Shown here: positions 1 to 64,000 of the stretch, in pieces
How positions within the stretch are numbered: the first letter of the stretch is position 1
Layout: every line of letters starts with the position of its first letter
NCBI RefSeq assembly: GCF_003790525.1
Contig: NZ_CP033633.1
Reading direction: 5' to 3' (one strand)
Length of the DNA stretch: 64,000 nt
Source: Escherichia coli
GTDB taxonomy: Bacteria; Pseudomonadota; Gammaproteobacteria; Enterobacterales; Enterobacteriaceae
The notes under the pieces: model-generated
What the model saw: the letters and a program-made list of their open reading frames with translations, nothing else
What the model was told of the DNA's origin: nothing
Databases searched by the model: none
Made by a program: the position numbers and the translations under genes

Positions 1-10
1 ATTTAACAGT

Positions 11-708
11 AATTACCAGTGTTATGGCTATCGTCGCCTGCATGCGATGCTCAGGCATGAGGGGGGGGGCGGCTATCAGAAAAGGTTGTACGCAGACTTA
101 TGGTGGAAGAACAGCTTGTCGTCAGCCGTAACCGTCGTCGCCGCTACAGCTCATATTGCGGAGAAATCGGACCGGCTCCGGATAACCTTATCGCCAGAGA
201 TTTTAAGGCGGAGCAACCTAATCAGAAATGGCTGACAGATATCACGGAGTTCCACCTCCCTGCAGGTAAAGTCTGGCTATCATCGGTGGTGGACTGCTTC
301 GATGGAAAAGTTGTGAGCTGGTCTCTCAGTACACGCCCCGATGCTGAACTGGTCAACACTATGCTGGATAGCGCTGTCGAAACGTTAAATGCTGGCGAAC
401 GACCGGTGATACACAGTGACAGAGGTGGGCATTATCGCTGGTCAGGCTGGCTGGAAAGAGTGAATGCAGAAGGTCTTATTCGCTCAATGTCCCGCAAAGG
501 ATGTTCACCTGATAATGCGGCATGCGAAGGCTTTTTCGGCAGACTGAAAACGGAAATGTATCATGGGCGTAAATGGTCGGGCATCACGCCAGAAAAGTTC
601 ATGCAGCAAGTGGATACTTACATCAGATGGTATAACGAGCGGCGTATAAAATTATCGCCGGGTGCAGTCAGCCCCAAAATGTACCGCCAACAATGCGGGC
701 TGGAATGA
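11..708 (+). pseudogene. IS3-family transposase OrfB (DDE integrase core); 5' end outside window; frame switches at a G9 homopolymer (61-69)
   Basis: Frame 2 (11-69: YQCYGYRRLHAMLRHEG) and frame 1 (100-708: RRRRYSSY...QKWLTDITEF...HSDRGGHY...SPDNAACEGFF) are consecutive IS3 OrfB segments joined at the poly-G run. Confidence 0.6.
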
Positions 709-1600
709 TAAAGCAGTCCAGGAAATCGTCCGCATCCCCAGAACGGTCAAACATCGTGGCGTTGACAACGGGTTCCTGAGTCCGGTGAAGCGCCGGTTAC
801 TGGAAAATGTTGTGTACGTCATAACAGAAACGGAGAGAAAAACGGCGATGCAAATCAGGCGGAGAAGGGTGTATCAGCGGTTACTGAAGGTTGACCCGCT
901 GAAGTGCATCCTGTGCGGAGGTCAGATGCGGTTTACGGGGCTGAAGCGGGGCTACCGTCTGGCAGAGCTGGTCATGATGCATGAGCCACTGGCACGACAG
1001 CGGGTATACAGCTGAGAGCCGCAGAGGGGAAGTTGCGTCCATTTTTTGAGGAATGGAGCAAAAAATCATCACAGATATAAAAAATCAATCAATGAAAGCC
1101 ATTTAATTGCCGGTGCATTGTGGATGCAGTCCTCATGGTACGTAACCAGAGTTGAATAAACATCCATTTTTTTGTGTTTTTTTAACCTCCCCGGGTTTTT
1201 AATTCCTGTCGATTAAAAGTGTTAGATTATTTGGTTAAGAGTTCTCTCGTCCTATTTATTCAGGCGTTATCACGGATATGCAGATCGCTAAGTCAGTTGT
1301 AAGAAAACCAGACAGTGCACATCATTATACCTAGGTCTTCTCTGGAAAAATACTTAGGAATAATTTATGTAAAACAGGTTGTCGTCTTCATGATTTAAAC
1401 GCAGTACATATATATACTCTATAATAAATACAGGGAGTATCACGAGACGTCTGGATAAGAGGAATAACCAGAATAAATTGGTAAGGAATAAAGACACTTA
1501 TTTCTATTGAGAAAAAACATTCATCCTGATGTGATTAGTATCAATGAAATAATGTACTTGTATGGTTGATAAAAAAATGCATCACTAAAGAAAAAACAGT

Positions 1601-4600
1601 ATGAATAAGAATATACGAATTTTACAATTTCTGGTCAGTATACTTTATTCTGTGCAGTCTCATTTTTCTAGTGCGCAAACAATACAACTGAATGGTAATG
1701 GTATACCTGAAAGTATAACCAGGAGTATTACAGGTGTTGATGGAAACGCGGCGCTTAATATCAGCGTGCCGTATAAAACAAGTTATACTCAAAATATACT
1801 ATCTGTTGAAAGCAGTATTAACATCAAAGGAGGAACAAGCAATACATCAATCGGTGGTGCAGGTGTCTACGGTGAAAACTTTACGCTAAATAATAATGGT
1901 AGTGTTTGGGGAGGAGATGGATATAATGGTGGAATTGCTGTTAGTGGCAACAAAATATCTATAAACAATTACAGAAATGTATATGGGGGTAATGGTCTTG
2001 GTGGCTCAGGAAGTAGCGGAGGTGCAGGGTTAAGCGGGGATGATATTATAGTTGATAATTACAGAAGTATATACGGAGGTGATGATGTAGGTGGGACAGG
2101 TGGTTCCGGTGTAACCGGTAGCAATATTACAGTGCATAATTCCGGAGGAATATTGGGCGGTAATGGCGTAAACGGTGGTGATGGTATTAATGGTAGTAAT
2201 CTTTTCATTACTAACGACAACATGATATCTGGAGGATATGGAATAAAACAAGGGGGAGATGCTATTTCTGGAAATCAAATCACTTTGAATAATAACGGTA
2301 TTGTTCAGGGGGGATATGGCCCCGACGGTGGTTGCTCTGTTTATGGAGAAGATATCCATATTAATAATCATGGTAATCTTTCAGGATTATATAATAGCCA
2401 AAAAGATGCTTATAATACATCAATAATTTTTTCTGGCGGGTATAATTCATTAGATATTTATTCAGATTCTGTGATTAATGGTGATATTAAACTAGCTAGT
2501 ATACCTGTTAATGGTACAAATGAATTAATTATTAAGAACATCAATAACGCAACAGCAATTAATGGTGGGCTAATGATTGGGAATGGCTCATCTGTTTATC
2601 TGTCAGGCAAGAACTCCATTTTTAACGGAAATATAAGTATTGATGAAGACGCATCTATGAACCTGTCTGTAGGAAATGCTAATGTTCACGCAAATACTAT
2701 TACATTAAAAAGTGATTCATGGCTTAATATAGACACATCAATTAAGAACTGGACTCAGGACTATTACACATTATTGTCGTCAGACACAGGTATCTCGATC
2801 GCTGATAATAGTCACATTGTACAATACAATGTATTACTGACAGAAGGTGCTGAAAGTTATGTTTATACGTCTTTAAATGACGACGATAACAAACTGATAT
2901 CCATGCTGAGATGGAATAATACAAAAGGGATGGGATATGGAACCTTTAATATAGAAAAAGATGCCACTCTGAACATAGGCGTTTCTCTTTCCGATAATCT
3001 TTCACCTTTATTATATGATGGCTGGGACGGCAAAAGTCTGACAAAATCAGGTAATGGTACTCTTATACTTTCTGCAACAAACAATTATACAGGAAATACA
3101 GAGGTTAAATCTGGCGTATTAATTCTTGCTGCACCTGATGCTCTTGGTCGGACTGAGTATTTATATTTATCCCGTGGCGCAGAACTGGATATGAATGGGT
3201 ATCCTCAGACAATAAGCAAACTACTGACGGCTGCAGGCTCTGTGCTGAACATTCATGGCGGAAGTCTGATACTGAATAATGGAGGAGAATCTGCAGGTAC
3301 TATTGCAGGGGATGGTTCTCTGAACATAAATGGGGGAATGCTTGATATAACGGGTAATAATCGTAATTTTTCCGGTGTTTTTACCGTGAATAAGGGGGCT
3401 CATTTGGCTGTATCCACGGCTGATAATCTGGGGACAGCCTTTGTTGATAACTATGGCACATTAACTCTGAACAGTACATCAGCATGGCAGCTTACCAACA
3501 ATATCAGTGGTTATGGTAATGTTCGCAAGACGGGAGCAGGTGCACTGAACATTAGCGATAACGCAAAATGGAGCGGGATGACAGATATTATTCAGGGGAC
3601 AGTGATACTGGGGAACGCAGATTCACCGGTGATGCTCGGCAGTAACCAGGTCATTGTTGAAGAGCAGGGCAAACTCTCCGGGTTTGGGGGCGTTGCAGGA
3701 AATCTGAGCAATAGTGGTATAGTCGATCTCACTACATATATGCCGGGTAATATACTGACTGTCGGAGGGAATTACACTGGCAGAAATGGACTTATTCTCC
3801 TCCAGACAGAAACAGGTGGTGACAATTCGAAAACAGATCGTCTGGTGATTAAAGGTAATGCCAGTGGCCGTACCCGTGTCGCTGTTACTCAGGCCGGTGG
3901 TTCTGGTGCAGAGACACTTAATGGGATTGAAGTGATTCACGTCAGTGGCAATGCTGATAATGCTGAATTCATTCAGACGGAACGTATTACAGCCGGAGCT
4001 TATGATTACATACTGAAACGTGGTCAGGGGATTAACAGCACTAACTGGTATCTGATTAGCAGAAAAGACATTCCTGTACCACAACCTGAAGCTGTACCGG
4101 AAAACCATGATAATAATTTGCGTCCTGAGGCAGGTAGCTATGTTGCCAGTATTGCTGCTGCAAATAATCTGTTTGTAACGAATCTGTATGAACGACAGGG
4201 ACAGGAGTTGTATATCAGCCACATGACAGGAGAAGAAAATGAAGCAGGTATCTGGATGTATAATAAAGGAAAACATAATCGCTGGCGTGACAACAGTAGT
4301 CAGCTGAGAACCCGGGGGAATAGCTACGTTGTGTTAATAGGGGGAGATATAGCTCAGTGGAGCCTGAATGGTACCGATCGCTGGCATACAGGTATGATGG
4401 CTGGCTATGGTCATAATAATAACAGTACGAATGCCCTGAGCACCGGATACCATTCGGAAGGAAGAATGAATGGATACACAGCGGGTCTTTATGCAACATG
4501 GTATGCCAATGATGAAACACACAATGGTTCTTATCTTGATAGCTGGCTGCAATACAGCTGGTTTGATAATCATATAAATGGAGAACGGCTGCCTGCTGAG

Positions 4601-5098
4601 TCATGGAAGTCAAAAGGGTTTACGGTATCTCTGGAAGCAGGATATTCATGGAAGGCTGGAGAGTTTACCGACAATTACAAGGGAAGTCATGAATGGTATG
4701 TTCAGCCGCAGCTTCAGGTTGTCCGGATGAATGTAAAATCAGACAAATATCATGAAAGTAACGGAACCAGTATTGAAAATACCGGTAACGGAAATATTCT
4801 CACCCGCCTGGGAGCAAGAACATGGCTTACCAGCAAAAACGGTAAAAATACGCGGTATGCGGTTCCGTTCAGACCATTTGTGGAGGCACACTGGTTGCAC
4901 AATAGTCGTGTTTTCGGCACCAGTATGAATGGTGTAAGTATATACCAGGATGGTGCGCGTGATATCGGAGAAATAAATGGTGGTGTTGTGGGAATGATAA
5001 CACCAGAAGTAGCATTCCGGGCTGATGCAGGCATTCAACTTGGAGAACATGGATACCATAATACATCTGCCATGTTGAGTGTGGAATATCGTTTCTGA
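1601..5098 (+). CDS. type Va autotransporter (adhesin-like): signal peptide, Gly-rich beta-helix passenger, C-terminal beta-barrel
   Basis: 1165-aa ORF; hydrophobic N-terminal leader; repeated GGNG/GGDG motifs; C-terminal ~280 aa with alternating aromatic pattern ending VEYRF; AT-rich relative to neighbours. Confidence 0.8.
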   Translation: MNKNIRILQFLVSILYSVQSHFSSAQTIQLNGNGIPESITRSITGVDGNAALNISVPYKTSYTQNILSVESSINIKGGTSNTSIGGAGVYGENFTLNNNGSVWGGDGYNGGIAVSGNKISINNYRNVYGGNGLGGSGSSGGAGLSGDDIIVDNYRSIYGGDDVGGTGGSGVTGSNITVHNSGGILGGNGVNGGDGINGSNLFITNDNMISGGYGIKQGGDAISGNQITLNNNGIVQGGYGPDGGCSVYGEDIHINNHGNLSGLYNSQKDAYNTSIIFSGGYNSLDIYSDSVINGDIKLASIPVNGTNELIIKNINNATAINGGLMIGNGSSVYLSGKNSIFNGNISIDEDASMNLSVGNANVHANTITLKSDSWLNIDTSIKNWTQDYYTLLSSDTGISIADNSHIVQYNVLLTEGAESYVYTSLNDDDNKLISMLRWNNTKGMGYGTFNIEKDATLNIGVSLSDNLSPLLYDGWDGKSLTKSGNGTLILSATNNYTGNTEVKSGVLILAAPDALGRTEYLYLSRGAELDMNGYPQTISKLLTAAGSVLNIHGGSLILNNGGESAGTIAGDGSLNINGGMLDITGNNRNFSGVFTVNKGAHLAVSTADNLGTAFVDNYGTLTLNSTSAWQLTNNISGYGNVRKTGAGALNISDNAKWSGMTDIIQGTVILGNADSPVMLGSNQVIVEEQGKLSGFGGVAGNLSNSGIVDLTTYMPGNILTVGGNYTGRNGLILLQTETGGDNSKTDRLVIKGNASGRTRVAVTQAGGSGAETLNGIEVIHVSGNADNAEFIQTERITAGAYDYILKRGQGINSTNWYLISRKDIPVPQPEAVPENHDNNLRPEAGSYVASIAAANNLFVTNLYERQGQELYISHMTGEENEAGIWMYNKGKHNRWRDNSSQLRTRGNSYVVLIGGDIAQWSLNGTDRWHTGMMAGYGHNNNSTNALSTGYHSEGRMNGYTAGLYATWYANDETHNGSYLDSWLQYSWFDNHINGERLPAESWKSKGFTVSLEAGYSWKAGEFTDNYKGSHEWYVQPQLQVVRMNVKSDKYHESNGTSIENTGNGNILTRLGARTWLTSKNGKNTRYAVPFRPFVEAHWLHNSRVFGTSMNGVSIYQDGARDIGEINGGVVGMITPEVAFRADAGIQLGEHGYHNTSAMLSVEYRF

Positions 5099-5244
5099 TG
5101 TGTCTTTACATTATAAATATCCTTCACAAAATATTGTTGATAAGACATGGTTAGGTGGTGAGCTGCCTCGGAAAATATGACGACAGTAATGATTTCTAAG
5201 AGATTTGAAATGCGTTGATAACAAAATCTGAAATATAGGAGTCT

Positions 5245-6030
5245 GTTTAGGAGAGCCTGTTTAGGATTCTGTGTAAATGCCTTTTCTCAGAAGTGACCGT
5301 CCAGGCGGTCACCGAACTCGATAATAAAGCGGCTCATTGCCATTCGCCAGTCCTTCAACGGCATCGTCCATTTCTGGGACGCAGACTGGATTGCCAGCCA
5401 CACCACTTTTTTCACCGAGTCGTCTGTCGGGAACACTTTACGCTTTTTGATCGCATGGCGGATCACGCTGTTTAGCGACTCGATGGCATTCGTCGTATAG
5501 ATCACTTTGCGGATGTCCGTTGGATAAGCGAAGAACGTGGCAAGATTCGGCCAGTTAGCCTGCCAGCTTCGGCTTATCTGAGGATAGCGACTGTCCCAGG
5601 CCGCAGCGAACGCTTCCAGTGCCTGCTGACCTGCCTCTTCCGTGGGAGCCTGATAAATCGCTTTCAGGTCGCGAGTGACGGCTTTGTAGTCCTTCCATGA
5701 CACGAAGCGCAGGCTGTTGCGCACCATATGCACGATGCATAACTGGATGCGGGCCTTCGGATATACTGTGTTGATGGCATCCGGGAAGCCTTTCAGGCCA
5801 TCCACACAGGCGATGAGGATATCGTTCAGACCGCGGTTTTTCAGTTCAGTCAGCACATTGAGCCAGAACTTCGCCCCTTCATTTTCGGCCAGCCACATAC
5901 CCAGCAGTTCTTTCTGACCTTCGATATTGATGCCCAGTGCCAGGAACACCGATTTGTTGATGACGCGACTGTCCTGCCGAACTTTCAGGACGATACAGTC
6001 AAGATAAACAATTGATAAACAGCATCCAGT
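5245..6030 (-). mobile_element. IS256-family element fragment, copy 1 (transposase 3' two-thirds, 5287-~6000; N-terminal part replaced)
   Basis: ORF 5287-6114 encodes ...ALGINIEGQKELLGMW...LIACVDGLKGFPDAI...CIVHMVRNSLRFVSWKDYKAV... typical of IS256/mutator transposases; same sequence recurs at 10491 and 57069. Confidence 0.7.
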
Positions 6031-6112
6031 GTAAGCGTACAGCCTGAACCGTCTGGTCAGAATCTGACGAATTAGACAAAGTGATGTCCACCAAATAAGT
6101 GAAGTGCGCCCC
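6031..6112 (+). mobile_element. IS66-family left terminal fragment (same as left end of complete copy at 11269)
   Basis: gtaagcgtacagcctgaaccgtctggtcagaatctgacgaattagacaaagtg... shared with 11269-11337, then diverges. Confidence 0.5.
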
Positions 6113-6147
6113 AATAGTTAGACACCAGATCTGTAACTGAGGAGCGT

Positions 6148-6456
6148 ATGAGCAAATTTTCATTAGAATTCAAAAGGGAAGTATCAGAAAAATACCTGGA
6201 AGGTGAGCTGAGTTTGAAGTCTGTTGGAAAAATGTACAATATTGACCCCAGCACGGTAAGGAAATGGGCTTATGTTTACCGTAAGCACGGATTAAAAACA
6301 CTGACTGGGCAAAAAAGACGTTATGACGATAACTTCAGATTGAATGTGGTCAGAGATGTTATTGATAATTCTCTTTCTATAAGGGAAGCTGCAGTGAAGT
6401 ATGGGATCCCTGCTTTTAACACCATATCCAAATGGATTAAAAAATACAGTGAGTGA
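6148..6456 (+). CDS. HTH-domain transposase OrfA-like protein of a truncated IS (element cut by IS629)
   Basis: 102-aa ORF with helix-turn-helix-like segments; ends 3 bp from IS629 terminus; assignment by general resemblance only. Confidence 0.35.
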   Translation: MSKFSLEFKREVSEKYLEGELSLKSVGKMYNIDPSTVRKWAYVYRKHGLKTLTGQKRRYDDNFRLNVVRDVIDNSLSIREAAVKYGIPAFNTISKWIKKYSE

Positions 6457-6495
6457 ACCGCCCCGGGTTTCCTGGAGAGTGTTTTATCTGTGAAC

Positions 6496-7386
6496 TCAGG
6501 CTGCCAGATCATCGTTTCCGATGGAAGCATAATAAGCTTTTTCTGCTTCTGCCGGTGGGATATGGCCCAGCCTTTCCAGCAATCGTCGATTGTTATACCA
6601 GTCCACCCACGTGAGTGTGGCCAGCTCCACTTCTGTCCGGTTTTTCCAGCTCTTACGGTGTATTACCTCCGCTTTGTAAAGGCCATTGATGCTCTCCGCC
6701 ATCGCGTTGTCATACGAGTCACCAGTACTTCCTGTTGATGCCAGTAATCCGGCTTCCTTAAGCCGCTGTGTGTAGGCCAGCGATACATACTGAGAACCTT
6801 TATCACTGTGATGGACTGTGCCGGACGGTCGACGGGCCCATAACGCCTGCTCCAGAGCATCCAGCACGAATGTCGTTTCCATAGACGATGAGACCCGCCA
6901 CCCCACGATGTATCCGGCAAACACATCAATGATGAACGCCACATAGACGACCCCCTGCCATGTGCTGACGTAAGTAAAATCAGCCACCCACAACTGGTCA
7001 GGACGTTCTGCCACAAACTGACGGTTTACGCGGTCGCCTGCGGCAACGGCTTTCCGGCTGACGGTAGTGCGGACCTTTTTACCCCGGAGAACACCGGCAA
7101 GTCCCATAACCGCCATGAGGCGCGCCACTGTACATCTGGCTACCCTGATTCCTTCCCGTAACAACTGACGCCAGACTTTACGCACACCATATACCTGATG
7201 ATTCCCATCGTATACGCGCAGTATCTCTTTCTTCAGCCAGTCATCGCGCTGCGCACGGGCACTGCGTTTATAAGGATGATGTCGCTGTTGCTGACAGTGG
7301 TAATACGTTGACGGGGCAATATGTAGTTCACTGCATACCGGTCCGACCCCGTACAGCTTACGCAGCTTATCCAGCAGTGGCATCAC
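6496..7386 (-). CDS. IS629 transposase OrfB
   Basis: 296-aa ORF; DDE integrase core (HSDKGSQY...[15 protein letters not shown]); overlaps orfA as in IS3 family. Confidence 0.85.
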
Positions 7387-7709
7387 TTTTTCCAGAGGCG
7401 GTCGAACTCCGCCTTCGCAAAATAAGCGGAAGCCTGGCGAAGGATATCGTTACTGCGGCGCAGTTCACGATTTTCACGTTCCAGCTCTTTCAGACGCTGA
7501 CGTTCAGCGGTGGTGAGCCCGCCATCACCGCCTCCGGTATCCCGCTCATGCTGGCGTACCCAGACACGCAGAGTCTCCGGTGTACAGCCAATCTTTGGGG
7601 CAATGGAACAAATTGCCGCCCACTGTGAGTCATATTCGCCCTGACTTTCCAGAACCATACGAATCGCCCTCTGACGGACTTCGGGGGAAAAACGAGTATT
7701 TTTAGTCAT
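7383..7709 (-). CDS. IS629 transposase OrfA
   Basis: 108-aa [33 protein letters not shown]... with leucine-zipper tail. Confidence 0.85.
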
Positions 7710-8003
7710 TCTGTTTACCTCTTTATCAGGGAGTTTAGTCTCCAGGATTCCCGGGGCGGTTCAGTTTTCACTCAGCTATGAACAACTGACCCGGTTTGCG
7801 GAACGACGCATCCGGGAATGCAATCTGGACAGCCAGGGCGCGATTTATCTCTGCGAGTCAGCCAAAGCCGGAGCCGTGCTGATCTTCTGGCATGAACTGG
7901 CCATAAATGGCTATACCTCAATGAATGCCATAAAAAGACAGGAGATCATTGACGCCGACCATCAGCGCCTCAGAAAGCTTATCTGGCCGGAGGATGACTG
8001 GAA

Positions 8004-8594
8004 ATGACCCAGAGCCGCCGACCGTCGCCACTGCAACGGAGAGTGCTGATTGTGCTGGCTGCCCTTGATGAAAAACGGCCAGGCCCCGTGCTGACGCGGG
8101 ACATAGAACGGGTGCTGGAGCGAAGCGGGGAAGCCCCGGTCTACGGGCCAAACCTGCGCGCCTCCTGCCGTCGTCTGGAGGATGCCGGATGGCTGCGTAC
8201 CCTGCGCGCTCCGAACCTGCAGCTGGCAGTGGAACTGACGGACGCCGGCCGGGCCGTGGCACAGCCTCTGCTGCTGGCAGAACAGGACCGCCTCCGGGCA
8301 GAACAGCGTGCGGCAGAAGTCGTCGTACTGCCGCTGGTCCCGGCAGCAGGTCTGCCCGCAGACGGCACTTCTGCCACTGATCTGGCGGTGGAGCTGAACG
8401 GCATGACGTATCAGGCCTGCCGCGAGGATTTTGTGGTACGTCTCGACGGCAGCACCTGTCTGCAGTTATGGAATAAAGAAGGCAGGGTGGTACGGCGGGA
8501 GGGCGATCCGCTGGAAGTGGCGCAGTGGCTGCAGGCCTGTCACGATGCCGGAATGGAGGTTCGTGTACAGGTTAATGAAAGCGTCACCCCGTAA
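8004..8594 (+). CDS. hypothetical high-GC protein, possible winged-helix DNA-binding N-terminus
   Basis: 196-aa ORF; start overlaps stop (ATGA) of an upstream gene remnant at 7767-8006 that is cut by IS629. Confidence 0.45.
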   Translation: MTQSRRPSPLQRRVLIVLAALDEKRPGPVLTRDIERVLERSGEAPVYGPNLRASCRRLEDAGWLRTLRAPNLQLAVELTDAGRAVAQPLLLAEQDRLRAEQRAAEVVVLPLVPAAGLPADGTSATDLAVELNGMTYQACREDFVVRLDGSTCLQLWNKEGRVVRREGDPLEVAQWLQACHDAGMEVRVQVNESVTP

Positions 8595-9114
8595 CAGTAT
8601 TTCCCGCTCCGTGAAATTGAAACTTTGCAATTAATTCTTTGAGCGTCTTAGCTTTACAAGTAGTGATATGTCGCTTCCGTCAGGAATTTCGAGTTTTCTT
8701 ATCCGGTGATGTAGCCCGACATCAGTTTTATATCCAAGCAGTCTGGTGGCCTGGCTTATTGTTACTTGTATAACGACCTTTGTTCAGTTCAGTACATTCC
8801 GTCCCAGTTCGGACGGTTGTTTTTTTATGATGAAATGCTGTAGGAATATACTGACACGTGCATTACCCCTACCGCGATAATGCAACCGTACAATATAGGG
8901 CGTTTCCTAAACGCAGCCCTCATCACTCCAATCCAACAAGACACAGCATTTTTGATCACGAAGAAAGACAAATATATTTCCGTTGTTACAAATAACAACA
9001 GTGTTTTATATTTCTTTGACCTCAGGCCCGCGCATGTTGCCATTCGATGTCATTTTCCTGACTCGTTTCTTCTTTATGGTGTAGTGTGATCTTCACTTTA
9101 TGGATGCTAACAAT

Positions 9115-10473
9115 ATGAAAAGAAAAATTATTCCTGTGCTAATCGGTTGTACGCTCTCTTTCTCTGCCCTGGCGGCACAACCTACGGCTGAGCGCTATGT
9201 CGTCAGTTTTCCAGAAGGCACGCACGTGAACTACGCCGGCGCATTTGCTAGTGCATTCCCGAACGGCCTTCCGGTTGGGATAGGTTCTGGCCTGCTGTTC
9301 ACCGGTAAACAGGGCGATGCCCTGACATTCGCAACCATTACCGATCGCGGTCCGAACGCGGATTCACCGAAAGAGGGGAAAAACGAAACTAAAATTTTCG
9401 TTACGCCAGATTTCGCGCCGCTGCTGATGACGATTCGTGTACAAAACGGCAAAGCGGAGGCCATCGATCCCCGTCCTCTGCATGACGATAAAGGCGCGAT
9501 CAACGGTCTGCCGCTGGCAAGTGACGTGATTGGATCCACCAATGAAGTGGCCTTCAGCGACACGTTACATAGACTGAAGGGGGATAATCGCGGGCTGGAT
9601 ACGGAAGGGATCACTCCGGATGGTAAAGGAGGTTACTGGCTGTGCGATGAGTATGGCCCGTTCCTGATTAACATCGACAGTAAAGGGAAAATCCTGGCAA
9701 TCCACGGTCCGCAGGCGGCGGAAGGGGAAAAAGTGATTGCGGGCGGTTTGCCAAATATCCTCAAATGGCGTCAGGCGAACCGCGGCTTTGAAGGCCTCAC
9801 CCGTATGCCGGACGGGCGTATTATTGCCGCCGTGCAAAGTACGCTGGATATCGACGCTAAGAGCAAGGAAAAGGCGCTGTTTACGCGTCTGGTGAGCTTC
9901 GATCCGGCAAGCGGAAAAACCGCGATGTACGGTTATCCTATCGACAGCGCGGCCTACAGCAAAAACAGCGACGCTAAAATCGGAGACATCGTGGCGCTCG
10001 ATAACCAGCGCATCCTGCTGATCGAACAGGGAAGAGATAAAAACAACAGAATGCGTAACCTGATTTACGAGGTCGATCTCAATAAGGCGAGCGACCTGTC
10101 AGGCTTCGACAAGCCGGGTGAGTATCCGGAGTTTGATGATGAGAAAACCCTGTCACAGCGAGGCATTACCCTTGCGCAGAAAACGCAGGTTGTTGATCTG
10201 CGCTCCTTGGGCTGGCAGCAGGAGAAGGCTGAAGGGTTGGCGCTGATCGACAGCAAAACGCTGGCGGTGGCGAACGATAACGACTTTGGCGTGAAGGTGG
10301 CGATGCAACATCCGGTTGAGGGCAAGACATTCAAGGATTATCGGGTGAACGCGGAAGGAAAGCTGACGCTTGACGACAAGCAGGTTGAAACGACCCTCAG
10401 AGTGAAGCCACTGGAGAAACCGGAGTCTGACAGTGAACTGTGGATTGTGACGCTGCCGGAAGCGTTGAAATAA
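9115..10473 (+). CDS. secreted protein, phytase-like esterase family (tentative)
   Basis: Signal peptide MKRKIIPVLIGCTLSFSALAA; 452 aa; family assignment from memory of conserved blocks only. Confidence 0.5.
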   Translation: MKRKIIPVLIGCTLSFSALAAQPTAERYVVSFPEGTHVNYAGAFASAFPNGLPVGIGSGLLFTGKQGDALTFATITDRGPNADSPKEGKNETKIFVTPDFAPLLMTIRVQNGKAEAIDPRPLHDDKGAINGLPLASDVIGSTNEVAFSDTLHRLKGDNRGLDTEGITPDGKGGYWLCDEYGPFLINIDSKGKILAIHGPQAAEGEKVIAGGLPNILKWRQANRGFEGLTRMPDGRIIAAVQSTLDIDAKSKEKALFTRLVSFDPASGKTAMYGYPIDSAAYSKNSDAKIGDIVALDNQRILLIEQGRDKNNRMRNLIYEVDLNKASDLSGFDKPGEYPEFDDEKTLSQRGITLAQKTQVVDLRSLGWQQEKAEGLALIDSKTLAVANDNDFGVKVAMQHPVEGKTFKDYRVNAEGKLTLDDKQVETTLRVKPLEKPESDSELWIVTLPEALK

Positions 10474-10490
10474 GTTTATAAGGTACGGAC

Positions 10491-11268
10491 AGGAGCCTGT
10501 TTAGGATTCTGTGTAAATGCCTTTTCTCAGAAGTGACCGTCCAGGCGGTCACCGAACTCGATAATAAAGCGGCTCATTGCCATTCGCCAGTCCTTCAACG
10601 GCATCGTCCATTTCTGGGACGCAGACTGGATTGCCAGCCACACCACTTTTTTCACCGAGTCGTCTGTCGGGAACACTTTACGCTTTTTGATCGCATGGCG
10701 GATCACGCTGTTTAGCGACTCGATGGCATTCGTCGTATAGATCACTTTGCGGATGTCCGTTGGATAAGCGAAGAACGTGGCAAGATTCGGCCAGTTCCTG
10801 CCAGCTTCGGCTTATCTGAGGATAGCGACTGTCCCAGGCCGCAGCGAACACTTCCAGTGCCTGCTGACCTGCCTCTTCCGTGGGAGCCTGATAAATCGCT
10901 TTCAGGTCGAGAGTGACGGCCTTGTAGTCCTTCCATGACACGAAGCGCAGGCTGTTGCGCACCATATGCACGATGCATAACTGGATGCGGGCCTTCGGAT
11001 ATACTGTGTTGATGGCATCCGGGAAGCCTTTCAGGCCATCCACACAGGCGATGAGGATATCGTTCAGACCGCGGTTTTTCAGTTCAGTCAGCACATTGAG
11101 CCAGAACTTCGCCCCTTCATTTTCGGCCAGCCACATACCCAGCAGTTCCTTCTGACCTTCGATATTGATGCCCAGTGCCAGGAACACCGATTTGTTGATG
11201 ACGCGACTGTCCTGCCGAACTTTCAGGACGATACAGTCAAGATAAACAATGGGTAAACAGCATCCAGT
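10491..11268 (-). mobile_element. IS256-family element fragment, copy 2 (transposase frameshifted: ORFs 10527-10745 and 10678-11187)
   Basis: Near-identical to 5245-6030 but with a 2-bp deletion near 10797 splitting the ORF. Confidence 0.7.
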
Positions 11269-11339
11269 GTAAGCGTACAGCCTGAACCGTCTGGTCAGAA
11301 TCTGACGAATTAGACAAAGTGGTGTCCACCAAATAAGTA

Positions 11340-21331: not shown

Positions 21332-22195
21332 TTATTGTTCAGTTAACTTCATTTCGACAAGTAAAGGTAAATGATCTGAGACAGATGCATATGGCTTACT
21401 TTCAGGGGTCGCTCTATCTGACGGTTTAGGAATATATACATCTTTAATGTCCCATTTTTGAGCATTTGATGTAAGTATATAATCAATTTTCCTGTCTGGA
21501 TTCCATGATGGTGCCGTGTACTTCAATTCCTTATCAGTGTCATTGAACCATGCTGTTAAATCCAAGTACTCTGTTGATTGAGGTGGTAAATTAAGATCAC
21601 CCACTATAATTGGAAGTGCATTTTTAAACTGCCAAGAAGAGAATTCTGTTTGAAGAGTTCTTACTTGCTCTGCTCGTAATGGCTGCGTAGTGAAGTCCAA
21701 ATGAGTAGTTACTAACATAACAGGCGCAGGATAATTAGGGACATCAACTTCTACAGCACAGGCCGCTCTTTGCTCCGCACCTTTGATGTTAGGTAGTTCC
21801 ATCCTTTTACTCAATTTCAAATCATACTTAGACAGTACTGCTGTACCATATTCCCCACCATCATGATCTATAGCCTTGCAGAAGTAATAATTCATTCCCA
21901 ACTTATTAGCTATATACTCTGCTTGATTGACTGGGTTAGAACCCTCTTTACTAAAGTTCTTACCAGAACGCCCAGTCATGTTATCAACTTCTTGCAGTCC
22001 AATAATATCAACATTCATTTTACGAATTGCTTCTACAATGGCATCAGTACTCCCCATTCTAGAGGCCATTATGTTATATGACCCAACACGAATACTATCG
22101 GTATCTGCTGGACCATCCATGAGGCGATCAGAAGCTAAAGTTGAAGAGGAAAGAACTATAAACCCTATAACCGCAGCAATGCTTGTTAATTTCAT
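21332..22195 (-). CDS. secreted endonuclease/exonuclease/phosphatase (EEP, DNase I-like fold) family protein
   Basis: Signal peptide MKLTSIAAVIGFIVLSSSTLA; ...DIIGLQEV... near N-terminus and ...SDHLPLLVEM... near C-terminus; AT-rich. Confidence 0.65.
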   Translation of the reverse strand: MKLTSIAAVIGFIVLSSSTLASDRLMDGPADTDSIRVGSYNIMASRMGSTDAIVEAIRKMNVDIIGLQEVDNMTGRSGKNFSKEGSNPVNQAEYIANKLGMNYYFCKAIDHDGGEYGTAVLSKYDLKLSKRMELPNIKGAEQRAACAVEVDVPNYPAPVMLVTTHLDFTTQPLRAEQVRTLQTEFSSWQFKNALPIIVGDLNLPPQSTEYLDLTAWFNDTDKELKYTAPSWNPDRKIDYILTSNAQKWDIKDVYIPKPSDRATPESKPYASVSDHLPLLVEMKLTEQ

Positions 22196-22376
22196 TTTTA
22201 CACCTTGTTATTTTTGATAGTAAATTTACATATCAAAATAAATCATAAAATCGCTTTTTTTAGTGATAAAAACCTCAAAAACAAAAACAATTAGTGATCA
22301 ACATCTCATAAGTAGTACATTTATCAACCGTTCCATTAATGTTTCATTCTATCGCGAATTAGGTAATGACTCCAAC

Positions 22377-22880
22377 TTATTGATAGTGTTTTATGTTCAG
22401 ATAATGCCCGATGACTTTGTCATGCAGCTCCACCGATTTTGAGAACGACAGCGACTTCCGTCCCAGCCGTGCCAGGTGCTGCCTCAGATTCAGGTTATGC
22501 CGCTCAATTCGCTGCGTATATCGCTTGCTGATTACGTGCAGCTTTCCCTTCAGGCGGGATTCATACAGCGGCCAGCCATCCGTCATCCATATCACCACGT
22601 CAAAGGGTGACAGCAGGCTCATAAGACGCCCCAGCGTCGCCATCGTGCGTTCACCGAATACGTGCGCAACAACCGTCTTCCGGAGCCTGTCATACGCGTA
22701 AAACAGCCAGCGCTGGCGCGATTTAGCCCCGACATAGCTCCACTGTTCGTCCATTTCCGCGCAGACGATGACGTCACTGCCCGGCTGTATGCGCGAGGTT
22801 ACCGACTGCGGCCTGAGTTTTTTAAGTGACGTAAAATCGTGTTGAGGACAACGCCCATAATGCGGGCTGTTGCCCGGCAT
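22377..22880 (-). CDS. insB: IS1 InsB
   Basis: Near-identical to 20359-20862. Confidence 0.85.
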
Positions 22881-23074
22881 CCAACGCCATTCATGGCCAT
22901 ATCAATGATTTTCTGGTGCGTACCGGGTTGAGAAGCGGTGTAAGTGAACTGCAGTTGCCATGTTTTACGGCAGTGAGAGCAGAGATAGCGCTGATGTCCG
23001 GCGGTGCTTTTGCCGTTACGCACCACCCCGTCAGTAGCTGAACAGGAGGGACAGCTGATAGAAACAGAAGCCAC
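22799..23074 (-). CDS. insA: IS1 InsA
   Basis: Near-identical to 20165-20440. Confidence 0.9.
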
Positions 23075-23304
23075 TGGAGCACCTCAAAAACACCATCATA
23101 CACTAAATCAGTAAGTTGGCAGCATCACCCAGGGGGCCAGTCTAGCAGATTATGGTGCGCAGTTATACAACAGCAGTAATGAGGAGTCTACTATTTCTCT
23201 TGTTATGCCAGATGCAATTGAATGGAACGGAAAGAATACGCCAAGACGGCAATACATGATAAAATATATTGCCGTATTTAAATATTAAAATTTATTTTTG
23301 TAGA

Positions 23305-23712
23305 TTATCTGAATTTTCGGTGACCTTCAAGTTTTATATCGTTCATTTTATCCAGAGACTCACGTAATGATTCTATATCCCCGTCCTCAACTTTCTTTTT
23401 TGCAATATTGATTTCATGTTGTAGTTTTTTTAACTCTTCCTTATAACTATCTACAGAAACTTTATCATTAACATCTATCTTTTCAGGAATAATATTCATA
23501 GAAGAATCTACAGCTTTATCCATCATTTCAAGAGCATTTAATAGTGATGATTTATCATTGGAAGATTGTAGAATACTCATACTTTTGGCAAGAGACTGCA
23601 TGTTTTTATCCAGGCCAGAAGCCAAAGATACGTTGCTGAGAGATAAAAAAATAGCTAGTACAGCACCTGAGAAAAATACCTTTTGTTTTTTCATTAATAT
23701 ATTCCTGTTCAA
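23305..23712 (-). CDS. small secreted four-helix protein, cytochrome b562-like (tentative)
   Basis: Signal peptide; ~110-aa mature helical protein ending ...EGHRKFR (cf. cytochrome b562 C-terminus); AT-rich. Confidence 0.45.
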   Translation of the reverse strand: MNRNILMKKQKVFFSGAVLAIFLSLSNVSLASGLDKNMQSLAKSMSILQSSNDKSSLLNALEMMDKAVDSSMNIIPEKIDVNDKVSVDSYKEELKKLQHEINIAKKKVEDGDIESLRESLDKMNDIKLEGHRKFR

Positions 23713-24078
23713 AGTTGATTATAGTTATGTCAATTTAAGTTTATTATTATGATTTTTTATTTTTGTACTATGAATCTCCTGTATGCTTATATGTGCAGAA
23801 AATCTCATTTTATCAAGAAGAATATCAAATTTTCTCCGATACTTCTACATACTCCATCATTCATGCTCCTTTTATCCGTGCACCGTAAAACCCCGTCCTT
23901 CAGCGGGGATATAAGGCGCTGTTTTCCACCTAACCAGGTGTCTGCTGCTATTCAATGTATTGGCGGATGACGGATGCCGCCCGTTGAAGCAGGAACCCAC
24001 GTCCTTAGGGCGTGGAGGATGTCAAATACCCGCCCTCATTGAGAGAGAAGCTACGAGATTTTCGCTAAGGGACACAGG

Positions 24079-25560
24079 TCATACGGGAGATGGCGGTTCC
24101 CAGCGTTTATCCTGCTCCGGCGGAGGCAGTGATGCGTCATCGTTGCTGTTCGCCGCGATATAATCGCGGTAGTAGCGTTCACTTCCTTCCCGGTGATGAT
24201 CCACATCCGGTCGTGTAATCCTGTAGTCTTCGTGACCGGTACGGCCTGTCACATTATGCCAGGCAACCATTTCAGCAAAGACCTGGTTAAATTGTTTGTC
24301 GTTTCCTTCTGGTTCAAAGCCCATTCTGGGATCACGCTCAAACAATACAGGTGCAATCAAATCCAGTTTATCTGCCAGCGCATTGCGGTCATGGTGATTA
24401 CGGAAAACAACCCTGTCACCATAATCCGTACAGACAAACTCTCCCGTCCGACGGTCACGGAAACGAACACTCCCGTTCTTCTGCAAACGGGCCTCGAGAT
24501 CACCGGTATTACCGTATACCGGCGTTCCGCCCGGTTCACAAAGCACGACACAGCGGTCTGTTGTTGTTGTGCGTGACTTGTCTTTACGGCGATCGCGATA
24601 ATCCCAGCCTCTCAACTGCGATACAGCAGCCCTGTCTCCCTGAGCAGCCTGAATTTCGACCCACTGACGGTAAGAGGGTGGATACCACTTCCCGTCAGCA
24701 ATAAGTTTCTGTCGCTCATCCCTGATGTCTTCTTTCAGCCTGATCAACGCCTGCATTCGCTGAACTTCTGCAATGTGATAATGCAGCTTACGTAATGCCG
24801 GATCATCGTACTGCGCACGAATGTGTGACTTCCGCAGACGGCATGCCTGATGAATTTCCCGACAACGTTCCCCATTACGCAGATCTGGTTTACGCCATTG
24901 TTCACGCCATGCCAGATAGCGGGCACGCAGGTCAGCACGGGCCTCAGCTCTGGCTTCACGTCGCTGCCGGCGCAGCATTGGGTCACGTTTACTGCTGACC
25001 CCGTACCTGTCACTGACAGCCAGCTCCGGGTTATAGCGACTTTCAGGTTGCACCCTGTCAAACAAATCTGCTGGGGCACTCACAAAAGGTCCGGCCTGTG
25101 GCTCTGCACGCCCCAGAGTCAGATCAGGATGAATGCTGCTGGCCTTCACCGGCGTTTGCTCATGATTAAAGGCATCAACGACAACAAGCCCGTGATGTTG
25201 TTTCTGTAGCATCAGTCCCTGTTGTGCAAACAGCTCATGACAACGCTGCCAGGTAAACTCACCCTGTGTGATCATTTCTTCAATCTGAGGGCTACAATGG
25301 CTGATGCTGTATCCCCACAGACTTTCTTTATCAGAAAACAGTTCGCGTTTGATATCCCCCTGCGGCCCCGTGCCTGTACGCATACGGTGCCATTCTTTAT
25401 CGGTCGCAGGACAGCTCTCCATACGACGACCACGGAAGCGTTCTGTTGGCGTAACCTGGCGGAAAATATCTGTTGGTACAGGCTGCCAGCCACCATCGAG
25501 TTGATTCACATTGTCGAGCGTCAGCAGTGACCATACGGTGTCAGCACGAACGGGAGTCTG
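24079..25560 (-). pseudogene. relaxase fragment: paralogue of the C-terminal ~490 aa of the NikB-like relaxase at 53701-56403; nuclease domain missing
   Basis: Long collinear similarity (QTPVRADxxWxLLTLxN...WHRMRTGxGPQGxIKRExFSDKESLWGY...) to the 900-aa relaxase but lacking the HxH relaxase motifs. Confidence 0.65.
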
Positions 25561-25599
25561 GTTATGATATTTTTCGGATCCCGGTGAAAAAAGAGAGAA

Positions 25600-25720
25600 A
25601 CATGCAGATACCATGCATATCCATATGTTTGGCATCTGCATATGACAGGCATACGCATATCTCACACATCTGCATATCTATAACATATACATATGTATCA
25701 CATCTGCATATACTAAACAT
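25600..25720. repeat. array of ~6 imperfect direct repeats with 17-bp periodicity (ATCTGCATAT-N7)
   Basis: GCATAT cores at 25615, 25638, 25655, 25672, (25689 variant), 25706. Confidence 0.5.
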
Positions 25721-25750
25721 ATATAAAAGCCGTCTTGCCAGGAGGAAGAC

Positions 25751-25981
25751 ATGAGAACCGTATCTATTTTCAAAAATGGCAATAACCGCGCGATCCGTCT
25801 GCCCCGCGATCTGGATTTTGAGGGGGTGAGTGAGCTGGAGATTGTACGGGAAGGGGACAGAATCATTCTGCGTCCCCTCCGCCCGAGCTGGAGCTCATTC
25901 CTGGAGCTAGAAAAGGCCGATCCGGGCTTTATGACGGAACGCGAGGACGTTGTCTGCGACGAAGGACGATTTAACCTGTGA
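25751..25981 (+). CDS. vapB: VapB/VagC-type antitoxin (AbrB/SpoVT fold)
   Basis: 76-aa ORF MRTVSIFKNGNNRAIRLPRDL...; overlaps downstream PIN toxin. Confidence 0.8.
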   Translation: MRTVSIFKNGNNRAIRLPRDLDFEGVSELEIVREGDRIILRPLRPSWSSFLELEKADPGFMTEREDVVCDEGRFNL

Positions 25982-26394
25982 ACAAGATCTATATGCTCGA
26001 CACGAACATCTGCTCGTTCATCATGCGCGAGCAGCCTGAAGCAGTGCTTAAGAATCTGGAGCAGGCGGTGCTGCGCGGTCACCGTATAGTGGTCTCGGCC
26101 ATCACCTACTCCGAGATGCGCTTCGGCGCCACCGGTCCAAAGGCATCGCCACGCCACGTGCAGCTGGTTGACGCGTTCTGCGCCCGTCTCGATGCCATCC
26201 TGCCCTGGGATCGCGCTGCGGTGGATGCAACCACGGAGGTTAAGGTGGCGCTGCGCCTCGCCGGCACGCCGATCGGTCCGAACGACACGGCGATCGCCGG
26301 GCACGCCATCGCCACCGGGGCAATACTGGTGACGAATAATGTGAGAGAGTTTGAGCGGGTGCCTGGACTGGTACTGGAAGACTGGGCAGGATAA
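25978..26394 (+). CDS. vapC: VapC/VagD PIN-domain toxin
   Basis: 138-aa ORF MLDTNICSF... with acidic PIN residues; hairpin terminator at 26402-26425. Confidence 0.85.
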   Translation: MNKIYMLDTNICSFIMREQPEAVLKNLEQAVLRGHRIVVSAITYSEMRFGATGPKASPRHVQLVDAFCARLDAILPWDRAAVDATTEVKVALRLAGTPIGPNDTAIAGHAIATGAILVTNNVREFERVPGLVLEDWAG

Positions 26395-26955
26395 AGGAGT
26401 AAGGCCGCCCCCGACGGCCTTACCACTATTTTGCGATGTCAGTCGTATTCATTTTCAGCGTTAAAAAAGGGCTCTATACGAATACGTGTATCAGCGTGAG
26501 TAAGTTTCGGCGGCCTGATAAATCCACTATTTCCCAGCTGGACAGCCAGTTGCCACATGGCATCACTACGGGGAATGCTACGATAATTCCTCTCTGTGAG
26601 GAAAGCGGCATAATCCTGATGCCCGAACGTCATGAGCACCTGTCTGATGAACTTGTGTGACCCACCGTCATTTTTAAGACATTGCATCAGCAGTGCCTGC
26701 TTCTGCCGGTCATCGGTTATTTTGGTGGAGAACCTTATCAGGGCTTGCTGGCTGAGAAGTGGTGCCTCAGAGAGCAGGGCTTCATCTTTTTCCCAGAGCC
26801 AGTTCAGGATACTGATACAGACTTCATCTGCAATCTTATCGCCATTCAGAATTAAACGAGTAATCCCCAGGTCAAACTGGTCATCAGCAAATAAAACAAG
26901 CTGAACCGCCCCGGGAATCCTGGAGACTAAACTCCCTGATAAAGAGGTAAACAGA

Positions 26956-27282
26956 ATGACTAAAAATACTCGTTTTTCCCCCGAAGTCCGTCAGAGGGCG
27001 ATTCGTATGGTTCTGGAAAGTCAGGGCGAATATGACTCACAGTGGGCGGCAATTTGTTCCATTGCCCCAAAGATTGGCTGTACACCGGAGACTCTGCGTG
27101 TCTGGGTACGCCAGCATGAGCGGGATACCGGAGGCGGTGATGGCGGGCTCACCACCGCTGAACGTCAGCGTCTGAAAGAGCTGGAACGTGAAAATCGTGA
27201 ACTGCGCCGCAGTAACGATATCCTTCGCCAGGCTTCCGCTTATTTTGCGAAGGCGGAGTTCGACCGCCTCTGGAAAAAGTGA
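26956..27282 (+). CDS. IS629 transposase OrfA
   Basis: Identical protein to 7383-7709. Confidence 0.85.
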
Positions 27283-28169
27283 TGCCACTGCTGGATAAGC
27301 TGCGTAAGCTGTACGGGGTCGGACCGGTATGCAGTGAACTACATATTGCCCCGTCAACGTATTACCACTGTCAGCAACAGCGACATCATCCTTATAAACG
27401 CAGTGCCCGTGCGCAGCGCGATGACTGGCTGAAGAAAGAGATACTGCGCGTATACGATGGGAATCATCAGGTATATGGTGTGCGTAAAGTCTGGCGTCAG
27501 TTGTTACGGGAAGGAATCAGGGTAGCCAGATGTACAGTGGCGCGCCTCATGGCGGTTATGGGACTTGCCGGTGTTCTCCGGGGTAAAAAGGTCCGCACTA
27601 CCGTCAGCCGGAAAGCCGTTGCCGCAGGCGACCGCGTAAACCGTCAGTTTGTGGCAGAACGTCCTGACCAGTTGTGGGTGGCTGATTTTACTTACGTCAG
27701 CACATGGCAGGGGGTCGTCTATGTGGCGTTCATCATTGATGTGTTTGCCGGATACATCGTGGGGTGGCGGGTCTCATCGTCTATGGAAACGACATTCGTG
27801 CTGGATGCTCTGGAGCAGGCGTTATGGGCCCGTCGACCGTCCGGCACAGTCCATCACAGTGATAAAGGTTCTCAGTATGTATCGCTGGCCTACACACAGC
27901 GGCTTAAGGAAGCCGGATTACTGGCATCAACAGGAAGTACTGGTGACTCGTATGACAACGCGATGGCGGAGAGCATCAATGGCCTTTACAAAGCGGAGGT
28001 AATACACCGTAAGAGCTGGAAAAACCGGACAGAAGTGGAGCTGGCCACACTCACGTGGGTGGACTGGTATAACAATCGACGATTGCTGGAAAGGCTGGGC
28101 CATATCCCACCGGCAGAAGCAGAAAAAGCTTATTATGCTTCCATCGGAAACGATGATCTGGCAGCCTGA
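27279..28169 (+). CDS. IS629 transposase OrfB
   Basis: Identical protein to 6496-7386. Confidence 0.85.
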
Positions 28170-28559
28170 GTTCACAGATAAAACACTCTCCAGGAAACCC
28201 GGGGCGGTTCAAACACCCTTTCTTCATCCATCCTGCGCGCTCCATCTGATAATGTTCTGACAGGTAAAAATCAAATTCTGTATGATTTTTGTGTTATCGA
28301 TTTATGATAATATCAGATATTTTTTCATTACTTATGATTAAAATCATATCTAATATGAATTTATGTGTATTGCTTAATTATCATATCACCTGCCCGTTTC
28401 CCGCCGCGCAGATCCGGTTTCCGGCTGAAGTGGATCCAGACCTGATTTGTTGCTGAGTATCGGTAAAAGTGCGGCTTATAAGCTATTCTGAAACATGGCA
28501 AGTGAATCTGGGCTGTATAATTCCGGCAAGTGTCATCTGTATTTAAAGGACGTGTGAGT

Positions 28560-29012
28560 ATGAAATTTATGGAATGTGCTGTCCGGGATGTGATTTATGG
28601 GACCAATGTCCGTCTTGTCAAACCGGTCAACATTTATGAATGTGAACTCGGGGACAATGTGTTTGTCGGCCCCTTCGTTGAGATACAGAAAGGCTGTGTC
28701 ATTGGTAGTGGAAGTCGGATACAGTCGCACACGTTTATTTGTGAGAACGTAACACTGGGGGAGAAGTGCTTCATTGGTCATAACGTGACGTTCGCCAACG
28801 ATCTGTTTCGTTCAGGAGCACCAGATCCGTCACCGGATAACTGGATCAGCATTACCCTGGGGGATTCGGTTACTGTTGGCAGTGGAGCCATTATTCTGTC
28901 TCCGTATATATGCAGCGGAGCTGTTATTGGTGCGGGTTCAGTTGTGGTAAAACCGATTGAGAACAAAGGCATTTATGCAGGAAACCCGGCAAGACTGCTC
29001 AGAATATTATGA
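28560..29012 (+). CDS. hexapeptide-repeat (left-handed beta-helix) acyl/acetyltransferase
   Basis: Repeated [LIV]G-x4 hexads (VFVGPF, CVIGSG, VTLGEK, CFIGHN, VTVGSG, AVIGAG); SD aagga upstream of ATG 28560. Confidence 0.7.
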   Translation: MKFMECAVRDVIYGTNVRLVKPVNIYECELGDNVFVGPFVEIQKGCVIGSGSRIQSHTFICENVTLGEKCFIGHNVTFANDLFRSGAPDPSPDNWISITLGDSVTVGSGAIILSPYICSGAVIGAGSVVVKPIENKGIYAGNPARLLRIL

Positions 29013-29018
29013 AAAAGA

Positions 29019-29045
29019 AAAGGGCCGTTACTGGCCCTTTTTATC
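29019..29045 (+). terminator. rho-independent terminator (GGGCC-N6-GGCCC + T-run)
   Basis: aaagggccgttactggcccttttta directly after the acetyltransferase stop. Confidence 0.5.
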
Positions 29046-29225
29046 AGAGGTAGGTCTGTGAATACGGCAGGTGTACAGAAATCGACTGCCGGGGATCGAT
29101 TTCCAGGGCCGCCCGGTATTCTGCGTCAGTGATATCACCTTTTTTCGGTAAATAACCGAGAGCATCGTTTCCCAGCCCTGACAGTATGCGTATTCTGGCG
29201 ATCCGGAAATCAAACAGGCTGTCCA

Positions 29226-29408
29226 TCATACCATGCTCCGGAAATGCGGGAGGAGTGGCCAGATAGGCAGGTTTGACCATTGTCCTAAAGTGCCTTCAGG
29301 AAGAGATAATCGGGAAGCGCCTTCACTGATCGAAAGTTGATTTTCAAGAACCGTTCTGACAGCTTCGGCTTTGAACTCTTTAGAGTAACGTTGGGTTTTT
29401 CTGCTCAT
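29226..29408 (-). pseudogene. IS3-family transposase OrfA N-terminal remnant
   Basis: MSRKTQRYSKEFKAEAVRTVLENQLSISEGASRLSLPEGTLGQW then frame lost. Confidence 0.5.
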
Positions 29409-30389
29409 TATTAGCTCCTTCTGATGCCATTCTATTTCAGGAAGGAGTGTCCGTTAAACCCAGGCTACCTCATAGTTCATTTTCTGTTGATGCGCTGAAG
29501 ATCATTTCATTCAAAATACTGACATCTTTCATAAAGACCTCCATTTTATGTCGGGGAAAAATAAAGCACAGATAAACCATATTTTCACATTTAATTTACA
29601 AATTAGTGGTATCAGTCACAAATAACTTACAGGTCCGGTAATATCGGTCTGTTAGTGATATTTACTGAAAATGATGGAAAGATATTGATAACGTGGTTGC
29701 CATAACCAATGCTTCAGGGAAGCCGATATGGTTAATGTCATTACAATCGTCGCCACAGTTGCCTGTGTATCCGGATATTTGAAATGGATCTTCCAGAAGC
29801 GGACTCGGGTAGTATCTTCATGGTTTGGCTTTCAGCAGATCTGTGACTCTGCTATTTATTGATGAATATGACCTTTACAATTCCAGTTATTGTTCTGATT
29901 GCAATAATCACTTCATCACAATAATCCACCATTTTTTGTGATTATCTGGCAATAATTTTCTTTTCTGCTCCAGAGATCCGAAAACTCCTGGTTCCGGATC
30001 CGCGGATCCTTCGCTGCCGCCCGCTGGTCCGCTTTCACAGGATGTGGTGTCCCGCTCCGCTGACATGACACTGTATGTTGTGTTTCTTCCCGTGTTCCCG
30101 AGCCAGTCATCAGCGGCAGAAAAGATCGCTTCGCTTATTCACTGATCCTGATTCACTTCCGGAAAATCCTGAATCCGATAAAAATCGGATCATAGAAAAA
30201 CAGTCATCCTGTAATTTATCATGGTTACTACATTGCAGGTTATTATTGTCATGATTACTTTTCAGGTCAGTTATTGATGGTGGTGTTAATAATAGCTGGA
30301 TAACAATATTCCGTTGCCGGAGGCATGTTATAGCGTAATACTGGTGTATACTTAATGGTGTACAGAGAGTATGTAAGATGAGGTGCATT

Positions 30390-30915
<526 letters not shown>

Positions 30916-31725
30916 ATGTCAGGCTCCGTTATACACAGCCAGTCTGCAGCCATGGTACCGGCAGTGTATTCTGCCGGACAGTCTGCACAACTTCCTGTTG
31001 CCATTGATTATCCGGCAGCTCTGGCACTCCGCCAGATGTCGATGGTTCATGATGAACTGCCGAAATATCTGCTGGCTCCCGAGGTGAGTGCCCTGCTTCA
31101 TTATGTCCCGGATCTGCGCCGCAAGATGCTGCTGGCCACTCTGTGGAACACCGGCGCGCGTATTAATGAAGCACTAGCGCTGACGCGGGGGGATTTTTCG
31201 CTCACGCCTCCGTATCCGTTTGTGCAGCTGGCCACTCTGAAGCAGCGGACAGAAAAAGCCGCCAGGAGGGCAGGAAGGATGCCCGCCGGTCAGCAGACTC
31301 ACCGTCTGGTTCCGCTCTCCGACGCCTGGTACGTCAGCCAGCTGCAGACGATGGTGGCCACACTGAAAATCCCCATGGAACGGCGTAATAAACGAACAGG
31401 CAGGACAGAGAAAGCGCGGATCTGGGAAGTGACGGACAGAACGGTCAGGACCTGGATTGGGGAGGCGGTTGCCGCCGCTGCTGCTGACGGTGTGACGTTC
31501 TCTGTTCCGGTCACACCACATACGTTCCGCCATTCCTATGCGATGCACATGCTGTATGCCGGTATACCGCTGAAAGTTCTGCAAAGCCTGATGGGACATA
31601 AGTCCATCAGTTCAACGGAAGTCTACACGAAGGTTTTTGCGCTGGATGTGGCTGCCCGGCACCGGGTGCAGTTTGCGATGCCTGAGTCCGATGCGGTCAC
31701 AATGCTGAAAAACAGACATGTATAA
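30916..31725 (+). CDS. resD: ResD tyrosine site-specific recombinase (multimer resolvase)
   Basis: 269-aa ORF directly after ccdB as in F; C-terminal HxxR...Y catalytic region (HTFRHSYAMHMLYAG...STEVYTKV). Confidence 0.8.
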   Translation: MSGSVIHSQSAAMVPAVYSAGQSAQLPVAIDYPAALALRQMSMVHDELPKYLLAPEVSALLHYVPDLRRKMLLATLWNTGARINEALALTRGDFSLTPPYPFVQLATLKQRTEKAARRAGRMPAGQQTHRLVPLSDAWYVSQLQTMVATLKIPMERRNKRTGRTEKARIWEVTDRTVRTWIGEAVAAAAADGVTFSVPVTPHTFRHSYAMHMLYAGIPLKVLQSLMGHKSISSTEVYTKVFALDVAARHRVQFAMPESDAVTMLKNRHV

Positions 31726-31862
31726 TAAGTCACAATTATGAATTGTGATTTCTTCTATAAAAAAGAGACCACTGCAATATGTGATCTCTTGTATTATTTC
31801 ATAATTGGGTGATGCTGCCAACTTACTGATTTAGTGTATGATGGTGTTTTTGAGGTGCTCCA

Positions 31863-32138
31863 GTGGCTTCTGTTTCTATCAGCTGTCCCTCCTGTTCAGC
31901 TACTGACGGGGTGGTGCGTAACGGCAAAAGCACCGCCGGACATCAGCGCTATCTCTGCTCTCACTGCCGTAAAACATGGCAACTGCAGTTCACTTACACC
32001 GCTTCTCAACCCGGTACGCACCAGAAAATCATTGATATGGCCATGAATGGCGTTGGATGCCGGGCAACCGCCCGCATTATGGGCGTTGGCCTCAACACGA
32101 TTTTCCGCCATTTAAAAAACTCAGGCCGCAGTCGGTAA
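31863..32138 (+). CDS. insA: IS1 InsA
   Basis: Near-identical to other insA copies. Confidence 0.9.
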
Positions 32139-32560
32139 CCTCGCGCATACAGCCGGGCAGTGACGTCATCGTCTGTGCGGAAATGGACGAACAGTGGGGC
32201 TATGTCGGGGCTAAATCGCGCCAGCGCTGGCTGTTTTACGCGTATGACAGGCTCCGGAAGACGGTTGTTGCGCACGTATTCGGTGAACGCACGATGGCGA
32301 CGCTGGGGCGTCTTATGAGCCTGCTGTCACCCTTTGACGTGGTGATATGGATGACGGATGGCTGGCCGCTGTATGAATCCCGCCTGAAGGGAAAGCTGCA
32401 CGTAATCAGCAAGCGATATACGCAGCGAATTGAGCGGCATAACCTGAATCTGAGGCAGCACCTGGCACGGCTGGGACGGAAGTCGCTGTCGTTCTCAAAA
32501 TCGGTGGAGCTGCATGACAAAGTCATCGGGCATTATCTGAACATAAAACACTATCAATAA
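32057..32560 (+). CDS. insB: IS1 InsB
   Basis: Near-identical to other insB copies. Confidence 0.85.
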
Positions 32561-32570
32561 GTTGGAGTCA

Positions 32571-33482
32571 TTACCAACTATTACTGTCCAGAATCTCCAC
32601 GGCTGAAATATATAGCGGAGAAACTCCACTGCCTTCAGGAAAACGGACAATGACATCATGATTATTACTGGACATCGTATAACCAGCCTCAACATAATTC
32701 CCTGTCTCAGAAATAACGCCATCTTCCTGGATTTCGGGATTAGACCGAACTGGAGTATTCATCTGACCCACACTTAATACCAGGTCCGGTAGATTTGGTG
32801 ATACAGGGGCACTGTAAACATCTTTAATATTGGTTCCCGGACGACTCCGGTCCGGAACTGGAACGGCATCCACTACTGGCACTGTCATCGGAATACCTCC
32901 GATAATAGCCATATATTGTGTACCATTCTGCATAAGGTCCGTCAGACGATATTTTACCGGTACATTATTACCCGCTGCTGGTAACTGGCTGGCAGGGATA
33001 TCCGTTACCTGCTCCAGTTGCTGTGTAACCATAAGACGAATAATTTTTTGCTCATTTCCGGAAGCAGGCTCCAGACGGGCAAAAGAAACAGCAGCCGGGC
33101 GAGACGGTTCTGGCAAACCACCACGTAAACCATTTTCAAGAACTGTTCGTGCAGCGGAAACTTTCTCGTTTCCCCAGGGGCTATGCACACTGACAGACCA
33201 TCCCGACCAGTCTCCCTCTTCAAGTTCCTTATCAAGAATAATCCGGCGAATAATTCCAGGAAAAAGAACACTTTGTACAAGTGCGATACCTTGTGGGCTG
33301 TAATCCCCCCATCCCGGAGGCATGGATGGAGCGAGACCTGATGAGCCTCCGGGTTTCACATCACCGCCCGGAATTCGTCCTGTTGACGGCCACACAACCA
33401 TTGTGTCCCCGTAATCAATACCTTCTGTCGGTACACTACCTTCATTATCACTCATAGAAAACCTCTTTGACTTTAAAAACAA
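32571..33482 (-). pseudogene. unknown Gly/Pro-rich protein, C-terminus cut by IS1 (stop codon supplied by the IS1 end)
   Basis: 303-aa ORF MSDNEGSVPTEGIDYGDTMVVWPSTGRIPGGDVKPGG...; reading frame runs into the IS1 terminus. Confidence 0.4.
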
Positions 33483-33669
33483 TCAATTAAAATTAAATAC
33501 TGTACATATAACCACTGGTTTTATGTACAGATCAAAAATTACGCCGCTGTGTTTTCTCTGTCAAGACTGTGGATTTCAATTTTTGTGAAAACGATCAAAA
33601 AACAGGCACTCACACCACGTGCTATTCTCGCCTGATACCACAAAAAACTGCACAAGCATTACTGGTCAG

Positions 33670-34129
33670 GACGGCAGGAAGAATGCCCGCCGGCCAGCAG
33701 ACTCACCGGCTGGTTCCGCTCTCGGACTCCTGGTACGTCAGCCAGCTGCAGACGATAGTGGCCACACTGAAAATCCCCATGGAACGGCGTAATAAACGAA
33801 CAGGCAGGACAGAGAAAGCGCGGATCTGGGAAGTGACGGACAGAACGGTCAGTACCTGGATTGGGGAAGCGGTTGCCGCCGCTGCCGCTGATGGTGTGAC
33901 GTTCTCTGCCCCGGTCACGCCACATACGTTCCGCCATTCCTATACGATGCACATGCTGTATGCCGGTATACCGCTGAAGGTCCTGCAGAGCCTGATGGGG
34001 CATAAGTCCATCAGCTCAACGGAAGTCTACACGAAGGTGTTTGCGCTGGATGTGGCTGCCCGGCACCGGGTGCAGTTTTCGATGCCTGAGTCCGATGCGG
34101 TCACAATGCTGAAAAACAGACACGCATAA
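33670..34129 (+). pseudogene. partial second copy of resD (3' ~60%), diverged
   Basis: Translation TAGRMPAGQQTHRLVPLSD...HTFRHSYTMHMLYAG... collinear with resD residues ~115-269. Confidence 0.7.
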
Positions 34130-34265
34130 TTCATAAATCATAATTATGAATTGTGATTTATTCTGTAAAAAAGAGACCACTGCAATATGTGATCTCTTGT
34201 ATGCAAGGGGGCTTAAACAGTATGAATTCACAAGTGTGATTTCATAAGTAATAACTTTTTGATTA

Positions 34266-34541
34266 TTATGTTAGTGTTTTTAAGTATTGCTCAAGGGCTA
34301 CTCTGACGATGGCACTTACATTTTTTGGATCTTTACCATTGCGTTTATTCCTCAATGCCAGATCTTCTATTGTGACAAGCATGCTTTCACCAAGAGAGAT
34401 TGTCGTCCGACATTGTTTTTCTGGTTCGGTTTTTTCCGGCGCGCCGTATGGTTTATCCGCAAGGCGCTGAGCCAGAGCCTCTGCTTGTTCTACCGTAACT
34501 GCAGCTCTGTTTAATGCTTGCTGGCTGGGTTTCTTCACCAT
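34266..34541 (-). CDS. small ribbon-helix-helix centromere-binding protein (ParB/ParG-like) of a type Ib partition system
   Basis: 91-aa ORF immediately downstream of and overlapping the ParA-like ATPase gene. Confidence 0.5.
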   Translation of the reverse strand: MVKKPSQQALNRAAVTVEQAEALAQRLADKPYGAPEKTEPEKQCRTTISLGESMLVTIEDLALRNKRNGKDPKNVSAIVRVALEQYLKTLT

Positions 34542-35179
34542 GGGCCAAATACCTCATTCATTAAATGTTCAATTTCTGCTTTGGCTGCTGTATTGTTCGT
34601 TTCTACTACACCGGTGCCGTTGCTCATGCAATCGCGATAGACTTTTCTGAAACAAATAACTGAATCCAGAACTTGAATTGTTGGGAATTCTTCAAGATAT
34701 TCAAGGAATTCTTTTCTCTCATTTCCCCTCAAAACCGGATTGGTTGTTGCCATACTTTGTAAACAATAAACCTTAAGTTCCGGGTTAAGGTTACGCATTG
34801 CGTCTATCTGTTGTTCTAGTTCTGTAAGAGTATCCAGATCTGGTTGAGAACACTGTAGTGGCGCAATTATTTGATGTGCGACAACTCCACTCGTTATGAA
34901 TTCCTTTGAGTTTCTTCCTGCGACATCCACTATTACATCATCGAACTTTTCATTCAGAGCCTGTAGTGTTTGTGTCAGATTATCAAATTTCTCAACAAGA
35001 GTTATTGCTGGTAAAAGTCCTGCAGCTTCTCGTTCCGCATGATGTTTTGCGGCTGTTCGTTGTAGATCTCCGTTTAACAGGCAGACTTCCCTTCCTTTAT
35101 TTGCGAGAGCAATAGCCAGGTTTGATGCAATGGTAGTTTTCCCTGAACCACCTTTGTTCCCACCAACTACAGTAATCAT
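34535..35179 (-). CDS. ParA/ParF-type partition ATPase (deviant Walker A)
   Basis: MITVVGGNKGGSGKTTIASNLAIALA...; 214 aa; divergent from parM. Confidence 0.8.
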   Translation of the reverse strand: MITVVGGNKGGSGKTTIASNLAIALANKGREVCLLNGDLQRTAAKHHAEREAAGLLPAITLVEKFDNLTQTLQALNEKFDDVIVDVAGRNSKEFITSGVVAHQIIAPLQCSQPDLDTLTELEQQIDAMRNLNPELKVYCLQSMATTNPVLRGNERKEFLEYLEEFPTIQVLDSVICFRKVYRDCMSNGTGVVETNNTAAKAEIEHLMNEVFGPW

Positions 35180-35407
35180 TGCAACCTCATAAATGTGATG
35201 TGTGAAGTATGATGATATTTTGACACGGTAACCTGAGGTGTCAATATGCGTTCATATTTATGAAGTATGAAACATGAAGTGTTTCATATGATGTAATAAA
35301 TAATACTTGTGTTTTGTGATTTCATAACTATGATAGTACTCAAATTGAGTATTACCTTGCAACCAGAAACAGTGATTTACTCAGATTGAGTATTTAAGGG
35401 GCTATAG
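35180..35407. promoter_or_regulatory. intergenic centromere/promoter region shared by the two divergent partition operons
   Basis: AT-rich 228-bp region with short repeats (tgatgtg, atgaagt, attgagtat x2) between divergent par genes. Confidence 0.45.
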
Positions 35408-36379
35408 ATGAACGTATACTGCGATGATGGTTCAACAACAATCAAGTTGGCATGGAATGACAATGGGAAAATCAGTAAGTCGTTGTCGCAAAACTCATTT
35501 CGTCATGGATGGAAGGTTGACGGGTTAGGGATTCGCCAGACATTTAACTATGAACTGGATGGTAAAAAATACACGTATGATGAAGTTAGCAACCAATCTA
35601 TTCTTACGACTCATATTGAGTATCAATATACGGATGTTAACCTGTTAGCTGTGCATCACGCTTTACTGAATAGTGGATTAGTGCCTCAGCCTGTATCATT
35701 GACTGTGACTTTGCCTATCAGTGAGTTCTACACGAAAGAGTGTCAAAAAAATGAACTCAACATTCAGCGTAAAATTGAGAATTTAATGAGGCCGATTCGT
35801 CTTAATAAAGGCGATGTTTTCACCATTGAACACGTTGATGTGATGCCTGAATCATTGCCAGCTGTGTTTTCTCGTCTGGTCATGGATAAAGTTGGTCAGT
35901 TCGAAAAATCGCTGGTAGTTGATATTGGCGGCACTACGCTTGATGTTGGTGTTATCGTTGGTCAATTTGACTCTGTAAGTGCCATTCATGGTAATTCTGG
36001 CATTGGTGTGTCTTCAGTTACGAAAGCTGCAATGAGTGCATTGCGCATGGCATCCAGTGATACCAGTTTCCTCGTTGCAGATGAATTGATTAAACGTCGT
36101 AATGACCCGGACTTTGTTCGGCAGGTTATAAATGACGAAACAAAAACTGATCTGGTCCTTAATACCATTGAGGGGGCTATTGCCAGTCTGGGGGAGCAAG
36201 TAGTCAATGAGCTCGGTGATTTTCATCATGTGAATCGTGTTTATGTTGTCGGTGGTGGGGCACCGTTGATCTATGATTCGATAAAAACGGCATGGCACCA
36301 TCTTGGGCAAAAAGTAGTGATGATGGAGTCGCCACAGACAGCACTGGTTGAAGCTATCGCGGCTTTCAAAGAGGAGTAA
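35408..36379 (+). CDS. parM: ParM (StbA) actin-like plasmid segregation ATPase
   Basis: 323 aa; MNVYCDDGSTTIKLAWNDNGK...FNYELDGKKYTYDEV... collinear with R1 ParM. Confidence 0.85.
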   Translation: MNVYCDDGSTTIKLAWNDNGKISKSLSQNSFRHGWKVDGLGIRQTFNYELDGKKYTYDEVSNQSILTTHIEYQYTDVNLLAVHHALLNSGLVPQPVSLTVTLPISEFYTKECQKNELNIQRKIENLMRPIRLNKGDVFTIEHVDVMPESLPAVFSRLVMDKVGQFEKSLVVDIGGTTLDVGVIVGQFDSVSAIHGNSGIGVSSVTKAAMSALRMASSDTSFLVADELIKRRNDPDFVRQVINDETKTDLVLNTIEGAIASLGEQVVNELGDFHHVNRVYVVGGGAPLIYDSIKTAWHHLGQKVVMMESPQTALVEAIAAFKEE

Positions 36380-36383
36380 TATT

Positions 36384-36776
36384 GTGGACGATGAACGGAA
36401 AAGGAAAAAATTCACACTTTATCTGCATCCGGAAAAAGCTGCAGACTTTCAAACTTTGGAAGCGATAGAGTCCGTTCCGCGTTCTGAGCGTGGTGAGCTG
36501 TTCCGGAATGCATTTATTTCTGGAATGGCGTTACACCAACTTGATCCTCGCCTGCCTGTATTGCTGACTGCCATTTTGAGCGAGGAGTTTTCAGCAGATC
36601 AGGTTGTAACCTTACTCAGTCAGACGACTGGATGGAAGCCTTCTCAGGCCGATATCAGAGCTGTGTTGACTGAACTCGGTGCTTCGCAATCTGCTGAAAA
36701 AATGCCTCCTTCTGCTACTGATTCGGTGCAGGAGGCAATGAATGATGTGCGCCTTAAAATGCAAAAATTATTCTGA
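36384..36776 (+). CDS. parR: ParR-like centromere-binding adaptor (GTG start)
   Basis: ~130-aa ORF directly after parM, SD gaggag 8 nt upstream of GTG 36384. Confidence 0.55.
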   Translation: MDDERKRKKFTLYLHPEKAADFQTLEAIESVPRSERGELFRNAFISGMALHQLDPRLPVLLTAILSEEFSADQVVTLLSQTTGWKPSQADIRAVLTELGASQSAEKMPPSATDSVQEAMNDVRLKMQKLF

Positions 36777-36780
36777 TATA

Positions 36781-38052
36781 TCAGAATGAAGCAATGGGGA
36801 TCTCAGTCCATTGTGTTGTATACGAAGGCGAGAGCATTTCCCGTTTCATTTGCCATTCAGGGGCGGTTCCTCGCCCCGCAAACCACACTTTCCCTTTTCC
36901 CGACTGGTTCAGTTCATCGAGTGTTTTCATTAACTTTTCACTGTTTTTACGGGGCTGGATTTCATCAAATAATCCCGGCTGCGCTATACCCGATGGTGTG
37001 AAATCAGCCAGCATGACTCCTGCCTTCATATAGCGGTACCCTTCACGCCAGACATGGTTTAAGGCTCTGCATGCGGCGGCAATAATGTCCCGGCTGTCCT
37101 GTGTGGGCAATGGAAGCTTTTCCACAGCGGCATTGCTGTAACAGGGTTCTTTTACTGCAAAGGGGGATGTCCGTACAAATGTCGTCACCTGCCGGCAATA
37201 CTGACGCTCCCCACGTAGTTTCTCTGCGGCCCGCTCTGCATACTGAACAACAGCCTGGTGCATGGCATCTTTGTCTGTGATTCGTTCACCAAAACTGCGA
37301 CTACAGACAATCTGCTGTTTTGCCGGTGGTGCTTCTTCCAGGGATATGCAGGACTCGCCGTTGAGTTCGCGTACCGTACGCTCAAGAATGACGCTGAAGT
37401 TTTTCCGGATGAATGCCGTGTTAGCCTGCGCCAGCTGCAGTGCTGTGTTAATACCCAGCGCATTCAGCTTTTCCGTCAGTCTGCGTCCTACTCCCCAGAC
37501 CTCACCAACTGGCTGCAGTCCCAGTAGCTTCAAGATCCGATTACGGTTTTCTGCCGTCAGCGCGACCACACCGGAAAACTGTGGCCATTGCTTTGTTGCC
37601 CACTGTGCACTTTTAGCCAGCGTTTTTGTAGGCGCAATGCCCACCCCCATGGTGAGTCCTGTCCAGCTCTTTACCTGTTCCCTGAGCTGATGACCAAAAA
37701 ACTCCGGAGAGATGCAATGATTTATCCCCCGCAAATCAATAAACATTTCATCAATTGAGTAGGGCTCAACTGCGGGAGAAAGCGACTCCAGAACAGCCAT
37801 GACCCGTTGGCTCATGCTGTGGTACAGCGCATAATTGCTGGAAAATACATGTATTTTCTTCTCCAGGCGCATCTGTCTCACCTGAAACCAGGGCTGCCCC
37901 ATTCTGATGCCAAGGGCTTTTGCCTCCGGGCTGCGCGCGATCACACAGCCATCGTTATTGCTGAGTACGATGACCGGTTCGTTGCGAAGGTCCGGGCGGA
38001 AAACTTTTTCACATGAGGCGTAGAAACTGTTGATATCAGCCAGTGCAAACAT
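36781..38052 (-). CDS. Y-family DNA polymerase V catalytic subunit (UmuC/MucB/ImpB-like)
   Basis: 423 aa; MFALADINSFYASCEKVFRPDLRNEPVIVLSNNDGCVIARS... N-terminus. Confidence 0.85.
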   Translation of the reverse strand: MFALADINSFYASCEKVFRPDLRNEPVIVLSNNDGCVIARSPEAKALGIRMGQPWFQVRQMRLEKKIHVFSSNYALYHSMSQRVMAVLESLSPAVEPYSIDEMFIDLRGINHCISPEFFGHQLREQVKSWTGLTMGVGIAPTKTLAKSAQWATKQWPQFSGVVALTAENRNRILKLLGLQPVGEVWGVGRRLTEKLNALGINTALQLAQANTAFIRKNFSVILERTVRELNGESCISLEEAPPAKQQIVCSRSFGERITDKDAMHQAVVQYAERAAEKLRGERQYCRQVTTFVRTSPFAVKEPCYSNAAVEKLPLPTQDSRDIIAAACRALNHVWREGYRYMKAGVMLADFTPSGIAQPGLFDEIQPRKNSEKLMKTLDELNQSGKGKVWFAGRGTAPEWQMKREMLSPSYTTQWTEIPIASF

Positions 38053-38489
38053 CAGCGTAACTCCCGCGTCCTGTGTATCACGTGAGTGACAACACCAAAA
38101 ATACAGATGTTTTCCGGATACAGTGTGCGGAACTCCGGGCTGTCTGAAACCGGCTCCAGTGCCGGGCGTGGGCGCAACAGCAGTCGTTTGACGGTGAACT
38201 CACCGTCGATCTCAGCGATAACGATGTCCCCGTGTTGTGGTTTTTCGGCCCTGTCCACTACCAGCAGATCACCATTCTGCACGCCAGCCTGGTTCATCGA
38301 TTCACCGCTGGCGCGCAGAAAGAAGGTGGCTGCAGGTCTGCTGATGCAATAGCTGTTCAGATCCAGTTCCTGCTCAGCATAATCAGTGGCAGGCGAAGGA
38401 AAACCGGCCTGGCAACGATCGGCAAACAACGGTCGCACGTAACTGTCATCGCCTGAAGGGTCAGCCGGACGGTGATAAACGGTACTCAT
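38052..38489 (-). CDS. UmuD/MucA/ImpA-like self-cleaving accessory subunit
   Basis: 145 aa; ...ASGESMNQAGVQNGDLLVVDRA...GDIVIAEIDGEFTVKRL (Ser/Lys peptidase fold). Confidence 0.8.
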   Translation of the reverse strand: MSTVYHRPADPSGDDSYVRPLFADRCQAGFPSPATDYAEQELDLNSYCISRPAATFFLRASGESMNQAGVQNGDLLVVDRAEKPQHGDIVIAEIDGEFTVKRLLLRPRPALEPVSDSPEFRTLYPENICIFGVVTHVIHRTRELR

Positions 38490-38734
38490 GCTGCAGGCAG
38501 CCAGCTGTCGTCCTGCCAGATTTCTTCCAGCAGAGACAGGATACGTTCTTTATCCTTGTCGTTGCGGGCTCCTGTGACAGATACAGACGGGGCGCTGCCC
38601 TGGTCTATACGCAGCCAGATTTCCGGGTAGTGTGGTTTCAGACGTTGTTCGATTTCATTCTGTAGCGCCTGAAGTGTGCCTGATTTGAGGTTTTTTGTGC
38701 TCTGGCGGTCGAAAAGAATTTCAATGCGGATCAT
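38486..38734 (-). CDS. DinI-family protein (ImpC-like) heading the umuDC-like operon
   Basis: 82-aa ORF from internal ATG (MIRIEILFDRQ...ILSLLEEIWQDDSWLPAA), DinI-like acidic C-terminus. Confidence 0.6.
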   Translation of the reverse strand: MIRIEILFDRQSTKNLKSGTLQALQNEIEQRLKPHYPEIWLRIDQGSAPSVSVTGARNDKDKERILSLLEEIWQDDSWLPAA

Positions 38735-39127
38735 GTTCTCATCTCCCTTTTCTCTTGCTGTATGTATATACAGTATTCTAATAACTGAATCCACACACAG
38801 TCAAATGTCATTATTGTGACTAAAAAACGCTCAATTCTCTGAGGGTGTGGCTGTATGCCTGCTGTGGAGTGCTGTGTCCAGCTTATCCACAGCATTTTGT
38901 GCACGGTTCTGTGGACAAAATACCTGGTTACCCAGGCCGTGCCGGCACGTTAACCGGGCTGCATCCGATGCAAGTATGTCGCTGTCGCCGGCCTCCTCAC
39001 CCGGTCACGTTTCGTCGTTCCTCCTCCACGCGCTGCGGCTTCGGGGCCGCACCTGCATTCGTATGCGGTCGCCCGGTAACAGGTGCGGCACGGCCTGATG
39101 GAGGCCGCATGTGAGAGGAGAATTCCC

Positions 39128-40054
39128 ATGCCAAACTGGTGCTCGAATCGTATGTATTTTTCTGGTGAACCGGCACAGATCGCTGAGATTAAACGACTGG
39201 CCAGTGGTGCAGTCACACCGCTTTATCGCCGCGCCACAAATGAAGGTATTCAGCTGTTTCTGGCCGGAAGTGCCGGACTTCTGCAGACCACTGAAGATGT
39301 GCGGTTTGAACCATGCCCCGGACTGACGGCTGCCGGACGTGGTGTTGTATCTCCGGAGAATATAGCGTTCACCCGCTGGCTGACACACCTGCAGAACGGT
39401 GTACTGCTGGATGAGCAAAACTGCCTGATGCTGCATGAACTCTGGCTGCAGAGCGGTACTGGACAGCGTCGCTGGGAAGGATTACCGGACGATGTCAGGG
39501 ATACCATCACCGCACTTTTCACCGCAAAAAGAGGTGACTGGTGTGGCTTCTGGAGTAACGAGGATGTATCGGTGTGGTGGAACCGTCTGTGTGACAATGT
39601 ACTGCCGGAAAAAACCATGCCGTTTGACCTGCTGACGGTTCTGCCGACCCGCCTTGATGTTGAAGTGAATGGCTTCAACGGTGGTGTTCTGAACGGTGTT
39701 CCTTCTGCATATCACTGGTATACAGAACGGTATGGTGTGAAGTGGCCTTGTGGGTATGACCTGAATATCAGCAGTCAGGGGGAAAACTTCATTCAGGTGG
39801 ATTTCGACACGCCGTGGTGTCAGCCGGAAAGCGACGTTATTGCAGCATTAAGCCGCCGTTTCAGCTGCACGCTGGAGCACTGGTATGCCGAACAGGGCTG
39901 TGATTTCTGTGGCTGGCAGTTGTATGAGCGCGGAGAGCTTGTTGATGTGCTGTGGGGGGAACTGGAATGGTCTTCCCCGACAGATGACGATGAGCTGCCG
40001 GAAGTCACCGGACCTGCGTGGATAGTCGACAATGTGGCGCATTATGGCGGATGA
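39128..40054 (+). CDS. hypothetical Cys/Trp-rich leading-region protein
   Basis: 308 aa from ATG 39128 (MPNWCSNRMYFSG...); SD ggagga upstream; first ORF of the co-oriented leading-region block. Confidence 0.55.
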   Translation: MPNWCSNRMYFSGEPAQIAEIKRLASGAVTPLYRRATNEGIQLFLAGSAGLLQTTEDVRFEPCPGLTAAGRGVVSPENIAFTRWLTHLQNGVLLDEQNCLMLHELWLQSGTGQRRWEGLPDDVRDTITALFTAKRGDWCGFWSNEDVSVWWNRLCDNVLPEKTMPFDLLTVLPTRLDVEVNGFNGGVLNGVPSAYHWYTERYGVKWPCGYDLNISSQGENFIQVDFDTPWCQPESDVIAALSRRFSCTLEHWYAEQGCDFCGWQLYERGELVDVLWGELEWSSPTDDDELPEVTGPAWIVDNVAHYGG

Positions 40055-40102
40055 AGTATGACGGAGACGGGCGGGAAACCGCCCGTTTCTTTTCCGACAA
40101 AG

Positions 40103-40447
40103 GATGTCGCCGGCGGCTCCGCTTTACCCGGCCATGCGGGGCATGGCCTTGTGGGTTTTCAACTCTGTAGCCTCAGCGTCGTGTGCGGGCTGTGCCGTGC
40201 CTCCATCGTAGCCGGGCTTCTGCGGGCGGGTTGCAAGGTAAGGTGAACCGCTGCGGTCACCCGGTCCCTCCTTCCCGTCTGCCGTGATTTTCCGGTCGTT
40301 CACCCGCTCAGATTTCGCGGTCTCACCCTCCAACTCCCGTCAGCCGTGTGCGTCAGGCTGCGGCTTCCCTTGCGCCCTTGCAACCCTGCAGGCCCGGCAA
40401 AGATGGAGGCACGGCACCGCCCGGTGTCGCGGAATATGTGAACAACG
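40103..40447 (+). repeat. structured non-coding repeat, family A copy 1 (ssi/Frpo-like candidate)
   Basis: ~345 bp GC-rich, near-identical to 47056-47402; directly upstream of the klcA-like gene. Confidence 0.6.
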
Positions 40448-40459
40448 GAGGAAAACATC

Positions 40460-40885
40460 ATGCAATATGCGAAACCTGTCACTCTGAATGTTGAAGAGTG
40501 CGACCGTCTCTCCTTTCTGCCTTACCTGTTTGGCAACGATTTTCTGTATGCCGAGGCGTATGTGTACGCGCTGGCGCAAAAAATGATGCCGGAATATCAG
40601 GGAGGCTTCTGGCACTTCATCCGCCTGCCGGACGGTGGCGGTTACATGATGCCGGATGGCGACCGTTTCCACATGGTGAACGGTGCAAACTGGTTTGACC
40701 GTACCGTGAGTGCTGATGCCTGCGGCATCATTCTGACTTCCCTTGTGATTAACCGCCAGTTGTGGCTGTACCACGACAGCGGGGATGCGGGACTGACACA
40801 CCTTTACCGGATGCGCGATGCGCAGTTGTGGAGCCACATCGAATTTCACCCCGAATGCAATGCGATTTACGCGGCACTGGACTGA
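40460..40885 (+). CDS. antirestriction protein, KlcA/ArdB-like (tentative)
   Basis: 141 aa; ...[22 protein letters not shown]...[15 protein letters not shown]...; assignment from remembered family pattern. Confidence 0.5.
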
Positions 40886-40931
40886 TTAACGGACGGGGCG
40901 GCGATGCCGCCCCTGTAAAGGAGACGAGAAC

Positions 40932-41351
40932 ATGTACTGTACTGTTAAAGAAATTATCCGCGAAGTGCTGGATACAGACGTGCCGGACAGTGAATGCGTT
41001 TTTGCTGTGGTGCTGACCCGTGGGGATGTACGTCACATAGCCCAGGACTGGAGTCTGACAGACGATGAGCTGGAAACCGTCATGCAGCGGCTGGACGATG
41101 CCTTTGAGCATGGTGCTGATGTCAGCATTGTTCACGACGTTGTTCGTGAACTGATGGAGGAAAAGCGCGTAAACCGTCTTGTAACAGTCCCTGCGGTGCT
41201 GCTGGAAAAAGTGATGGTGATGGCTGGTAGTGAAATTTATCGCCTCCATGCTGTAGGGAGCGAGAACGGGGGCGACGGTGACGCATTTGTCAGGGAAGAA
41301 CGTGAGATTATGCGGTTGATGCGTCAGGCGCTGGACGGGGAGAACGGGTAA
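40932..41351 (+). CDS. hypothetical acidic leading-region protein
   Basis: 139-aa ORF co-oriented with neighbours. Confidence 0.5.
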   Translation: MYCTVKEIIREVLDTDVPDSECVFAVVLTRGDVRHIAQDWSLTDDELETVMQRLDDAFEHGADVSIVHDVVRELMEEKRVNRLVTVPAVLLEKVMVMAGSEIYRLHAVGSENGGDGDAFVREEREIMRLMRQALDGENG

Positions 41352-41542
41352 TGAATATCAGCACAGAAACCCGCGAAATTCTGCGCAATTACAAAGCCGT
41401 GATTAATGCACGACGTCGTGAGATGGGGCAGAAACCGCTCACCACCGCGCAGATTGTTGATGAAATCTGCGATTTTGTGGCAAATCAGCAGGCTGTTTTC
41501 CTCGGCGGTCACTACATCCTTCAGGGCAGCAGAAACAGGTGA
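41351..41542 (+). CDS. hypothetical small protein
   Basis: 63-aa ORF, start overlaps previous stop. Confidence 0.35.
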   Translation: MNISTETREILRNYKAVINARRREMGQKPLTTAQIVDEICDFVANQQAVFLGGHYILQGSRNR

Positions 41543-41744
41543 TACAGGGCAGGCGGTGGAGGCCGCCTGTCAGCCCGCGCGAAAACCCCTGGCAGGCTGA
41601 CGCCTGCCGGAAACGCGGGGTGCAGCGCCTGCGGCGCTGCCGGCCCGGCTTTCCGGTCAGAAGGTAGTGTATGGCTGTATGCCAGGAACAGGTGTGATAT
41701 TCCGTGACGCTGTCACCGTTTCTGGCTGTTTTTTGTTGCGCCCA

Positions 41745-42300
41745 CTTCGGCTCCCGGCTGCCTGGCGGCATCCGGTCGTCAGGCCCGACTCCGACAGGCA
41801 GCTGCTGGCGCACCCGCCAGTCTCCGCCGAACCCGCTGGCGCGGTTTCGGGCTGTCGCTACGGTCCGATGCGTGAAAACCCGGGCTTGCAGCGACCGTTC
41901 CGGTCGCGCCGCCTCTGTCGCGCCGTGACCTGCGCTCCCTGCACACCTGACGGTGTGTGAGGAAACTGCGCCTGATGGCGCAGCAGTCTTCCCTCCTGCC
42001 GCCACCTCTGCGGCCTGTTTCCCGCTGTGGACTTTCCGGGGGGCAGACGTAACCCCCTCCCGTTCCATCTGTCCAGGGTGAGATGCACCGGCCACAAAAT
42101 TTTTAGCCATGAACCCGGCTAAAAATTTTGCGTCCGCCCCCGGACAGCTGTCCCGTGAGGCGGTAAACGGGCCCCCATCGGAAAGGTCCACTGCGGGGAG
42201 AAACCCCTGTGAAGTGGACGGCAGGAGGAGCTTTCGCTCCTCTGAAGGGGCACATGAACGTCCCGTCGCCGGTATCCGGTTTATCTCACATCTTTCAGTC
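41745..42300 (+). repeat. structured non-coding repeat, family B copy 1 (ssi/Frpo-like candidate) upstream of ssb
   Basis: ~555 bp GC-rich, many internal palindromes; paralogous to 48098-48640 and 51470-51850. Confidence 0.6.
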
Positions 42301-42311
42301 AGGAGGTTCTT

Positions 42312-42839
42312 ATGAGTGCACGTGGTATCAACAAGGTCATCCTCGTCGGGCGTCTGGGCAATGATCCGGAAGTCCGTTACATCCCCAACGGGGGCGCAGT
42401 GGCAAACCTGCAGGTGGCCACGTCAGAAAGCTGGCGCGACAAACAGACGGGGGAGATGCGGGAGCAGACGGAATGGCACCGCGTGGTGCTGTTCGGCAAG
42501 CTCGCGGAAGTGGCAGGTGAATATCTGCGCAAGGGCGCGCAGGTCTACATCGAGGGGCAACTCCGTACCCGTAGCTGGGAAGATAACGGTATCACCCGTT
42601 ACGTCACTGAAATTCTTGTTAAGACCACGGGCACCATGCAGATGCTGGGGAGTGCACCACAGCAGAACGCTCAGGCGCAACCGAAGCCTCAGCAGAATGG
42701 GCAGCCACAGAGTGCTGACGCGACGAAAAAAGGTGGCGCGAAAACGAAAGGCCGTGGACGTAAGGCCGCGCAGCCCGAGTCTCAGCCGCAACCGCCGGAG
42801 GGGGAGGATTACGGGTTTTCAGACGATATCCCGTTCTGA
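42312..42839 (+). CDS. ssb: plasmid single-stranded DNA-binding protein
   Basis: 175 aa; OB-fold N-terminus, Gln/Pro-rich linker, acidic tail ...DDIPF. Confidence 0.9.
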
Positions 42840-42857
42840 CTGGCCTGACTGTGATAA

Positions 42858-43130
<273 letters not shown>

Positions 43131-43193
43131 GAGAGGTGCCGGACGGGAACGCGTCCGGCAGACATACAACCATCCCGGTCAAAGGAGAAATAT

Positions 43194-45151
43194 ATGTCAG
43201 TTACAGAGTCTAAGACAAAAACGGAGCGTAAATCCAGCCGTAAACCTGCAAAAACGCAGGAAACTGCACTGTCTGCCCTGCTGGCGCAGACGGAGGAAGT
43301 GAGCGTGCCGCTGGATTCACTGATTAAATCACCGCTGAATGTGCGCACGGTGCCGTATTCTGCGGAGTCCGTCAGTGAACTGGCTGATTCCATTAAGGGA
43401 GTCGGCCTGCTGCAGAATCTGGTTGTTCATGCCCTGCCAGGTGACCGTTACGGTGTCGCCGCAGGTGGTCGCCGACTGGCAGCACTCAACATGCTGGCAG
43501 AGCGTGACATCATTCAGGCTGACTGGCCTGTCCGCGTGAAAATTATTCCGCAGGAGCTGGCGACGGCTGCATCGATGACCGAGAACGGTCATCGTCGGGA
43601 TATGCACCCTGCCGAACAGATTGCCGGATTCCGCGCAATGGCGCAGGAAGGCAAAACACCTGCGCAAATCGGTGATTTGCTGGGCTATTCACCCCGCCAT
43701 GTCCAGCGAATGCTGAAACTGGCTGACCTTGCGCCTGTCATCCTCGATGCGCTGGCAGAAGACCGCATCACCACCGAACACTGTCAGGCGCTGGCGCTGG
43801 AGAACGACACCGCGCGTCAGGTGCAGGTGTTTGAAGCCGCCTGCCAGTCAGGATGGGGTGGAAAACCGGATGTGCGGGTTATCCGCAACCTGATTACGGA
43901 AAGTGAAGTGGCGGTGAAGGACAACACTAAATTTCGCTTTGTGGGGGCTGATGCTTTCTCGCCTGACGAACTGCGCACCGATTTGTTCAGCGATGACGGG
44001 GACGGTTATGTCGACCGCGTGGCGCTCGATGCCGCCCTGCTGGAAAAACTCCAGGTTGTTGCAGAGTCCCTTCGGGAAGCAGAAGGCTGGGAATGGTGCG
44101 CCGGGCGCATGGAGCCAGTCGGTGAGTGCCGTGAGGATGCCGGAACATACCGCTGTCTGCCGGAGCCGGAAGCGGTGCTGACGGAGGCGGAAGAAGAACG
44201 CCTGAACGAACTGATGACGCGTTACGACGCGCTGGAAAACCAGTGTGAGGAATCCGACCTGCTGGAAGCAGAAATGAAGCTGATGCGCTGCATGGCGAAG
44301 GTCAGAGCGTGGACGCCGGAGATACGTGCCGGAAGCGGTGTGGTGGTGTCCTGGCGTTATGGCAACGTATGTGTCCAGCGTGGTGTGCAGTTGCGCAGTG
44401 AAGATGACGCGACTGACGACGCTGACCGCACGGAACAGGTGCAGGAGAAAGCGTCAGTGGAGGAAATCAGTCTGCCACTGCTGACGAAAATGTCTTCCGA
44501 ACGCACGCTGGCAGTCCAGGCGGCACTGATGCAGCAACCGGACAAATCCCTGACACTGCTGGCATGGACGCTCTGCCTGAATGTGTTTGGCAGCGGAGCG
44601 TACAGTAAACCAGCACAAATCAGCCTGGAATGTAAACATTATTCGCTGACCAGCGATGCGCCGTCAGGGAAGGAAGGTGCCGCATTCATGGCGCTGATGG
44701 CAGAAAAAGCCCGTCTTGCGGCCCTGTACCGGAGGGATGGTCACGGGACATGACGACATTCCTTTCACTCAGTCAGGAGGTGCTGTTATCCCTGCTCAGT
44801 TTCTGCACCGCGTGCAGCATCCACGGCGTTCAGACCCGCGAGTGTGGTCACACGTCACGCAGCCCGCTGGACACGCTGGAGAGCGCCATCGGTTTTCACA
44901 TGCGCGACTGGTGGCAGCCGACAAAAGCAAACTTCTTCGGACACCTGAAAAAGCCGCAGATTATCGCAGCCCTGAATGAGGCAGGACTGTCCGGTGCCGC
45001 ACGGGACGCGGAGAAGATGAAGAAAGGCGATGCGGCTGAACATGCAGAGTTCCATATGAAAGACAACCGCTGGGTGCCTGGCTGGATGTGTGCACCACGT
45101 CCACAGACGGATACCACTGAACGCACTGATAACCTGGCTGATGCCGCCTGA
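43194..45151 (+). pseudogene. ParB-like nuclease-domain protein (leading-region ParB/YubM-like) split by a frameshift near 44750
   Basis: ORFs 43194-44753 (519 aa, ParB/Srx-like motif ...VAAGGRRLAAL...) and 44750-45151 (133 aa) together span the ~650 aa expected. Confidence 0.65.
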
Positions 45152-45202
45152 TGAACAACCACACCGCCCCGCCGGAGACGGGGCGGCAGCAAGGGAGATA
45201 CC

Positions 45203-45640
45203 GTGATGAAAACTGAACTGACCCTGAATGTCCTGCAGACCATGAACGCACAGGAATATGAAGATATCCGTGCTGCGGGAAGCGATATGCGCCGTAATCT
45301 CACTCACGAGGTGATGCGTAAAGTGGACGCACCGGCTAACTGGATGATGAATGGCGAGTATGGCAGTGAGTTCGGGGGCTTTTTCCCCGTCCAGGTTCGT
45401 TTCACGCCAGCCCACGAACGTTTCCACCTGGCATTATGTTCGCCGGGAGACGTCTCTCAACTCTGGATGCTGGTTCTGGTGAATGGTGGTGGACAGCCTT
45501 TCGCCGTCGTTCAGGTGCAACATATCTTCACGCCTGTCGCGATCAGTCACACGCTGGCGCTCGCCGCGACACTTGATGCGCAGGGATACAGTGTTAACGA
45601 CATCATTCATATTTTGATGGCAGAAGGAGGTCAGGCATGA
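45203..45640 (+). CDS. psiB: PsiB, plasmid SOS inhibition protein B
   Basis: [27 protein letters not shown]...[10 protein letters not shown], near-identical to F PsiB. Confidence 0.9.
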
Positions 45641-46356
45641 GCGCACGTTCACGGGCACTGATCCCCCTCAGCGCAGAACAACAGGCCGCCATGCAGGCTG
45701 TGGCTGTCACCGAACAACGTCGTCGTCAGGGACGCACACTTTCAGCATGGCCTTATGCCAGCGCTTTCTTTCGCTGCCTGAATGGCAGTCGCCGGATTTC
45801 GCTGACCGATCTCCGCTTTTTTGCCCCTGCGCTGACGAAGGAGGAATTTCATGGCAACCGTCTCCTGTGGCTGGCTGCCGTGGATAAACTGATTGAAAGT
45901 TTTGGTGAAGTCTGTGTTCTTCCCCTGCCATCCGATGCGGGGCATCGTCTGTTCCCGTCTGTTCCTTTTCGTGAAGGTGAGCGTCGTCGTCAGAAAACCA
46001 CGCTGACAGAGCAGAAATACAGCCGCCAGCGGGAACGTGAGGCAGAACGACGGGAACTGGAATACCAGACATGTTTTGCTCAGGCGCAGATTGACCTTGC
46101 GTTTCATACTCCCGCCACGGTCGGAAGCTGGTTGTCCCGCTGGTCTGGTGCTGTTGAGGAGCATGATCTGGAAACGATTTTCTGGGGGTGGTGCGGGCGT
46201 TTTCCGTCACTGTCATCATTTGACCGGTTTTTCTGGCAGGAGGGACCACTCTGGCGGCTGATTTTTGAAGCCGGTGAGGCCGGTCGTGGTGCACCGGTAC
46301 AGGTACGTGCACTTGAGCAGTGGATGATCCCGAACAAGCTGGAGAACGTAATATGA
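45637..46356 (+). CDS. psiA: PsiA, plasmid SOS inhibition protein A
   Basis: 239-aa ORF overlapping psiB stop; [22 protein letters not shown]... Confidence 0.85.
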
Positions 46357-46949
46357 TGAAATCAGACGAAAAATATCAGGTTCCCGTGTGGATGCGACCT
46401 CTGTTGCCGTTGCTCTGCAACACCGGGGGGAACGATCCGGAAGAACTGCTGAATGATACAGCAACCACTGTCAGTGCGAATGTTGTCCGTTATGTACTGA
46501 TAGTTGCTGTGCGGTCGCAGGTTGATCTGCTGCAGATTCTGTACAGGAAAGGGCTGTTGCGCACAGAGATACCAGGTGGCTTTTCACCGGAAGAAGCGCA
46601 GGCACTCCTGGATAATCTGGTGCGCAGCCATATCAGCAGGGCGCTGTCGGGTGAGCGAATGGCAGCCCGTGACAGAAATGCCGATCTGGCCTGGATTCGA
46701 CAGCAACTGGTCGATGCCGCCTGGTTTGTCCGTGCCACACTGGAGGCGCATGGGATGGGCGTCGGAAATGAGAGTCCCCCTGCTCAGCCGGAGACAATGC
46801 CGGACATACAGACACGGGAACTGGTGATGTTGATCAAGCGACTGGCATCATCGCTGAAAGCGGTGAAACCGGACAGTTGTGTGGTGCGTGAAGCGCAGGA
46901 CTGGCTGCGCGACAGAAAACTTGTGAGCATCACGGATGTTCTTCGGTGA
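46353..46949 (+). CDS. hypothetical leading-region protein
   Basis: 198-aa ORF; ATG overlaps psiA stop (ATGA). Confidence 0.5.
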   Translation: MMKSDEKYQVPVWMRPLLPLLCNTGGNDPEELLNDTATTVSANVVRYVLIVAVRSQVDLLQILYRKGLLRTEIPGGFSPEEAQALLDNLVRSHISRALSGERMAARDRNADLAWIRQQLVDAAWFVRATLEAHGMGVGNESPPAQPETMPDIQTRELVMLIKRLASSLKAVKPDSCVVREAQDWLRDRKLVSITDVLR

Positions 46950-47055
46950 ACCAGTGGAGGTATGCTTGAGGGGCAGGGACATGCCGGTCATGATCGTTTC
47001 GTTCCAGGGGTGGTCTGGAGATCATGCGGTGTGCTCCCTGCTCTCGCCGGAATAA

Positions 47056-47402
47056 GGACGTCGCCGGCGGCTCCGCTTTTACCCGGCCATGCGGGGCATG
47101 GCCTTGTGGGTTTTCAGGTATGAAGCCATCGTGTCGTGTGCGGGCTGTGCCGTGCCTCCATCGTAGCCGGGCTTCTGCGGGCGGGATGCAAAGGTACGCT
47201 TCGCCGCTGCGGTCACCCGGTCCCTCCTTCCCGTCTGCCGTGATTTTCCGGTCGTTCACCCGCTCAGATTTCGCGGTCTCACCCTCCAACTCCCGTCAGC
47301 CGTGCGCGTCGGGCTGCGGCTTTCCTTGCGCCCTTGCATCCCTGCAGGCCCGGCAAGGATGGAGGCACGGCACCGCCCGGTGCCGCAGAACATGTGACTA
47401 TG
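47056..47402 (+). repeat. structured non-coding repeat, family A copy 2 (ssi/Frpo-like candidate) upstream of ardA
   Basis: Near-identical to 40103-40447. Confidence 0.6.
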
Positions 47403-47414
47403 GAGGATTCGGGA

Positions 47415-47915
47415 ATGTCTGTTGTTGCACCTGCTGTATACGTTGGAACCTGGCACAAATACAACTGCGGAAGCATCGCCGGACGCTGGTTTGACCTGAC
47501 CACGTTTGATGATGAACGCGATTTTTTCGCCGCCTGCCGTGCCCTTCACCAGGATGAAACCGATCCGGAACTGATGTTTCAGGATTATGAGGGATTCCCG
47601 GGGAATATGGCCTCTGAATGTCATATCAACTGGGCCTGGGTTGAAGGCTTCCGCCGGGCGCGGGATGAAGGCTGCGAAGAGGCTTATCGTCTCTGGGTGG
47701 ATGATACCGGTGAGACGGATTTTGACACCTTCCGCGATGCCTGGTGGGGCGAGGCTGACAGTGAGGAGGCTTTTGCGGTTGAGTTCGCCAGTGATACCGG
47801 CCTGCTGGCTGGCGTGCCGGAGACGGTGGCGCTCTATTTTGACTATGAGGCGTATGCGCGGGATTTATTCCTGGACTCCTTCACCTTTATTGACGGTCAT
47901 GTGTTCCGTCGGTGA
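47415..47915 (+). CDS. ardA: ArdA antirestriction protein (DNA mimic)
   Basis: 166 aa from ATG 47415: MSVVAPAVYVGTWHKYNCGSIAGRWFDLTTFDDERDFFAACRALHQDE...; highly acidic. Confidence 0.85.
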   Translation: MSVVAPAVYVGTWHKYNCGSIAGRWFDLTTFDDERDFFAACRALHQDETDPELMFQDYEGFPGNMASECHINWAWVEGFRRARDEGCEEAYRLWVDDTGETDFDTFRDAWWGEADSEEAFAVEFASDTGLLAGVPETVALYFDYEAYARDLFLDSFTFIDGHVFRR

Positions 47916-48097
47916 TTTACTCCCCCGCTCCGGCGGGGGTATGGCCTGCCGGGCCGCCGGAAAACCCTGGCAGGCTTACGCCTGCCTGAAATGCAGGAGG
48001 GCCGCGCCTGCGGCGCTGCCCTTCCTGCCCGTCATGGTGTGAGGCATTTTTCTGTTATGTCGTTTCTGTTGTTCTGATTTCCGGAGGCGGGGACACC

Positions 48098-48640
48098 CTT
48101 CGGCTCCCGGCTGCCTGGCGGCATCCGGTCGTCAGGCCCGACTCCGACAGGCAGCTGCTGGCGCACCCGCCAGTCTCCGCCGAACCCGCTGGCGCGGTTT
48201 CGGGCTGCCGCTACGGTCCGATGTCTGAAAAACCAGGCCTGCAGCGACCGTTCCGGTCGCGCCGCCCCTGTCGCGCCGGAAACGGCGCTCCCTGCACACC
48301 TGACGGTGTGTAAGGCCACTGCGCCTGATGGCGCAGTTGTCTGCCCTTCCGCCGCCACCCCTGCGGCCTGTTTCCCGCTGTGGACTTTCCGGGGGCTGAA
48401 GCGGCCACAACACGTTTCAGCCGTCCAGGGGAGAGATGTACCAGCCACAAAACTTTTTGCCGCAGGCGTCAAAAACTTTTGCGTCTGCCCCCGGACAACT
48501 GCCCCGTGCCGTGGCAGTCGCTGCCCCATCGGAAAGGTCCACTGCGGGGAGAAACCCCGAAGAAGTGGACGGCAGAAGGGGCTTTCGCCCCTCCGGGGAA
48601 TAACCGGTCGGCCCGGCGACCTGATTCAGCAGAAGGAGAC
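48098..48640 (+). repeat. structured non-coding repeat, family B copy 2
   Basis: Paralogue of 41745-42300. Confidence 0.6.
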
Positions 48641-48646
48641 GTTTTC

Positions 48647-49081
48647 ATGACAGTCAGCAGCACGATTTCCGTTTTTTGCCGAGACGGGGTGTTCCGTACC
48701 GTTTACTGCCACCTGCACGGTGAGCCGACCTGGAACGGTCGCATCCTGCATACCCACTATGCCACCGGTCAGCTGGCCGAAGCCCTGGTTGAACACGGAG
48801 ATATCCGTTGCCTCGGTCCCCGTTGCGACAAACCCGCCGGGCATACGCTTCAGAACCCGGTGGACGGTGTGACGGCTTATTACGGACGTGACAGTGGTTT
48901 CCGGATGGACAGTGAAGCGCGTGAGTACCGCTCTTTCAGGGAGGCTATTGCCACTGAAAGCACAGAAGAGGTGCGCTTCCATTATGTGTTCATCGACGGC
49001 TACTGGAAGGTGATGTACCGCACGCCGGAAGGCTGGAAGATGAAAGCGCTCGCGCTGGCACTGCGTCGCTGTCCGGAATGA
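48647..49081 (+). CDS. hypothetical leading-region protein (Cys/His-containing)
   Basis: 144 aa from ATG 48647 (MTVSSTISVFCRDGVFRTVYCHLHGEPTWNGR...); SD aggaga 9 nt upstream. Confidence 0.55.
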   Translation: MTVSSTISVFCRDGVFRTVYCHLHGEPTWNGRILHTHYATGQLAEALVEHGDIRCLGPRCDKPAGHTLQNPVDGVTAYYGRDSGFRMDSEAREYRSFREAIATESTEEVRFHYVFIDGYWKVMYRTPEGWKMKALALALRRCPE

Positions 49082-49173
49082 AAAAAAGCAGGGCGATAAA
49101 CCCTGCCTTTCTCCGCCGGCGCTTCCCCGTACGGAAGTCCGGCATCTCATTCACTAACTATGGAGATTATGCT

Positions 49174-49440
49174 ATGAGGCCATCAATTATCTTCGCAACC
49201 GCCGAGTATGTAAAGCGTCTGCGTGAAGAGTGCCGGCGGGAGAACAAACCCCTGCACCGCCATACCCGCTTCAGACGCCAGGAACTGGCACCGGATGAGA
49301 TTAACCCGGACGTCCTGGCGATGGGCGGTCATATCGCCAGACGCTGCAGTGAGCGGAAGCGGGTGCGTATCCCCGCCATGAAAGTCAGCGAATGGGGCCA
49401 CCTGCTCCGCGCGCTTGAAATTGAGCGGGTCTGCCACTGA
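49174..49440 (+). CDS. hypothetical basic small protein
   Basis: 88 aa from ATG 49174 (MRPSIIFATAEYVKRLREE...); SD ggaga upstream. Confidence 0.45.
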   Translation: MRPSIIFATAEYVKRLREECRRENKPLHRHTRFRRQELAPDEINPDVLAMGGHIARRCSERKRVRIPAMKVSEWGHLLRALEIERVCH

Positions 49441-49504
49441 TTAACCCTTGCCGTCTGCCTGTGCAGGCGGCAGGATACGTTCAGACATCTCACCAGGAGG
49501 AACC

Positions 49505-50467
49505 GTGAGTAAGAAGAAAACCACCACGACGCCCACGCCGCATGATGCCGCGTTCCGGTCGTTCCTGGCGAACCCCGACGTCGCCAGAGATTTTCTGGAA
49601 CTGCATCTTCCGGCGGAGTACCGGCAGTTGTGCGACCTGTCCACGCTGAAGCTGGAACCCGCCACCTTTGTTGAGCCGGACCTGCATCAGTACGCCAGCG
49701 ATATCCTCTGGAGTGTGAAAACCACCGGGGGTGAAGACGGCTATATTTATACGCTCATCGAGCACCAGAGCACCGAAAATCTGTACATGCCTTTCCGCAT
49801 GTTACGTTACAGTGTGGCGGCGATGCAGAGACATCTGGAGCAGCACAAAACATTGCCACTGGTGATTCCGGTGCTGTTCTATCATGGTGAGCGCAGCCCG
49901 TACCCGTACAGCATGAACTGGCTGGACTGTTTTGAGGATCCGGCGCTTGCGGCTAAAATATACACAAAGCCGTTTCCGCTGGTTGATATCACTGTCGTTG
50001 ATGACAATGAAATCATGAACCATCGCCGGATGGCCGCACTGACGCTGCTGATGAAGCATATCCGCCATCGTGACATGATGGAGCTGCTGGACAAACTCCC
50101 GCAGGTCATGGTGGAAATTTCAGACGAGCAGGTGCGTGTTCTGATTCATTACATCGTTAACGCAGGGGACTCTGTATCACCGGAATTTATGCGGGCGCTG
50201 GCTGAGCGTCTGCCGCAGCATGAGGATAAACTGATGACTATTGCCGAACGTCTTGAGCAGCAAGGAATACAGAAAGGAATACAGCAGGGAATACAGCAGG
50301 GAATACAGCAGGGAATACAGCAGGGAATACAGCAGGGAATACAGAAAGGCCGCATGGAGGAGAAGCAGGATATTGCGCGTCAGCTTCAGAAAACGGGAAT
50401 GCCATCTGCACAAATCTGTCAGATCACCGGACTTTCCGAAGCTGAACTGAAGAACATCACTCACTGA
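49505..50467 (+). CDS. Rpn-family (YhgA-like, PD-(D/E)XK) recombination-promoting nuclease with repeat-containing C-terminal tail
   Basis: GTG start with SD caggagga; N-terminal HDAAFRSFL...DFLELHLP...IEHQS...FRMLRYS motifs; C-terminal GIQ[QK] x7 repeat then conserved tail. Confidence 0.75.
   Translation: MSKKKTTTTPTPHDAAFRSFLANPDVARDFLELHLPAEYRQLCDLSTLKLEPATFVEPDLHQYASDILWSVKTTGGEDGYIYTLIEHQSTENLYMPFRMLRYSVAAMQRHLEQHKTLPLVIPVLFYHGERSPYPYSMNWLDCFEDPALAAKIYTKPFPLVDITVVDDNEIMNHRRMAALTLLMKHIRHRDMMELLDKLPQVMVEISDEQVRVLIHYIVNAGDSVSPEFMRALAERLPQHEDKLMTIAERLEQQGIQKGIQQGIQQGIQQGIQQGIQQGIQKGRMEEKQDIARQLQKTGMPSAQICQITGLSEAELKNITH
50234..50467 (+). CDS. putative intragenic small ORF (RpnS-like) from an internal in-frame SD+ATG within the Rpn gene
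   Basis: gagga-N7-ATG at 50234; product MTIAERLEQQ(GIQx)n...TGLSEAELKNITH parallels the two stand-alone downstream cassettes. Confidence 0.4.
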   Translation: MTIAERLEQQGIQKGIQQGIQQGIQQGIQQGIQQGIQKGRMEEKQDIARQLQKTGMPSAQICQITGLSEAELKNITH

Positions 50468-50475
50468 TGAGAACC

Positions 50476-50506
50476 ACAAAGCCCGGCAAAATGCCGGGTT
50501 TTTTTG
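50476..50506 (+). terminator. hairpin + T-run after the Rpn gene
   Basis: aagcccggcaaaatgccgggttttttt. Confidence 0.6.
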
Positions 50507-50529
50507 TCAGCAGGAGCAGAGCAAACAGT

Positions 50530-50703
50530 ATGACGATTGCAGAACGTCTTGAGCAAAAAGGTCGCCAGGAGGGCAGGATGGAAGGTGCGCTTGAAAAAGC
50601 CCTGGCTATTGCGTGCCAGCTTCAGAAAATGGGGATGACGCCGGAGCAGATTAAGCAGGCTACCGGACTGTCCGAAGCTGAACTGAAAAAAATCATTCAC
50701 TGA
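50530..50703 (+). CDS. stand-alone Rpn C-terminal-tail paralogue (orphan RpnS-like cassette 1)
   Basis: 57 aa MTIAERLEQKGRQEGRMEGALEKALAIACQLQKMGMTPEQIKQATGLSEAELKKIIH; own SD and ATG. Confidence 0.5.
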   Translation: MTIAERLEQKGRQEGRMEGALEKALAIACQLQKMGMTPEQIKQATGLSEAELKKIIH

Positions 50704-50714
50704 TGAGAGCATCA

Positions 50715-50743
50715 CAGCCCGGAAGAATGCCGGGCTTTTTTGC
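50715..50743 (+). terminator. hairpin + T-run after cassette 1
   Basis: cagcccggaagaatgccgggctttttt. Confidence 0.6.
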
Positions 50744-50761
50744 CAGCAGGGGCAGAGCAGT

Positions 50762-50992
50762 ATGACTATTGCAGAACGTCTTATACAGAAAGGTTTCGAC
50801 GAAGGTTTTAAAGAAAGTTTTAAAGAAAGTTTTAAAGAAGGCTTTAAAGAAGGCTTTAAAGAAGGGGCGCTTGAAGTGGCGCGGGAAATAGCCTGCCGGC
50901 TGCGGGATATAGGCTGGCCGCCGGAACGGATTCAGGAGGTCACGGGACTTTCCGGTGAAGAACTGAAAAAGCTGTTTCCTGATGAGCAGTAG
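50762..50992 (+). CDS. stand-alone Rpn C-terminal-tail paralogue (orphan RpnS-like cassette 2) with FKE[SG] repeats
   Basis: 76 aa MTIAERLIQKGFDEGFKESFKESFKEGFKEGFKEGALEVAREIACRLRDIGWPPERIQEVTGLSGEELKKLFPDEQ. Confidence 0.5.
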   Translation: MTIAERLIQKGFDEGFKESFKESFKEGFKEGFKEGALEVAREIACRLRDIGWPPERIQEVTGLSGEELKKLFPDEQ

Positions 50993-51022
50993 CCTGGCAT
51001 TCAGCCAGGCTGTGAATCATGC

Positions 51023-51274
51023 TCACACATCCTCTGCCGTTTCCCCCAGTTCATTTTCCAGACGCCTGATGATATCTGCCTTACGCATCCCCTGCATGTG
51101 AGGCAGCAGGTCACGGACTGAAAGAGCCTGGGTGGTCCTCCAGACGGTGACGTCCACCTGTTCCGCATTTTCCCAGGCGTGCCATGTTCTCTGCGTCACG
51201 CCAAATTCTCTGGCCGCTTTTTCGCGTGACCAGAGCATGCTTTTTCGCCAGATTCGCAGTTCCCAGCCGGTCAT
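51023..51274 (-). CDS. small putative DNA-binding regulator (HTH-like), antisense to the leading-region block
   Basis: 83-aa ORF; promoter-side intergenic region carries GTGAA-N5-TTCAC palindromes. Confidence 0.4.
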   Translation of the reverse strand: MTGWELRIWRKSMLWSREKAAREFGVTQRTWHAWENAEQVDVTVWRTTQALSVRDLLPHMQGMRKADIIRRLENELGETAEDV

Positions 51275-51291
51275 AAAACACCTTTGAAAAA

Positions 51292-51374
51292 GTGAAAAAA
51301 CTTCACTTTATTTTATCACCATAATTGCCAAATCAGCGCGATAAATAAGTGTGAAAAAAGTGAAGAAATTTCAC
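51292..51374. promoter_or_regulatory. two 15-bp palindromes GTGAA-N5-TTCAC (51292-51306, 51360-51374): candidate operator pair
   Basis: gtgaaaaaacttcac and gtgaagaaatttcac, plus extra GTGAA half-site at 51351. Confidence 0.45.
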
Positions 51375-51469
51375 TTTTTTTGGTTGCAGATGTCGTGCGG
51401 TTTTCTCTGTTTTCACCTGTGCGGGAGTGGTGCGCCAGTGACCACAGCATGCCGTTGTTGTGCCGTCGG

Positions 51470-51850
51470 TTTTCTCCGGTCGCGCCGGATGCGGCGCTCC
51501 CTGCACACCTGACGGTGTGTAAGGCCACTGCGCCTGATGGCGCAGCTGTCTCTGCCTGTCTGCCGCCGCACTGCGGCCCGTTCTCCGCAGACGAACTTTC
51601 CGGGGGTACATACACGACCACATCCCGTTTCAGTCGTCCAGGGGAGAGATGTACCAGCCACAAAACTTTTTGCCGCAGGCGTCAAAAACTTTTGCGTCTG
51701 CCCCCGGACAACTGCCCCGTGACGTGGTGAGCGTCCCCCGTCGGAAAGGTCCACTGCGGGGAAATCCCCGAAGACCCGGACGGCAGAAGGAGCTTCGCTC
51801 CTCCGGGAAATGACCTGGCTGACCCGGCAGTCGTGACGATGAGGAGACAA
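51470..51850 (+). repeat. structured non-coding repeat, family B copy 3 (5'-truncated)
   Basis: Collinear with the 3' ~380 bp of 48098-48640. Confidence 0.55.
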
Positions 51851-51854
51851 TGTG

Positions 51855-52703
51855 ATGAATCAGACTTTACCCACTGCTGACCTGAATACTGCCGGCACGA
51901 CAGATGTTATTCCGTCTGTGGCTATCGACCGCATCATCGCGCAGCGTAACGAAGGTATTGCACTGTTCATGCAGGCGATGGAATGCCTGGCGACAGCGCG
52001 CAGGATTCTGCTCGATGCGTCAGGTGATATTTTTCTTTACGGGTTTGAAGACTGCGTGACTGATTCCGTTCGTCGCATGGATAAACCGGAAGAAGCGAAA
52101 AGGAATATCACCCGTCTTGCCGACCGGAAAATCTGGGACCGCCTGATGACAGATACGGGCATGTACACCTTCATGAGTTCATGCCAGCGTGATGAGTGGA
52201 ACAGCCAGCTGATGAGCGACACCTGTCCTGAAATCATCCTGGACAATGTACTGGCAACATTCCGCCATCTGAATGCCAGCAAAATGCAGACATTTGAACA
52301 GGGACTGATTGATGTCTACCGGAAATTGTCATGGGATTACAGAACCAATAATCCCTGCCGTCTGGGCAAGAGAATCATTATTGAAAACCTGCTGTACCGC
52401 TGGAGTAACGGGCGTGTGACGCTGGACTGCAGCGGGCGGGAGGCACTGGATGACCTGGTACGTCCGTTTTATCTGCTGGATGGGCGCAACATTCCTGACT
52501 TCCGGAGCAGCATCGGGGCGCAGTATGGTGAATTTCTCGGGAACGGCGACAATGTCGGTAAGCTGTTAGAAGGGGAATATTTTACGGTGCGTGGCTACCA
52601 GAAAGGGACCGTACACATTGTCTTTAAGCGTTCTGACCTTGTTGAAAAACTGAATGATATTATTGCACGGCATTATCCTGGTGCATTGCCGCCACGAGTC
52701 TGA
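51855..52703 (+). CDS. hypothetical leading-region protein
   Basis: 282 aa from ATG 51855 (MNQTLPTADLNTAGT...); SD gaggag 8 nt upstream; last co-oriented gene before the oriT region. Confidence 0.55.
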   Translation: MNQTLPTADLNTAGTTDVIPSVAIDRIIAQRNEGIALFMQAMECLATARRILLDASGDIFLYGFEDCVTDSVRRMDKPEEAKRNITRLADRKIWDRLMTDTGMYTFMSSCQRDEWNSQLMSDTCPEIILDNVLATFRHLNASKMQTFEQGLIDVYRKLSWDYRTNNPCRLGKRIIIENLLYRWSNGRVTLDCSGREALDDLVRPFYLLDGRNIPDFRSSIGAQYGEFLGNGDNVGKLLEGEYFTVRGYQKGTVHIVFKRSDLVEKLNDIIARHYPGALPPRV

Positions 52704-52788
52704 TTAAACAGAAAAGCCCTGGTATTTATGCCGGGGCTTTTTTTTCTGTAATCATCATAATCTCAGAACATGATGTGACATTGTCACA

Positions 52789-53124
52789 TCAATTGTTGTT
52801 CATATCGATGCCATCTTTTCTGCCTGAATCTGTCTTTTTAGGTGCTGTTTTAGAGGAAGAACGGCGGGATGGTTTTTTCGATTCTGCTTCCCGAATAATG
52901 TCACGAAGTGCCTTCTCTCCTACTTCATACCCTGCATTTTTGAGCGTGTCACGAACATCTGCCAGTGTATAACCCTTTGTCCTTACCAGGACAATGATGT
53001 CATCACGAATGGCATCAAGAAAATCACGCAATGTTTTCCGTTGAGCGGTGAGGTCCGGCAATTCCGATAAGGCAGATTTTGCCAGCTGGATGTCATCATC
53101 TGAGTAAAATTTTTTAGAAGCCAT
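52789..53124 (-). CDS. hypothetical protein adjacent to oriT (basic C-terminal tail)
   Basis: 111 aa from ATG 53124 (MASKKFYSDDDIQLAKS...); SD ggagag upstream on minus strand. Confidence 0.45.
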   Translation of the reverse strand: MASKKFYSDDDIQLAKSALSELPDLTAQRKTLRDFLDAIRDDIIVLVRTKGYTLADVRDTLKNAGYEVGEKALRDIIREAESKKPSRRSSSKTAPKKTDSGRKDGIDMNNN

Positions 53125-53139
53125 TAGCACTTTCTCTCC

Positions 53140-53350
53140 GTTTCATGTTGAAGTCTGATTTTATCATCAAAAACTGACTCCTGGCAGGGCTGCGCCCTGC
53201 CTCTGCCGTCTGCATAAGACTATGATGCACAAAAATAACAGGCTATAATGGCCTGAAAAACGGGACAGGATGTGTAATCGTATAACCGCGCACGCACGGC
53301 TATACGATTACCACCTGGTCAGGGCTTTGCCCCGACACCCTGGTAAGGAG
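53140..53350. promoter_or_regulatory. candidate origin of transfer (oriT) with inverted repeats, upstream of nikA-like gene
   Basis: IR GGCAGGGC-TGC-GCCCTGCC (53183-53201) and perfect 11-bp IR GTAATCGTATA-N14-TATACGATTAC (53273-53308). Confidence 0.4.
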
Positions 53351-53356
53351 CAGACC

Positions 53357-53689
53357 ATGAGTGAGAAGAAAAACCGAAGTGGTAGTGAGAAACGGCAAAA
53401 GAATGTCCTCATTGCTGTTCGTTTTTCACCAGAAGAGGCTGATATTGTTAAAGAAAAGGCAGAAAAAAACGGACTGACAGTTTCAACTCTGATAAGAAAA
53501 ACTGTGCTGGGAAAACAGATAAATGCCCGCATTGACGAAGATTTTTTGAAAGAGCTGATGCGTCTTGGTCGCCTGCAGAAGCATCTGTTTGTGGAAGGAA
53601 AACGCACGGGAGATAAAGAGTATGCAGAGGTTCTCGTTGCTATTACAGAACTTGCTAATACTCTGCGAAGAGATTTAATGGGACGCTGA
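53357..53689 (+). CDS. nikA: relaxosome accessory protein (NikA/MbeC-like ribbon-helix-helix)
   Basis: 110 aa; MSEKKNRSGSEKRQKNVLIAVRFSPEEADIVKEKAEKNGLTVSTLIRK...; immediately precedes the relaxase. Confidence 0.65.
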   Translation: MSEKKNRSGSEKRQKNVLIAVRFSPEEADIVKEKAEKNGLTVSTLIRKTVLGKQINARIDEDFLKELMRLGRLQKHLFVEGKRTGDKEYAEVLVAITELANTLRRDLMGR

Positions 53690-53700
53690 GATAATCGCTG

Positions 53701-56403
53701 ATGAATGCCATCATTCCGAAAAAAAGACGCGACGGAAAGTCTTCTTTTGAAGACCTGATTGCGTACACCTCAGTGCGGGATGATGTGCCGGAAGATGAAC
53801 TCAGGCCAGACACGGAAATGAAAGCTGAGATTCCGCACCGGAACCGCTTCAGACGTCTTGTTGATTATGCAACACGTCTGCGTAATGAAAAATTTGTTTC
53901 CCTGATTGATGTGATGAAAGACGGCAGTCAGTGGGTGAATTTCTATGGTGTGACCTGCTTTCATAACTGTTTGTCTCTTGAATCTGCGGCTGAAGAAATG
54001 CAGAAAGCAGCAGACCTTGCTCATTTTTCCAAAGATGATACAGATCCTGTTTTTCACTATATTCTCTCCTGGCCTGCGCACGAAAGTCCGCGTTCTGAGC
54101 AGCTTTTTGACTGTGTGCGTCACACCCTGAAATCCCTTGAGCTGTCAAAACATCAGTATGTGGCAGCCGTTCATACAGACACGGATAACCTGCATGTACA
54201 TGTTGCAGTGAATCGTGTCCACCCTGAAACCGGCTATATCAATTGCCTTCCGTGGAGCCAGGAAAAACTCAGCCGTGCATGTCGTGAACTTGAACTTAAG
54301 CACGGATTCGCGCCTGATAATGGCTGCTTTGTGCATGCACCCGGCAACCGTATTGTGCGCAAAACAGCGCTGGTACGTGAGCGCCGTAATGCCTGGCGAC
54401 GCGGGAAAAAGCAGACGTTCAGGGAATATATTGCGCAGATGTCGATTGCCGGGCTGCGTGAAGAGCCCGCACAGGACTGGTTATCTTTGCATAAACGGCT
54501 GGCCAGTGATGGTCTGTATATCACGATGCAGGAAGGGGAACTGGTGGTGAAGGATGGCTGGGACAGAGCGCGGGAAGGTGTTGCACTCAGTTCGTTCGGA
54601 CCGTCATGGACAGCTGAAAAACTGGGGCGGAAACTGGGGGAATATCAGCCTGTACCGACAGATATTTTCAGTCAGGTGGGGGCACCCGGTCGTTATGATC
54701 CGGAAGCCATTAACGTGGATATCCGGCCGGAAAAAGTGGCAGAAACGGAGAGTCTGAAACAGTACGCCTGTCGTCACTTTGCTGAACGCTTACCGAAAAT
54801 GGCGCGAAATGGTGAACTGAAAAGTTGCCTGGCTGTACACCGTACTCTGGCAGAGGCGGGATTATGGATGGGGATTCAGCACGGGCATCTGGTACTGCAT
54901 GATGGATTTGAACCACAGCAGACGCCGGTTCGTGCAGACAGTATATGGCCGTTGTTAACGCTGGAAAATATCAGAAAACTGAATGGCGGCTGGCAGTCTG
55001 TACCGAAGGATATTTTTACTCAGGTTGTACCACAAAGTCGCTTTAGTGGGCATCGAATGGATATGCATCCGGTCAGTGATCATGAATGGCACAGAATGAG
55101 AACAGGGGCTGGCCCACAGGGGGCAATTAAGCGGGAGATTTTCTCTGACAAAGAGAGTCTGTGGGGATATGCAGTCAGCCATTGTGCCCGTGATATTCAG
55201 TACATGATCTCTGAAGGGCGCTTTAGCTGGCAGAACTGCCATGAACTGTTTGCCCGCAGTGGACTGATGTTACAGAAACTGCATCATGGTCTTGTGATTG
55301 TGGATGCGTTTAATCATGACCAGACACCGGTTAAAGCCAGCAGCATTCATCCGGATTTGACTTTGTCCAGAGCAGAGCCGCAGGCCGGGCCATTTGAAAT
55401 TGCAGCGGCGGATATTTTCGATCGGGTGAAGCCTGAAAGCCGTTATAACCCTGATATGGCTGTCAGTGACAGTAAGGAACCCGGGTTTAAACGGGATCCT
55501 GAATTGCGCCGCCGTCGTCGTGAAACCCGTGCAGCTGCGCGGGAAGATTTACGTGCGCGTTACCTTGCATGGAAGGAGCACTGGCGTAAACCCGATTTAC
55601 GTTACGGCGAACGGTTACGGGAAGTTCATGCTGCCTGCCGCCGGCGCAAGGCGCATATCCGCGTACAGTTCAGGGATCCGCAAGTGCGTAAGCTGCATTA
55701 CCATATTGCGGAAGTGCAGCGAATGCAGGCGCTGATCAGGCTGAAGGAAAGCGTCAGGGAAGAGCGACTGTCGCTGATGGCGGAAGGTAAGTGGTACCCG
55801 CTGTCTTACAGGCAGTGGGTGGAGCAGATGGCGGTTCAGGGGGATTCTGCTGCTGTATCTCAGTTACGTGGATGGAATTATCGCGACAGAAGGAATGATG
55901 AGGTGCTTTTAACCACGCCTCAACGCTGTGTGGTTCTTTGTGAACCAGGCTCCACCCCGATTCACAGGGATATCGGTGGCATGGTGGCGACTTTGCAGCG
56001 TAATGGCAGTGTGCGTTTCCGTGATGCGACAACAGGAGAGTACGTCTGTACAGATTATGGTGATCGCGTTGTTTTCAGCAACAGTGCCGATAACAAAACA
56101 CTGAAGAAAAGGATGGTCAGGGTGTCCAGTGTGCTTTTTGCAAGGGATCCCCGAATGGGGTTTGAGCCGGAAGGTCAGGATGCACAATTTAACCGTATGT
56201 TTGCTGATATGGTTGCGTGGAAAAACGTGCAGCGGGATGAGCGTAAGGGGCACTACAGGATAAGTCGTTCTGATGTTGATCAACTGAGGGTCAGTAGTGA
56301 AAAACGTTTTCGTGATTATCTTAAAGGGCGTGATACTGAATCACACACTTACCATCATGCAACGGATGAAAATAAGTGGGAGCCGCCATCACCGGGGATG
56401 TAA
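53701..56403 (+). CDS. nikB: MOBP-type conjugative relaxase (NikB-like)
   Basis: 900 aa; relaxase His-triad motif AAVHTDTDNLHVHVAVNRV in N-terminal domain; size and context match IncI1 NikB. Confidence 0.75.
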   Translation: MNAIIPKKRRDGKSSFEDLIAYTSVRDDVPEDELRPDTEMKAEIPHRNRFRRLVDYATRLRNEKFVSLIDVMKDGSQWVNFYGVTCFHNCLSLESAAEEMQKAADLAHFSKDDTDPVFHYILSWPAHESPRSEQLFDCVRHTLKSLELSKHQYVAAVHTDTDNLHVHVAVNRVHPETGYINCLPWSQEKLSRACRELELKHGFAPDNGCFVHAPGNRIVRKTALVRERRNAWRRGKKQTFREYIAQMSIAGLREEPAQDWLSLHKRLASDGLYITMQEGELVVKDGWDRAREGVALSSFGPSWTAEKLGRKLGEYQPVPTDIFSQVGAPGRYDPEAINVDIRPEKVAETESLKQYACRHFAERLPKMARNGELKSCLAVHRTLAEAGLWMGIQHGHLVLHDGFEPQQTPVRADSIWPLLTLENIRKLNGGWQSVPKDIFTQVVPQSRFSGHRMDMHPVSDHEWHRMRTGAGPQGAIKREIFSDKESLWGYAVSHCARDIQYMISEGRFSWQNCHELFARSGLMLQKLHHGLVIVDAFNHDQTPVKASSIHPDLTLSRAEPQAGPFEIAAADIFDRVKPESRYNPDMAVSDSKEPGFKRDPELRRRRRETRAAAREDLRARYLAWKEHWRKPDLRYGERLREVHAACRRRKAHIRVQFRDPQVRKLHYHIAEVQRMQALIRLKESVREERLSLMAEGKWYPLSYRQWVEQMAVQGDSAAVSQLRGWNYRDRRNDEVLLTTPQRCVVLCEPGSTPIHRDIGGMVATLQRNGSVRFRDATTGEYVCTDYGDRVVFSNSADNKTLKKRMVRVSSVLFARDPRMGFEPEGQDAQFNRMFADMVAWKNVQRDERKGHYRISRSDVDQLRVSSEKRFRDYLKGRDTESHTYHHATDENKWEPPSPGM

Positions 56404-56471
56404 AAATCATGTAGACAGGGTGATTAAATCACCGTAATGTGTCCTCGTTGTGTATACATTATGGGGGAGAT

Positions 56472-56720
56472 ATGCGAACACAGGTGACACTGCAAAAATG
56501 GGGCAACAGTATTGCTCTCCGGTTAACCGGAAATCTGAAAACCGTGCCGGGTTTTTCGGCAGGAGATGTGGTTGATGTGGAAATCAGTGAGAAAGGATTG
56601 ATCGTGGAAAAACCGGTGAGACCTCGTCTTACAGAGGCTGTATTGCTTGCGGGGCTGACGCCATTTTCCGCGCATGCAGATGAAGCTGCCACTCTTCTTG
56701 ATAAGGAGAGTGAGTTCTGA
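56472..56720 (+). CDS. MazE/PemI-like antitoxin (AbrB/SpoVT fold)
   Basis: 82 aa MRTQVTLQKWGNSIALRLTGNL...; stop overlaps toxin start. Confidence 0.65.
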   Translation: MRTQVTLQKWGNSIALRLTGNLKTVPGFSAGDVVDVEISEKGLIVEKPVRPRLTEAVLLAGLTPFSAHADEAATLLDKESEF

Positions 56721-57064
56721 TGTTTGTTCCAAAGCGTGGTGATATTTGCTGGCTTGATTTTGAACCCCAAAAAGGAAAAGAAATTGGCAAATATCGTCCG
56801 GCATTAATCCTGTCCCATGAGCAATATAATCGTTTAACAGGGCTTGTCATATGCTGCCCTGTCAGTACGAGTATCCGGGGCGCTCCAACAGAGGTTCCTG
56901 TTACTAATCTCGATGCACCAAGTGTGGTGGCCACAACGCTCATACAGACACTTGACTGGCGGCAAAGGCAAGTGCGTTTAATTACGGAAGCAGAAGAGGG
57001 CGTATTTGATGAGGTGCTTGAGAGAGTGATCACTCTGATTGGTGGTGAACATTTACTGAAGTGA
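56720..57064 (+). CDS. MazF/PemK-like endoribonuclease toxin
   Basis: 114 aa MFVPKRGDICWLDFEPQKGKEIGKYRPALILSHEQYN... Confidence 0.8.
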   Translation: MFVPKRGDICWLDFEPQKGKEIGKYRPALILSHEQYNRLTGLVICCPVSTSIRGAPTEVPVTNLDAPSVVATTLIQTLDWRQRQVRLITEAEEGVFDEVLERVITLIGGEHLLK

Positions 57065-57068
57065 AGGA

Positions 57069-57321
57069 GCCTGTTTAAGATTCTGTGTAAATGCCTTTCT
57101 CAGAAGTGACCGTCCAGGCGGTCACCGAACTCGATAATAAAGCGGCTCATTGCCATTCGCCAGTCCTTCAACGGCATCGTCCATTTCCGGGACGCAGACT
57201 GGATTGCCAGCCACACCACTTTTTTCACCGAGTCCGTCTGTCGGGAACACTTTACGCTTTTTGATCGCATGGCGGATCACGCTGTTTAGCGACTCGATGG
57301 CATTCGTCGTATAGATCACTT
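57069..57321 (-). mobile_element. IS256-family element fragment, copy 3 (terminal ~250 bp, cut by IS629)
   Basis: Same end sequence as 5245 and 10491; ORF 57122-57319 encodes the transposase C-terminus. Confidence 0.6.
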
Positions 57322-57375
57322 TGAACCGCCCCGGAAATCCTGGAGACTAAACTTCCTGAGAAAGATGTAAACAGG

Positions 57376-57702
57376 ATGACTAAAAATACTCGTTTTTCCC
57401 CCGAAGTCCGTCAACGGGCAGTTCGTATGGTTCTGGAAAGCCAGGGCGAATATGACTCACAATGGGCGGCAATTTGTTCCATTGCTCCAAAGATTGGCTG
57501 TACGCCAGAGACCCTGCGTGTCTGGGTTCGCCAGCATGAGCGGGATACCGGGGGCGGTGATGGTGGGCTCACCACCGCTGAACGTCAGCGTCTGAAAGAG
57601 CTGGAACGCGAAAATCGTGAACTGCGCCGCAGTAACGATATCCTTCGCCAGGCTTCCGCTTATTTTGCGAAGGCGGAGTTCGACCGCCTCTGGAAAAAAT
57701 AA
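57376..57702 (+). CDS. IS629 transposase OrfA (variant)
   Basis: 108 aa, one substitution relative to copies 1 and 2. Confidence 0.8.
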
Positions 57703-58095
57703 TGCCACTGCTGGATAAGCTGCGTGAGCTGCAGTGAGCTGCATATTGCCCCGTCAACGTATTACCACTGTCAGCAACAGCAGCATCATCCTGATAAACG
57801 CAGCGCCCGTGCGCAGCGTGATGACTGGCTGAAGAAAGAGATACAGCGCGTATACGATGAAAATCACCAGGTGTACGGTGTGCGTAAAGTCTGGCGTCAG
57901 TTGTTACGGGAAGGTATCAGAGTGGCCAGATGCACTGTGACACGTCTTATGGCGGTTATGGGTTTTGCCGATGTTCTCCGGGGTAAAAGGTCCGCATTAC
58001 CGTCAGCCGGAAAGCCGTTGCCGCAGGCGACCGCGTAAACCGTCATTTCGTGGCAGAACGTCCTGACCAGCTGTGGGTGGCTGATTTTACTTACG

Positions 58096-60835
<2,740 letters not shown>

Positions 60836-61366
60836 TGAGTTAACAGACAAAACATTCTCCAGGAAACCCGGGGCGGTTCATATCGCCAGAAAAGCTTTCA
60901 CAACGCCTGTGAGCATATCCAGAACAAAAACGAAAAAATCCTTGTTCGTTCTTAAAAATCGCGTTAGAACTCCTTTGAGCGTGTTCTGCGACTGTGTCTT
61001 GTGTTGGCATGCGTAAACGGGAGCCGCAGTTCGCGCTCACCCTCCCATCTGTATTTCACCTGACGACACGGTTCTTCGTTACGTTCCTTCGGTGAGTGAG
61101 TGCCTGTGCGTCAGGGTAACGCAAAGTGTTCAGGTTTTGCGGGGTGTCAAGTCGGTTAGACTAACCGACCGCAGAATTAACTATACCTCTGAAGGTCTCC
61201 CCCGATATATCTGCCTGTCAGATATGTCGCCGATTCGGCATATCACTACATTAAACTCCTTAAAAAACAATGATGCTATGTTGACTGACGGTTTTTCGGA
61301 AGTCTGACCGGAGAGACGTCAGTACGAAACAGAATGAAGTTGAAAAAACGATCACGTCAGGTCACT

Positions 61367-63438
<2,072 letters not shown>

Positions 63439-64000
63439 TTATGCCGTGCGCACAGTCATAAGAAGCTCATGCAGAAAGCATGTAAATTTTTTAAGACGCA
63501 GATATATAAGGTATTTTCGCCATTCTGCGAGGGGAAAACTCGTAAGTTTCATAACACAAAAATTGTACGGGTAATCCGAAGGTAAAAATAACGTACCTCA
63601 ATCACCAGCTACTGGTGACATCCGTTTCCAGAGGCTAAACGGATGTTGCCGCCATACAGGCATCCTCTTCCAGGCTCATGGGATATTGCAGTCACCCGAA
63701 GGCGCTTCTCTCAGACCTCCGGGAGATTGGTTGGTCGCCGGAGCGACAGATATTCAAAAGGCATTTTGCTCCATGAGAACAAAAAATCAACAGTATTCTA
63801 GACAAGGAACCGGAGACAGGCTAAAAAAACTGTGGGCGCGTTTCTGGCAGTCAAGAAAACCATGGGGTTAGTAAGATTATGCAACAGGAGCCAGGAACGC
63901 GTTCCGCTTCTTCTGTAAGAGGCGCTCAGAATGTGCTTAATGCTTCTTTTAATGGTATCAGAGATGAACGGGCCTGAGTCATTCCGGCAGGTTATAGCGT

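Follow-up and report, generated by a model that had tools for sequence, protein, structure and literature searches.

[quoted passage not shown] This question is raised by positions 34266 to 36776 of a stretch of Escherichia coli DNA that was analysed over its whole length of 64 kb (hereafter, the window; 51% GC overall). The locus is carried by a conjugative plasmid of the IncK2/Z type from avian E. coli. The double par locus of pB171 reportedly comprises par1 (parM/parR) and par2 (parA/parB) together with the cis-acting sites parC1 and parC2, and is said to have been described by Ebersbach and Gerdes in 2001 and by Ringgaard et al. in 2007. The present analysis covers the gene content of the locus, the families of its proteins and their near-identity to the pB171 proteins, as well as the position, excess and conservation of its repeats.

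Gene content and identity of the locus

A previous reading of the window from its letters alone (the sequence-only reading) had placed parA and parB on the minus strand and parM and parR on the plus strand, diverging from a 228-bp AT-rich intergenic region with short repeats. All four open reading frames were found at the positions it gave, and the region between them is exactly 228 bp long. The main features of the locus are as follows.

34266-34541, minus strand: parB (par2), 91 aa, predicted ribbon-helix-helix (RHH) centromere-binding protein
34535-35179, minus strand: parA (par2), 214 aa, type Ib Walker-type partition ATPase
35180-35407, no strand: parC1, putative shared centromere and promoter region, 228 bp, 32% GC, with repeats
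35408-36379, plus strand: parM/stbA (par1), 323-aa actin-like ATPase
36384-36776, plus strand: parR/stbB (par1), 130-aa predicted centromere-binding adaptor, GTG start

For par2, the 3' end of parA overlaps the start of parB by 7 nt (ATGGTGA). ParA contains the deviant Walker A motif KGGSGKT at residues 9-15 and matches the Pfam families AAA_31/MipZ/CbiA/ParA (2.5e-13 and weaker), the NCBIfam model ParA_partition at 6.7e-34, which is under the equivalog cut-off, and ParF and other ParA proteins in the PDB at ~1e-7. The Pfam and PDB matches begin at residue 2-8, and an N-terminal DNA-binding domain is absent. The match of ParB to Pfam RHH_1 (residues 45-88, E = 1.8e-4) is marginal, with 21.7 bits vs a cut-off of 20.5; ParB has no sequence match in the PDB, and no NCBIfam model matches ParB or ParR. 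The exact ParA sequence of the window bears the UniRef name Q0H055, which is listed as the pB171 ParA in a passage of a 2026 paper (PMC13245405), where the ParB of pB171 is counted among the RHH-ParB proteins.

For par1, ParM matches the Pfam domains StbA_N (9e-65) and ParM C-terminal domain (4e-44), and aligns with the R1 ParM structures at 2.4e-76, with 43% identity across 291 aligned residues. ParR matches Pfam Plasmid_stab_B (1.3e-29), and it aligns with PDB 2JD3 along its whole length with 127 of 130 residues identical, the substitutions relative to 2JD3 being F10Y, A104V and Q127K; according to an excerpt of PMC3074162, 2JD3 is the pB171 ParR. The longest open reading frame would place the parR start at 36348, which was rejected, since the GTG at 36384 fits both the RefSeq annotation and the 130-aa chain of 2JD3.

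Identity to pB171 was assessed through the crystallised ParR sequence, the UniProt accession cited in the paper above and proxy loci, in place of an alignment with the pB171 record itself (AB024946, NC_002142). The proxies are eight loci that encode a ParR identical to 2JD3. Their gene order is the same as that of the window, from which they differ at 0 of 214 residues in ParA, 1 of 91 in ParB and 3-4 of 323 in ParM, while the non-coding regions differ by 3-4%. The ParR match, the ParA accession and the proxy loci thus support the pB171-like par1/par2 architecture that the sequence-only reading had proposed. Judged from these comparisons, the stretch is almost certainly an intact copy of a pB171-type double partition locus on an IncK2/Z conjugative plasmid, and, beyond mere resemblance, it seems to represent the very locus of pB171. 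The pB171-type locus found here is already known, as a textbook par1/par2 system; a literature search on IncK plasmids yielded no useful description of a pB171-type double par locus.

Repeats in the shared region and the proposed mechanism

parA starts at 35179 on the minus strand and parM at 35408 on the plus strand, and both types of repeats lie within the 228 bp that separate them.

35194-35216, 35251-35292 and 35315-35334, no strand: arrays of ParB-type hexamers, T-R-T-G-A-W
35217-35244, minus strand: predicted parAB promoter, TTGACA, 16-nt spacer, TG-extended CAAAAT
35337-35353, plus strand: putative ParR box 1, TACTCAAATTGAGTATT, with the core ATTGAGTATT at 35344-35353, direct repeat and palindrome
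35371-35376, no strand: single hexamer between the ParR boxes, T-R-T-G-A-W
35378-35394, plus strand: putative ParR box 2, TACTCAGATTGAGTATT, with the core ATTGAGTATT at 35385-35394, direct repeat and palindrome

The short repeats exceed chance. Counted on either strand, T[AG]TGA[AT] occurs 11 times in 35180-35407 vs 2.2 ± 1.3 times in dinucleotide shuffles, none of which (0/1000) reached the count. Across the 64-kb window there are 147 hexamers, that is, about 0.34 per 150 bp, and the top two density peaks are parC1 and the parC2-like region discussed below, with 11 and 9 per 150 bp, respectively. A third hexamer-rich spot, at 28241-28390, holds 6 hexamers vs 2.2 ± 1.3 in the shuffles (9/1000 shuffles) at irregular spacing, and is probably due to chance in very AT-rich DNA.

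The second type of repeat is a palindrome-containing 17-mer, TACTCA(A/G)ATTGAGTATT, of which two were found, at 35337-35353 and 35378-35394. Both 10-bp cores are exact copies and are located directly upstream of parM; box 2 follows box 1 at a distance of 41 bp, precedes the parM start by 14 bp and is unchanged in all close relatives. [quoted passage not shown] As for promoters, the parAB candidate is the best promoter-like match in 35180-35407 (10/12 plus the TG extension) and is placed between two hexamer arrays; the promoter scan gave no convincing sigma-70 promoter above threshold for parM.

How would the two systems work? All activities in binding, regulation and segregation are taken here from the literature on pB171, R1 and ParA. 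On this basis, par1 would be a type II system, in which the two ATTGAGTATT boxes immediately ahead of parM would be occupied by ParR dimers, the resulting complex of ParR and DNA would capture the ends of ATP-ParM filaments, and the growing filaments would push sister plasmids apart; ParR on its boxes would also repress the par1 promoter. par2 would be a type Ib system, in which the RHH protein ParB would coat the T-R-T-G-A-W arrays in parC1 and parC2, the ParB-DNA complex would stimulate the ATPase of nucleoid-bound ParA, and gradients or oscillations of ParA would lead to even plasmid spacing over the nucleoid. Hexamers lie on both sides of the predicted parAB promoter and reach as far as the ParR boxes, with one in the gap between these; ParB would therefore be expected to autoregulate par2 and to influence par1 as well. 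In a passage of PMC11950199, par1 and par2 of pB171 are described as divergently transcribed and cross-regulated.

The region downstream of parB

Then, is there a second centromere on the other side of par2? The sequence-only reading had pointed to the AT-rich DNA 3' of the RHH gene as a candidate, in which the following features were identified.

34130-34265, no strand: parC2-like region, AT-rich, 29% GC, downstream of parB
34130-34157, no strand: hexamer cluster A, 4 hexamers
34165-34198, minus strand: probable intrinsic terminator for parAB, 10-bp stem AAGAGAUCAC / GUGGUCUCUU, 8-nt loop, then UUUUUU
34188-34193, no strand: lone hexamer, T[AG]TGA[AT]
34221-34246, no strand: hexamer cluster B, 4 hexamers

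The candidate fits the layout parC1-parA-parB-parC2, which is given for par2 in pB171 constructs in part of PMC4270457, and it is borne out by hexamer enrichment: T[AG]TGA[AT] occurs 9 times in 34125-34265 vs 1.1 ± 1.0 times in dinucleotide shuffles, none of which (0/1000) reached the count, and the hexamers have the same consensus and 7-8 bp spacing as those of parC1. In the proxy pB171-type loci, parC2 is 96-97% conserved.

Alternatively, 34130-34265 may not be a second centromere, or not entirely, but the 3' flank of the neighbouring tyrosine recombinase gene together with the parAB terminator, where the hexamers are incidental. In favour of such an origin, 34100-34202 shares 94% identity with the DNA flanking a second integrase copy (31263-31794). 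The distal 73 bp of parC2 (34130-34202) are duplicated behind that copy and were found in about 580 plasmids that have no par genes; therefore, this part is not exclusive to the partition locus. In addition, a terminator-like hairpin (34165-34198) lies between the two hexamer clusters. It is present in the RNA fold of 34140-34270 on the minus strand (MFE -25.2 kcal/mol, z = -3.6) and was not called by a simple terminator scan; we infer that it is a probable parAB terminator. A search of 33000-38000 against Rfam gave no match.

However, the hexamers show the above excess with the consensus and spacing of parC1, and cluster B is located outside the duplicated part. In the Enterobacter ludwigii locus, which is 73% identical and whose ParB is 85% identical, the integrase flank is unrelated, yet a hexamer cluster adjoins parB. 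The view of cluster A as a general feature of resD flanks is also unsupported, since the resD flank of F has no similarity to 34130-34265 beyond the coding sequence. Furthermore, the ColBM colicin module follows the flank-only copies examined (L006/H60, p135-1 and this window), which suggests that an ancestral integrase-parC2-parB junction was interrupted by an insertion. With parC2 being a published component of par2 as well, the recombinase-flank explanation is unlikely, and we retain 34130-34265 as the candidate second centromere.

The same stretch gave rise to another idea. Since the 10-8-10 inverted repeat at 34171-34198 resembles a core site for a tyrosine recombinase and is immediately followed by the junction with the ColBM colicin module, it was considered as rfsF, the target of ResD. 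In R64 and F, rfsF is located upstream of the ccdAB/resD genes, and the R64/F sequences at the published rfsF positions align to 29958-30000 of the window, not to parC2. Consequently, the idea was rejected in favour of the reading as a parAB terminator.

Distribution and comparison with known systems

In PLSDB, about 981 plasmids contain 80% or more of the locus, and the sampled full-length matches are 98-100% identical. Nine sites inside hexamers vary among close relatives, and five of them are at hexamer position 2. In the parC1 of E. ludwigii, the hexamer arrays are almost invariant while the intervening sequence has diverged, and the ParR-box half-sites CTCA/TGAG are kept.

Could only one of the two systems be active, with the other as a silent passenger or regulator, that is, a single system plus a relic? 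Some virulence plasmids do carry incomplete ParA- or ParM-type operons that are judged non-functional in a passage of PMC11950199, and a strong parM promoter was missing from our scan, but this is very unlikely here, given that none of the four open reading frames is truncated and their products are 97.7-100% identical to pB171-type proteins, that the cis sites of both systems are intact and remain conserved in the 73%-identical locus, and that the whole block is intact in the above plasmids.

A more speculative suggestion, to which we give a limited though real chance, is that the tyrosine recombinase, par2, par1 and the umuDC-like imp operon form an anciently linked maintenance cassette, with the double par locus at its core, that moves and is retained as a block on unrelated replicons, with the linkage selected, and that purine switching at hexamer position 2 is tolerated or favoured. 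The replicons concerned are IncK2/Z and IncFIC plasmids and an untyped MOBP plasmid of Enterobacter. If true, position-2 purine switching could possibly tune partition incompatibility between co-resident relatives.

The practical value of the locus is for annotation, and it carries little weight as a discovery. RefSeq labels its products 'AAA family ATPase'/'MipZ', 'hypothetical protein'/'CopG regulator' and 'plasmid partitioning/stability family protein', and leaves its cis sites unannotated. The IncK2/Z plasmid is predicted to have two active segregation systems, which is relevant to plasmid persistence and to partition-mediated incompatibility with plasmids bearing the same centromeres. Elsewhere, the window contains the ccdAB genes as well as an rfsF-like site that accompanies a tyrosine recombinase gene.

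[quoted passage not shown] On the par2 side, TP228 parFGH, pSM19035 delta/omega and the ParA-ParB pairs of IncI1 pESBL/R64 likewise combine a small Walker ATPase with a small RHH protein. As in the window, these type Ib ATPases lack an N-terminal DNA-binding domain and are accompanied by short repeat arrays, which in pSM19035 and pESBL are located both upstream and downstream, as they are here. However, all of these are only distant relatives: TP228 ParF matches the ParA of the window at ~1e-7, R64 ParA is 19% identical to it, and the partner protein of R64 has no detectable similarity to its counterpart. The repeat units differ too: pESBL has octamers and parH has tetramer boxes, whereas those of the window are hexamers.

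On the par1 side, R1 parMRC likewise has an actin-like ParM, a downstream parR and an upstream centromere that overlaps the promoter region. R1 ParR requires 11-bp repeats, with a minimum of two, according to an excerpt of PMC9426499, compared with two 10-bp repeats in the window; the ParR proteins are members of the StbB/Plasmid_stab_B family. Unlike the window, R1 has no adjacent type I system. In pB171, a type II and a type Ib operon likewise diverge from one cis region of ~200 bp, with a second cis site after parB. What differs is the replicon, which is an EPEC virulence plasmid in the case of pB171 and the avian IncK2/Z conjugative plasmid in the case of the window.

Organization of the double par locus and its identity with pB171

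The sequence-only reading described a ParA-type ATPase gene with a small RHH gene on the minus strand and parM-parR on the plus strand, diverging from a 228-bp AT-rich region, and likened this architecture to the double par locus described on the E. coli virulence plasmid pB171. Both points are borne out. The par2 genes (type Ib, parA and parB) and the par1 genes (type II, parM and parR) are arranged as follows.

34266-34541, minus strand: parB, 91-aa ORF, after parA
34535-35179, minus strand: parA, 214-aa ORF
35408-36379, plus strand: parM, 323-aa ORF
36384 (GTG start), plus strand: parR, 130-aa ORF, after parM

The distance between the divergent operons is exactly 228 bp (35180-35407, parC1) with a GC content of 32%, while the 136 bp 3' of parB (34130-34265, parC2) have 29% and the window 51%. 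The parB start overlaps the parA stop by 7 nt (ATGGTGA). For parR, the TTG start at 36348 (longest ORF) was rejected, since GTG 36384 fits the RefSeq annotation of identical plasmids as well as residue 1 of PDB 2JD3.

ParA is a Walker-type ATPase of the ParA/MinD class (Pfam AAA_31, MipZ, CbiA, ParA), in which residues 9-15 form a deviant Walker A motif, KGGSGKT, and the 214 aa include no N-terminal extension; among solved structures, ParF and ParA proteins come closest, only at ~1e-7. The Pfam RHH_1 score of ParB is barely above threshold. ParM is clear (StbA_N, 9e-65; R1 ParM structures, 2.4e-76, 43% identity), and ParR falls in Plasmid_stab_B (1.3e-29).

ParR is identical to PDB 2JD3, named as pB171 ParR (PMC3074162), at 127 of 130 residues over the full length, and the UniRef name Q0H055, given as pB171 ParA in a 2026 NAR paper (PMC13245405), is attached to the exact ParA sequence of the window. 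The comparison with pB171 was made by proxy, on contigs encoding a ParR identical to 2JD3, in eight places. All eight have the same gene order, that is, ccdAB and integrase, parB and parA (opposite strand), parM and parR, and the imp/umu operon (opposite strand). The window differs from these loci in 0/214 residues of ParA, 1/91 of ParB, 3-4/323 of ParM and 3/130 of ParR; both non-coding regions show a difference of 3-4%. We take the ParR match, the Q0H055 ParA and the near-identical proxy loci as showing that the window has the pB171-type locus itself.

Repeats and predicted expression signals around parAB

Two types of repeat were identified, together with putative expression signals.

35337-35353, plus strand: ParR box 1, 17-mer TACTCA(A/G)ATTGAGTATT
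35378-35394, plus strand: ParR box 2, 17-mer TACTCA(A/G)ATTGAGTATT
35194-35216, 35251-35292, 35315-35334: parC1 hexamer arrays, with a further single hexamer between ParR boxes 1 and 2
34130-34157 (cluster A), 34221-34246 (cluster B): parC2 hexamer arrays, plus one copy at 34188
35244-35217, minus strand: predicted parAB promoter, TTGACA, 16-nt spacer, TG-extended CAAAAT
ending at 35334, plus strand: weaker candidate parM promoter, by eye, TTGTGT, 16 nt, TATGAT
34198-34165, minus strand: hairpin, 10-bp stem, 8-nt loop, then UUUUUU

Each ParR box contains a palindrome, and the exact 10-bp core ATTGAGTATT is common to both; their spacing is 41 bp, and box 2 ends 14 bp from parM. Direct repeats of this kind just 5' of parM are described for ParR in PMC9426499, citing Ringgaard et al.

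The second type is the hexamer T-R-T-G-A-W, present in both orientations and spaced mostly 7-8 bp apart. There are 11 copies in the parC1 region (2.2 ± 1.3 expected) and nine 3' of parB (1.1 ± 1.0 expected); the expectation comes from dinucleotide-preserving shuffles (n = 1000), and 0/1000 reached either count. In an unbiased sliding scan, parC1 and parC2 are the two highest hexamer peaks in the 64-kb window. As background on the studied par2 of pB171, the six-bp ParB repeats there number 17 in parC1 and 18 in parC2. The third-highest density lies in the very AT-rich stretch 28241-28390, 5' of an acyltransferase gene, with six irregularly spaced T[AG]TGA[AT] hexamers (2.2 ± 1.3 expected; 9/1000 shuffles), which are probably due to chance.

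The presence of arrays on both sides of parAB matches the published par2 structure parC1-parA-parB-parC2, as seen in the constructs of PMC4270457. The short repeats first noticed in the shared region are therefore confirmed, and the suggestion of a second centromere 3' of the small RHH gene is supported by the hexamers there and by this layout.

The predicted parAB promoter, which fits sigma-70 better than any other site in the region, is flanked by two hexamer arrays, a placement consistent with ParB autoregulation. The sigma-70 scan of the shared region gave zero parM promoters above threshold; the weaker candidate lies just 5' of ParR box 1. The hairpin looks like a parAB terminator.

Near-identity to the studied pB171 system predicts the following mechanism. 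Bound to the two boxes, ParR would capture growing ParM filaments, so that plasmids would be pushed apart, and would act as a repressor of par1 as well. Along the hexamer arrays, ParB would build the par2 partition complex, which would stimulate nucleoid-bound ParA and lead to ParA oscillation and equal plasmid spacing, as described for pB171. ParB would regulate both the par1 and the par2 promoters; such cross-regulation is cited in PMC11950199.

Recombinase duplication next to parC2

29958-30000, upstream of ccdAB (30378-30915): rfsF-like site, GAGATCCGAAAAC..GTT.CGGATC
30916-31725, plus strand: tyrosine recombinase (ResD-type), intact, behind ccdAB
33569/33667-34129, plus strand: tyrosine recombinase (ResD-type), 5'-truncated, convergent with parB

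The segments 31263-31794 and 33667-34202 form a duplication (536 bp, 94% identity) that extends 73 bp beyond the stop codon into parC2. Since it runs to 34202, it includes hexamer cluster A and the hairpin. About 580 plasmids without par genes match only the duplicated segment, and in the flank-only plasmids examined (L006/H60, p135-1 and the window) a ColBM colicin module follows the flank. This module is bracketed by two recombinase copies in related plasmids, and loci without colicin genes have one integrase and then directly parC2 and parB. On the simplest reading, the integrase-parC2 junction is ancestral and was split by an insertion, probably accompanied by partial duplication; therefore, the segment's occurrence elsewhere is no argument against a ParB role.

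The hairpin was also considered as the ResD site rfsF and rejected, since it is 29958-30000, 5' of ccdAB, that aligns (81% identity) with R64 and F at their published rfsF positions. Unlike p135-1, the window has no cmi-cma-cbi (colicin M; immunity genes for colicins M and B) separating the integrase flank from IS1 (31807-32579), which adjoins a truncated colicin gene (32571-33482, minus strand; 303-aa ORF, Pfam Cloacin/Pyocin_S domains).

Conservation, plasmid context and comparison with known systems

The same block of integrase, parB, parA, parM, parR and umuC/D-like genes is found on an Enterobacter ludwigii plasmid (NZ_CP134673.1, locus 2104-7196) at 73% nucleotide identity, with a ParB 85% identical to that of the window. 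There, hardly any change is seen in the hexamer arrays or in the CTCA/TGAG half-sites of the ParR boxes, whereas the intervening sequence has diverged, and a hexamer cluster adjoins parB despite an unrelated integrase flank. Synteny kept at this identity on an unrelated replicon (rep_cluster_1444, MOBP) suggests that the block was linked long ago, not transferred recently. This is the sole clearly diverged copy among the sampled megablast matches.

Among ten close relatives (the window compared with L003 and L007-L014; loci otherwise 99% identical), 25/228 parC1 positions vary. Of the nine variable sites within hexamers, five are at hexamer position 2 (A/G), and hardly any change affects the TGA core; this concentration is only suggestive in so small a sample.

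A umuDC-like (impCAB-type) operon (36781-38734, minus strand), with DinI-like, umuD-like and Y-family polymerase genes, converges on parR, with just 4 bp between its end and the parR stop; the two stay next to each other in every related locus examined, the Enterobacter locus among them. A large gene annotated 'ParB/RepB/Spo0J family partition protein', placed at 43194-45152 (plus strand) by collinearity with p135-1, is situated 6.4 kb away from the double par locus, between ssb and psiB of the leading region.

Identity of the window with conjugative IncK2/Z plasmids of chicken E. coli, pE32-3 and p135-1 among them, is 99.9-100%. In PLSDB, 981/72,556 plasmids cover at least 80% of the query, the sampled full-length matches being 98-100% identical; replicon types in the plasmids examined include IncFIC besides IncK2/Z. 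The exact pB171 ParR sequence occurs in ~6000 blocks of the assembly collection.

The type Ib system of IncI1 plasmids (R64/pESBL) belongs to a different family: its ParA is 19% identical to the window ParA, and no similarity to the window ParB was detectable in its partner protein. The sequence-only reading was right in both observation and interpretation; what it picked out is the double par locus of pB171, characterised before and carried here in a common plasmid lineage.

Follow-up and report, generated by a model that had tools for sequence, protein, structure and literature searches.

Single-strand promoters and leading-region genes

The locus discussed here has experimentally studied counterparts in the plasmids pESBL, R64 and F. 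In pESBL, class 2 promoters located upstream of klcA and ardA were mapped via 5′ RACE (PMC12672017; Wen et al., NAR 2025), and RNA-seq recorded only six induced operons, not all genes of the leading region being induced (PMC12672017). In F, the element ssp2 drives an ArdB homologue, and its deletion results in a 5-fold lower transfer into EcoKI recipients (bioRxiv 2026.01.09.698686). The ArdB protein of R64 blocks type IA, IB and IC restriction in vivo (PMC10149784).

The gene block that we analyse is already catalogued as common in the part that conjugative plasmids of E. coli transfer first. All four of its families are present in the leading-region family table of Samuel & Burstein 2024, whose Supplementary Table gives them as enriched in leading regions and placed on the strand that can be transcribed from the T-strand. 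Three of them, DUF1281, the DUF1380-like family and orf63, had previously been flagged as abundant uncharacterised leading-region genes, and our literature search on DUF1281, DUF1380, Api92, YubB, yfdA and AreA found no functional study. In TnSeq of pESBL, Hp8, KlcA/ArdB, Hp12 and Hp13 were classed as dispensable, both for maintenance and for transfer, in matings of laboratory E. coli. By itself, the gene block adds nothing new, identical proteins being encoded by thousands of sequenced plasmids. Its only new point is a promoter-like hairpin upstream of the DUF1281 gene, so far unreported.

The gene block and its orientation

The DNA that we analysed (64,000 nucleotides, hereafter the window) belongs, judging by its sequence, to an IncK2/Z (I-complex) conjugative plasmid of E. 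coli. It is identical to pE16-3, which types as IncK2/Z, MOBP, MPF_I, at 100% over 4 kb and 99.96% over 14 kb, and the four ORFs match genes of public IncK2/Z E. coli plasmids identically. The initial annotation had described four co-oriented ORFs before ssb. Indeed, all are found on the + strand with exact coordinates (Table 1), ssb following at 42312-42839, and a Shine-Dalgarno-like sequence lies ahead of the first three (39128, 40460 and 40932). Calling this group the start of the leading block, as was also done, is right for the direction of transcription but not for the order of entry, as the block is the oriT-distal end. Since nikA/nikB, hence oriT, are located at about 53.2-56.4 kb of the window, and since the gene order going away from oriT is ardA, psiA/psiB, ssb, klcA, DUF1281, the four ORFs, about 12-14 kb away from oriT, reach the recipient after the rest of the leading region. 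In every plasmid examined, the co-oriented array of leading-region genes begins with DUF1281, and the succession DUF1281, methylase, DUF1380, KlcA, DUF1380-like is conserved in six plasmids, at 49-62% DUF1281 identity.

What the analysis itself provides is the identity of the genes, their orthology to elements studied in pESBL, R64 and F, the architecture of repeats and hairpins, and a deletion. The explanation of the whole that we regard as likely is an oriT-distal end of the leading region made of two units, with the klcA unit under a class 2 ssDNA promoter. The four ORFs would be transcribed as two units, with the transferred strand (the − strand of the window) as template. Codon differences with R64 (synonymous/non-synonymous: 21/22 for DUF1281, 11/9 for klcA, 17/22 for the DUF1380-like gene, 6/1 for orf63) mark all four as real genes under purifying selection. 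PADLOC returned zero matches for the DUF1281, DUF1380-like and orf63 proteins, and NCBIfam no meaningful match for the same three; Rfam likewise gave no relevant match.

Table 1. Features of the gene block and of its borders, in coordinates of the window
Feature	Position	Strand	Remarks
Imperfect class-2-like hairpin, candidate single-strand DNA promoter	38933..39097	− (transferred strand)	arms 38933-38959 and 39071-39097
DUF1281/Api92-family protein	39128..40054	+	308 aa, acidic, pI 4.5, Trp/Cys-rich; aliases YfaB (R64), YfdA/YubB (F), Hp8 (pESBL)
Deletion scar	40050..40170	+	39 codons left over from a small ORF, located after DUF1281 in pESBL and R64
Class 2 single-strand DNA promoter hairpin upstream of klcA	40100..40459	−	arms 40186-40217 and 40392-40423
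ArdB/KlcA anti-restriction protein	40460..40885	+	141 aa
Probable divergent member of the DUF1380 family	40932..41351	+	139 aa, pI 4.5, predicted all-helical; aliases YfeC, YcjA, YubJ, Hp12
Basic protein AreA/YffA/Hp13/'plasmid protein' (orf63)	41351..41542	+	63 aa, pI 9.6
Class 1 (ssi/Frpo-type) single-strand DNA promoter hairpin upstream of ssb	41580..42242	−	downstream boundary of the block

The klcA unit

The resemblance to KlcA/ArdB that had been noticed for 40460-40885 is borne out by profile searches: PF03230 is matched with E 1e-25 (residues 45-141 against positions 2-92 of a model of 92), PHROG 10132 'anti-restriction protein' with E 2e-19, and the solved structures 2KMG and 2WJ9 with E 4.6e-18 (residues 5-141) and E 8e-8 (residues 11-141), respectively. 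R64 ArdB (YfeB, IncI1), IncP KlcA (2KMG) and CFT073 ArdB (2WJ9) have the same PF03230 domain and the same length, and align with it over their full length. With 138/141 residues identical to pESBL KlcA/ArdB, and 132/141 (94%) to R64 ArdB/YfeB, from which it differs by nine substitutions and otherwise by nothing material, the protein is, on these alignments, an ArdB/KlcA anti-restriction protein, a near-copy of the one that was tested. Its gene has kept the leading-region position that it has in pESBL and F, behind the same class 2 hairpin. The arms of this hairpin (32 nt, 174 nt apart) are 91% complementary, and it folds at -106 kcal/mol (z -5.7). Being 88% identical to pESBL L005 7012-7370, whose arms are the same, and 92% identical to the copy found upstream of ardA (47054-47407), it is by alignment orthologous to the promoter that pESBL has upstream of klcA, and to ssp2 of F.

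By analogy with these plasmids, early expression would be expected here as well. The second unit would comprise klcA, the DUF1380-like gene and orf63, behind the class 2 single-strand DNA promoter. Upon entry of the T-strand, a hairpin of roughly 240 nt would recreate a sigma-70 promoter whose -10 region is unpaired, and the host RNA polymerase would transcribe the klcA operon until synthesis of the complementary strand removes the hairpin. ArdB/KlcA made in this early burst would shield the plasmid, which is not yet modified at that point, against type I restriction enzymes, probably by interfering with the enzyme on DNA, not as a DNA mimic, in a way that is debated in the literature. The DUF1380-like protein and orf63 would be conserved, co-transcribed partners of klcA.

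The products of these two small ORFs had both been described as acidic, which holds for the 139-aa protein but not for the 63-aa one, which is basic. One may ask whether they are genes at all, rather than ORFs that arose by chance in GC-rich DNA. Pfam gives them little support (E 4.9e-4 and 0.029, the former being the match of the DUF1380-like protein to PF07128, with 20.6 bits over 105/137 model positions), and in other places of the same GC-rich region, such as the hairpins, annotations include spurious ORFs. A chance origin is nevertheless highly improbable. The 139-aa ORF can be aligned over its whole length with DUF1380 proteins at identities as low as about 21-35%, among them relatives that match PF07128, and gives a confident helical model; its BLASTP comparison with the DUF1380 paralogue of pESBL has E 3e-10 at 28% identity. 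The 6:1 ratio of synonymous to non-synonymous differences between orf63 and its R64 counterpart tells the same story, as does the presence of its exact sequence on >1000 contigs. Furthermore, the two ORFs are translationally coupled, via a TAATG stop/start overlap, a gap of 46 nt separating the first of them from klcA.

Taken as genes, then, the first encodes a protein that shares with DUF1380 (PF07128; YcgB/YubF) a full-length alignment, a MYGT/MYCT start, a VTVPA motif and a helical prediction, but that falls in its own cluster, YcjA/YfeC/YubJ, which is family 14 of Samuel & Burstein. The product of the second, orf63 (AreA/YffA), is identical to its counterparts at 63/63 residues in pESBL and 62/63 in R64. 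It appears in our searches as a narrow orphan, with relatives that are all close (at least 82% identity) and a Pfam domain in none of them.

Downstream, the block is bounded by the class 1 hairpin. It matches the element that precedes ssb in pESBL at 99% identity and is repeated in the window at 48098-48593 (87%) and 51479-51803 (79%). The whole intergenic region upstream of ssb (769 nt) folds at -219 kcal/mol (z -9.9). Beyond ssb, the ParB-like herB homologue has an apparent frameshift at about position 44726.

A lost methylase operon

In most relatives, an M.EcoGIX operon with its class 3 single-strand promoter (pESBL, R64 YfbB, F YfeA) is inserted between DUF1281 and klcA. The window has kept the same flanks, but no part of the operon or of the class 3 hairpin is left between them. 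Comparison with pESBL puts the loss at 2553 bp, comprising the class 3 hairpin, the M.EcoGIX methylase, YubE, DUF1380 and YchA, and this plasmid is therefore devoid of the single-strand-specific methylase. In blastn comparisons, window 38400-40112 corresponds to pESBL L005 2742-4455 and window 40097-42400 to L005 7009-9310; the junction, 40097-40112, is within a short repeat, AAAGGA(T/C)GTCGCCG. Unit 1 would then consist of the DUF1281 gene alone, the methylase operon and its class 3 promoter having presumably been lost via a 2.5-kb deletion between short repeats. We also considered DUF1281 as the first gene of the M.EcoGIX operon, under the class 3 promoter. This was rejected, as the class 3 hairpin is downstream of DUF1281 (pESBL L005 4499-4722). 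This hairpin sits inside a probably spurious 103-aa ORF, and the revised annotation of pESBL by its authors has no gene at that position.

The DUF1281 protein

No motif had initially been assigned to 39128-40054. Two Pfam domains are in fact present, in order, DUF1281 (PF06924; E 4.8e-49, residues 30-206) and DUF1281_C (PF18406; E 6.7e-15, residues 209-282), and the fold is that of the crystal structure of Api92 (2IJR), unique among solved structures. The richness in tryptophan and cysteine, noticed at the same time, is real: 16 Trp (5.2%) and 10 Cys (3.2%), with binomial P of 3e-5 and 4e-3, respectively, against approximate E. coli frequencies of our own estimate, and the top Trp fraction among the 47 ORFs of the window of at least 150 aa. 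The CxxxxxC-like spacing that went with this description is absent. Cysteines are located at positions 5, 63, 99, 139, 155, 208, 231, 247, 258 and 261, and the sole close pair is one CxxC, 258-261. The N-terminal motif MPNWCxNR is invariant in 21 DUF1281 homologues, with identity down to 46%, and because of this the 308-aa start is taken as correct; the 300-aa start of some RefSeq records removes the motif.

Api92, encoded in a pathogenicity island of Yersinia pseudotuberculosis, is a relative with the same two domains; members of the family also go by the name of 'YubB ferredoxin-like domain' proteins. Relatives with this domain are also found in phages and in giant viruses. The Api92 gene belongs to a chromosomal island, whereas the plasmid gene is at the distal end of the leading region. 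The N-terminal motif of Api92 is a variant, EWCKNR, and Api92 lacks the CxxC, while the plasmid subfamily has extra conserved cysteines that include this pair. Could the protein bind a metal, or have a redox activity, through its conserved cysteines (CxxC 258-261, C5, C99 and C155)? In the 21 plasmid homologues C5 and C261 are invariant, C99, C155 and C258 are at least 90% conserved, and the CxxC falls at a predicted beta-turn. We find such an activity unlikely. As to a metal cluster as a feature of the family, it was rejected because most of these cysteines are missing from Api92. DUF1281, as well as the DUF1380-like protein and orf63, may have roles in establishment or anti-defence.

A promoter-like hairpin upstream of DUF1281

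The imperfect hairpin that precedes DUF1281 has arms of 27 nt, 78% complementary and 111 nt apart. Its core folds at -48.3 kcal/mol (z -3.2; z -3.8 for the whole intergenic region). Its non-template arm reads TTGCAT-N15-TAACGT inside GCCCGG...GGCACGG, the very layout of the klcA and ardA hairpins. This architecture (TTGxxx, a spacer, GCCCGG-TAxxxT with an unpaired -10, then GGCACGG) is in register in nine elements, in most or all of which alignment positions 9-11, within the -10-like hexamer, are unpaired. With the class 2 promoters of pESBL the hairpin shares GCCCGG(C/T)-TAxxxT-...GGCACGG arms, the unpaired -10 bubble, the TTG motif and an arm-to-ATG distance of 31-37 nt, but it is shorter (27-nt arms and a 111-nt loop versus 32 and 174) and less stable. 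When the region is aligned directly with class 2 elements the similarity is weak (z 2.1 and 5.5), the kinship being clear only after comparison of the arms across divergent plasmids.

The region (228 nt), along with its gene, is found in 4,401 PLSDB records, nearly all at least 95% identical and so useless for covariation. Divergent loci were therefore taken via protein homologues. Related hairpins are found upstream of DUF1281 in plasmids of Pantoea, Salmonella, Klebsiella and Kosakonia, with compensatory changes in 10/28 stem pairs. In an alignment where arms were picked by an inverted-repeat finder and aligned by hand, stem covariation is 0.244, versus a shuffle mean of 0.109 (0/500 shuffles reach the observed value) and 0.03-0.10 in slid controls. 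In this alignment, then, the hairpin is conserved with compensatory changes where DUF1281 itself is only about 50% identical. In two other plasmids, from Klebsiella and Salmonella, the same position is occupied by a class 3 hairpin.

Arm likeness and covariation lead us to propose, tentatively and a little short of calling it probable, that this weaker class-2-like hairpin may also be a single-strand promoter. Just as tentatively, DUF1281 would have its own class-2-type ssDNA promoter, the seventh in IncI-type leading regions, and its product would be a zygotically induced establishment or anti-defence protein. It is also possible, though short of probable, that DUF1281 is neither early nor transcribed from single-stranded DNA and has a role other than anti-defence. 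The hairpin would then be a decayed class 2 relic or a structural element, a priming site perhaps, or a roadblock that replication meets at the edge of the leading region, with DUF1281 expressed from ordinary dsDNA. Several observations go in this direction. The hairpin is not among the six published promoters of pESBL, where it stands beside them as a seventh, unlisted element, so that Hp8/DUF1281 may not be zygotically induced. Its folding is weaker (z about -3 to -4) than that of class 2 (-5.7), class 3 (-6.4) and class 1 (-9.9) elements, and the spacer between its putative -35 and -10, 15 nt, is short for sigma-70. In F, ssp2 was shown to be a structural roadblock independent of transcription (bioRxiv 2026.01.09.698686). 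Finally, DUF1281 is TnSeq-dispensable in pESBL, and in the F reference sequence its gene is frameshifted, a pseudogene, so it can be lost without obvious harm. However, plasmids with as little as 51-56% DUF1281 identity still have the T-A...T -10-like hexamer, its unpaired A-A/C bubble and, 15 nt further upstream, the TTG motif, in a stem that covaries. Upstream of DUF1281, no sigma-70 promoter came out of a consensus scan of the + strand. In the two plasmids with a hairpin of the class 3 promoter type in the same place, the distance from its end to the ATG is also the same, a replacement that would be difficult to account for if the position did not require a promoter.

What the DUF1281 question may bring

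If the hairpin preceding DUF1281 does work as a single-strand promoter, the protein would be one of the few that are produced in the first minutes after a plasmid enters, and would become a concrete target for assays of the alleviation of restriction, CRISPR or abortive infection. The natural deletion of the methylase operon, after which DUF1281 stands as a unit of its own, and the F copy with its frameshift offer ready-made genetic contrasts. The value of the block is as a pointer to this question, that of a widespread gene with a unique solved fold.

Position and gene content

The sequence between 38.4 and 42.4 kb is 100% identical to pE16-3, a plasmid of IncK2/Z, MOBP and MPF_I type that was carried by an E. 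coli isolate from chicken (99.96% identity with the window over 14 kb), and closely related sequence is present on more than 5,000 PLSDB plasmids. The four co-oriented genes ahead of ssb that the initial annotation described are all there. Upstream, dinI/impC, impA and impB lie on the opposite strand; downstream, the order is ssb, DUF905, a ParB-like gene, psiB, psiA, ardA, further small genes, nikA and nikB. Three of these, ardA, psiB and ssb, belong to the classical leading region of IncI1 plasmids, and oriT adjoins nikA; the transferred strand is therefore the - strand, and the four genes form the end of the leading region that is farther from oriT, at a distance of 12-14 kb. In the order of transfer they enter last, and are not the start of the leading block as had been proposed.

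Features of the region in window coordinates
Coordinates	Strand	Feature	Remarks
38758-38804	-	imp promoter	TTGACT-18-TAGAAT
38933-39097		Candidate promoter hairpin	Imperfect, 165 nt, directly upstream of DUF1281
39128-40054	+	DUF1281 gene	Pfam DUF1281 E 4.8e-49, DUF1281_C E 6.7e-15; PHROG 37043, end to end; Api92 crystal structure PDB 2IJR, E 3e-50
40100-40459	-	Class 2 element	Upstream of klcA; z -5.7
40460-40885	+	klcA/ardB	PF03230 E 1e-25; KlcA 2KMG E 5e-18; ArdB 2WJ9 E 8e-8
40932-41351	+	DUF1380-like gene	Weak Pfam DUF1380 match, E 4.9e-4
41351-41542	+	orf63	Product of 63 aa, pI 9.6
41745-42242	-	Class 1 element	Upstream of ssb; z -9.9
43194-45151		ParB-like gene	ORFs of 519 and 133 aa
47054-47407	-	Class 2 element	Upstream of ardA
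48098-48593; 51479-51803	-	Class 1 elements	Nearer oriT
56439-57064; 58752-63235		MazE/MazF-type toxin-antitoxin pair; group II intron reverse transcriptase (ltrA); IS100 (istA/istB)	Downstream of nikB; identified through the annotated genes of a plasmid with 99% identity

The ParB-like gene is the homologue of that for YfjB/HerB of F, a protein for which host reprogramming has recently been described. Relative to pE16-3, where it encodes 652 aa, one T is missing (around 44726), so that it falls into two ORFs; this may be a genuine frameshift or an error of sequencing. The impC (dinI-like)-impA-impB operon is divergent from DUF1281, its promoter sharing one intergenic region with the DUF1281 hairpin. 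This promoter shares one base, at its downstream end, with a perfect LexA box, TACTGTATATACATACAG, which places the operon under SOS regulation.

The probable klcA operon and its promoter element

Recognition of KlcA/ArdB in the second gene was correct, as the profile search established. Its product shares 132 of 141 residues with R64 ArdB, an in vivo inhibitor of the type IA, IB and IC restriction systems (PMC10149784). The following protein is predicted to be all-helical and has 28% identity (E 3e-10) with the DUF1380 paralogue found in the methylase operon of pESBL; none of the structural neighbours looked for was informative, and we regard it as a predicted divergent DUF1380 protein. The 63-aa protein, previously listed as acidic, is basic. 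It is an orphan of enterobacterial plasmids only, named AreA, YffA or 'plasmid protein', and with six synonymous and one non-synonymous differences from R64 its gene is plainly under purifying selection.

Intergenic regions are repeated within the window: that of klcA is 92% identical to that of ardA, while the class 1 (ssi/Frpo-like) region upstream of ssb recurs twice, which brings the number of its copies to three, the same as in pESBL. All form long hairpins on the - strand and have their orthologues in pESBL, where RNA-seq and 5' RACE defined them as single-strand DNA promoters of class 2 and class 1 (ssi/Frpo) (PMC12672017). The class 2 element of F, ssp2, drives the ArdB homologue there and delays the synthesis of the complementary strand as well; its deletion lowers transfer into EcoKI recipients 5-fold (bioRxiv 2026.01.09.698686). 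Because the hairpin upstream of klcA is orthologous to both the pESBL class 2 promoter and ssp2, klcA, the DUF1380-like gene and orf63 would most plausibly form an operon that is zygotically induced. Some RefSeq 'hypothetical proteins' (pESBL record L005 4394-4705 and 8467-8838; R64 record L007 1601-1912) lie over the class 3 hairpin or in the class 1-bearing region upstream of ssb; these ORFs, in GC-rich structured DNA, are probably spurious.

Relative to pESBL, R64, F and a second IncK2/Z plasmid, 2,553 bp are missing between DUF1281 and the class 2 hairpin. This segment carries the class 3 hairpin, the M.EcoGIX single-strand methylase, YubE, DUF1380 and YchA. The deletion junction falls inside a 14-16-nt repeat, and of the 5,000 plasmids that match best, no more than 92 have the contiguous arrangement.

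The DUF1281 protein and its candidate promoter

On its profile and structure matches the first protein is assigned to the DUF1281/Api92 family. It is indeed rich in Trp and Cys (16 and 10 of 308 residues); the CxxxxxC-like spacing once noted is absent, the sole short Cys spacing being one CxxC at 258-261. Several of its cysteines are conserved among plasmid homologues, whereas Api92 lacks most of these. The N-terminal MPNWCxNR is invariant in the plasmid homologues, so that the 308-aa start used in other records is right and the 300-aa start at an internal Met (39152 rather than 39128) in RefSeq records pE16-3 and pEF5-18-41_2, which loses this motif, is wrong. In the F reference sequence (NC_002483; L016 6856-7790) one A has dropped out of an A-run in yfdA, the DUF1281 gene; the resulting frameshift brings a stop after 168 codons, and F, the usual model plasmid, therefore has no intact copy; the hairpin region upstream is still 98% conserved.

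The hairpin upstream of DUF1281 is the sole new observation of this analysis. It lies outside the set of six elements found in pESBL (three class 1, two class 2, one class 3). Its non-template arm reads TTGCAT-N15-TAACGT within GCCCGG...GGCACGG, with the same layout as class 2 arms, the A-A/C of the -10-like hexamer being unpaired. Among six divergent plasmids (DUF1281 proteins 49-62% identical), four, from Pantoea, Salmonella, Klebsiella and Kosakonia (51-56%), carry a related hairpin at the same distance from the ATG. Across nine elements both sides of the stem have changed in 10 of 28 pairs, and the covariation is 0.244, compared with 0.109 in shuffles, none of 500 of which attains the observed value. 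The other two, one an IncFII plasmid of K. pneumoniae and one from Salmonella, have at this position a class 3-type hairpin with about 80-90% identity to the mapped pESBL M.EcoGIX promoter; in the former (L010) it is duplicated (7690-8003 and 9608-9921, about 90% identity), one copy upstream of the DUF1281 gene and one upstream of the methylase gene. Such conservation, covariation and replacement argue that DUF1281 needs a single-strand-type promoter, for which the hairpin is a candidate. We hold this to be possible, a little short of even: against it, only six induced operons are reported for pESBL, the hairpin folds less strongly (z -3.2 to -3.8) and the spacer is short.

Families already catalogued

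Each of the four proteins already has its exact sequence in public databases, where the clusters number 1,000 to 6,400 sequences. Samuel and Burstein (Nature 2024, Supplementary Table) count all four among the largest of the families enriched in leading regions on the T-strand-transcribable strand: family 27 (DUF1281; YubB/YccB/YfdA/YfaB), family 9 (KlcA), family 14 (YcjA/YfeC/YubJ) and family 6 (AreA/YffA, matched by name). The pESBL orthologues, Hp8, KlcA/ArdB, Hp12 and Hp13, were all 'non-essential' with probability 1.00 in a TnSeq study (Table 2), and our literature search brought up no study of function for DUF1281, DUF1380 or the 63-aa protein. The initial annotation was largely right, its KlcA call included; its three 'unknown' ORFs prove to be catalogued genes, of unknown function, in a kind of region that is well studied. 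What retains interest is the unexplained and very widespread DUF1281 protein, together with its candidate promoter.

Follow-up and report, generated by a model that had tools for sequence, protein, structure and literature searches.

A duplicated hairpin module, very probably a class 2 single-stranded DNA promoter, precedes the klcA-like and ardA antirestriction genes of an Escherichia coli plasmid

The window, a stretch of 64,000 nucleotides of Escherichia coli DNA (contig NZ_CP033633.1, assembly GCF_003790525.1), carries two copies of a module of about 360 bp (family A), one directly upstream of a klcA/ardB-type antirestriction gene and the other directly upstream of ardA (Table 1). Pfam gave both gene assignments, NCBIfam returning no match for the klcA-like or the ardA product, and the genes syntenic to the klcA-like gene in F and pESBL carry the annotation "antirestriction protein". 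The origin of transfer (oriT) lies directly left of the relaxase genes, at about 52.8-53.3 kb, and both klcA and ardA point toward this relaxase/oriT side. The window also holds three copies of a second repeat (family B), and it is without the segment found at pESBL 54455-57009. In the closest record, NZ_CP029742.1, an IS150 lies between psiA and ardA; this insertion is missing from the window.

The duplication of family A, which had been put forward in a preliminary description of this DNA, is borne out by pairwise alignment. Similarity between the two copies is unbroken from about 40100/47054 to about 40452/47407, across the GGAGGA Shine-Dalgarno (SD) sequence, and the copies differ beyond both ends of this span. 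The identity of about 95% over about 345 bp given in that description was slightly high, as BLAST gives 92.1% over 355 nt, gaps included; a repeat search returned one ungapped block of 207 nt (94%, 40235-40441 / 47191-47397) and another of 114 nt (92%, 40123-40236 / 47078-47191). The shared sequence is not low-complexity, and the downstream genes are those described: one copy ends at the ribosome-binding site of the PF03230 gene and the other at that of ardA (PF07275).

Table 1. Features of the two family A modules and their surroundings in the window.
Feature	Position	Strand	Basis or remark
Family A copy 1, probable class 2 ssDNA promoter module (ssp2 type), 5' of klcA-like gene	40100-40459	-	88.5% identical to pESBL 57009-57376; 89% identical to F 56398-56754
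Copy 1 distal flank	40100-40185		
Copy 1 imperfect hairpin, 238 nt, transferred strand	40186-40423	-	DNA folds, covariation, strand stability
Copy 1 -10 TACGAT, non-template (3') arm, inside mismatch bubble	40205-40210	-	TAnnnT in 16/17 homologues
Copy 1 -35-like TTGCAA, non-template arm, paired with 40378-40383	40231-40236	-	TTG in 17/17
Copy 1 template-arm promoter partner (-35 partner 40378-40383, 15-nt spacer, -10 partner 40399-40404)	40378-40404	-	
Copy 1 predicted transcription start, about 7 nt past -10, leader about 49 nt	40410-40412	+	Inferred from motif positions
Copy 1 SD in 5' UTR	40447-40452		
klcA/ardB-type antirestriction gene, 141 aa	40460-40885	+	Pfam PF03230 Antirestrict, E 1e-25
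Family A copy 2, probable class 2 ssDNA promoter module, 5' of ardA; SD 47402-47407	47054-47414	-	89.4% identical to pESBL 63951-64322
Copy 2 hairpin, 239 nt, transferred strand	47141-47379	-	DNA folds
Copy 2 non-template arm, -10 TACGAT and -35 TTGCAT	47160-47165 and 47186-47191	-	
Copy 2 template-arm partners	47334-47339 and 47355-47360	-	
Copy 2 predicted start	about 47367		Inferred
ardA antirestriction gene, 166 aa	47415-47915	+	Pfam PF07275 ArdA, E 2.7e-29
Family B, three class 1 copies	41745-42242, 48098-48593, 51476-51727		
nikA/mobA-like and nikB-like relaxase genes (context)	53270-56403	+	mobA and relaxase in closest record; pESBL synteny up to nikA

The module is widespread, being present in at least 5000 plasmid records and in 68% (about two thirds) of complete E. 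coli genomes, and it is unannotated in nearly all records. It is also largely confined to plasmids, which account for 6704 of the 6784 places where it was found, with no phage or scattered chromosomal copies. On the linkage to ardA and klcA raised in the preliminary description, a klcA-type gene or ardA adjoins all 15 copies surveyed (11 loci), but no family A element lies upstream of ardA in an IncN plasmid, so the element does not always accompany ardA. Its distance to the SD does not vary between genera, and the copies show no visible target-site duplication.

Folding the (-) strand as DNA gives one long hairpin in both copies (z = -4.8 for copy 1 and -3.3 for copy 2) with a very long, G+C-rich stem, and the same fold was obtained in 17 of 17 homologues, which come from Escherichia, Klebsiella, Salmonella, Serratia, Lelliottia, Raoultella, Citrobacter and Enterobacter. 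Divergent homologues had been sought with ArdA tblastn and nhmmer because 14 close copies alone showed almost no covariation (1 compensatory pair), and the test for covariation was made on a MAFFT alignment of the 17 homologues with the majority-MFE structure. Compensatory changes occur in 21 of the 52 stem pairs and 93.3% of cells are paired, against 33-39% in slid-register controls; none of 500 shuffles matches the observed covariation, although the relatedness of the sequences can inflate this shuffle control. In every one of the 17 homologues the - strand folds more stably than the + strand, and the wobble bias is likewise toward the - strand (16 G.T against 6 A.C). Within the two modules no Rfam covariance model matched at its gathering score. 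A small distal hairpin (40130-40148 / 47085-47103) was considered as an intrinsic terminator that would insulate the promoter, but this reading is unsupported, with a z of about 0 against shuffles and no flag from the terminator scan.

The non-template arm of the hairpin carries motifs resembling the -35 and -10 elements of a promoter. TAnnnT is found in 16 of the 17 homologues and on this arm only, the TTG of the -35 is invariant in all 17, and one compensatory A-T/T-A pair falls within the -35 element. By comparison, the + strand duplex-equivalent of the -10 hexamer reads TTTTAT, TGTCGT or AAAGAT, the last being the sequence of the -10 partner of copy 1 when read on +, and a scan of both strands of the duplex for sigma-70 consensus promoters found none. 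In the natural E. albertii copy the -10 bubble is closed. The spacing between -35 and -10 in the window is unusual: the non-template arm has 20 nt and the template arm 15 nt, compared with 15 and 19 in F and pESBL, so that the structural allele of the window departs from the tested ones exactly at the promoter spacer. Compared with the copies of F and pESBL that have been tested, the window has a 5-nt insertion in the non-template arm and a 4-nt deletion in the template arm, and its -10 is TACGAT instead of TAAGAT.

With these features, each family A copy is very probably a class 2 ssDNA promoter (ssp2, Frpo3), an early switch for klcA and ardA on the transferred strand, in agreement with the earlier proposal that the two genes share a single-strand promoter module. 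The element itself is already known. Copies 1 and 2 are 88-89% identical to the pESBL class 2 hairpin loci 5' of klcA and 5' of ardA, respectively, and copy 1 matches the F locus directly 5' of the F antirestriction gene equally well (Table 1). The F locus was confirmed as ssp2 through the mapping primers of the Fraikin preprint, which sit 200-300 nt upstream and point into F 56398-56754. The window shares with the class 2 loci of pESBL and F identity over the whole module, the two downstream genes, the leading-region position, the orientation, and a long hairpin whose non-template arm carries TTGCA and TAnGAT. In pESBL, the promoters preceding klcA and ardA were recognised from RNA-seq induction and from transcription starts that 5' RACE mapped in transconjugants, these 5' RACE start sites applying to the pESBL homologues only (Wen et al., NAR 2025, PMC12672017), and Frpo3 was discovered independently (bioRxiv 10.1101/2025.04.03.647016). 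Early transcription from the hairpin has been shown for the pESBL and F homologues. Our assignment is based on homology, fold, covariation, strand asymmetry, the arm-specific -10, and gene context and orientation, while transcription from ssDNA, the start site, the switch-off and the roadblock are taken from the literature on the 88-89% identical homologues.

Class 1 promoters (Frpo1/Frpo2 of F, ssi1-3 of ColIb-P9; Masai and Arai 1997; Bates et al. 1999; Couturier et al. 2023, PMC9849209) follow the same principle, in which a transferred-strand hairpin in the leading region restores the -35 and -10 and gives early, transient expression. The operons downstream of them, among them ssb-psiB-psiA, differ from those of class 2. 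Family B matches the class 1 loci of F and pESBL. BLAST of family A against family B and these class 1 loci gave chance matches only (best E 1.5 or more), so the two repeat families, described from the outset as unrelated, are indeed so in sequence but are functionally analogous. The class 3 promoter of pESBL and F, located 5' of the M.EcoGIX methylase operon and absent from the window, is likewise a long leading-region hairpin; in pESBL its distal edge has a 27-nt stretch (AAAGGATGTCGCCG...) common to class 2, and its sequence is otherwise unrelated. The early genes of coliphage N4 also have hairpin promoters, whose transcription depends on a DNA hairpin extruded from a single-stranded or supercoiled template and is aided by SSB, but these hairpins are short and are read by a phage virion RNA polymerase and do not rebuild a sigma-70 promoter. 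No sequence relation between them and family A is known.

The direction of transfer is established for IncI-type plasmids and is also given in Fig. 2 of PMC12672017. On this basis the leading region runs leftward from oriT, which makes the - strand the one transferred and, at the same time, the strand from which klcA and ardA are transcribed. In conjugation, the klcA-ardA region would be first into the recipient, as the single-stranded - strand, and its 238-nt inverted repeat would snap back into a long imperfect hairpin. A duplex -35 (TTGCA) would be restored, along with a -10 (TACGAT) that the non-template arm carries within a bubble already opened by partial mismatch. The hairpin would be bound by the sigma-70 RNA polymerase of the host, with initiation some 13 bp from the hairpin base, close to 40411 and 47367, and the incoming strand would be transcribed into klcA-operon and ardA mRNA ahead of the complementary strand, with antirestriction proteins present before restriction enzymes encounter double-stranded plasmid DNA. 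Complementary-strand synthesis would remove the hairpin and so silence the promoter. To judge from the homologous ssp2 of F, the hairpin probably also stalls this synthesis until it is unwound by UvrD, and such a stall would lengthen the single-stranded phase for downstream genes.

The stalling itself raises the question of whether the chief role of the hairpin is to block or to prime complementary-strand synthesis (as a roadblock or ssi site), with promoter activity incidental. In F, complementary-strand synthesis stalls at the base of the ssp2 stem independently of transcription, UvrD resolves the stall, and ssp2 influences transfer into RM+ recipients (Fraikin et al. preprint 10.64898/2026.01.09.698686); moreover, the length and G+C content of the stem far exceed the needs of a promoter, and Frpo-type hairpins are able to produce RNA primers (Masai and Arai 1997, as cited in later work). 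However, one arm has conserved TTG and TAnnnT motifs along with a mismatch bubble, the placement directly before the SD and an antirestriction gene is fixed in all 15 copies, and start sites have been mapped in pESBL (PMC12672017). In addition, ssp3 in place of ssp2 in F restores transfer into a type II RM host (preprint 10.64898/2026.01.09.698686), which implies that promoter function matters in F. A mainly structural role is, in our judgement, very improbable; one hairpin can be barrier and promoter at once, and our preferred reading gives the promoter hairpin the roadblock as a further function, one described in a single preprint, for F ssp2 (10.64898/2026.01.09.698686).

Covariation alone does not separate DNA folding from RNA folding, and the element lies directly 5' of coding sequences, where a leader structure in the 5' UTR or in a read-through transcript could govern the translation or stability of klcA and ardA mRNA. 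We consider this very improbable, given that the sense (+) strand folds worse in all 17 homologues, that the wobble pairs favour the - strand, that the predicted and published start sites fall inside the gene-proximal arm, so that the mRNA would be without the other hairpin arm, and that no Rfam family matches the region. We give hardly any credence to an ordinary double-stranded promoter/operator duplicated with its genes, or to a miniature inverted-repeat mobile element inserted at two sites. Despite the long inverted repeats and the presence of two copies on one replicon, no sigma-70 consensus was found in the duplex and the -10 is confined to the non-template arm of the folded form, the genes beside the two copies are unrelated and thus do not reflect gene duplication, and the constant position relative to the SD, the absence of a visible target-site duplication and the plasmid-bound distribution all speak against it.

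Read as class 2 promoters, these hairpins would decide whether an incoming resistance plasmid expresses antirestriction proteins before it is cut by the host, and they would therefore be a point at which the spread of antibiotic resistance is controlled. For the window, the value of this assignment is a correct annotation, with a leading region organised by five ssDNA promoters (two of class 2 and three of class 1).

Our additions beyond the known element are two structural alleles with reciprocal bulges and the evidence for cassette exchange, and both are small. The second structural allele is found in the window, in other IncK2/Z plasmids and in some IncF plasmids. Hairpins differ at 2-12 positions between paralogues but at 28-36 between orthologues of the two allele groups, and hence cluster by plasmid, whereas the 35-nt UTR clusters by gene; furthermore, a related IncK2/Z plasmid has two sub-alleles the other way round from the window with respect to the two genes. 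This pattern supports the earlier suggestion that the module was swapped between the genes. We tentatively propose that the hairpin could be an exchangeable cassette that the klcA and ardA loci of a single plasmid swap or homogenise between them; it exists as two alleles (15/19 and 20/15), in both of which the mean -35 to -10 distance is about 17. We regard this proposal as a whole as doubtful. If true, RNA polymerase would read an averaged spacer across the imperfect hairpin, and IncI/K-type plasmids would bear two replication roadblocks in series, one ahead of each antirestriction operon. The alleles and the observations on exchange in any case offer natural variants for probing how sigma-70 polymerase reads a hairpin promoter. 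The duplex hexamer of the window allele, AAAGAT, retains A-11 and T-7, and for this reason the allele may, to judge from its sequence, have some promoter activity as dsDNA.

The two copies of family A, the repeat of about 360 bp, align continuously from ~40100 and 47054 to ~40452 and 47407, and they diverge on either side. The repeat search finds two gap-free blocks, one of 207 nt (94% identity) and one of 114 nt (92%), and BLAST gives 92.1% identity over 355 nt, so that the two-copy repeat of the preliminary description is confirmed and only its identity of ~95% was slightly high. The similarity includes the GGAGGA ribosome-binding site and ends a few bases 5' of each start codon, and the downstream genes do encode the antirestriction domains expected of them. 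BLAST detected no significant similarity between family A and family B, the other repeat family, in line with their earlier separation. Fold prediction places a single long hairpin on the - strand of both copies, with the -10 TACGAT inside a small mismatch bubble; the predicted start would give a leader of ~49 nt including the SD.

Coordinates of the class 2 modules, their genes and their surroundings (window positions unless a plasmid is named)
Feature	Position	Strand	Remark
Copy 1 hairpin	40186-40423	-	long, imperfect DNA hairpin; z -4.8 vs shuffles
Copy 2 hairpin	47141-47379	-	long, imperfect DNA hairpin; z -3.3 vs shuffles
-35-like, copy 1	40231-40236		TTGCAA, non-template arm
-35-like, copy 2	47186-47191		TTGCAT, non-template arm
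-10, copies 1 and 2	40205-40210; 47160-47165		TACGAT, non-template arm
Predicted transcription starts	near 40411; near 47367		~7 nt past -10, ~13 bp from stem base
klcA-like gene	40460-40885		Antirestrict domain PF03230, KlcA/ArdB type
ardA	47415-47915		ArdA, PF07275
Family B, class 1 (ssi-type)	41745-42242; 48098-48593; 51476-51727		98%, 94%, 97% to pESBL class 1 promoters
nikA/mobA-like gene, then 900-aa relaxase gene	53270-56403	+	
Module in plasmid F	56398-56754		directly 5' of F antirestriction gene
Module in pESBL (IncI), klcA	57009-57376		88.5% identity to copy 1
Module in pESBL (IncI), ardA	63951-64322		89.4% identity to copy 2

The repeat is real, and its interpretation as a single-strand promoter module swapped between the two genes is correct; the element is already known, since publications of December 2025 and January 2026 describe it under three names. 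The pESBL matches coincide exactly with the two hairpins that were named class 2 ssDNA promoters by Wen et al. (PMC12672017), who mapped the start sites via 5' RACE and found the operons behind them strongly induced in transconjugants within 15 min. The F copy is ssp2 of the Fraikin et al. preprint (10.64898/2026.01.09.698686), whose mapping primers are directed into the F locus from 200-300 nt upstream, and the same element was found independently as Frpo3 (bioRxiv 10.1101/2025.04.03.647016). Among plasmid records of Escherichia, Klebsiella, Salmonella and Shigella at least 5000 match the module, which is almost never annotated at the matching sites; it occurs in 3682 of 5426 complete E. coli genomes, where 6704 of its 6784 places are on plasmids, and a phage search gave no match.

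Because close copies hardly vary, we collected divergent homologues by an ArdA protein-level search and a profile scan of upstream regions. The homologues precede a klcA-ardA tandem in IncFII plasmids of Klebsiella, ardA alone in plasmids of Serratia, Lelliottia, Citrobacter, Enterobacter and Salmonella Weltevreden, and klcA in plasmids of Raoultella and Enterobacter; none was found 5' of one IncN ardA. In two of the Klebsiella plasmids (L012, L013) only one class 2 hairpin precedes the klcA-type gene and ardA, which are separated by 45 nt, so that both genes share one promoter rather than having a copy each.

The same architecture appears in the folds of all 17 sequences. In a test structure of the pairs found in at least half of the individual folds (n = 17), 93.3% of cells pair, and both partners have changed in 21 of 52 pairs. 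None of 500 shuffles reached these values, a control that relatedness can inflate, and the stronger evidence is the compensatory pair count together with the slid control, in which moving partners by 1-3 columns lowers pairing to 33-39%. In 17/17 it is the - strand, not the + strand, that forms the more stable fold, and G.T pairs outnumber A.C pairs (16 vs 6), which favours folding of the transferred DNA strand over that of a sense RNA. On the non-template arm TTG is kept in 17/17 and TAnnnT in 16/17, and the + strand hexamer of the duplex form reads TTTTAT, TGTCGT or AAAGAT; a -10 present only in the folded form is what an ssDNA-specific promoter needs. In the Escherichia albertii p1RM9973 copy (L005, 9001-9357) the non-template -10 reads TTTTAT, the perfect complement of the template arm, which closes the bubble and loses A-11, and this copy may be a natural variant with impaired ssDNA promoter function.

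Synteny with the pESBL leading region extends through the window from umuCD to a point just short of nikA. In IncI-type transfer, entry begins with the leading region and ends with the relaxase genes, an order that Fig. 2 of PMC12672017 also shows. It follows that the - strand is the one transferred and that klcA and ardA are transcribed from it as template. Family B matches the class 1 (Frpo/ssi) sites that precede ssb and other early operons in pESBL and F, more weakly at Frpo2 and Frpo1 of F, which lie before ssb and the ygeA-position gene, and by homology the leading region probably carries five ssDNA promoters, two of class 2 and three of class 1.

Homology, the fold with its covariation and strand preference, the -10 confined to one arm, and the context and orientation of the genes support an ssDNA promoter here. 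The rival readings fit worse, whether the element is taken to act purely as a roadblock or in priming, or to be an RNA leader, an ordinary duplex promoter or a mobile inverted-repeat element. Against them stand the -10 on one arm only, the asymmetry between the strands, the constant position 5' of the SD and the start sites mapped in homologues; the promoter scan found no duplex sigma-70 consensus promoter in either copy. If the ssDNA promoter works as in its homologues, sigma-70 polymerase would initiate at the hairpin on the incoming single strand, klcA and ardA would be expressed early and transiently, and conversion to duplex would switch the promoter off. The F ssp2 hairpin blocks complementary-strand synthesis until UvrD resolves the block, which raises downstream early gene expression and helps against type I restriction (10.64898/2026.01.09.698686). 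Should this property hold here, the plasmid would carry a barrier ahead of the klcA-ssb-psiB-psiA block and a second ahead of ardA.

Two features add to the published accounts of class 2 promoters cited here. The first is the existence of two structural alleles: the -35/-10 spacing is 15 nt on the non-template and 19 nt on the template arm in F, pESBL and most homologues, whereas it is 20 and 15 in both window copies, an IncK2/Z plasmid and a Klebsiella IncF plasmid, through 5 nt inserted in one arm and 4 nt deleted from the other. The mean spacing of the two arms stays near 17 in either allele, and the experimentally tested promoters (F, pESBL) are all 15/19. The second is clustering of the hairpins by plasmid and not by gene, with 2 differences between pESBL paralogues, 12 between window paralogues and 32-36 between window and pESBL orthologues; the 35-nt leader behaves oppositely, with 0-1 differences among orthologues and 17-18 between paralogues. 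The apical 3' sub-alleles, GGTTCACCTTACC at klcA and GGCGAAGCGTACC at ardA in the window, are reversed in pRHBSTW-00176_3 (GGCGAAGCGTACC at klcA, GGTTCACCTTACC at ardA). These patterns suggest that the hairpin has been exchanged between the two loci, as the proposed swapping would have it.

The pESBL segment 54455-57009, which comprises the M.EcoGIX-type methylase operon and the class 3 ssDNA promoter of that operon, has no counterpart in the window. The junction (window 40097-40112; 4440-4455 and 7009-7024 of the pESBL stretch) falls in the motif AAAGGATGTCGCCG, which starts both the class 3 and class 2 modules in pESBL, so these short repeats may have recombined to cause the loss, or the motif may mark a functional edge common to both modules. 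Both family A copies also have a small conserved hairpin in their distal flank (40130-40148, 47085-47103), GGCCATGC GGG GCATGGCC and then TTGTGGGTTTTC on the + strand, with folding energy no better than shuffles; one Klebsiella and one Serratia homologue have a hairpin of different sequence at the equivalent place.

Elsewhere in the window, a STAXI RNA motif (RF01728) matches at full length at 63591-63748 (-), with 70.4 bits against a gathering score of 40.5; STAXI motifs are linked to ssb, topoisomerase, antirestriction and integrase genes. A group II intron 3' domain (RF00029, 60279-60365, +) and three ALIL pseudoknots (RF01497, IS3-family frameshift signals; 7312-7428, -; 27237-27353, +; 57657-57743, +) lie among long IS-type direct and inverted repeats. 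An inverted fragment at 24086-25568 matches part of pESBL nikB at 98% identity, a long way from the intact relaxase gene (53701-56403), and points to IS-mediated rearrangement or a cointegrate; the record closest to the window (NZ_CP029742.1) is typed with three MOBP relaxases. A Rpn-family nuclease-like ORF (49448-50467, +) has a QGIQ peptide repeat run (QGIQKGIQQGIQQGIQQGIQQGIQQGIQKG) near its C-terminus, and the alignment with its pESBL homologue stops at window 50259 and restarts at 50523.

Follow-up and report, generated by a model that had tools for sequence, protein, structure and literature searches.

The closest described relative of the gene analysed here is found on the F plasmid, where the protein long known as YfjB, YubM or ParB2 was renamed HerB in a preprint of July 2026 (Virolle et al., bioRxiv; PMC13370423). 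HerB is a CTP-binding ParB-like clamp that is zygotically induced in new transconjugants, and its published role is host reprogramming, not partition (PMC13370423). Four domains were described: D1 (residues 1-136), a ParB-type CTP-binding domain with a structure in complex with CTPγS; D2 (137-235), an HTH DNA-binding domain; D3 (238-417); and D4 (418-652), a new helical dimerisation module for which a cryo-EM structure of residues 421-636 is available (PMC13370423). The domain-swapped dimer core formed by D4 buries ~4,500 Å²; a helix is swapped, and residues 475-479 build a β-sheet between the two molecules (PMC13370423). A loop (545-558) and a module of four helices (577-625) are further parts of D4 (PMC13370423). 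In F HerB this domain mediates nucleoid association; constructs without D4 are diffuse, and focus formation needs all domains plus R94 and E130 (PMC13370423). An F plasmid deleted for herB conjugates at normal frequency, its acquisition cost rises by ~10%, and it loses multi-day competitions (PMC13370423). In pED208, the corresponding ParB2 is translocated through the T4SS, and its deletion leaves transfer and SOS induction unchanged (PMC8406263). [quoted passage not shown]

The window, a 64,000-nucleotide stretch of an Escherichia coli contig (NZ_CP033633.1), contains a gene of this family that is interrupted near its 3′ end. The original prediction had described it as two ORFs overlapping by 4 bp in different frames, which together represent one ParB-like gene of ~650 residues split by a frameshift, and both parts of that description hold. 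The ORF listing and the junction sequence (GGG ACA TGA CG) give the two ORFs, with the ORF1 stop codon TGA at 44751-44753, the ORF2 start codon ATG at 44750-44752, and the four bases ATGA shared between them. The parts of the locus are as follows.

43194..44753, plus strand: ORF1, 519 aa, ATG start
43194..44726, plus strand: herB codons 1-511 in the native frame, comprising D1, D2, D3 and the first 94 residues of D4 (418-511)
44727..44727, plus strand: site of the 1-bp deletion, with one T left where relatives have TT (CCCTGT[T]ACCGG)
44727..44753, plus strand: out-of-frame tail of ORF1, 8 codons (YRRDGHGT, in place of LPEGWSRD in the intact protein) and then TGA
44750..45151, plus strand: ORF2, 133 aa, ATG start; herB codons 520-652 plus the stop, that is, the C-terminal 133 residues of D4

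Alignment to homologues, which had been proposed as the way to locate the indel, put the loss of one T at 44727/44728. A base-by-base comparison with L001 and L003 shows CCCTGTACCGG in the window and CCCTGTTACCGG in its relatives. Re-insertion of this T restored the 652-aa protein WP_045146531.1 residue for residue, and the two ORFs divide that protein between them: residues 1-511 of ORF1 are identical to its residues 1-511, and residues 1-133 of ORF2 are identical to its residues 520-652, the ORF2 start being the native internal Met520. A megablast search of positions 43100-45250 against PLSDB and all complete RefSeq E. coli genomes matched thousands of plasmids, among which the ten or so best matches were reported as 100.0% identical, each spanning 2152 bases against 2151 in the query. 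The single T was the sole difference over 2151 nt from at least ten plasmids, of the IncK2/Z and IncI-gamma/K1 types, that carry an intact 1959-nt coding sequence. All four relatives that cover the site in the multi-relative alignment disagree with the window. The intact junction was present in all eight of the fetched plasmid relatives classed as intact (L001-L003, L005-L008 and L028) and in plasmid pGF60-B (L004), itself frameshifted elsewhere in the gene. Three contig fragments (L020-L022) have it too, as do at least 120 metagenome contigs. The deletion allele was absent from PLSDB and from the RefSeq complete E. coli genomes, a 31-mer across the deletion junction matched neither the metagenome contigs nor any locus that was fetched, and an exact look-up of the 519-aa product in a collection of 15 billion proteins returned nothing. 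As sequenced, the locus reads as a pseudogene or split allele of the gene and not as an intact family member.

By its sequence, the gene is identifiable as herB (synonyms yfjB, yubM and parB2) of an IncK2/Z-type, MOBP/MPF_I E. coli plasmid. With the T restored, the protein aligns with F-plasmid HerB over its full length and across all four domains, without gaps and at equal length (652 aa), with 625 of 652 residues identical (96%); its UniRef name is YubM. Both genes lie between the DUF905 gene and psiB, downstream of ssb, and they differ in that the window allele is one T short, with D4 cut after residue 511, and in their backbones, IncF (MOBF, MPF_F) for F and IncK2/Z (MOBP, MPF_I) for the window. 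The preprint counts as family members proteins with at least 80% coverage of each of D1-D4 (PMC13370423); in the window D1-D4 do not form one uninterrupted polypeptide with a contiguous D4 (418-652), as the frame breaks after codon 511. In ORF1, the Pfam families ParB_N (aa 38-131) and HTH_ParB (aa 136-222) were matched, and alignment to F HerB showed Box II (G91-A97, GGRRLAA, including R94), Box III E130 and the HTH residues R168, R172 and K175 all to be present. G91, R94 and E130 are invariant in a family alignment of 67 members at 28-57% identity. No Pfam family was matched by ORF2. Residues 15-218 resemble the structures of Spo0J, ParB and Noc (1vz0, E = 9.8e-18; 4umk; 7nfu) in a search of PDB sequences, and D3 and D4 matched nothing in Pfam or in the PDB sequences searched, a set that did not include the HerB depositions.

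Like the ParB, Spo0J and Noc CTPase clamps, the window protein thus has N-terminal CTP-binding and HTH domains, homologous over residues 15-218, and unlike them it lacks the canonical ParB C-terminal domain. The gene was also considered as a canonical ParABS partition ParB and rejected, given that its neighbours are ssb, DUF905 and psiB, that neither parA nor parS is evident next to it, and that only residues 15-218 match ParB structures. The word nuclease in the original prediction does not stand: it is the old Pfam name of PF02195, now called ParB N-terminal domain. No nuclease activity is known for HerB, and what its study describes is binding of CTP and association with DNA (PMC13370423). 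The gene itself is already known and recently characterised, and there is nothing new in a single-base frameshift of it.

The placement of the gene in a plasmid leading region, also part of the original prediction, was confirmed by its neighbours, which form an ssb-DUF905-herB-psiB-psiA cluster.

41543..42311, minus strand: 769 nt poor in ORFs, upstream of ssb and on the transferred strand; candidate single-strand promoter region of the ssi/Frpo type
42312..42839, plus strand: ssb, first gene of the cluster, annotated as single-stranded DNA-binding protein in colinear relatives
42897..43130, plus strand: DUF905 gene, directly upstream of herB (Pfam DUF905, E = 8.8e-35), annotated in relatives
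45206..45640, plus strand: psiB (SOS inhibitor), separated from the upstream herB stop by 52 nt (Pfam PsiB, E = 1.7e-57), annotated in relatives
45637..46356, plus strand: psiA, last gene of the cluster, intact (Pfam PsiA, E = 6.5e-41)

The closest relatives of the window are IncK2/Z or IncI-gamma/K1 conjugative plasmids of the MOBP/MPF_I type, mostly from poultry E. coli. In colinear relatives a nikA-like mobA and a relaxase gene lie downstream of the cluster, so the cluster is assigned to the leading region, with transcription towards oriT. When 41543-42311 (minus strand) was folded as single-stranded DNA, the minimum free energy was -219.3 kcal/mol, compared to -160.7 ± 5.9 for shuffled sequences (z = -9.9). 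This strong predicted fold fits a candidate ssi/Frpo-type promoter for the ssb-herB-psiB-psiA operon. A scan for sigma-70 promoters and terminators around the locus found nothing relevant on the plus strand. The 52-nt spacer between herB and psiB contains a GC-rich 12-bp inverted repeat (45162-45188) that is not followed by a T-tract on the plus strand. At the end of the cluster, the psiA ORF has 720 nt and is intact, both in the window and in the IncK relatives. Four IncF-type relatives (L004, L025, L026 and L027) have psiA annotated as frameshifted (763 nt), which may reflect either an allele shared across the lineage or a habit of annotation.

The position of the break within the protein was examined on an AF2 model of the intact 652-aa protein (mean pLDDT 88.7, pTM 0.66). 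In this model a helix at 496-511 is followed by an ordered loop at 512-519 (LPEGWSRD, within a block of pLDDT 89-96) and by helices at 520-525 and 528-541, while the flexible linker lies away from the break, at 401-420 (pLDDT 53-67). The frameshift is accordingly modelled as cutting within folded D4, at the end of a helix, and not in a floppy linker. In the family alignment K610, W627 and P629 never vary, and P513 shows at least 90% conservation; the frameshift replaces the loop that holds P513 and parts the other three residues from the rest of the protein. Since the break after residue 511 falls inside folded D4, loss of function is expected. A ribosome would read 511 native codons and 8 wrong ones and stop at 44753, with 133 native codons left as ORF2. 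Of the four domains, the truncated product would keep D1 (the CTPase), D2 (the HTH) and D3, but D4 only as far as its 94th residue. If it behaves like the published constructs that lack D4, it would be expected to lose the ability to dimerise, to associate with the nucleoid and to form foci. From the truncation data on F HerB, the split allele is predicted to fail in the activities of the intact protein, which comprise CTP binding, dimerisation, nucleoid foci and reprogramming of host transcription. New hosts would then probably receive the plasmid with no working HerB, acquisition cost would no longer be relieved by HerB, and the transfer rate may be altered. The premature stop leaves 449 nt before psiB, and if ORF2 is untranslated, expression of psiB and psiA could therefore drop via polarity, a caveat that was also raised by Benz & Hall for their parB-like knock-outs (bioRxiv 10.1101/2022.07.06.498992).

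Disruption of herB is a recurrent event in other plasmids. Among 60 records evenly spaced through the 4644 matching complete E. coli records, which hold ~54 copies of the gene, 4 copies (~7%) are annotated as pseudogenes: two frameshifted, one truncated beside an IS200/IS605 element, and one beside a group II intron. Of 104 metagenome contigs on which the complete gene would fit, 8 also carry independent lesions. Codons 21, 251 and 491 are each the site of a 1-bp indel, and two contigs (L031 and L127) share a Δ14/+4 allele that destroys Box II. The other lesions are an internal deletion of 178 nt, a nonsense mutation at codon 583, and a 3′ end that has been replaced. An N-terminal deletion allele (P0003) leaves a 203-aa C-terminal remnant on nine E. 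coli and Salmonella contigs. The disrupted public copies are listed here by locus.

L025-L028: disrupted herB
L031, L036, L068, L089, L091, L106, L110, L127: disrupted herB
L010-L013: disrupted herB

Three truncated cluster members from long contigs (P0005, P0008 and P0020) were considered as further alleles and rejected as contig-end fragments. Plasmid pGF60-B, which matched over the same length of the query, was considered as a carrier of the same allele and rejected, as its deletion affects a different base (window-equivalent 43840). The herB pseudogenes of pGF60-B (CP172187), pMB12428_2, pVE-V10-F_2, p2_STEC384 and NRZ101541 p2 share with the window the same broken gene on ordinary conjugative plasmids; their lesions differ, being other 1-bp indels, one truncation adjacent to IS200/IS605 and one adjacent to a group II intron, and none is the 44727 deletion.

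The same gene has been broken under observation. Experimental evolution of two clinical ESBL plasmids yielded repeated frameshifts, stops and deletions in the parB-like gene (Benz & Hall, bioRxiv 10.1101/2022.07.06.498992; PMC10104558), and parB-like knock-outs raised the transfer rate in one host strain (Benz & Hall, bioRxiv 10.1101/2022.07.06.498992). Gene and operon (ssi3: ssb, parB-like, psiB-psiA) are the same as for the window allele; the laboratory alleles arose under observation with a measured effect on transfer, whereas the window allele is known from sequence alone. The plasmids used in the evolution experiment are reportedly IncI1.

Whether the break is a real frameshift or a sequencing error was posed as an alternative in the original prediction. 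The frameshift itself is certain in the sequence as deposited, and the context evidence leans towards a real mutation; we favour, with modest confidence, the reading that the 1-bp deletion is a real and very recent loss-of-function mutation. The competing explanation, that the plasmid in truth carries TT and an intact 652-aa herB and that the consensus dropped one base, is possible, and we regard it as somewhat doubtful. A 1-bp deletion is a classic consensus error of long-read assemblies, and the allele is unique among the protein, plasmid, genome and metagenome collections searched, where the intact junction is abundant. Apart from the one base, herB is 100% identical to ten records, with no decay after the frameshift; uniqueness and the absence of further decay, taken together, fit a very recent event or an error alike. 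A different 1-bp deletion in herB is flagged as a frameshift in pGF60-B, so such calls do occur in databases. Against an artefact stands the quality of the assembly. When the window was aligned to six relatives, 48.7 kb was covered by at least two of them, and in this portion 24 differences were private to the window, 22 substitutions and only 2 indels; against one relative (L018) the alignment runs over 24.8 kb with zero gaps. The window assembly is not riddled with indels, and because the private-indel rate is 2 in 48.7 kb, ~0.04-0.08 erroneous indels would be expected in a gene of 1.96 kb. The deletion site, moreover, is a TT dinucleotide; it lies neither in a homopolymer of at least three bases nor in a Dam or Dcm motif. 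The second private indel, an additional C at 57234 (GAGTCCGTC compared to GAGTCGTC in three relatives), also falls in a short run and could be another consensus error; it sits in an IS256-like transposase remnant adjoining an IS3-family copy. Real disruptions of herB, finally, are common (7-8% of copies) and are selected in the laboratory. It is a further step, and one that we consider unlikely to be correct, that the deletion is both real and adaptive, a natural counterpart of the host-specific losses selected in the laboratory, with the share of broken copies suggesting antagonistic selection on HerB; a bolder variant would have the ATGA-coupled halves form a working clamp. Under such selection HerB would be helpful on entry to naive hosts and costly or transfer-limiting in some resident hosts.

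The layout of the two ORFs invites other readings, in which the gene is not broken at all. If the deletion is real, the gene might still work as two pieces, with reinitiation at ATGA and non-covalent reassembly of ORF1 and ORF2. The stop/start overlap is a classic arrangement for translational coupling, the cut lies where a helix gives way to a loop, with ORF2 starting exactly at the next helix of the AF2 model, and ORF2 keeps every invariant C-terminal residue. This reading is nevertheless very improbable, as the break removes the ordered loop at 512-519 together with P513, which is nearly invariant, no homologue is organised as two genes, and the SD-like GGAGGG lies 13 nt from the ORF2 ATG. 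Effective spacing between such a sequence and the start codon is usually shorter than this. Complementation between fragments would also be demanding, because D4 is a domain-swapped dimer with an extended helix (PMC13370423). Production of the full-length protein by programmed ribosomal frameshifting has in its favour the two overlapping frames and nothing more. No slippery heptamer of the X XXY YYZ form occurs in the ORF1 frame from 44660 to the stop, the mRNA at the junction is not structured beyond chance (fold z = +0.71), and every relative is single-frame; a programmed -1 frameshift is effectively refuted. The same holds for a natural two-gene layout, with ORF1 a complete shorter ParB-like protein and ORF2 a separate conserved gene, which the original prediction had named as the finding that would overturn it and to which we give next to no credence. 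ORF2 does start at an ATG of its own, and one record (OJL26155.1) matches its sequence exactly, but that record is a contig-edge fragment: its contig, of 1101 bp, begins 26 nt before the ATG and retains TT. The closest 120 representatives of 90%-identity clusters are all full length (120/120; 647-689 aa). Among the best 150 representatives of 50%-identity clusters, 120 fall below 60% identity to the query, and 109 of these have one alignment that runs right through query positions 480-560; their median length is 648 aa. The remaining 11 stop at various points between 212 and 526, in the manner of fragments, with no clustering at ~519 aa. The cryo-EM structure of D4 (421-636) likewise shows one domain on both sides of the break (PMC13370423), and the two-gene architecture is refuted by the full-length homologues that span it.

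Taken alone, the finding is of little weight: a plasmid gene that is well conserved has one private frameshift of a single base, which may be an assembly error. For annotation, ORF1 and ORF2 should be merged as one herB pseudogene, or as an intact gene if the reads show TT, and the term nuclease should be dropped. If the deletion is real, the allele would mark a plasmid lineage that spreads without HerB and would offer a natural variant for testing the benefit of HerB against its cost. It is also a data point in a wider pattern, in which HerB eases plasmid establishment and yet is lost repeatedly, in ~7-8% of copies in two independent samples, and this pattern of broken natural copies deserves a proper census.

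Several other features were observed elsewhere in the window. In the region of an Rpn-family nuclease gene, tandem repeats differ in copy number from those of relatives by in-frame sizes, at 50276-50299 (24 nt) and at 50805-50866 (12-nt units), and the annotated length of this gene varies among relatives (879, 939 and 963 nt). Searches of Rfam gave the following matches.

7312-7428, minus strand: ALIL pseudoknot (IS3-family frameshift element)
27237-27353, plus strand: ALIL pseudoknot
57657-57743, plus strand: ALIL pseudoknot, a weaker match (63.8 bits) with a shorter footprint
60279-60365: group II intron catalytic domain
63591-63748, minus strand: STAXI RNA

These matches show that the accessory region around the leading region is rich in IS elements and introns.

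Follow-up and report, generated by a model that had tools for sequence, protein, structure and literature searches.

What is the function of two short genes placed between ardA and the origin of transfer of an Escherichia coli plasmid of the IncI complex, and do their products act against the defences of the recipient cell? Plasmids of the IncI and IncF groups rank among the major carriers of resistance genes, those for ESBL included, and transfer success is decided in the first minutes after plasmid entry. The two genes lie in the window, the whole stretch of 64,000 nucleotides that was analysed (contig NZ_CP033633.1). A first, sequence-only reading regarded them as anti-defence candidates of unknown family. 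An anti-defence role is plausible: genomic context and leading-region enrichment argue for it, while no likeness in sequence or fold to known anti-defence proteins was found for either product.

The ssi2 element and its predicted transcription unit

The first gene, ydfA, extends on the plus strand from an ATG at 48647 to a TGA at 49081 and codes for a 144-long polypeptide. The second, ydfB, extends on the same strand from an ATG at 49174 to a TGA at 49440 (88 amino acids). Both have the good Shine-Dalgarno sequences that the sequence-only reading attributed to them, AAGGAG at 48633-48638 for ydfA and GGAGA at 49163-49167 for ydfB (plus strand, read off the sequence). ATG 48647 is the true start of ydfA because the N-terminus of its product, M-x-T-x-S-x-I-x-V, lines up residue by residue with those of 73 distant homologs. 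An alternative in-frame form of ydfB would start at 49078, with an ATGA overlap with the ydfA stop, and code for 120 amino acids. The short start is also where the homologs of IncF, Serratia and Enterobacter plasmids begin; in R64 this codon is GTG. The two ORFs are genuine coding genes under purifying selection: dN/dS is 0.07-0.18 for ydfA and 0.11-0.24 for ydfB, a range shared with ardA and psiB. Synonymous substitutions exceed non-synonymous ones in ydfB, and in the comparison with locus L002 the five changes found in its first 13 codons all fall at third codon positions.

The segment at 48268-48595 (minus strand) is an ssi2/Frpo2-type (class 1) single-stranded-DNA promoter hairpin, identified by homology to ColIb-P9, by its fold and as a repeat copy. 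It is 88.8% identical to Frpo2/ssi2 of ColIb-P9 over 326 nt and 87.3% identical to Frpo1, with the homology to ssi2 stopping 52 nt ahead of the ydfA start. The minus strand from 48200 to 48646 folds far beyond shuffled sequences (z = -8.45). The repeat before ydfA, which spans 48098-48593 and is one of three copies in the window, is thus a genuine ssi/Frpo element, and the earlier placement of ydfA directly behind an ssi-like copy is correct. An ssi1 copy is found at 51479-51805 (98.8% identity to ssi1) and an ssi3 copy at 41915-42245 (99.7% identity to ssi3). Read on the transferred (minus) strand, ssi2 is predicted to drive rightward transcription into ydfA. The equivalent class 1 promoters ssi1 to ssi3 of pESBL were mapped by 5' RACE; RNA-seq combined with 5' RACE identified six strongly induced leading-region operons in that plasmid, three of them behind ssi1-3, and these six operons are induced transiently in transconjugants during the single-stranded phase (PMC12672017).

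The orientation of the pair is likewise as first described. The ORF list places ydfA and ydfB in the same orientation as a ParB-like gene, psiB, psiA and ardA; their co-orientation with ssb is deduced from collinearity with locus L001. The relaxosome genes nikA/nikB are found to the right (53270-56403), leaving ydfA between ardA and oriT. Since the coding strand is the plus strand, the transferred strand is the template of both genes, which lie between the promoter and oriT and point towards the latter. R64 and pESBL have the same layout as the window.

Two small RNA hairpins are predicted by folding in the spacer between the genes, at 49088-49106 and 49115-49143 (plus strand). The fold of 49076-49180 reaches -34.8 kcal/mol (z = -2.81) and no intrinsic terminator was called there; the hairpins may be a transcript stabiliser, a processing site or a weak attenuator. 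The next gene 3' of ydfB (49505-50467, plus strand) is annotated in L001, R64 and pESBL as a nuclease of the Rpn family and is probably the distal part of the ssi2 transcription unit. A terminator-like site is predicted at 50716-50736 (plus strand). Between ydfB and the DUF4942/YdiA gene lie the Rpn gene, ssi1 and a gene for an HTH protein.

The YdfA and YdfB families

The two genes are not new, as the sequence-only reading had taken them to be. By sequence they correspond to ydfA and ydfB, or Hp16 and Hp17 of pESBL, catalogued in IncI-complex plasmids, and YdfB is named YdaB or YgdA in the IncF nomenclature. In the 2024 Nature survey of leading regions, the ydfB family has rank 1: no larger leading-region-enriched family has been catalogued to date, and it is given as uncharacterised. 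The ydfA family is in the top 25, at rank 23 (Samuel et al. 2024; PMC11541004 Suppl. Table 1). YdfA and YdfB have already been proposed, in generic terms, as likely anti-defence genes. Both families are restricted to mobile elements.

YdfA has 5 cysteines, 7 histidines and a computed pI of 7.05. The initial statement that no family could be assigned from sequence holds for the curated libraries: neither YdfA nor YdfB has a match in Pfam, NCBIfam, PADLOC or PDB sequences, and a search for evident homologs among housekeeping and structural families found none for either. A profile of the YdfA family also found no match in the PDB. The sole library matches of YdfA are PHROG 1987 and PHROG 23089 (E about 1e-20), both without assigned function. 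Pfam matches of the family to Acb3 (E = 0.05) and PsaF (E = 3e-4), each in one of 74 members, were rejected, the first as noise-level and the second as noise or unsupported.

The ydfA gene is found in R64, pESBL and about 2,000 plasmids. Its family is far wider, with 1,836 representative clusters retrieved by phmmer and members in more than 561 viral contigs, including jumbo phages and T4-like cyanophages. AFDB50 contains 163 structural neighbours, all uncharacterised or labelled "PndC". Homology searches thus define a large family that spans many phyla and is carried by conjugative elements as well as large phages, a result new in this analysis. The gene neighbourhoods of 80 family members were inspected across a diverse set of bacterial and archaeal genomes; many of these loci are conjugative elements. 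Co-oriented with the ydfA-family gene are genes for ArdC-like proteins (31 loci), VirB4 (31), DUF1281 (20), methylases of the R64/M.EcoGIX type (17, at a median of 295 bp downstream), relaxases (9), SSB (8) and C5 methylases (7, at 16 bp). A relative of ydfA also adjoins ArdC genes in a Salmonella contig. Orphan DNA methylases are often found next to ydfA-family genes. The corresponding neighbourhoods in phages (80 viral loci) contain families without assigned function alone and give no functional hint.

In Clostridia, the YdfA domain is the N-terminus of 1,204-long polyvalent proteins, followed by ArdC-N, metallopeptidase, P-loop NTPase and primase-like domains (L048 and L051); it is also frequent as a stand-alone neighbour of ArdC genes. 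The domains of polyvalent proteins have been argued to cooperate at the very onset of invasion (Iyer, Burroughs, Anand, de Souza and Aravind 2017; PMC5512222). The YdfA domain has no match in Pfam, polyvalent-protein-associated (LPD) families included, and its name was not found in PMC5512222. Unlike the domain of these proteins, YdfA of the window is encoded by a stand-alone gene, most likely transcribed in the recipient, and is not delivered within a polyprotein.

Structure prediction, proposed initially as a check of the anti-defence assignment, gave a confident model for one protein of the two. The AF2 model of YdfA is very confident (pLDDT 96.5) and predicts a compact alpha/beta protein, a fold that found no match among PDB structures. 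The polar residues conserved across phyla are T3, S5, Y20, H22, D24, H66, Y79, R81 and D82 (alignments A1 and A4), and the near-invariant set of the family comprises T3, H22, D24, S54, H66, Y79, R81 and D82. Relative to the latter, the window allele, dominant in IncI plasmids, carries T3V, D24H and S54R; it retains Y20, H22, H66, Y79, R81 and D82. The alternative IncI allele (P0113) retains T3 and D24. With three near-invariant residues replaced, any catalytic function of the family may be altered in this copy of YdfA or absent from it.

Sequence comparison indicates that some IncI plasmids have exchanged just the ydfA coding sequence for an allele that diverged long ago. Identity to L002 falls from about 100% to 51-63% right after AAGGAG at 48633-48638, which is also the left edge of the swapped cassette, and the spacer between ydfA and ydfB is again 100% identical between plasmids bearing the two divergent alleles. 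Between the alleles dS is saturated (2.4) and dN/dS is 0.18, which rules out rapid positive selection as the source of the difference and argues for replacement by an anciently diverged homolog.

YdfB is strongly basic (computed pI 10.4, K+R = 20). Its family has homologs in more than 5,000 plasmids, and a profile search retrieved 501 clusters, some of them named YdfB or YdaB. YdfB of the window is 92-97% identical to the representatives of the IncI clusters, and members from other plasmid groups of Enterobacterales share 40-48% identity with it. An alignment of 41 members has conserved R32, R35, G51-R-H-I-A55, V64-R-I-P-A-M69, S72-E-W-G75 and L78-R-x-L-E82, a pattern that YdfB of the window fits. 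By sequence it is a plain member of the YdaB/YdfB/YgdA family, from which it has no structural difference. The AF2 model has three helices and no beta-strands and is of low confidence (pLDDT 61). Genes of this family are typically first or second behind Frpo elements and directly 5' of leading-region DNA methylases; in IncF plasmids the gene directly follows an ssiD-like element.

Proposed role and competing explanations

We favour, as somewhat more probable than not, the reading that YdfA and YdfB are encoded by the first two genes of an ssi2-driven leading-region unit and are transient establishment factors, most likely engaged in counter-defence. By analogy with the ssi operons measured in pESBL, the new host would make them only briefly, in the first minutes that follow DNA entry, and they would be useful under certain conditions while standing outside the machinery of transfer and maintenance. 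ArdA, KlcA/ArdB and PsiB, characterised proteins encoded early in the leading regions of IncI and IncF plasmids, offer a close comparison. They share with YdfA and YdfB the region, strand and size class, the expression, predicted for the latter two, from single-strand promoters on the entering DNA, individual dispensability for transfer into K-12 (pESBL Tn-seq) and a listing among leading-region-enriched families. They differ in having no sequence or fold similarity to YdfA or YdfB. Neither protein resembles an acidic DNA mimic like ArdA, as YdfA is neutral and YdfB strongly basic. The published Tn-seq of pESBL found ydfA and ydfB dispensable for maintenance and transfer into E. coli K-12; as ardA and psiB are equally dispensable in it, this experiment neither supports nor refutes an anti-defence role.

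The invariant polar residues of YdfA suggest an enzyme, or a binding site for a small ligand or nucleic acid, rather than a fast-evolving protein-protein inhibitor, and we therefore propose that YdfA binds or processes a universal molecule. Its target could be an immune signal or cofactor of nucleotide type, or else the end of a DNA or RNA molecule, and would have to matter to conjugative DNA and large dsDNA phages alike. The phage enzymes and sponges Acb1, Apyc1, Acb2 and Tad1/Tad2, which remove nucleotide signals of immunity, provide a functional analogy. Like them, YdfA is small, soluble, encoded by mobile elements and found in early regions of large phages, and its conserved polar and aromatic motif would be compatible with nucleotide binding; the analogy does not extend to structure, as YdfA resembles no solved one in fold or sequence. 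YdfB, small, very basic and modelled as helical, probably folds on a partner and may serve as an adaptor or regulator that binds nucleic acid or an enzyme at work on the entering DNA.

A bolder version of this proposal, which we offer tentatively and with more doubt than belief, combines these elements. YdfA would be a cross-phylum counter-defence module, with a fold that has no solved relative, shared by conjugative elements, jumbo phages and T4-like cyanophages; through its conserved His/Asp/Arg/Tyr residues it would bind or destroy an immune signal, a cofactor or a nucleic-acid intermediate of universal occurrence. YdfB would be an adaptor binding nucleic acid or enzyme and needed in defended hosts; and the ydfA swap would switch the specificity for the host target. 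The cross-phylum spread, the ArdC fusions, the methylase adjacency and the polar motif turn these ideas into testable hypotheses on residues, ligands and partners. Should one of the two proteins prove to disable a host defence, or to be required in defended recipients, it would offer a new target against plasmid spread, and for YdfA the mechanism would be common to plasmids and large phages.

Alternatively, both proteins could help the incoming single strand to establish itself without acting on defences, for example in priming and second-strand synthesis, in ssDNA protection, in methylation as accessory factors of methylases, or in recircularisation. We judge this unlikely, though deserving serious attention. 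Several associations point to it: ydfA-family genes adjoin methylases of the M.EcoGIX/R64 and C5 types and occur near SSB, the YdfA domain is fused to ArdC, which binds ssDNA, and to a primase-like domain, and YdfB is strongly basic. Genes of the ydfB family are found immediately 5' of N6-methylases in Serratia and Enterobacter plasmids and, in IncF plasmids, 5' of DUF3560 and a SAM methyltransferase. Furthermore, ssi/Frpo transcripts double as primers of DNA synthesis (PMC7736820). However, YdfA homologs abound in large dsDNA phages, whose genomes do not enter single-stranded; no methylase adjoins ydfA or ydfB in this plasmid, and both genes are dispensable for transfer in the Tn-seq. The N6-methylases adjacent to ydfB-family genes have no BLASTP similarity to the product of the DUF4942 gene of the window. 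Methylation by the methylases of leading regions itself counters restriction, so that a helper role partly merges with the counter-defence reading.

It is still less likely that YdfB, and possibly YdfA, are leading-region regulators that tune or shut the ssi-driven burst or modulate host transcription. YdfB is small, basic and helical, its gene comes first or second after a Frpo element in plasmids of the IncI and IncF groups, and other plasmids have known leading-region regulators (discussed in PMC10104558). One of five family members examined has a weak Pfam match to an HU-type DNA-binding domain (HU-CCDC81, E = 7e-4); this match was set aside as noise or unsupported, the all-helical AF2 model lending no support to an HU fold. 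Neither YdfB nor its family has a detectable HTH, RHH or other DNA-binding family. A dedicated repressor is also not required, since ssi promoters silence themselves once the DNA is double-stranded (PMC12672017).

That one or both ORFs lack a function, having arisen by chance or being hitch-hikers in decay within a region prone to recombination, is very improbable. Many database entries are truncated or frameshifted, ydfA is reported to carry transposon insertions in some IncI1 plasmids (PMC9412624), and both genes are dispensable in the Tn-seq. Against this stand the purifying selection on both genes (dN/dS 0.07-0.24), the motifs kept at 40-45% identity across plasmid groups in YdfB and across phyla in YdfA, and the very confident structure model of the latter. 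The apparently "divergent" relatives of the two proteins at 61-83% identity (P0093, P0082 and P0021) are internally frameshifted assemblies and were discarded.

The PndC label

RefSeq and UniRef give YdfA the name "Post-segregation killing protein PndC". Because of this NCBI label its family was filed as "Hok/Sok TA related" in the leading-region survey (PMC11541004 Suppl. Table 1, rank 23). Taken literally, the name makes YdfA the mok-like leader frame of the pnd post-segregational killing system, of the Hok/Sok type, and the name in these three sources is the only argument for it.

We find this hardly credible, and position and anatomy rule it out. In IncI plasmids the true pnd locus is next to trbA, at a distance of about 12 kb and on the other, lagging side of oriT, whereas ydfA is located between oriT and ardA. 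Beyond trbA, the Hok/Gef gene occupies 75000-75152 in R64 and 79824-79976 in pESBL. The real PndC of pESBL is a 68-codon frame (79766-79969) that overlaps pndA (PMC4288162 Table 2; PMC9412624), to be compared with the 144 codons of ydfA. The ORF list contains no Hok/Gef-like ORF overlapping or following ydfA; YdfB, the next product, is basic, soluble and without Pfam match. Neither a Sok-type RNA nor any other relevant Rfam family was matched, be it in the window at the gathering threshold or in 47900-49700 at E <= 1. YdfA is also globular, and its homologs are present in cyanophages, Firmicutes and archaea that lack hok. It thus differs from PndC/Mok-type leader ORFs in locus, length, architecture and taxonomic spread, and has neither the overlapping Hok/Gef gene nor the antisense RNA. 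The demonstration that the label is a misnomer is new in this analysis. With the "PndC/toxin-antitoxin" label dropped, the ydfA family leaves the TA category and rejoins the uncharacterised candidates.

A transcription unit within the leading region of a plasmid

The window represents an IncI-complex plasmid, of which it is the leading region, with 99-100% identity to IncK2/Z and related plasmids. Its gene order is shared by R64 and pESBL-EA11: psiB, psiA, an ORF, ardA, ssi2, a 144-aa gene and an 88-aa gene, a 129-aa gene that is not always present, then rpn, an HTH gene, ssi1, DUF4942, oriT and nikAB. The two small + strand genes behind ssi2, delimited by the sequence-only reading and proposed there as anti-defence candidates, were found just as that reading gave them. 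ORF1 (5 Cys, 7 His, pI 7.05) extends from ATG 48647 to TGA 49081 behind AAGGAG at 48633-48638, its start codon being fixed by a family alignment that conserves the N-terminus from residue 1. ORF2 (pI 10.4) extends from ATG 49174 to TGA 49440 behind GGAGA at 49163-49167. A 120-aa form of ORF2 starting at 49078 is possible; the 88-aa form agrees with homologs from other groups of plasmids, and the corresponding codon in R64 is GTG. YdfA is the name given to the plasmid relative of ORF1 in a phage record, relatives of ORF2 carry the names YdfB or YdaB in source annotations, and the pESBL products are Hp16 and Hp17, respectively.

The ssi-like element noticed before ydfA proved to be a genuine single-strand initiation/promoter element. 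Positions 48268-48595, minus strand, share 88.8% identity with ColIb-P9 Frpo2/ssi2, and minus-strand folding of the region is far more stable than that of shuffles (z = -8.45). Two further copies correspond to ssi1 (51479-51805, 98.8%) and ssi3 (41915-42245, 99.7%). Since the relaxosome genes (53270-56403) lie to the right of ydfA and ydfB, it is the minus strand that is transferred and that provides the template for all + strand leading genes. Both genes lie in a bona fide single-strand-promoter unit.

The ssi2-ydfA-ydfB layout is the same in pESBL. RNA-seq and 5' RACE of pESBL transconjugants revealed six strongly induced leading-region operons, three of them behind ssi1-3, and the strongest single-strand promoters were those of class 1 (PMC12672017). 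YdfA and YdfB would accordingly be expressed early in the recipient and act there as conditionally useful establishment factors. Tn-seq of pESBL classed Hp16 as non-essential 0.76, maintenance 0.24 and transfer 0.00, and Hp17 as 1.00, 0 and 0, with much the same result for ArdA, PsiB and Ssb.

The YdfA family and its PndC label

Word-based searches return close plasmid relatives of YdfA only. The remote-homology search and structure prediction proposed earlier for both proteins gave for YdfA a wide family and a very confident model. Exhaustive HMMER searches (E <= 0.001) yield 1,836 representative clusters, and the two PHROGs that ORF1 matches with E about 1e-20, 1987 and 23089, have no known function. 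The gene is carried by about 2,015 plasmids and its family occurs in more than 561 viral contigs, with homologs in jumbo phages (GAP32, BF, CBB group), Vibrio nt-1-like phages, Caulobacter giant phages and T4-like cyanophages. Near-invariant residues in the family alignment are M1, T3, I7, Y20, H22, D24-G25, G31, L34, Y38, G51, S54, H66, Y79, R81-D82, Y113 and W120; at three of these positions the allele of the window differs from the consensus (V3, H24, R54). The AF2 model is a compact alpha/beta domain (pLDDT 96.5, pTM 0.90), a predicted fold without solved relative. Its AFDB50 neighbours, from Proteobacteria, Firmicutes, Bacteroidota, Cyanobacteria, CPR and archaea, are all uncharacterised or labelled PndC.

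That label stems from the NCBI name of ORF1, post-segregation killing protein PndC, and is refuted. The true IncI pnd locus adjoins trbA, with its Hok/Gef gene at 75000 in R64 and 79824-79976 in pESBL, and the real PndC is a 68-codon frame overlapping pndA (pESBL 79766-79969; cf. PMC9412624), whereas ORF1 encodes 144 aa between ardA and oriT. The window ORF list holds no Hok-like ORF overlapping or adjacent to ORF1, and an Rfam search found no Sok-type RNA near it. The misannotation has spread into a published leading-region classification, in which the rank-23 family, with 2,203 members and a median position of 7 from oriT (one position farther than the rank-1 family), is annotated "PndC (Hok/Sok TA related)" (PMC11541004, Supplementary Table 1).

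Neighbours were clustered across 80 loci of the YdfA family from diverse bacterial and archaeal genomes. ArdC-like genes and VirB4-type ATPases are each found in 31 loci, DUF1281 in 20, integrases in 11, relaxases in 9 and SSB in 8. DNA methylases comprise the R64/M.EcoGIX type (17 loci, at a median distance of 295 bp downstream; the R64 enzyme is matched by phmmer at 2e-76), C5 enzymes (7 loci, median 16 bp) and N6 enzymes of the Serratia/Enterobacter leading-region type (6 loci). These neighbours are nearly always on the same strand as the ydfA homolog, the sole exception being two of the 17 R64-type methylase genes. Among the 49 loci that measure 8 kb or more, 34 have conjugation or anti-restriction markers, and a Salmonella relative (43% identity) is placed among ArdC genes; phage neighbourhoods hold families of unknown function only. 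Two Clostridia MAG loci (L048 5959-9573, L051 515-4129) encode a polyvalent protein of 1,204 aa that starts with the YdfA domain and continues with ArdC-N, a metallopeptidase, a P-loop NTPase and, at the C-terminus, a primase-like domain. ArdC-type polyvalent proteins have been argued to function in the first moments after invasion (PMC5512222).

IncI-like plasmids of three assemblies (L002-L004) share 96-100% nucleotide identity with the window in the flanks of ydfA and 51-63% in its coding sequence. The swapped segment (window 48639-49050, 8001-8432 in L002-L004) begins directly after the SD hexamer and ends about 30 nt before the ydfA stop codon. Rapid local evolution was rejected, dS being 2.4 inside ydfA versus about 0.07 in ardA and psiB, with a ydfA dN/dS of 0.18; by sequence comparison, this is an exact cassette replacement by an anciently diverged homolog. 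The alternative allele retains the canonical T3 and D24.

YdfB and the roles proposed for the pair

The YdfB family is found by tblastn in more than 5,000 plasmids, about 2,000 with the IncI type (>90% identity), the rest, over 3,000, being IncF and other plasmids of Enterobacterales (about 45%). Profile searches give 501 clusters, all from Enterobacterales, with a conserved core of R32, R35, G-R-H-I-A (51-55), V-R-I-P-A-M (64-69), S-E-W-G (72-75) and L-R-x-L-E (78-82). The low-confidence AF2 model (pLDDT 61) has three helices and suggests that YdfB may fold on a partner. Its IncF relative is the first gene after a second ssiD-like element, followed by DUF3560 and a SAM methyltransferase, and relatives in Serratia and Enterobacter plasmids lie directly upstream of an N6 methylase. 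Samuel et al. 2024 place the family at rank 1, with 4,739 members, a median position of 6 from oriT and T-strand orientation; it is labelled "Uncharacterized" there and devoid of DIAMOND or Foldseek matches to the anti-CRISPR and anti-restriction sets of that survey (PMC11541004).

We infer that a role in counter-defence is most likely for both proteins, an establishment role without defence function being the rival reading. The polar residues of YdfA kept across phyla argue for a predicted catalytic or ligand/nucleic-acid-binding activity on a universal target rather than for a fast-evolving protein inhibitor. The basic charge of YdfB, its presumed partner-dependent folding and its methylase adjacency suggest a putative nucleic-acid- or enzyme-binding adaptor; alternatively, it could be a regulator. 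Restriction of YdfA to single-stranded DNA entry is argued against by its presence in dsDNA phages. Non-functionality is contradicted by selection on both genes, which are real and belong to families restricted to mobile elements. Earlier publications already cover the two genes, the families they belong to and the enrichment of these in leading regions; added here are the corrected PndC label, the range of YdfA over phyla and phages with its predicted fold, the ArdC fusion and methylase adjacency, the ydfA cassette swap and the conserved placement of YdfB behind Frpo elements.

Variable and repeated segments around the unit

The core of the element before ydfA (48402-48514) is 96% identical to the window ssi1 copy (51615-51727) and its flanks match ColIb-P9 ssi2; with 87.3% overall identity to ssi1, it looks like an ssi1/ssi2 recombinant. 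A second repeat family has copies 92-94% identical at 47078-47397, upstream of ardA, and 40123-40441, some 7 kb more distant from oriT. The copy near ardA shares 88% identity with a segment of an IncF locus (L014 4499-4817) ending about 20 bp upstream of a KlcA-type antirestriction gene, which is consistent with the reported class 2 single-strand promoters that precede klcA and ardA (PMC12672017).

The ydfA-ydfB spacer (49088-49143) has two hairpins (z = -2.8) and is perfectly conserved even where ydfA is swapped. Between ydfB and rpn, some IncI plasmids have an additional gene for an acidic, Cys-rich protein of 129 aa (Hp18 in pESBL, pI 4.4, 9 Cys; pESBL 16517-16906, L011 6441-6830, L012 537-926). 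Absent from the window and R64, it is another variable cassette within the unit. A 259-aa neighbour family beginning MTRGxIxxxxPxG...EFNGDMY..GGYG (L031 10602-11402, L079 10923-11702 and five other Firmicutes loci) may be a distant YdfA paralog, given its likeness to the N-terminal YdfA motif.

In the rpn region (49505-50992) a (QGIQ)n repeat lies close to the C-terminus of the Rpn-family gene product (about 50240-50330). Two stand-alone ORFs behind it (50467-50703, 78 aa; 50762-50992, 76 aa) duplicate the Rpn C-terminal tail, each with the motif MTIAERL that Rpn itself also contains, and presumably resemble the intragenic antitoxins described for Rpn, small proteins made from its internal tail. 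Rfam matches in the window (7312-7428, 27237-27353, 57657-57743, 60279-60365, 63591-63748) are three ALIL pseudoknots, a group II intron catalytic domain and STAXI RNA. The ParB-like gene yfhA (43194-45151; 652 aa in R64 and in comparison locus L001) lacks 1 bp of a TT run near 44726 relative to both and is thereby split into 519 and 133 aa; the deletion could be either a genuine adaptive change or an error in sequencing.

Follow-up and report, generated by a model that had tools for sequence, protein, structure and literature searches.

Organization of the locus

The window is the whole stretch of Escherichia coli DNA that was analysed, 64,000 nucleotides of contig NZ_CP033633.1. It contains an rpn nuclease gene followed on the same strand by two short ORFs that resemble the C-terminal end of the nuclease and are referred to here as orphan tails. 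The genes of this region are arranged in the order klcA-like, ssb, parB-like, psiA, ardA, two hypothetical ORFs, rpn, and the tails, after which come a minus-strand helix-turn-helix gene, a DUF4942 gene, a minus-strand mobC-like gene, nikA, and the relaxase gene. This order, traced up to nikA and the relaxase, confirms the preliminary description in placing the locus in a conjugative leading region, and all plus-strand genes of the region are oriented towards oriT. The rpn genes are framed by the following features.

48098 to 48593, minus strand: candidate Frpo/ssi-like single-strand promoter, from the single-stranded DNA fold, upstream of the putative rpn operon
48647 to 49081, plus strand: hypothetical ORF of 144 aa (annotated CDS), the first gene past the Frpo-like hairpin
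49174 to 49440, plus strand: hypothetical ORF of 88 aa (annotated CDS), kept in 20 of 20 related loci
51023 to 51274, minus strand: convergent helix-turn-helix regulator of 83 aa that bounds the array, annotated in all related loci

As single-stranded DNA, the minus (template, T) strand from 48230 to 48650 folds into one long hairpin of -131.9 kcal/mol (z -9.7), and Frpo-like copies of this hairpin with 83-96% identity are present at 41745-42242 and 51476-51727. The rpn locus lies behind the long hairpin, between oriT and the maintenance genes, in T-strand orientation. Searches of NCBIfam and PADLOC gave nothing for the 144-aa ORF and no family match for the 88-aa ORF. The 144-aa ORF is named PndC in some records.

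The rpn nuclease gene and its internal start

The nuclease gene contains a second, in-frame candidate gene and a short tandem array within its 3' part.

49505 to 50467, plus strand: rpnL, Rpn/YhgA-like PD-(D/E)XK nuclease with a Q-type tail (PF04754, TIGR01784)
50234 to 50467, plus strand: candidate RpnS antitoxin, an internal in-frame ORF of 77 aa, from sequence reading, homologue comparison, and the start used by Zhong et al.
50258 to 50344, plus strand: 12-nt tandem array of 7.2 copies (TRF), whose translation, (GIQQ)n, falls within the first helix of the tail

The rpnL gene has a GTG start and encodes 320 aa, and PGAP annotates the identical CDS at 49505-50467. Its earlier recognition as an Rpn/YhgA-like nuclease is borne out by profile searches, in which residues 11-207 of the product match PF04754 with an E value of 1.3e-78 and the TIGR01784 profile gives 192 bits (cutoff 52). 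The N-terminal domain is 51-57% identical to that of K-12 RpnA-E. Acidic core residues are found at D66 (SDILW) and at E86-H-Q88 (IEHQS), and D66 and E86-x-Q88 presumably represent the catalytic positions of the PD-(D/E)XK core by comparison with RpnA. By its sequence, the product is an Rpn/YhgA-like PD-(D/E)XK nuclease. The full-length protein gave nothing at E 0.01 against PDB sequences; PADLOC has no Rpn model, and its 'putative invertase' model PDLC01084 matches the tail only weakly.

Zhong et al. 2023 (PNAS; PMC10400941) described an RpnL toxin, an intragenic RpnS antitoxin, and free-standing downstream RpnSs genes on both chromosomes and plasmids, such as ypaA after rpnE and rpnCSs after rpnC (DUF4351). 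In the present gene, the Shine-Dalgarno (SD) sequence GAGGA (50219-50223) lies 7 nt before an internal ATG at 50234 (Met244), so that the in-frame SD and ATG noted in the preliminary description are indeed present, and the start MT[IL]AERL is kept in 21 loci and in all homologues listed. By sequence comparison, the 50234 start matches the position of RpnS initiation shown in PMC10400941. Between the initiating Met and the hypervariable 4-aa repeats of RpnS and RpnSs, Zhong et al. found 8-20 residues, with strain-variable repeat numbers. The GIQQ copies number 3-7 among the related plasmids. This array and a second 12-nt array (FKEG) in orphan tail 2 were overlooked in the preliminary description.

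The two orphan tails

50530 to 50703, plus strand: orphan tail 1, R type, RpnSs-like, ATG start, 57 aa, aligning with parent residues 244-320
50762 to 50992, plus strand: orphan tail 2, F type, RpnSs-like, ATG start, 76 aa, aligning with parent residues 244-318
50790 to 50865, plus strand: 12-nt tandem array of 6.3 copies (TRF) encoding (FKEG/FKES)n

The alignments agree with the preliminary description that two stand-alone ORFs at these coordinates resemble the parent tail alone. In BLASTP, tail 1 and tail 2 match the parent from Met244 onward with E 3e-14 (47% identity) and E 2e-16 (39% identity), respectively, far above chance and solely within residues 244-320, and the TIGR01784 matches of the orphans are confined to the C-terminal positions 219-273. 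The tail 1 protein is 100% identical to the fused Rpn tail of plasmid pBCE049-2, with 2 of 174 nt differing in the DNA. The K-12 RpnA-E and YpaA tails are 32-48% identical to the orphans, which score higher against plasmid tails. Tail 1 equals the fused tail of siblings whose N-domain is 99.2% identical to that of the window, and the orphans are accordingly derived from tails of the local rpn lineage and not from other RpnSs. Database entries for homologous tails and orphan proteins list PF27070 as a precomputed domain, among them relatives of tail 2 with 93-95% identity. Newer PGAP releases label such ORFs as 'Rpn/YhgA-type helix-turn-helix domain-containing protein'. Tail 1 is frequently left unannotated by PGAP.

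At the structural level, tail 1 gives a full-length match (phmmer E 0.013) to RpnA-S in PDB 7TH0. The AF2 model of tail 2 is all-helical with a moderate pLDDT of 67, and in Foldseek 7TH0 ranks second with a non-significant E of about 1; the model is consistent with a helix-turn-helix-like helical domain. The same Foldseek search also returned the Hin helix-turn-helix, likewise non-significant. Designed PPR repeat proteins, which head the matches when tails are queried against the PDB, are artefacts of summed weak repeats.

In each tail the 4-aa repeats begin at residue 10-11, and for all three tail types described below their number varies between plasmids. Relatives have 0-6 FKEG units, of which the window holds the maximum. 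Tail lengths among the plasmids range over 65-77 aa (Q), 53-69 aa (R), and 52-76 aa (F), and the steps correspond to whole 4-aa units.

Expression signals and constraint

50479 to 50505, plus strand: intrinsic-terminator-like G+C hairpin with T7 in intergenic type IG-A (RNA fold -22.5 kcal/mol, z -4.8)
50716 to 50742, plus strand: second terminator-like hairpin with T6 in intergenic type IG-B (-16.8 kcal/mol)
50991 to 51011, no strand assigned: hairpin after the last tail, a terminator homologue without a T-run (-18.5 kcal/mol)

The spacers between units amount to 59-62 nt and are filled by the hairpin and the SD, with no further ORF. The SD AGGAG lies 13 nt before the tail 1 ATG, which is a long spacing, and AGGGG lies 9 nt before the tail 2 ATG. 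The preliminary description credited each small ORF with its own hairpin, T-run, SD, and ATG; all these elements exist, but each hairpin belongs, as a terminator, to the unit before it. An extended tail 1 start at ATG 50467, which overlaps the rpn stop, is rejected as a functional start because its frame is broken in the IG-B and IG-A' spacers. A sigma-70-like promoter scan found none for either orphan; its sole plus-strand match, at 49932-49959 inside rpn, scores 9/12, which is chance level.

The strong terminator-like hairpin before each orphan, the lack of a promoter-like site, and the 13-nt SD spacing of tail 1 count against the model favoured below, in which the orphans are translated partners of the nuclease. 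The terminators and the undetected promoter would also fit decaying, untranslated remnants of tandem duplications, as would the RefSeq annotation of K-12 ypaA as a pseudogene and the frequent omission of tail 1 by PGAP. Such decay is nevertheless very improbable given the state of the ORFs, which are intact in 20 of 20 loci and throughout the 120 clusters listed and change solely in multiples of 12 nt. F has a pN/pS of 0.30 and R one of 0.11, both from short and non-independent pairwise comparisons, and the three orphan R alleles and a fused allele (L002) differ by synonymous changes alone in the non-repeat core compared. From these patterns the orphans look constrained. That some 2,000 plasmids of the IncI1, IncI-gamma/K1, and IncK2/Z groups retain the F orphan also speaks against decay, and the YpaA protein itself was tagged and detected by Zhong et al. 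(PMC10400941).

Tail types and cassette exchange

Sequence comparison shows that plasmids of the I complex carry tails of three types, labelled here Q, R, and F. In the window R is an orphan, whereas in most I-complex relatives it is fused to the nuclease domain (N). The 21 loci show the architectures R-F, Qb-F, Qa-R-F, Qb-R-F, and F fused alone, the last in one locus (L021), which is the single case of an N-F fusion, i.e., an RpnL with an F tail. At the DNA level, the N-domain of the window is 99.2% identical to that of pBCE049-2 (N-R-F), and the R tail together with its intergenic region agrees at 229 of 232 positions; the two loci therefore differ by exactly one 296-nt unit, 50234-50529. 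Another locus (L004) combines an N-domain, Qb tail, and intergenic region of the ColIb-P9 type with an R-IGB-F portion of the pBCE049-2 type. Chimeric tails occur in the protein database (e.g., P0008), and a mosaic orphan is found in L020. Conserved boxes delimit each unit, with ATGACTATTGCAGAACGTCTT on the 5' side and the arrangement …ACCGGACTTTCCGAAGCTGAACTGAA…TGATGAG-hairpin-CAGCAGGRGCAGAGCA on the 3' side, and these homology boxes flank a divergent tail core. The tails behave as swappable cassettes, and this is the new point over Zhong et al. 2023.

The F orphan is nearly universal and stands alone in about 2,030 plasmids of the IncI1, IncI-gamma/K1, and IncK2/Z groups. All 120 protein clusters listed for tail 2 are small proteins. 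The three-tail array makes up about 1% of those roughly 2,000 plasmids, i.e., about 19 records (H211-H229 without H222), counting single-piece full-length matches alone. A figure of 924 three-tail loci, obtained from a junction query at >=80% coverage, is meaningless, as it joined separate pieces of two-tail plasmids. Tail DNA is found at 2556 plasmid places and 29 chromosomal places, and the locus is present in 1,341 of 5,426 complete E. coli genomes.

The preliminary description regarded the orphans as a reservoir of alternative tail cassettes. This holds as an evolutionary process, in view of the fused and free states of the same cassette, the chimeras, and the insertion or deletion of whole units, whereas programmed switching is unsupported. 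Under a rival explanation, the orphans would be silent cassettes of a dedicated variation system, dispensable as proteins and serving as donors for frequent recombinational replacement of the RpnL/RpnS tail, through which phage or plasmid inhibitors would be escaped. The homology boxes around a divergent core, the movement of cassettes between fused and free states, the chimeric tails, the N-F fusion, and the unit-precise indel are all in its favour, and Zhong et al. (PMC10400941) speculated that RpnL itself promotes tail recombination. However, recombinases, inverted repeats, and site-specific signals are absent at the locus, direct repeats yield deletion or duplication and not reversible switching, and architectures are stable within each plasmid lineage, with the three-tail form in so small a share of the records. 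Silent cassettes would also not need the conserved start codon, SD, and frame or a pN/pS below 1, and this use of the orphans is considered improbable.

Leading-region position and possible immunity

Leading regions are enriched for toxin-antitoxin systems and orphan antitoxins (Samuel et al. 2024, PMC11541004), and RNA-seq of early conjugation of an IncI1 plasmid (pESBL) showed that leading genes are not all induced (PMC12672017). The rpn locus shares with the Frpo/ssi early genes of IncI1 and F plasmids the position adjacent to oriT, the T-strand orientation, and an upstream single-stranded DNA hairpin, here in three copies. Operons of this kind are characterized by transient induction in the recipient before the complementary strand is made; rpn or YhgA genes are not named in the text of either PMC11541004 or PMC12672017.

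This setting bears on another explanation, according to which the orphans are anti-defence or immunity proteins, expressed early from the incoming strand, against non-self RpnL with R or F tails that is encoded by resident related plasmids or the host. In one form of it, an old tail is kept because it still neutralises the older-type RpnL of resident sibling plasmids, and the array would be a record of tail replacements, by analogy with the orphan immunity genes of CDI and Rhs systems. The location and orientation behind a Frpo-like hairpin fit this proposal, and Samuel et al. 2024 (PMC11541004) suggest such a role for leading-region orphan antitoxins. Further, the R orphan protein equals the fused RpnL tail of a sibling plasmid, R is the commonest fused type in the I complex, and the orphans mismatch their own RpnL in both tail type and length. 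On the contrary, the K-12 chromosomal Rpn tails are not mimicked, since the 32-48% identity is at paralogue level, and targeting of K-12 chromosomal Rpn is thus unsupported; nearly all tails are plasmid-borne. As F-type RpnL is rare, the universal F orphan would be almost without a target, and as the repeat number is hypervariable, a fixed orphan would shield against a fraction of variants alone. Entry exclusion and incompatibility also restrict encounters between sibling plasmids. An immunity role is rated as unlikely overall, and retention of old tails against resident sibling plasmids is judged unlikely to a similar degree.

Proposed model

The sequence evidence establishes what the locus is made of, that its cassettes are exchanged and its ORFs constrained, and that it belongs, as a plasmid-borne representative, to the Rpn family of toxin-antitoxin and defence systems defined by Zhong et al. 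2023. It is moderately probable that its orphans are RpnSs-type partners shaped by tail recombination. In this model, the 320-aa RpnL would act as a PD-(D/E)XK DNA endonuclease, and its last 77 residues would probably also be made separately from the 50234 start as the RpnS antitoxin. RpnS would bind the same domain within RpnL through its long first helix, the length of which would be set by the 4-aa repeats. The two downstream ORFs would be free-standing RpnSs genes of the R and F tail types, which would have arisen when tail units underwent unequal homologous recombination, a process that probably still reshuffles them. Replacement or insertion of a tail would push the old tail downstream, and a deletion would join the nuclease domain to a tail lying further along. 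The orphans may be translated at a low level via read-through of leaky terminators and would serve as additional antitoxin-type partners for an RpnL with a matching tail type and length. Against the model, they should not neutralise their own RpnL if the rule on repeat numbers given by Zhong et al. applies, because tail type and length differ; the moderate confidence of the tail 2 structure and the non-significant Foldseek match to 7TH0 also count against it. If the orphans are specific to matching RpnL tails, they may preserve immunity to tail variants in sibling plasmids; the rarity of F-type RpnL (one fused case, L021) makes the proposed target of the F orphan uncertain. To judge by the position of the locus, rpn and its tails may be expressed early on entry from the Frpo-like hairpin; the IncI1 RNA-seq, in which leading genes are not all induced, counts against the model.

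Comparison with known systems

The rpnE-ypaA and rpnC-rpnCSs loci share with the window a full-length Rpn, an internal M-T-I-A-E-R-L start, and a same-strand tail-only gene downstream. There, as here, orphan and fused tail carry different numbers of 4-aa repeats, YpaA of K-12 having one unit more than the RpnE tail, and the fusion of N-domain and orphan described in PMC10400941 is present here in L021. In contrast to these loci, the window has two tandem orphans of two types that are 39-48% identical to the fused tail and not near-copies of it. The ypaA gene starts 13 nt past rpnE, whereas the orphans of the window follow spacers of 62-68 nt with terminator-like hairpins, and the window locus is in the leading region of a conjugative plasmid. 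RpnP2 of ECOR13 is likewise a plasmid-borne RpnL/RpnS pair, in which RpnP2L is toxic by itself and both together confer protection from T-even phages (PMC10400941). The preliminary description knew of no Rpn locus with tandem orphan tails; free-standing tails, and their disappearance when the N-domain becomes fused to an RpnSs, were already reported in PMC10400941, but a tandem orphan pair is absent from its main text.

The arrangement also resembles, by analogy, the orphan modules of cdiA and rhs. Downstream of cdiA and rhs, C-terminal cassettes that have been displaced form tandem series, share a homology box with the main gene, and can be re-fused by recombination, and the tandem displaced cassettes, homology boxes, and fusion by recombination would have their counterparts in the window. 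Unlike cdiA/rhs, the rpn locus lacks an immunity gene of its own, the antitoxin being presumably the tail itself. Toxicity would reside in the constant N-terminal domain here and in the variable C-terminal part in cdiA/rhs, and the Rpn system is intracellular whereas the cdiA/rhs toxin is delivered. Since the spacers hold no further ORF, the likeness to CDI/Rhs is an analogy of mechanism alone.

Significance

The toxin and antitoxin architecture has been largely known since 2023, and the new element is the tandem tails of three types behaving as cassettes. If the orphans are extra antitoxins alone, the locus would be an ordinary family member. If they are cross-immunity factors, Rpn would join the systems of plasmid establishment and plasmid-plasmid competition, and the array would also be a weapon of plasmid conflict, transcribed from the incoming single strand. 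IncI-complex plasmids, which disseminate ESBL genes along with further resistance determinants, carry the locus, and it is present in about one quarter of complete E. coli genomes. With three tail types moving between fused and free states, a near-universal F orphan, and a position adjacent to oriT behind a candidate single-strand promoter, the role of RpnSs becomes experimentally approachable.

Rpn gene and its published relatives

The window has 100% identity to plasmid NZ_CP029742.1 of E. coli AR_0085, which is typed as IncK2/Z, MOBP, and MPF_I. The rpn locus comprises the following features:

49505-50467, + strand: rpn, a GTG-initiated ORF of 320 aa encoding the full-length protein RpnL
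50234, + strand: internal in-frame ATG (Met244), with GAGGA 7 nt upstream
50530-50703, + strand: tail1, an orphan tail of 57 aa, on the same strand as rpn
50762-50992, + strand: tail2, an orphan tail of 76 aa, on the same strand as rpn

RpnL residues 11-207 match PF04754 (YhgA-like putative transposase) in a Pfam search (E 1.3e-78), and the NCBIfam search gives 192 bits against TIGR01784 (Rpn family; cutoff 52), which establishes the Rpn/YhgA-like nuclease identity proposed in the preliminary description. The N-domain is 51–57% identical to K-12 RpnA-E, and the comparison with these proteins shows that D66 and E86-H-Q88 are retained.

Rpn genes are gene-within-gene toxin-antitoxin systems: the tail alone, RpnS, is produced by translation from a start inside the gene and inhibits the RpnL endonuclease (Zhong et al. 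2023, PMC10400941). The 4-aa repeats in the first helix of RpnS vary in number by strain and set L-S specificity, and the plasmid-borne RpnP2 protects against T-even phages. Free-standing tail genes (RpnSs) are exemplified by ypaA downstream of rpnE and rpnCSs downstream of rpnC; they also vary in repeats, and can disappear when they are deleted or when the N-domain becomes fused to the RpnSs region. Since these features were reported by Zhong et al. (PMC10400941), the preliminary reading of a toxin with an intragenic inhibitor appears correct, and the orphan tail is a known feature. The main text of that study mentions neither a tandem pair of orphans nor a leading-region location, and a search of the literature library found no further paper on RpnSs.

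Orphan tails and unit structure

Both orphans match only RpnL residues 244-320 (BLASTP, E 3e-14 and 2e-16), the alignments starting exactly at the internal Met244, and positions 219-273 are the sole part of TIGR01784 matched by the small ORFs. As ORF calls, BLASTP alignments, the internal SD, and hairpins with T-runs were all found, the sequence elements of the preliminary description are real. Tail1 matches crystallised RpnA-S (PDB 7TH0) weakly over its full length (E 0.013). The AlphaFold model of tail2 is all-helical, at moderate confidence only (pLDDT 67); in Foldseek, Hin-type HTH domains and 7TH0 rank top without significance. Homologous tails, fused and free alike, carry precomputed assignments to PF27070, a recent Pfam family. 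In recent PGAP annotation (hits H281, H287, and others), the orphan ORFs appear as "Rpn/YhgA-type helix-turn-helix domain-containing protein" or as "RpnC/YadD family protein"; in older records they are hypothetical, or tail1 is left unannotated.

The three tail units share a 5' box (ATGACTATTGCAGAACGTCTT), the 3' part of the ORF, and the entire spacer (TGATGAG-hairpin-CAGCAGGRGCAGAGCA), and the middle of the ORF is divergent in each at the DNA level. The spacers, of two types (IG-A, 68 nt; IG-B, 64 nt), carry a G+C-rich hairpin followed by a T-run, the first with -22.5 kcal/mol (z -4.8). Tandem 12-nt arrays are present in the first tail (7.2 copies, GIQQ units) and the third (6.3 copies, FKEG/FKES units). 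The end of the F tail (50975-50992) reads ...FPDEQ, with added residues derived from the former stop region, because the frame differs across the conserved CTGATGAG, which provides two stop codons in the Q and R units.

The rpn stop overlaps an ATG (TGATG, 50465-50469), opening a 78-aa frame (50467-50703) through the terminator hairpin into tail1, and this long form is annotated by PGAP in several plasmids. Spacers of the other types (64 and 67 nt) do not keep this frame open, so it is probably an artefact of annotation and not a case of translational coupling.

Distribution and architectures

Megablast detects the rpn-tail locus in 2,021 records of plasmids, nearly all of them conjugative and from E. 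coli, Salmonella, or Shigella. Among complete E. coli genomes, 1,341 of 5,426 carry it, at 2,556 places on plasmids versus 29 on chromosomes. Twenty further loci from IncI1 (including ColIb-P9), IncI-gamma/K1, and IncK2/Z plasmids were compared, and all 20 share one gene order: ardA, two hypothetical ORFs, rpn, tail(s), a convergent HTH gene, DUF4942, a mobC-like gene, and nikA.

Tail types and architectures (N, nuclease N-domain)
Type Q: repeat unit GIQQ; subtypes Qa and Qb
Type R: repeat unit RMEG; core G-RQEG-(RMEG)n-ALEKALAIACQLQKMGMTPEQIKQATGLS
Type F: repeat unit FKEG; core G-(FKEG)n-ALEVAREIACRLRD…LFPDEQ
N-R-F: 9 loci
N-Qb-F: 4 loci, ColIb-P9 among them
N-Qa-R-F: the window and 4 other loci
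N-Qb-R-F: 1 locus
N-F without orphan: 1 locus (NZ_CP076056.1)
Mosaic orphan (fused-tail front, F-type end): 1 locus, on a divergent plasmid (NZ_CP030289.1)

This pattern is supported by tblastn: R-type tails fall under the Rpn CDS in nearly all sampled plasmids, and in ~2,030 records the F-type tail has a small ORF to itself, one exception being present in the sample. The Q-to-R junction gives ~19 single-piece matches, and the three-tail array therefore makes up ~1% of the family. The ~192-kb plasmids NZ_OY754359.1 and NZ_OY757127.1 each hold two whole rpn-tail loci, near 95.9 kb and 130.5 kb. Each probably arose as a cointegrate of two I-complex plasmids, and is a natural example of a replicon with two Rpn systems.

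Tail exchange between plasmids

The window (N-Qa-IGA-R-IGB-F) and pBCE049-2 (N-R-IGB-F) have N-domain DNA of 99.2% identity and an R tail with following spacer identical at 229 of 232 positions, so they differ by exactly one 296-nt unit, the Qa tail and spacer (50234-50529). Tail1 has the amino acid sequence of the fused pBCE049-2 tail (2/174 nt differences). Loci bearing Qb have another N-domain allele (88.5–88.8% identity). In the N-Qb-R-F locus, this allele, with the Qb tail and the spacer behind it, precedes an R-IGB-F of the pBCE049-2 type, as would be expected from unequal crossover in the 5' box between ColIb-P9-like and pBCE049-2-like plasmids; reciprocally, such a crossover would give an N-F fusion of the kind present in NZ_CP076056.1. 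Chimeric tails also occur in the protein database, e.g., P0008, with a Q front and an R back. For each of these events, the comparisons fit an insertion as well as a deletion.

NZ_CP076056.1 (locus 2772-3695) is from a laboratory transconjugant strain, and its N-domain is joined directly to an F-type tail with no orphan. In Salmonella Gaminara pIncI1.1 (NZ_CP030289.1, locus 3221-3701), the orphan resembles a copy of the fused tail with two 4-aa units fewer and an F-like C-terminus (…KKLFAD), which suggests gene conversion between fused and free tails.

Unequal homologous recombination between tail units probably generated the RpnSs paralogues and reshuffled them. A dedicated cassette-switching system is unlikely because no recombinase is present, the repeats have direct orientation, and each lineage keeps a stable architecture.

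Constraint on the orphans and their possible expression

The ORF is intact from the MTIAERL start in all 20 loci and in all 120 F-type protein clusters among those listed. Length changes are multiples of 12 nt; F tails have 0–6 units, and the window has the highest number. For the non-repeat cores, the pooled pairwise pN/pS comes to 0.30 among 15 F-type DNA alleles and to 0.11 among 7 R-type alleles, values that rest on short, non-independent comparisons. The non-repeat core, where compared, encodes one and the same protein in the three orphan R DNA alleles and in the fused allele of pBCE049-2. The pN/pS values and intact ORFs argue against neutral decay, and it is unlikely that the orphans are pure remnants of duplication, given this constraint and their near-universal retention. 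Each orphan sits 3' of a terminator-like hairpin, and the scan detected no promoter-like site ahead of either, so that transcription would require read-through.

Leading-region context

The + strand genes from a klcA-like gene via ssb, psiA, ardA, and rpn to DUF4942 all point towards oriT/nikA, which bears out the leading-region placement of rpn and its tails. This T-strand orientation is common to the region and to described leading-region genes (Samuel et al. 2024, PMC11541004). An IS150 copy (~45378-46747) between psiA and ardA, on the opposite strand, breaks the otherwise co-oriented region.

About 50 nt upstream of the first putative rpn-operon ORF, the template strand forms one long hairpin (-131.9 kcal/mol, z -9.7). 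The element occurs three times (41745-42242, 48098-48593, 51476-51727; 83–96% identical), preceding parB-like/psi genes, the rpn operon, and the DUF4942 gene, and is reminiscent of, and probably represents, the class-1 ssi/Frpo single-strand promoters of I-complex plasmids, three of which were mapped in IncI1 pESBL (PMC12672017). [quoted passage not shown]

An unrelated repeat pair (40123-40441 and 47078-47397, 92–94% identical) lies upstream of ssb and of ardA, and may represent the "class 2" ssDNA promoters found upstream of klcA and ardA in pESBL (PMC12672017). Some records annotate the 144-aa ORF at 48647-49081 as "post-segregation killing protein PndC", others as "hypothetical"; the PndC label seems doubtful because NCBIfam and PADLOC searches gave no match. 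The DUF4942 gene (51852-52703), which has no NCBIfam match, directly follows an Frpo-like element of its own, and no other leading-region gene lies between it and oriT.

Possible role of the orphans

The evidence best supports an RpnL/RpnS module accompanied by two RpnSs paralogues, which would be made at a low level and could act as antitoxin-type partners of an RpnL with matching tail. Under the repeat rule of Zhong et al. (PMC10400941), this partner would not be the plasmid's own RpnL, whose Q tail has seven repeats, and the orphans might therefore keep immunity against tail variants circulating in sibling plasmids. Such a role fits an anti-defence function as proposed for orphan antitoxins of leading regions (Samuel et al. 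2024, PMC11541004), but it is rather doubtful, as F-type RpnL is rare, repeat numbers are hypervariable, and K-12 chromosomal tails are not mimicked in sequence comparison.

The window locus is of the RpnL/RpnS/RpnSs kind, and its preliminary interpretation was largely right and mostly published before. To the known systems it adds features that can be tested, namely the pair of orphans, the exchange among three tail types, and the placement in the leading region.

Follow-up and report, generated by a model that had tools for sequence, protein, structure and literature searches.

What are the in-frame 12-bp tandem repeats that interrupt the 3′ end of a plasmid-borne rpn gene, and why does a small open reading frame (ORF) downstream of it carry a different set of repeats at the same position? 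The question is raised by the Escherichia coli contig NZ_CP033633.1, from which we analysed a window of 64,000 nucleotides, i.e., the whole stretch of DNA considered here. The rpn locus belongs to the leading region of a conjugative plasmid (IncK2/Z), where it is surrounded by anti-restriction and SOS-inhibition genes, with psiA/ardA on one side and the oriT-relaxase genes on the other. The rpn gene, labeled “Rpn family recombination-promoting nuclease” in RefSeq, is followed by two stand-alone ORFs, here called cassettes 1 and 2 (Table 1), the first of which is unannotated in the source RefSeq record.

Table 1. Coordinates of the rpn gene, the two cassettes, their repeat arrays and the neighboring hairpins in the window.
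Feature	Position	Strand	Description
rpn (RpnL, 320 aa)	49505..50467	+	N-terminal YhgA-like PD-(D/E)XK nuclease domain, then C-terminal RpnS domain
Predicted intragenic RpnS ORF	50234..50467	+	77 aa, MTIAERLEQQ...
Array 1	50264-50347	+	Seven 12-bp units, GIQK-(GIQQ)5-GIQK; predicted to lie in helix alpha1 of RpnS and RpnL
Intrinsic-terminator-like hairpin 1	50482..50505	+	CCCGGCAAAATGCCGGG then T7, directly 3′ of the rpn stop codon; hairpin scan
Cassette 1	50530-50703	+	Stand-alone RpnSs-type ORF, 57 aa, GRQE/GRME type
Intrinsic-terminator-like hairpin 2	50716..50742	+	Followed by a T-run, 3′ of cassette 1; 7 pairs, 6 GC
Cassette 2	50762..50992	+	Stand-alone RpnSs-type ORF, 76 aa, FKE type
Array 2	50792-50863	+	Six 12-bp units, GFDE-GFKE-SFKE-SFKE-GFKE-GFKE

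In the rpn tail, both the in-frame reading and Tandem Repeats Finder (50258-50344, period 12, 7.2 copies, 96% matches, score 153) agree with the initial annotation, which had placed seven units encoding (GIQ[QK])7 at 50264-50347. The units follow the order GGAATACAGAAA, five times GGAATACAGCAG, and GGAATACAGAAA again when read in frame, and correspond to residues 254-281 of RpnL, or 11-38 of RpnS. For cassette 2, five to six units at about 50797-50870 had been proposed, close to the span and number given in Table 1; they make up residues 11-34 of the product, and Tandem Repeats Finder reports them at 50790-50865 (period 12, 6.3 copies, 90% matches, score 103). Both arrays open at residue 11, after MTIAERL[EI]Q[QK], which bears out the claim of an equivalent position in the two proteins. 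Cassette 1, said to have no expansion, does in fact carry two imperfect units, GRQE-GRME, at 50560-50583, and has up to six in related plasmids. The window contains three tandem-repeat regions, arrays 1 and 2 being two of them, and 100 dinucleotide-preserving shuffles of its whole length yielded a mean of 0.11 arrays of score at least 50, the best reaching 57, so that chance is excluded as the source of the arrays. Minus-strand ORFs running over the repeats were dismissed as their by-products.

Where do these repeats fall in the protein? Residues 11-207 of RpnL match Pfam Transposase_31 (PF04754, E=1.3e-78, model positions 1-197 of 203), and the protein scores 192 bits against the Rpn subfamily model NCBIfam TIGR01784, for a cutoff of 52.1. 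An in-frame internal ATG at 50234, preceded 7 nt upstream by a Shine-Dalgarno sequence, GAGGA, at 50222-50226, is conserved in all relatives; by analogy with the system described in PMC10400941, RpnS would be translated from this start. The tail resembles the crystal structure of RpnA-S (7TH0) with E=1.1e-3 as a single sequence and E=2.5e-8 as a profile. The alignment pairs query residues 1-14 with chain residues 1-14 and query residues 37-73 with chain residues 9-45, and this gap over the array identifies array 1 as an insertion in helix 1. Furthermore, an AF2 model of RpnS (pLDDT 84.8) has helices at 3-53, 58-65 and 69-76, the first one continuous through the array, and the top PDB match of this model in Foldseek is 7th0 (probability 1.00, target-normalised TM-score 0.76). 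In the profile search of the PDB with the tail alignment, the top matches, namely DotG and designed PPR and CAP repeats, were set aside as repeat or low-complexity artefacts, 7TH0 being the sole meaningful full-length match. The repeats had initially been regarded as a linker; the 7TH0 match, the model and the published work (PMC10400941) instead place them, as a structural prediction, inside the long alpha-helix that opens the C-terminal domain of RpnS/Rpn and provides the surface for dimerisation and toxin binding.

The two cassettes align with the Rpn tail along their entire length, and TIGR01784 recognises the two of them through its C-terminal end (positions 219-273 and 224-273 of 273). 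Homologues bear the precomputed label PF27070.1. A Pfam-A scan of cassette 2 did not find DUF4351 (PF14261), giving only Yae1_N and weak HTH-like matches; the DUF4351 annotation of RpnSs applies “in some species” only (Zhong et al., 2023; PMC10400941). PADLOC yielded no Rpn model on the locus, and just a weak “putative invertase” match, C3a178, for the tail.

The appearance of Yae1_N deserves a comment. Weak profile matches that span nothing but the repeat segment were obtained to Yae1_N (E=5.7e-5) and to FliH models (1e-5 to 7e-9), far below the family cutoffs. The FliH/YscL glycine repeats and the deca-GX3 motif of Yae1/Lto1 (Pfam Yae1_N) have a glycine at every fourth residue, in a helix devoted to protein–protein association. 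Homology to these families was rejected because the matches are confined to the periodic segment and stay below the curated cutoffs; the likeness is one of periodicity.

A closer precedent exists. Dodecamer repeats have been described in RpnL/RpnS and in the downstream RpnSs of E. coli, where the pairing of toxin and antitoxin depends on the number of units (Zhong et al., PNAS 2023; PMC10400941; see also the commentary, PMC10400984). These repeats start 8-20 residues after the RpnS Met, and when one unit is added to RpnC-S or RpnC-LS, neutralisation is lost except where both proteins have it. RpnL toxicity, neutralisation restricted to equal repeat numbers and phage defence are known only for RpnA, RpnB, RpnC and RpnP2 (PMC10400941). 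The literature since 2023 gave no RpnS/RpnL papers past the original and its commentary. Both the repeat phenomenon and its functional meaning are already published (Zhong et al., 2023). The present locus shares with RpnA-E and the plasmid-encoded RpnP2 (PMC10400941) a YhgA-like nuclease with a small domain of three helices at its C-terminus, an internal MTIAERL start after a Shine-Dalgarno sequence, and 12-bp (4-aa) repeats, made of one hydrophobic residue together with charged residues or glycine, which begin about 10 residues past the Met, in helix 1, and vary in number between strains. Unlike in the published systems, the units are GIQQ, GRME and GFKE and the site is the leading region of I-complex plasmids, features that are specific to this locus.

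We conclude that the arrays are, very probably, hypervariable four-residue repeats of the Rpn C-terminal domain, within a framework formed by the RpnL/RpnS toxin–antitoxin pair and the stand-alone RpnSs. In such a system, rpn would encode a toxic PD-(D/E)XK nuclease, RpnL, and the start at 50234 would yield a small three-helix RpnS that binds and neutralises it. Each 12-bp unit would add approximately one turn to the long first helix, at the dimer and toxin–antitoxin interface. Encoded by one and the same stretch of sequence, RpnL and RpnS would change together, the repeat number acting as the pairing key, and the downstream cassettes would be stand-alone RpnS-like genes with their own arrays at the matching helix position. 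The translation of RpnS, its antitoxin activity, the length-matched specificity and phage defence would extend to this locus by analogy with the published proteins (Zhong et al., 2023). A comparable arrangement is found in the HsdS subunits of EcoR124I/EcoR124II, where a four-residue in-frame repeat, TAEL, sits in a helical spacer and its copy number (2 vs. 3) alters specificity (cited in PMC10400941). HsdS, however, belongs to another family: in this type I restriction enzyme, TAEL defines the spacing of DNA recognition and not the pairing of a toxin with its antitoxin.

Does the repeat number actually change? Among close plasmid relatives the GIQ array has 3, 5, 6, 7, 8 or 9 units, the FKE array 0-6 and the GRQE/GRME-type array 1-6, and all the observed variants are in frame. 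The expectation that the number may vary between isolates without frame loss thus holds in all three cassettes, the Rpn tail included, and none of the arrays has an equal number everywhere. In three-cassette relatives, whose sequences outside the arrays agree at 98.9-99.7%, every indel measures a multiple of 12 bp and falls within one of the three arrays. Moreover, a single plasmid has the locus twice, the copies being set apart by 1 substitution over 3337 nt and a 24-bp change in the GIQ array (5 vs. 7 units), and the FKE array of the closest lineage passes through 4, 5 and 6 units as SFKE and GFKE units are added. Some assemblers can miscount perfect 12-mer arrays, and these differences might be seen as sequencing or assembly artefacts of a repetitive stretch. 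This idea, whose probability we consider negligible, was rejected because identical alleles recur across independent records, the exact 7-unit allele in 8 plasmid records and other alleles in 10-16 records each; in addition, the differences consist of whole units between otherwise identical flanks, and the 84-bp array is far below the sequencing read length.

The way in which the units change is also informative. All GIQ variants retain GIQK as their first and last unit and show 100% identity among the internal ones, which is the pattern expected from slippage in the interior of the array. Slipped-strand mispairing is a reasonable mechanism, and in-frame gain or loss of units may proceed by replication slippage or by unequal recombination among the near-identical internal units. 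The locus recalls contingency loci and other phase-variable repeats, in which tandem repeats in coding regions change copy number by slippage, but here the 12-bp unit never loses the frame and would modulate the length of a helix instead of producing an ON/OFF switch. Given this unit length, and with all observed variants in frame, the repeats do not behave as a phase-variable ON/OFF locus. Furthermore, clonal plasmid sets have constant numbers (7 units in CP119729, CP119733 and CP119749; 5 in CP080166 and CP080158), which gives no evidence for rates like those of phase variation, and the rate of change may be modest.

No correlation links the number of units in the Rpn tail to that in cassette 2 (Spearman about -0.2, n=15 and n=9). 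It is therefore unlikely that the orphan cassettes act as length-matched partners of the resident RpnL, and this absence of co-variation probably rules out cassette 2 as a length-matched backup antitoxin. The independent, uncorrelated variation of all three arrays would also fit a neutral polymorphism, in which perfect repeats slip, the helix tolerates any length and copy number is irrelevant to specificity, at least for the orphan cassettes. The latter vary as much as the expressed tail, though no promoter was found for them, and cassette 2 also occurs in intact versions with zero units. We nevertheless regard neutrality as unlikely in view of the published effect of a single added unit on RpnC neutralisation, of the G-hydrophobic-x-x periodicity common to three unrelated units (GIQQ, GRME and GFKE), and of the preservation of the ORF, start codon and Shine-Dalgarno-like leader of both cassettes in nearly all the plasmid loci, with one cassette 2 interrupted by an IS91.

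Where do the cassettes come from? In most I-complex plasmids, the actual tail of Rpn is identical to cassette 1 in 55 of the 57 residues of the latter; in plasmids that include L015 (pSa21-TC-CIP), L007 and L010, the RpnS portion of Rpn shows this same identity and an equal repeat number. In the alignment, the leader of cassette 1 differs in one position from the cassette 2 leader of locus L004, its body is close to the GRME-type Rpn tail of locus L013, and hairpin 1 is duplicated after it. Conserved blocks flank every cassette, ATGAC[GT]ATTGCAGAACGTCTT on the 5′ side and GGACTTTCCG...GAACTGAA on the 3′ side. Judging from these alignments, cassette 1 is the usual Rpn tail of I-complex plasmids, moved downstream by unequal crossover; an exchange in the conserved 5′ block very probably joined the GIQ-type tail to the nuclease domain, displacing cassette 1. 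This origin from a displaced native tail is what the present work adds to the published picture. As in the RpnSs already described (ypaA/RpnE-Ss and RpnC-Ss; PMC10400941), for which fusion and deletion variants have been reported, the locus has a small RpnS-like ORF immediately 3′ of rpn, which shows a 4-aa repeat variation of its own; unlike them, it has two different stand-alone cassettes in tandem, the first demonstrably derived from the native tail. The anatomy of the locus, its RpnA-S homology, the predicted helical placement of the array, the copy-number variation and this mosaic structure are directly supported by our data.

The same mosaicism could lead one to see the downstream cassettes mainly as donors from which homologous recombination would replace the Rpn tail, in the style of silent cassettes, with the repeats being incidental. 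Indeed, plasmids share 97.6-100% identity in the nuclease domain whereas GIQ and GRME tails are just ~60% identical, the conserved blocks stand on both sides of every cassette, cassette 1 is a displaced tail, and cases where the rpn N-domain is fused to the rpnSs region have been recorded (Zhong et al., PMC10400941). We consider a pure reservoir rather unlikely, as an ATG of its own, a Shine-Dalgarno-like leader, an intact frame and a preceding terminator are needless for a silent donor; moreover, the RpnE-Ss (YpaA) protein has been experimentally detected (PMC10400941), and cassette 2 does not have the profile of a recent tail.

Cassette 2 is found downstream of rpn in nearly all the related plasmids examined. 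A homologue search with the FKE-type tail among 1.84 billion representatives retrieved 35 matches, 34 of them not Rpn-sized (short proteins of 38-221 aa plus one unrelated protein of 2,910 aa); no close full-length Rpn with an FKE-type tail was found, the sole Rpn-sized match, of 317 aa, being 38% identical. Cassette 2 has thus not been recently used as a tail. While the published RpnSs cluster with the upstream RpnS, cassette 2, by this comparison, belongs to an old lineage of stand-alone genes that lacks a close full-length parent.

The expression of the cassettes is uncertain, because the promoter scan found no sigma-70-like promoter ahead of cassette 1 or cassette 2 and a terminator-like hairpin precedes each of them. 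This bears on what the cassettes might do in trans. RpnSs could confer immunity by neutralising non-resident RpnL, from rival I-complex plasmids or from the recipient cell, with repeat changes re-keying the toxins covered. Such a role would suit anti-defence or plasmid competition in the leading region, near psiA/ardA; it would agree with orphan repeat numbers that do not track the resident tail and with the match of cassette 1, in sequence and repeat number, to the Rpn tails of other plasmids. The uncertain expression argues against it, as does the lack of a full-length FKE-tail Rpn that cassette 2 could target; no mention of Rpn was found in the literature on plasmid leading regions and anti-defence, with 0 occurrences in the leading-region anti-defence paper PMC11541004. 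Trans-acting immunity of this kind seems to us improbable. More improbable still is a re-keyable lock-and-key set made of the entire three-cassette locus, in which RpnL/RpnS would be the lock, the RpnSs would be spare keys against the RpnL of rival I-complex plasmids or recipients early after transfer, the cassettes would serve also as tail donors, and unit changes would re-key the coverage. If this were true, cassette 1 would provide immunity against the common GRQE+GRME Rpn allele.

As already published, these repeats determine the specificity of a toxin–antitoxin defence encoded as a gene within a gene and recognised only recently, which makes their variation biologically meaningful. The I-complex resistance plasmids offer a natural series of this variation, in which there is no indel hot spot other than array length, which changes at a pace similar to that of point mutation. 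In turn, the uncoupling of the orphan repeat numbers from the resident toxin poses a sharper question on the role of the stand-alone RpnSs.

The 64-kb window holds three tandem-repeat regions in all, two of which belong to the rpn locus: the GIQ array of the Rpn tail (Tandem Repeats Finder score 153) and the FKE array of cassette 2 (score 103); 100 dinucleotide-preserving shuffles of the window gave a mean of 0.11 arrays scoring at least 50 and a top score of 57. The initial annotation had placed 12-bp arrays at equivalent positions in the Rpn tail and in cassette 2 and, indeed, both start at residue 11, behind the common N-terminus MTIAERL[EI]Q[QK], with seven and six units, respectively. It had also described cassette 1 as free of expansion, which does not hold, as two imperfect units are present there. 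The third region, made of 17/34-bp units in 2.7-3.9 copies with 74-78% matches, looks iteron-like.

Features of the rpn locus and of other window segments (window coordinates)
Feature	Position	Strand	Description
Array 1 (GIQ)	50264-50347	+	seven 12-bp units, GGAATACAGAAA, 5x GGAATACAGCAG, GGAATACAGAAA; GIQK-(GIQQ)5-GIQK as read in the long ORF 49505-50467
Array 2 (FKE)	50792-50863	+	period 12; GFDE-GFKE-SFKE-SFKE-GFKE-GFKE within the 76-aa ORF 50762-50992
Internal ATG	50234		in frame; opens the final 77 residues of Rpn; GAGGA 7 nt upstream
Cassette 1	50530-50703		intact 57-aa RpnS-like ORF
Cassette 1 units	50560-50583		GRQE-GRME
HTH gene	51023-51274	-	83-aa helix-turn-helix regulator, convergent on cassette 2
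Direct copies	48267-48514; 51476-51727		~250 bp, GC-rich, 95-96% identical, 3.2 kb apart
Third repeat region	25631-25723		17/34-bp units
IS150-family element	about 45378-46747		record 1246-2615; psiA/ardA interval

The window is a 100% match to plasmid NZ_CP029742.1 of E. coli AR_0085, and the host plasmid is conjugative (IncK2/Z, MOBP, MPF_I). The rpn locus lies in its leading region, between psiA/ardA on one side and mobA-relaxase genes on the other; an IS150-family insertion sequence is found in the psiA/ardA interval. The 320-aa product matches the Pfam domain Transposase_31 (YhgA-like) over the full length of the domain (E=1.3e-78) and reaches 192 bits with the NCBIfam Rpn subfamily model TIGR01784 (cutoff 52).

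It has been described that rpn genes constitute toxin–antitoxin systems in which the small protein RpnS is made from an internal translation site, and that four-amino-acid ("dodecamer") repeats, whose number varies widely between strains, occupy the first helix of RpnS from 8-20 residues past the methionine (Zhong et al., PNAS 2023, PMC10400941). Stand-alone RpnS-like genes (RpnSs) downstream of some rpn genes likewise bear repeats in variable number, RpnL is neutralised only by an RpnS of equal repeat number, and the plasmid-borne RpnP2 protects against T-even phages (PMC10400941; the same points are summarised in the commentary PMC10400984). The window arrays are thus an instance of an already published phenomenon, which the initial annotation correctly rediscovered; the feature is real, and its reading is supported save for the word "linker".

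Indeed, against 7TH0, the E. coli RpnA-S crystal structure, the tail gives a two-part alignment (query 1-14 with chain 1-14, query 37-73 with chain 9-45), which makes the array an insertion in the first helix; a profile of 18 tails matches 7TH0 in a single stretch (E=2.5e-8). Furthermore, the AlphaFold model of the tail (pLDDT 84.8), whose top PDB match is 7th0, has an unbroken helix at residues 3-53 spanning the array, followed by two short helices, and the array is therefore predicted to be helical rather than a flexible linker. In all three unit types, glycine and a hydrophobic residue keep fixed places in the four-residue period, which explains weak matches of the repeat segment alone to the Yae1_N and FliH models; we read these as an analogy of periodicity, not as homology.

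Every MTIAERL cassette was translated in 26 related plasmid loci, and the repeat counts differ between them with the frame kept, as had been anticipated. Two types of Rpn tail exist: GRQE/GRME, the same sequence as cassette 1 of the window, in most I-complex plasmids (1 to 6 units), and GIQ in a minority. For the latter, a 321-nt query across the array spans 274, 297, 309, 321, 333 or 345 nt in the records, corresponding to 3, 5, 6, 7, 8 and 9 units, all six counts being backed by translation. Cassette 2 holds anywhere between 0 units (52 aa) and the 6 of the window (76 aa), and its homologues among the best 120 protein clusters carry 2-6 units in several independent orders. The three-cassette architecture is not peculiar to the window, the GIQ-tail/GRME-cassette junction being present in at least 18 PLSDB records, with (GIQ, GRxE, FKE) triplets of 7,2,6 (window), 5,2,5, 7,2,4, 6,1,3, 9,1,3 and 7,1,3.

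Aligned three-cassette loci are 98.9-99.7% identical outside the arrays, and all their indels are multiples of 12 inside one of the three arrays. Moreover, plasmid pF1022-2 (NZ_OY754359.1) has the locus in duplicate; over the 3337 nt compared, one substitution and a single 24-bp indel (5 versus 7 GIQ units) separate the copies, and the plasmid thus encodes two RpnL/RpnS pairs of unequal length. Taken together, the indel pattern and these copies identify the arrays as indel hot spots of the rpn locus, changing at a rate comparable to that of point substitution over about 1.5-3 kb. In this 192-kb plasmid, the copies (94975-96414 and 130638-132101) belong to a doubled leading-region segment and lie 35,663 bp apart. 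Clonal plasmid sets share the same unit number, so there is no sign of phase-variation-like instability. All GIQ alleles keep the first and last GIQK and differ solely in how many perfectly identical GIQQ units lie between them, and in the closest lineage of the window the FKE array has 4, 5 or 6 units through added SFKE and GFKE units; this is the pattern expected of slippage or unequal exchange within the array, from which we infer the mechanism.

As for the origin of the orphan cassettes, cassette 1 has, at the DNA level, the leader (terminator hairpin, CAGCAGGAGCAGAGCAAACAG, ATGACGATTGCAGAACGTCTT) that stands ahead of cassette 2 in L004, a GIQ plasmid with two cassettes, and the body of cassette 1 is the GRME Rpn tail found, for example, in plasmid L013; the nuclease domains of GIQ- and GRME-tailed genes are 97.6-100% identical. 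The simplest history would be an unequal crossover in which the start of cassette 2 of a GIQ plasmid recombined with the start of the Rpn tail of a GRME plasmid through their conserved 21-bp 5′ block, which would yield the order Rpn-GIQ, stand-alone GRME cassette, FKE cassette. For cassette 2, a close full-length parent was not found among the 35 significant representatives out of 1.84 billion: 33 are short proteins (38-221 aa), a 2,910-aa protein is unrelated, and the sole Rpn-sized match (317 aa) is 38% identical. The stand-alone cassette 2 can evidently be lost, an IS91-family element cutting it after 19 codons in one relative, NZ_CP027341.1 (1369-1428).

The unit numbers of the Rpn tail and of cassette 2 show no correlation which, given the published length-matching rule, makes it unlikely that the orphan cassettes act as antitoxins of the resident RpnL. 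They may be legacy copies or donors for recombination, or may confer trans-immunity to other alleles of Rpn. Expression of both cassettes is uncertain, since a terminator-like hairpin precedes each and no promoter-like site was found ahead of either. Annotation of small genes at the locus is inconsistent between records: the source RefSeq record leaves cassette 1 without a CDS, and related records give it as a 74-aa hypothetical protein from an upstream ATG, overlapping the rpn stop codon. Many cassette 2 homologues bear the precomputed Pfam label PF27070.1, not returned by our Pfam-A scan, and a newer family may already cover stand-alone RpnS-like proteins.

Every relative examined keeps the HTH gene beside the rpn locus, except one in which an IS91 takes its place. 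The two direct copies flank the entire module (two small ORFs, rpn, two cassettes and the HTH gene), and, located as they are in the leading region of a conjugative plasmid, they are candidate single-strand promoter/initiation (Frpo/ssi-like) elements which, if so, could drive early expression of the rpn module.
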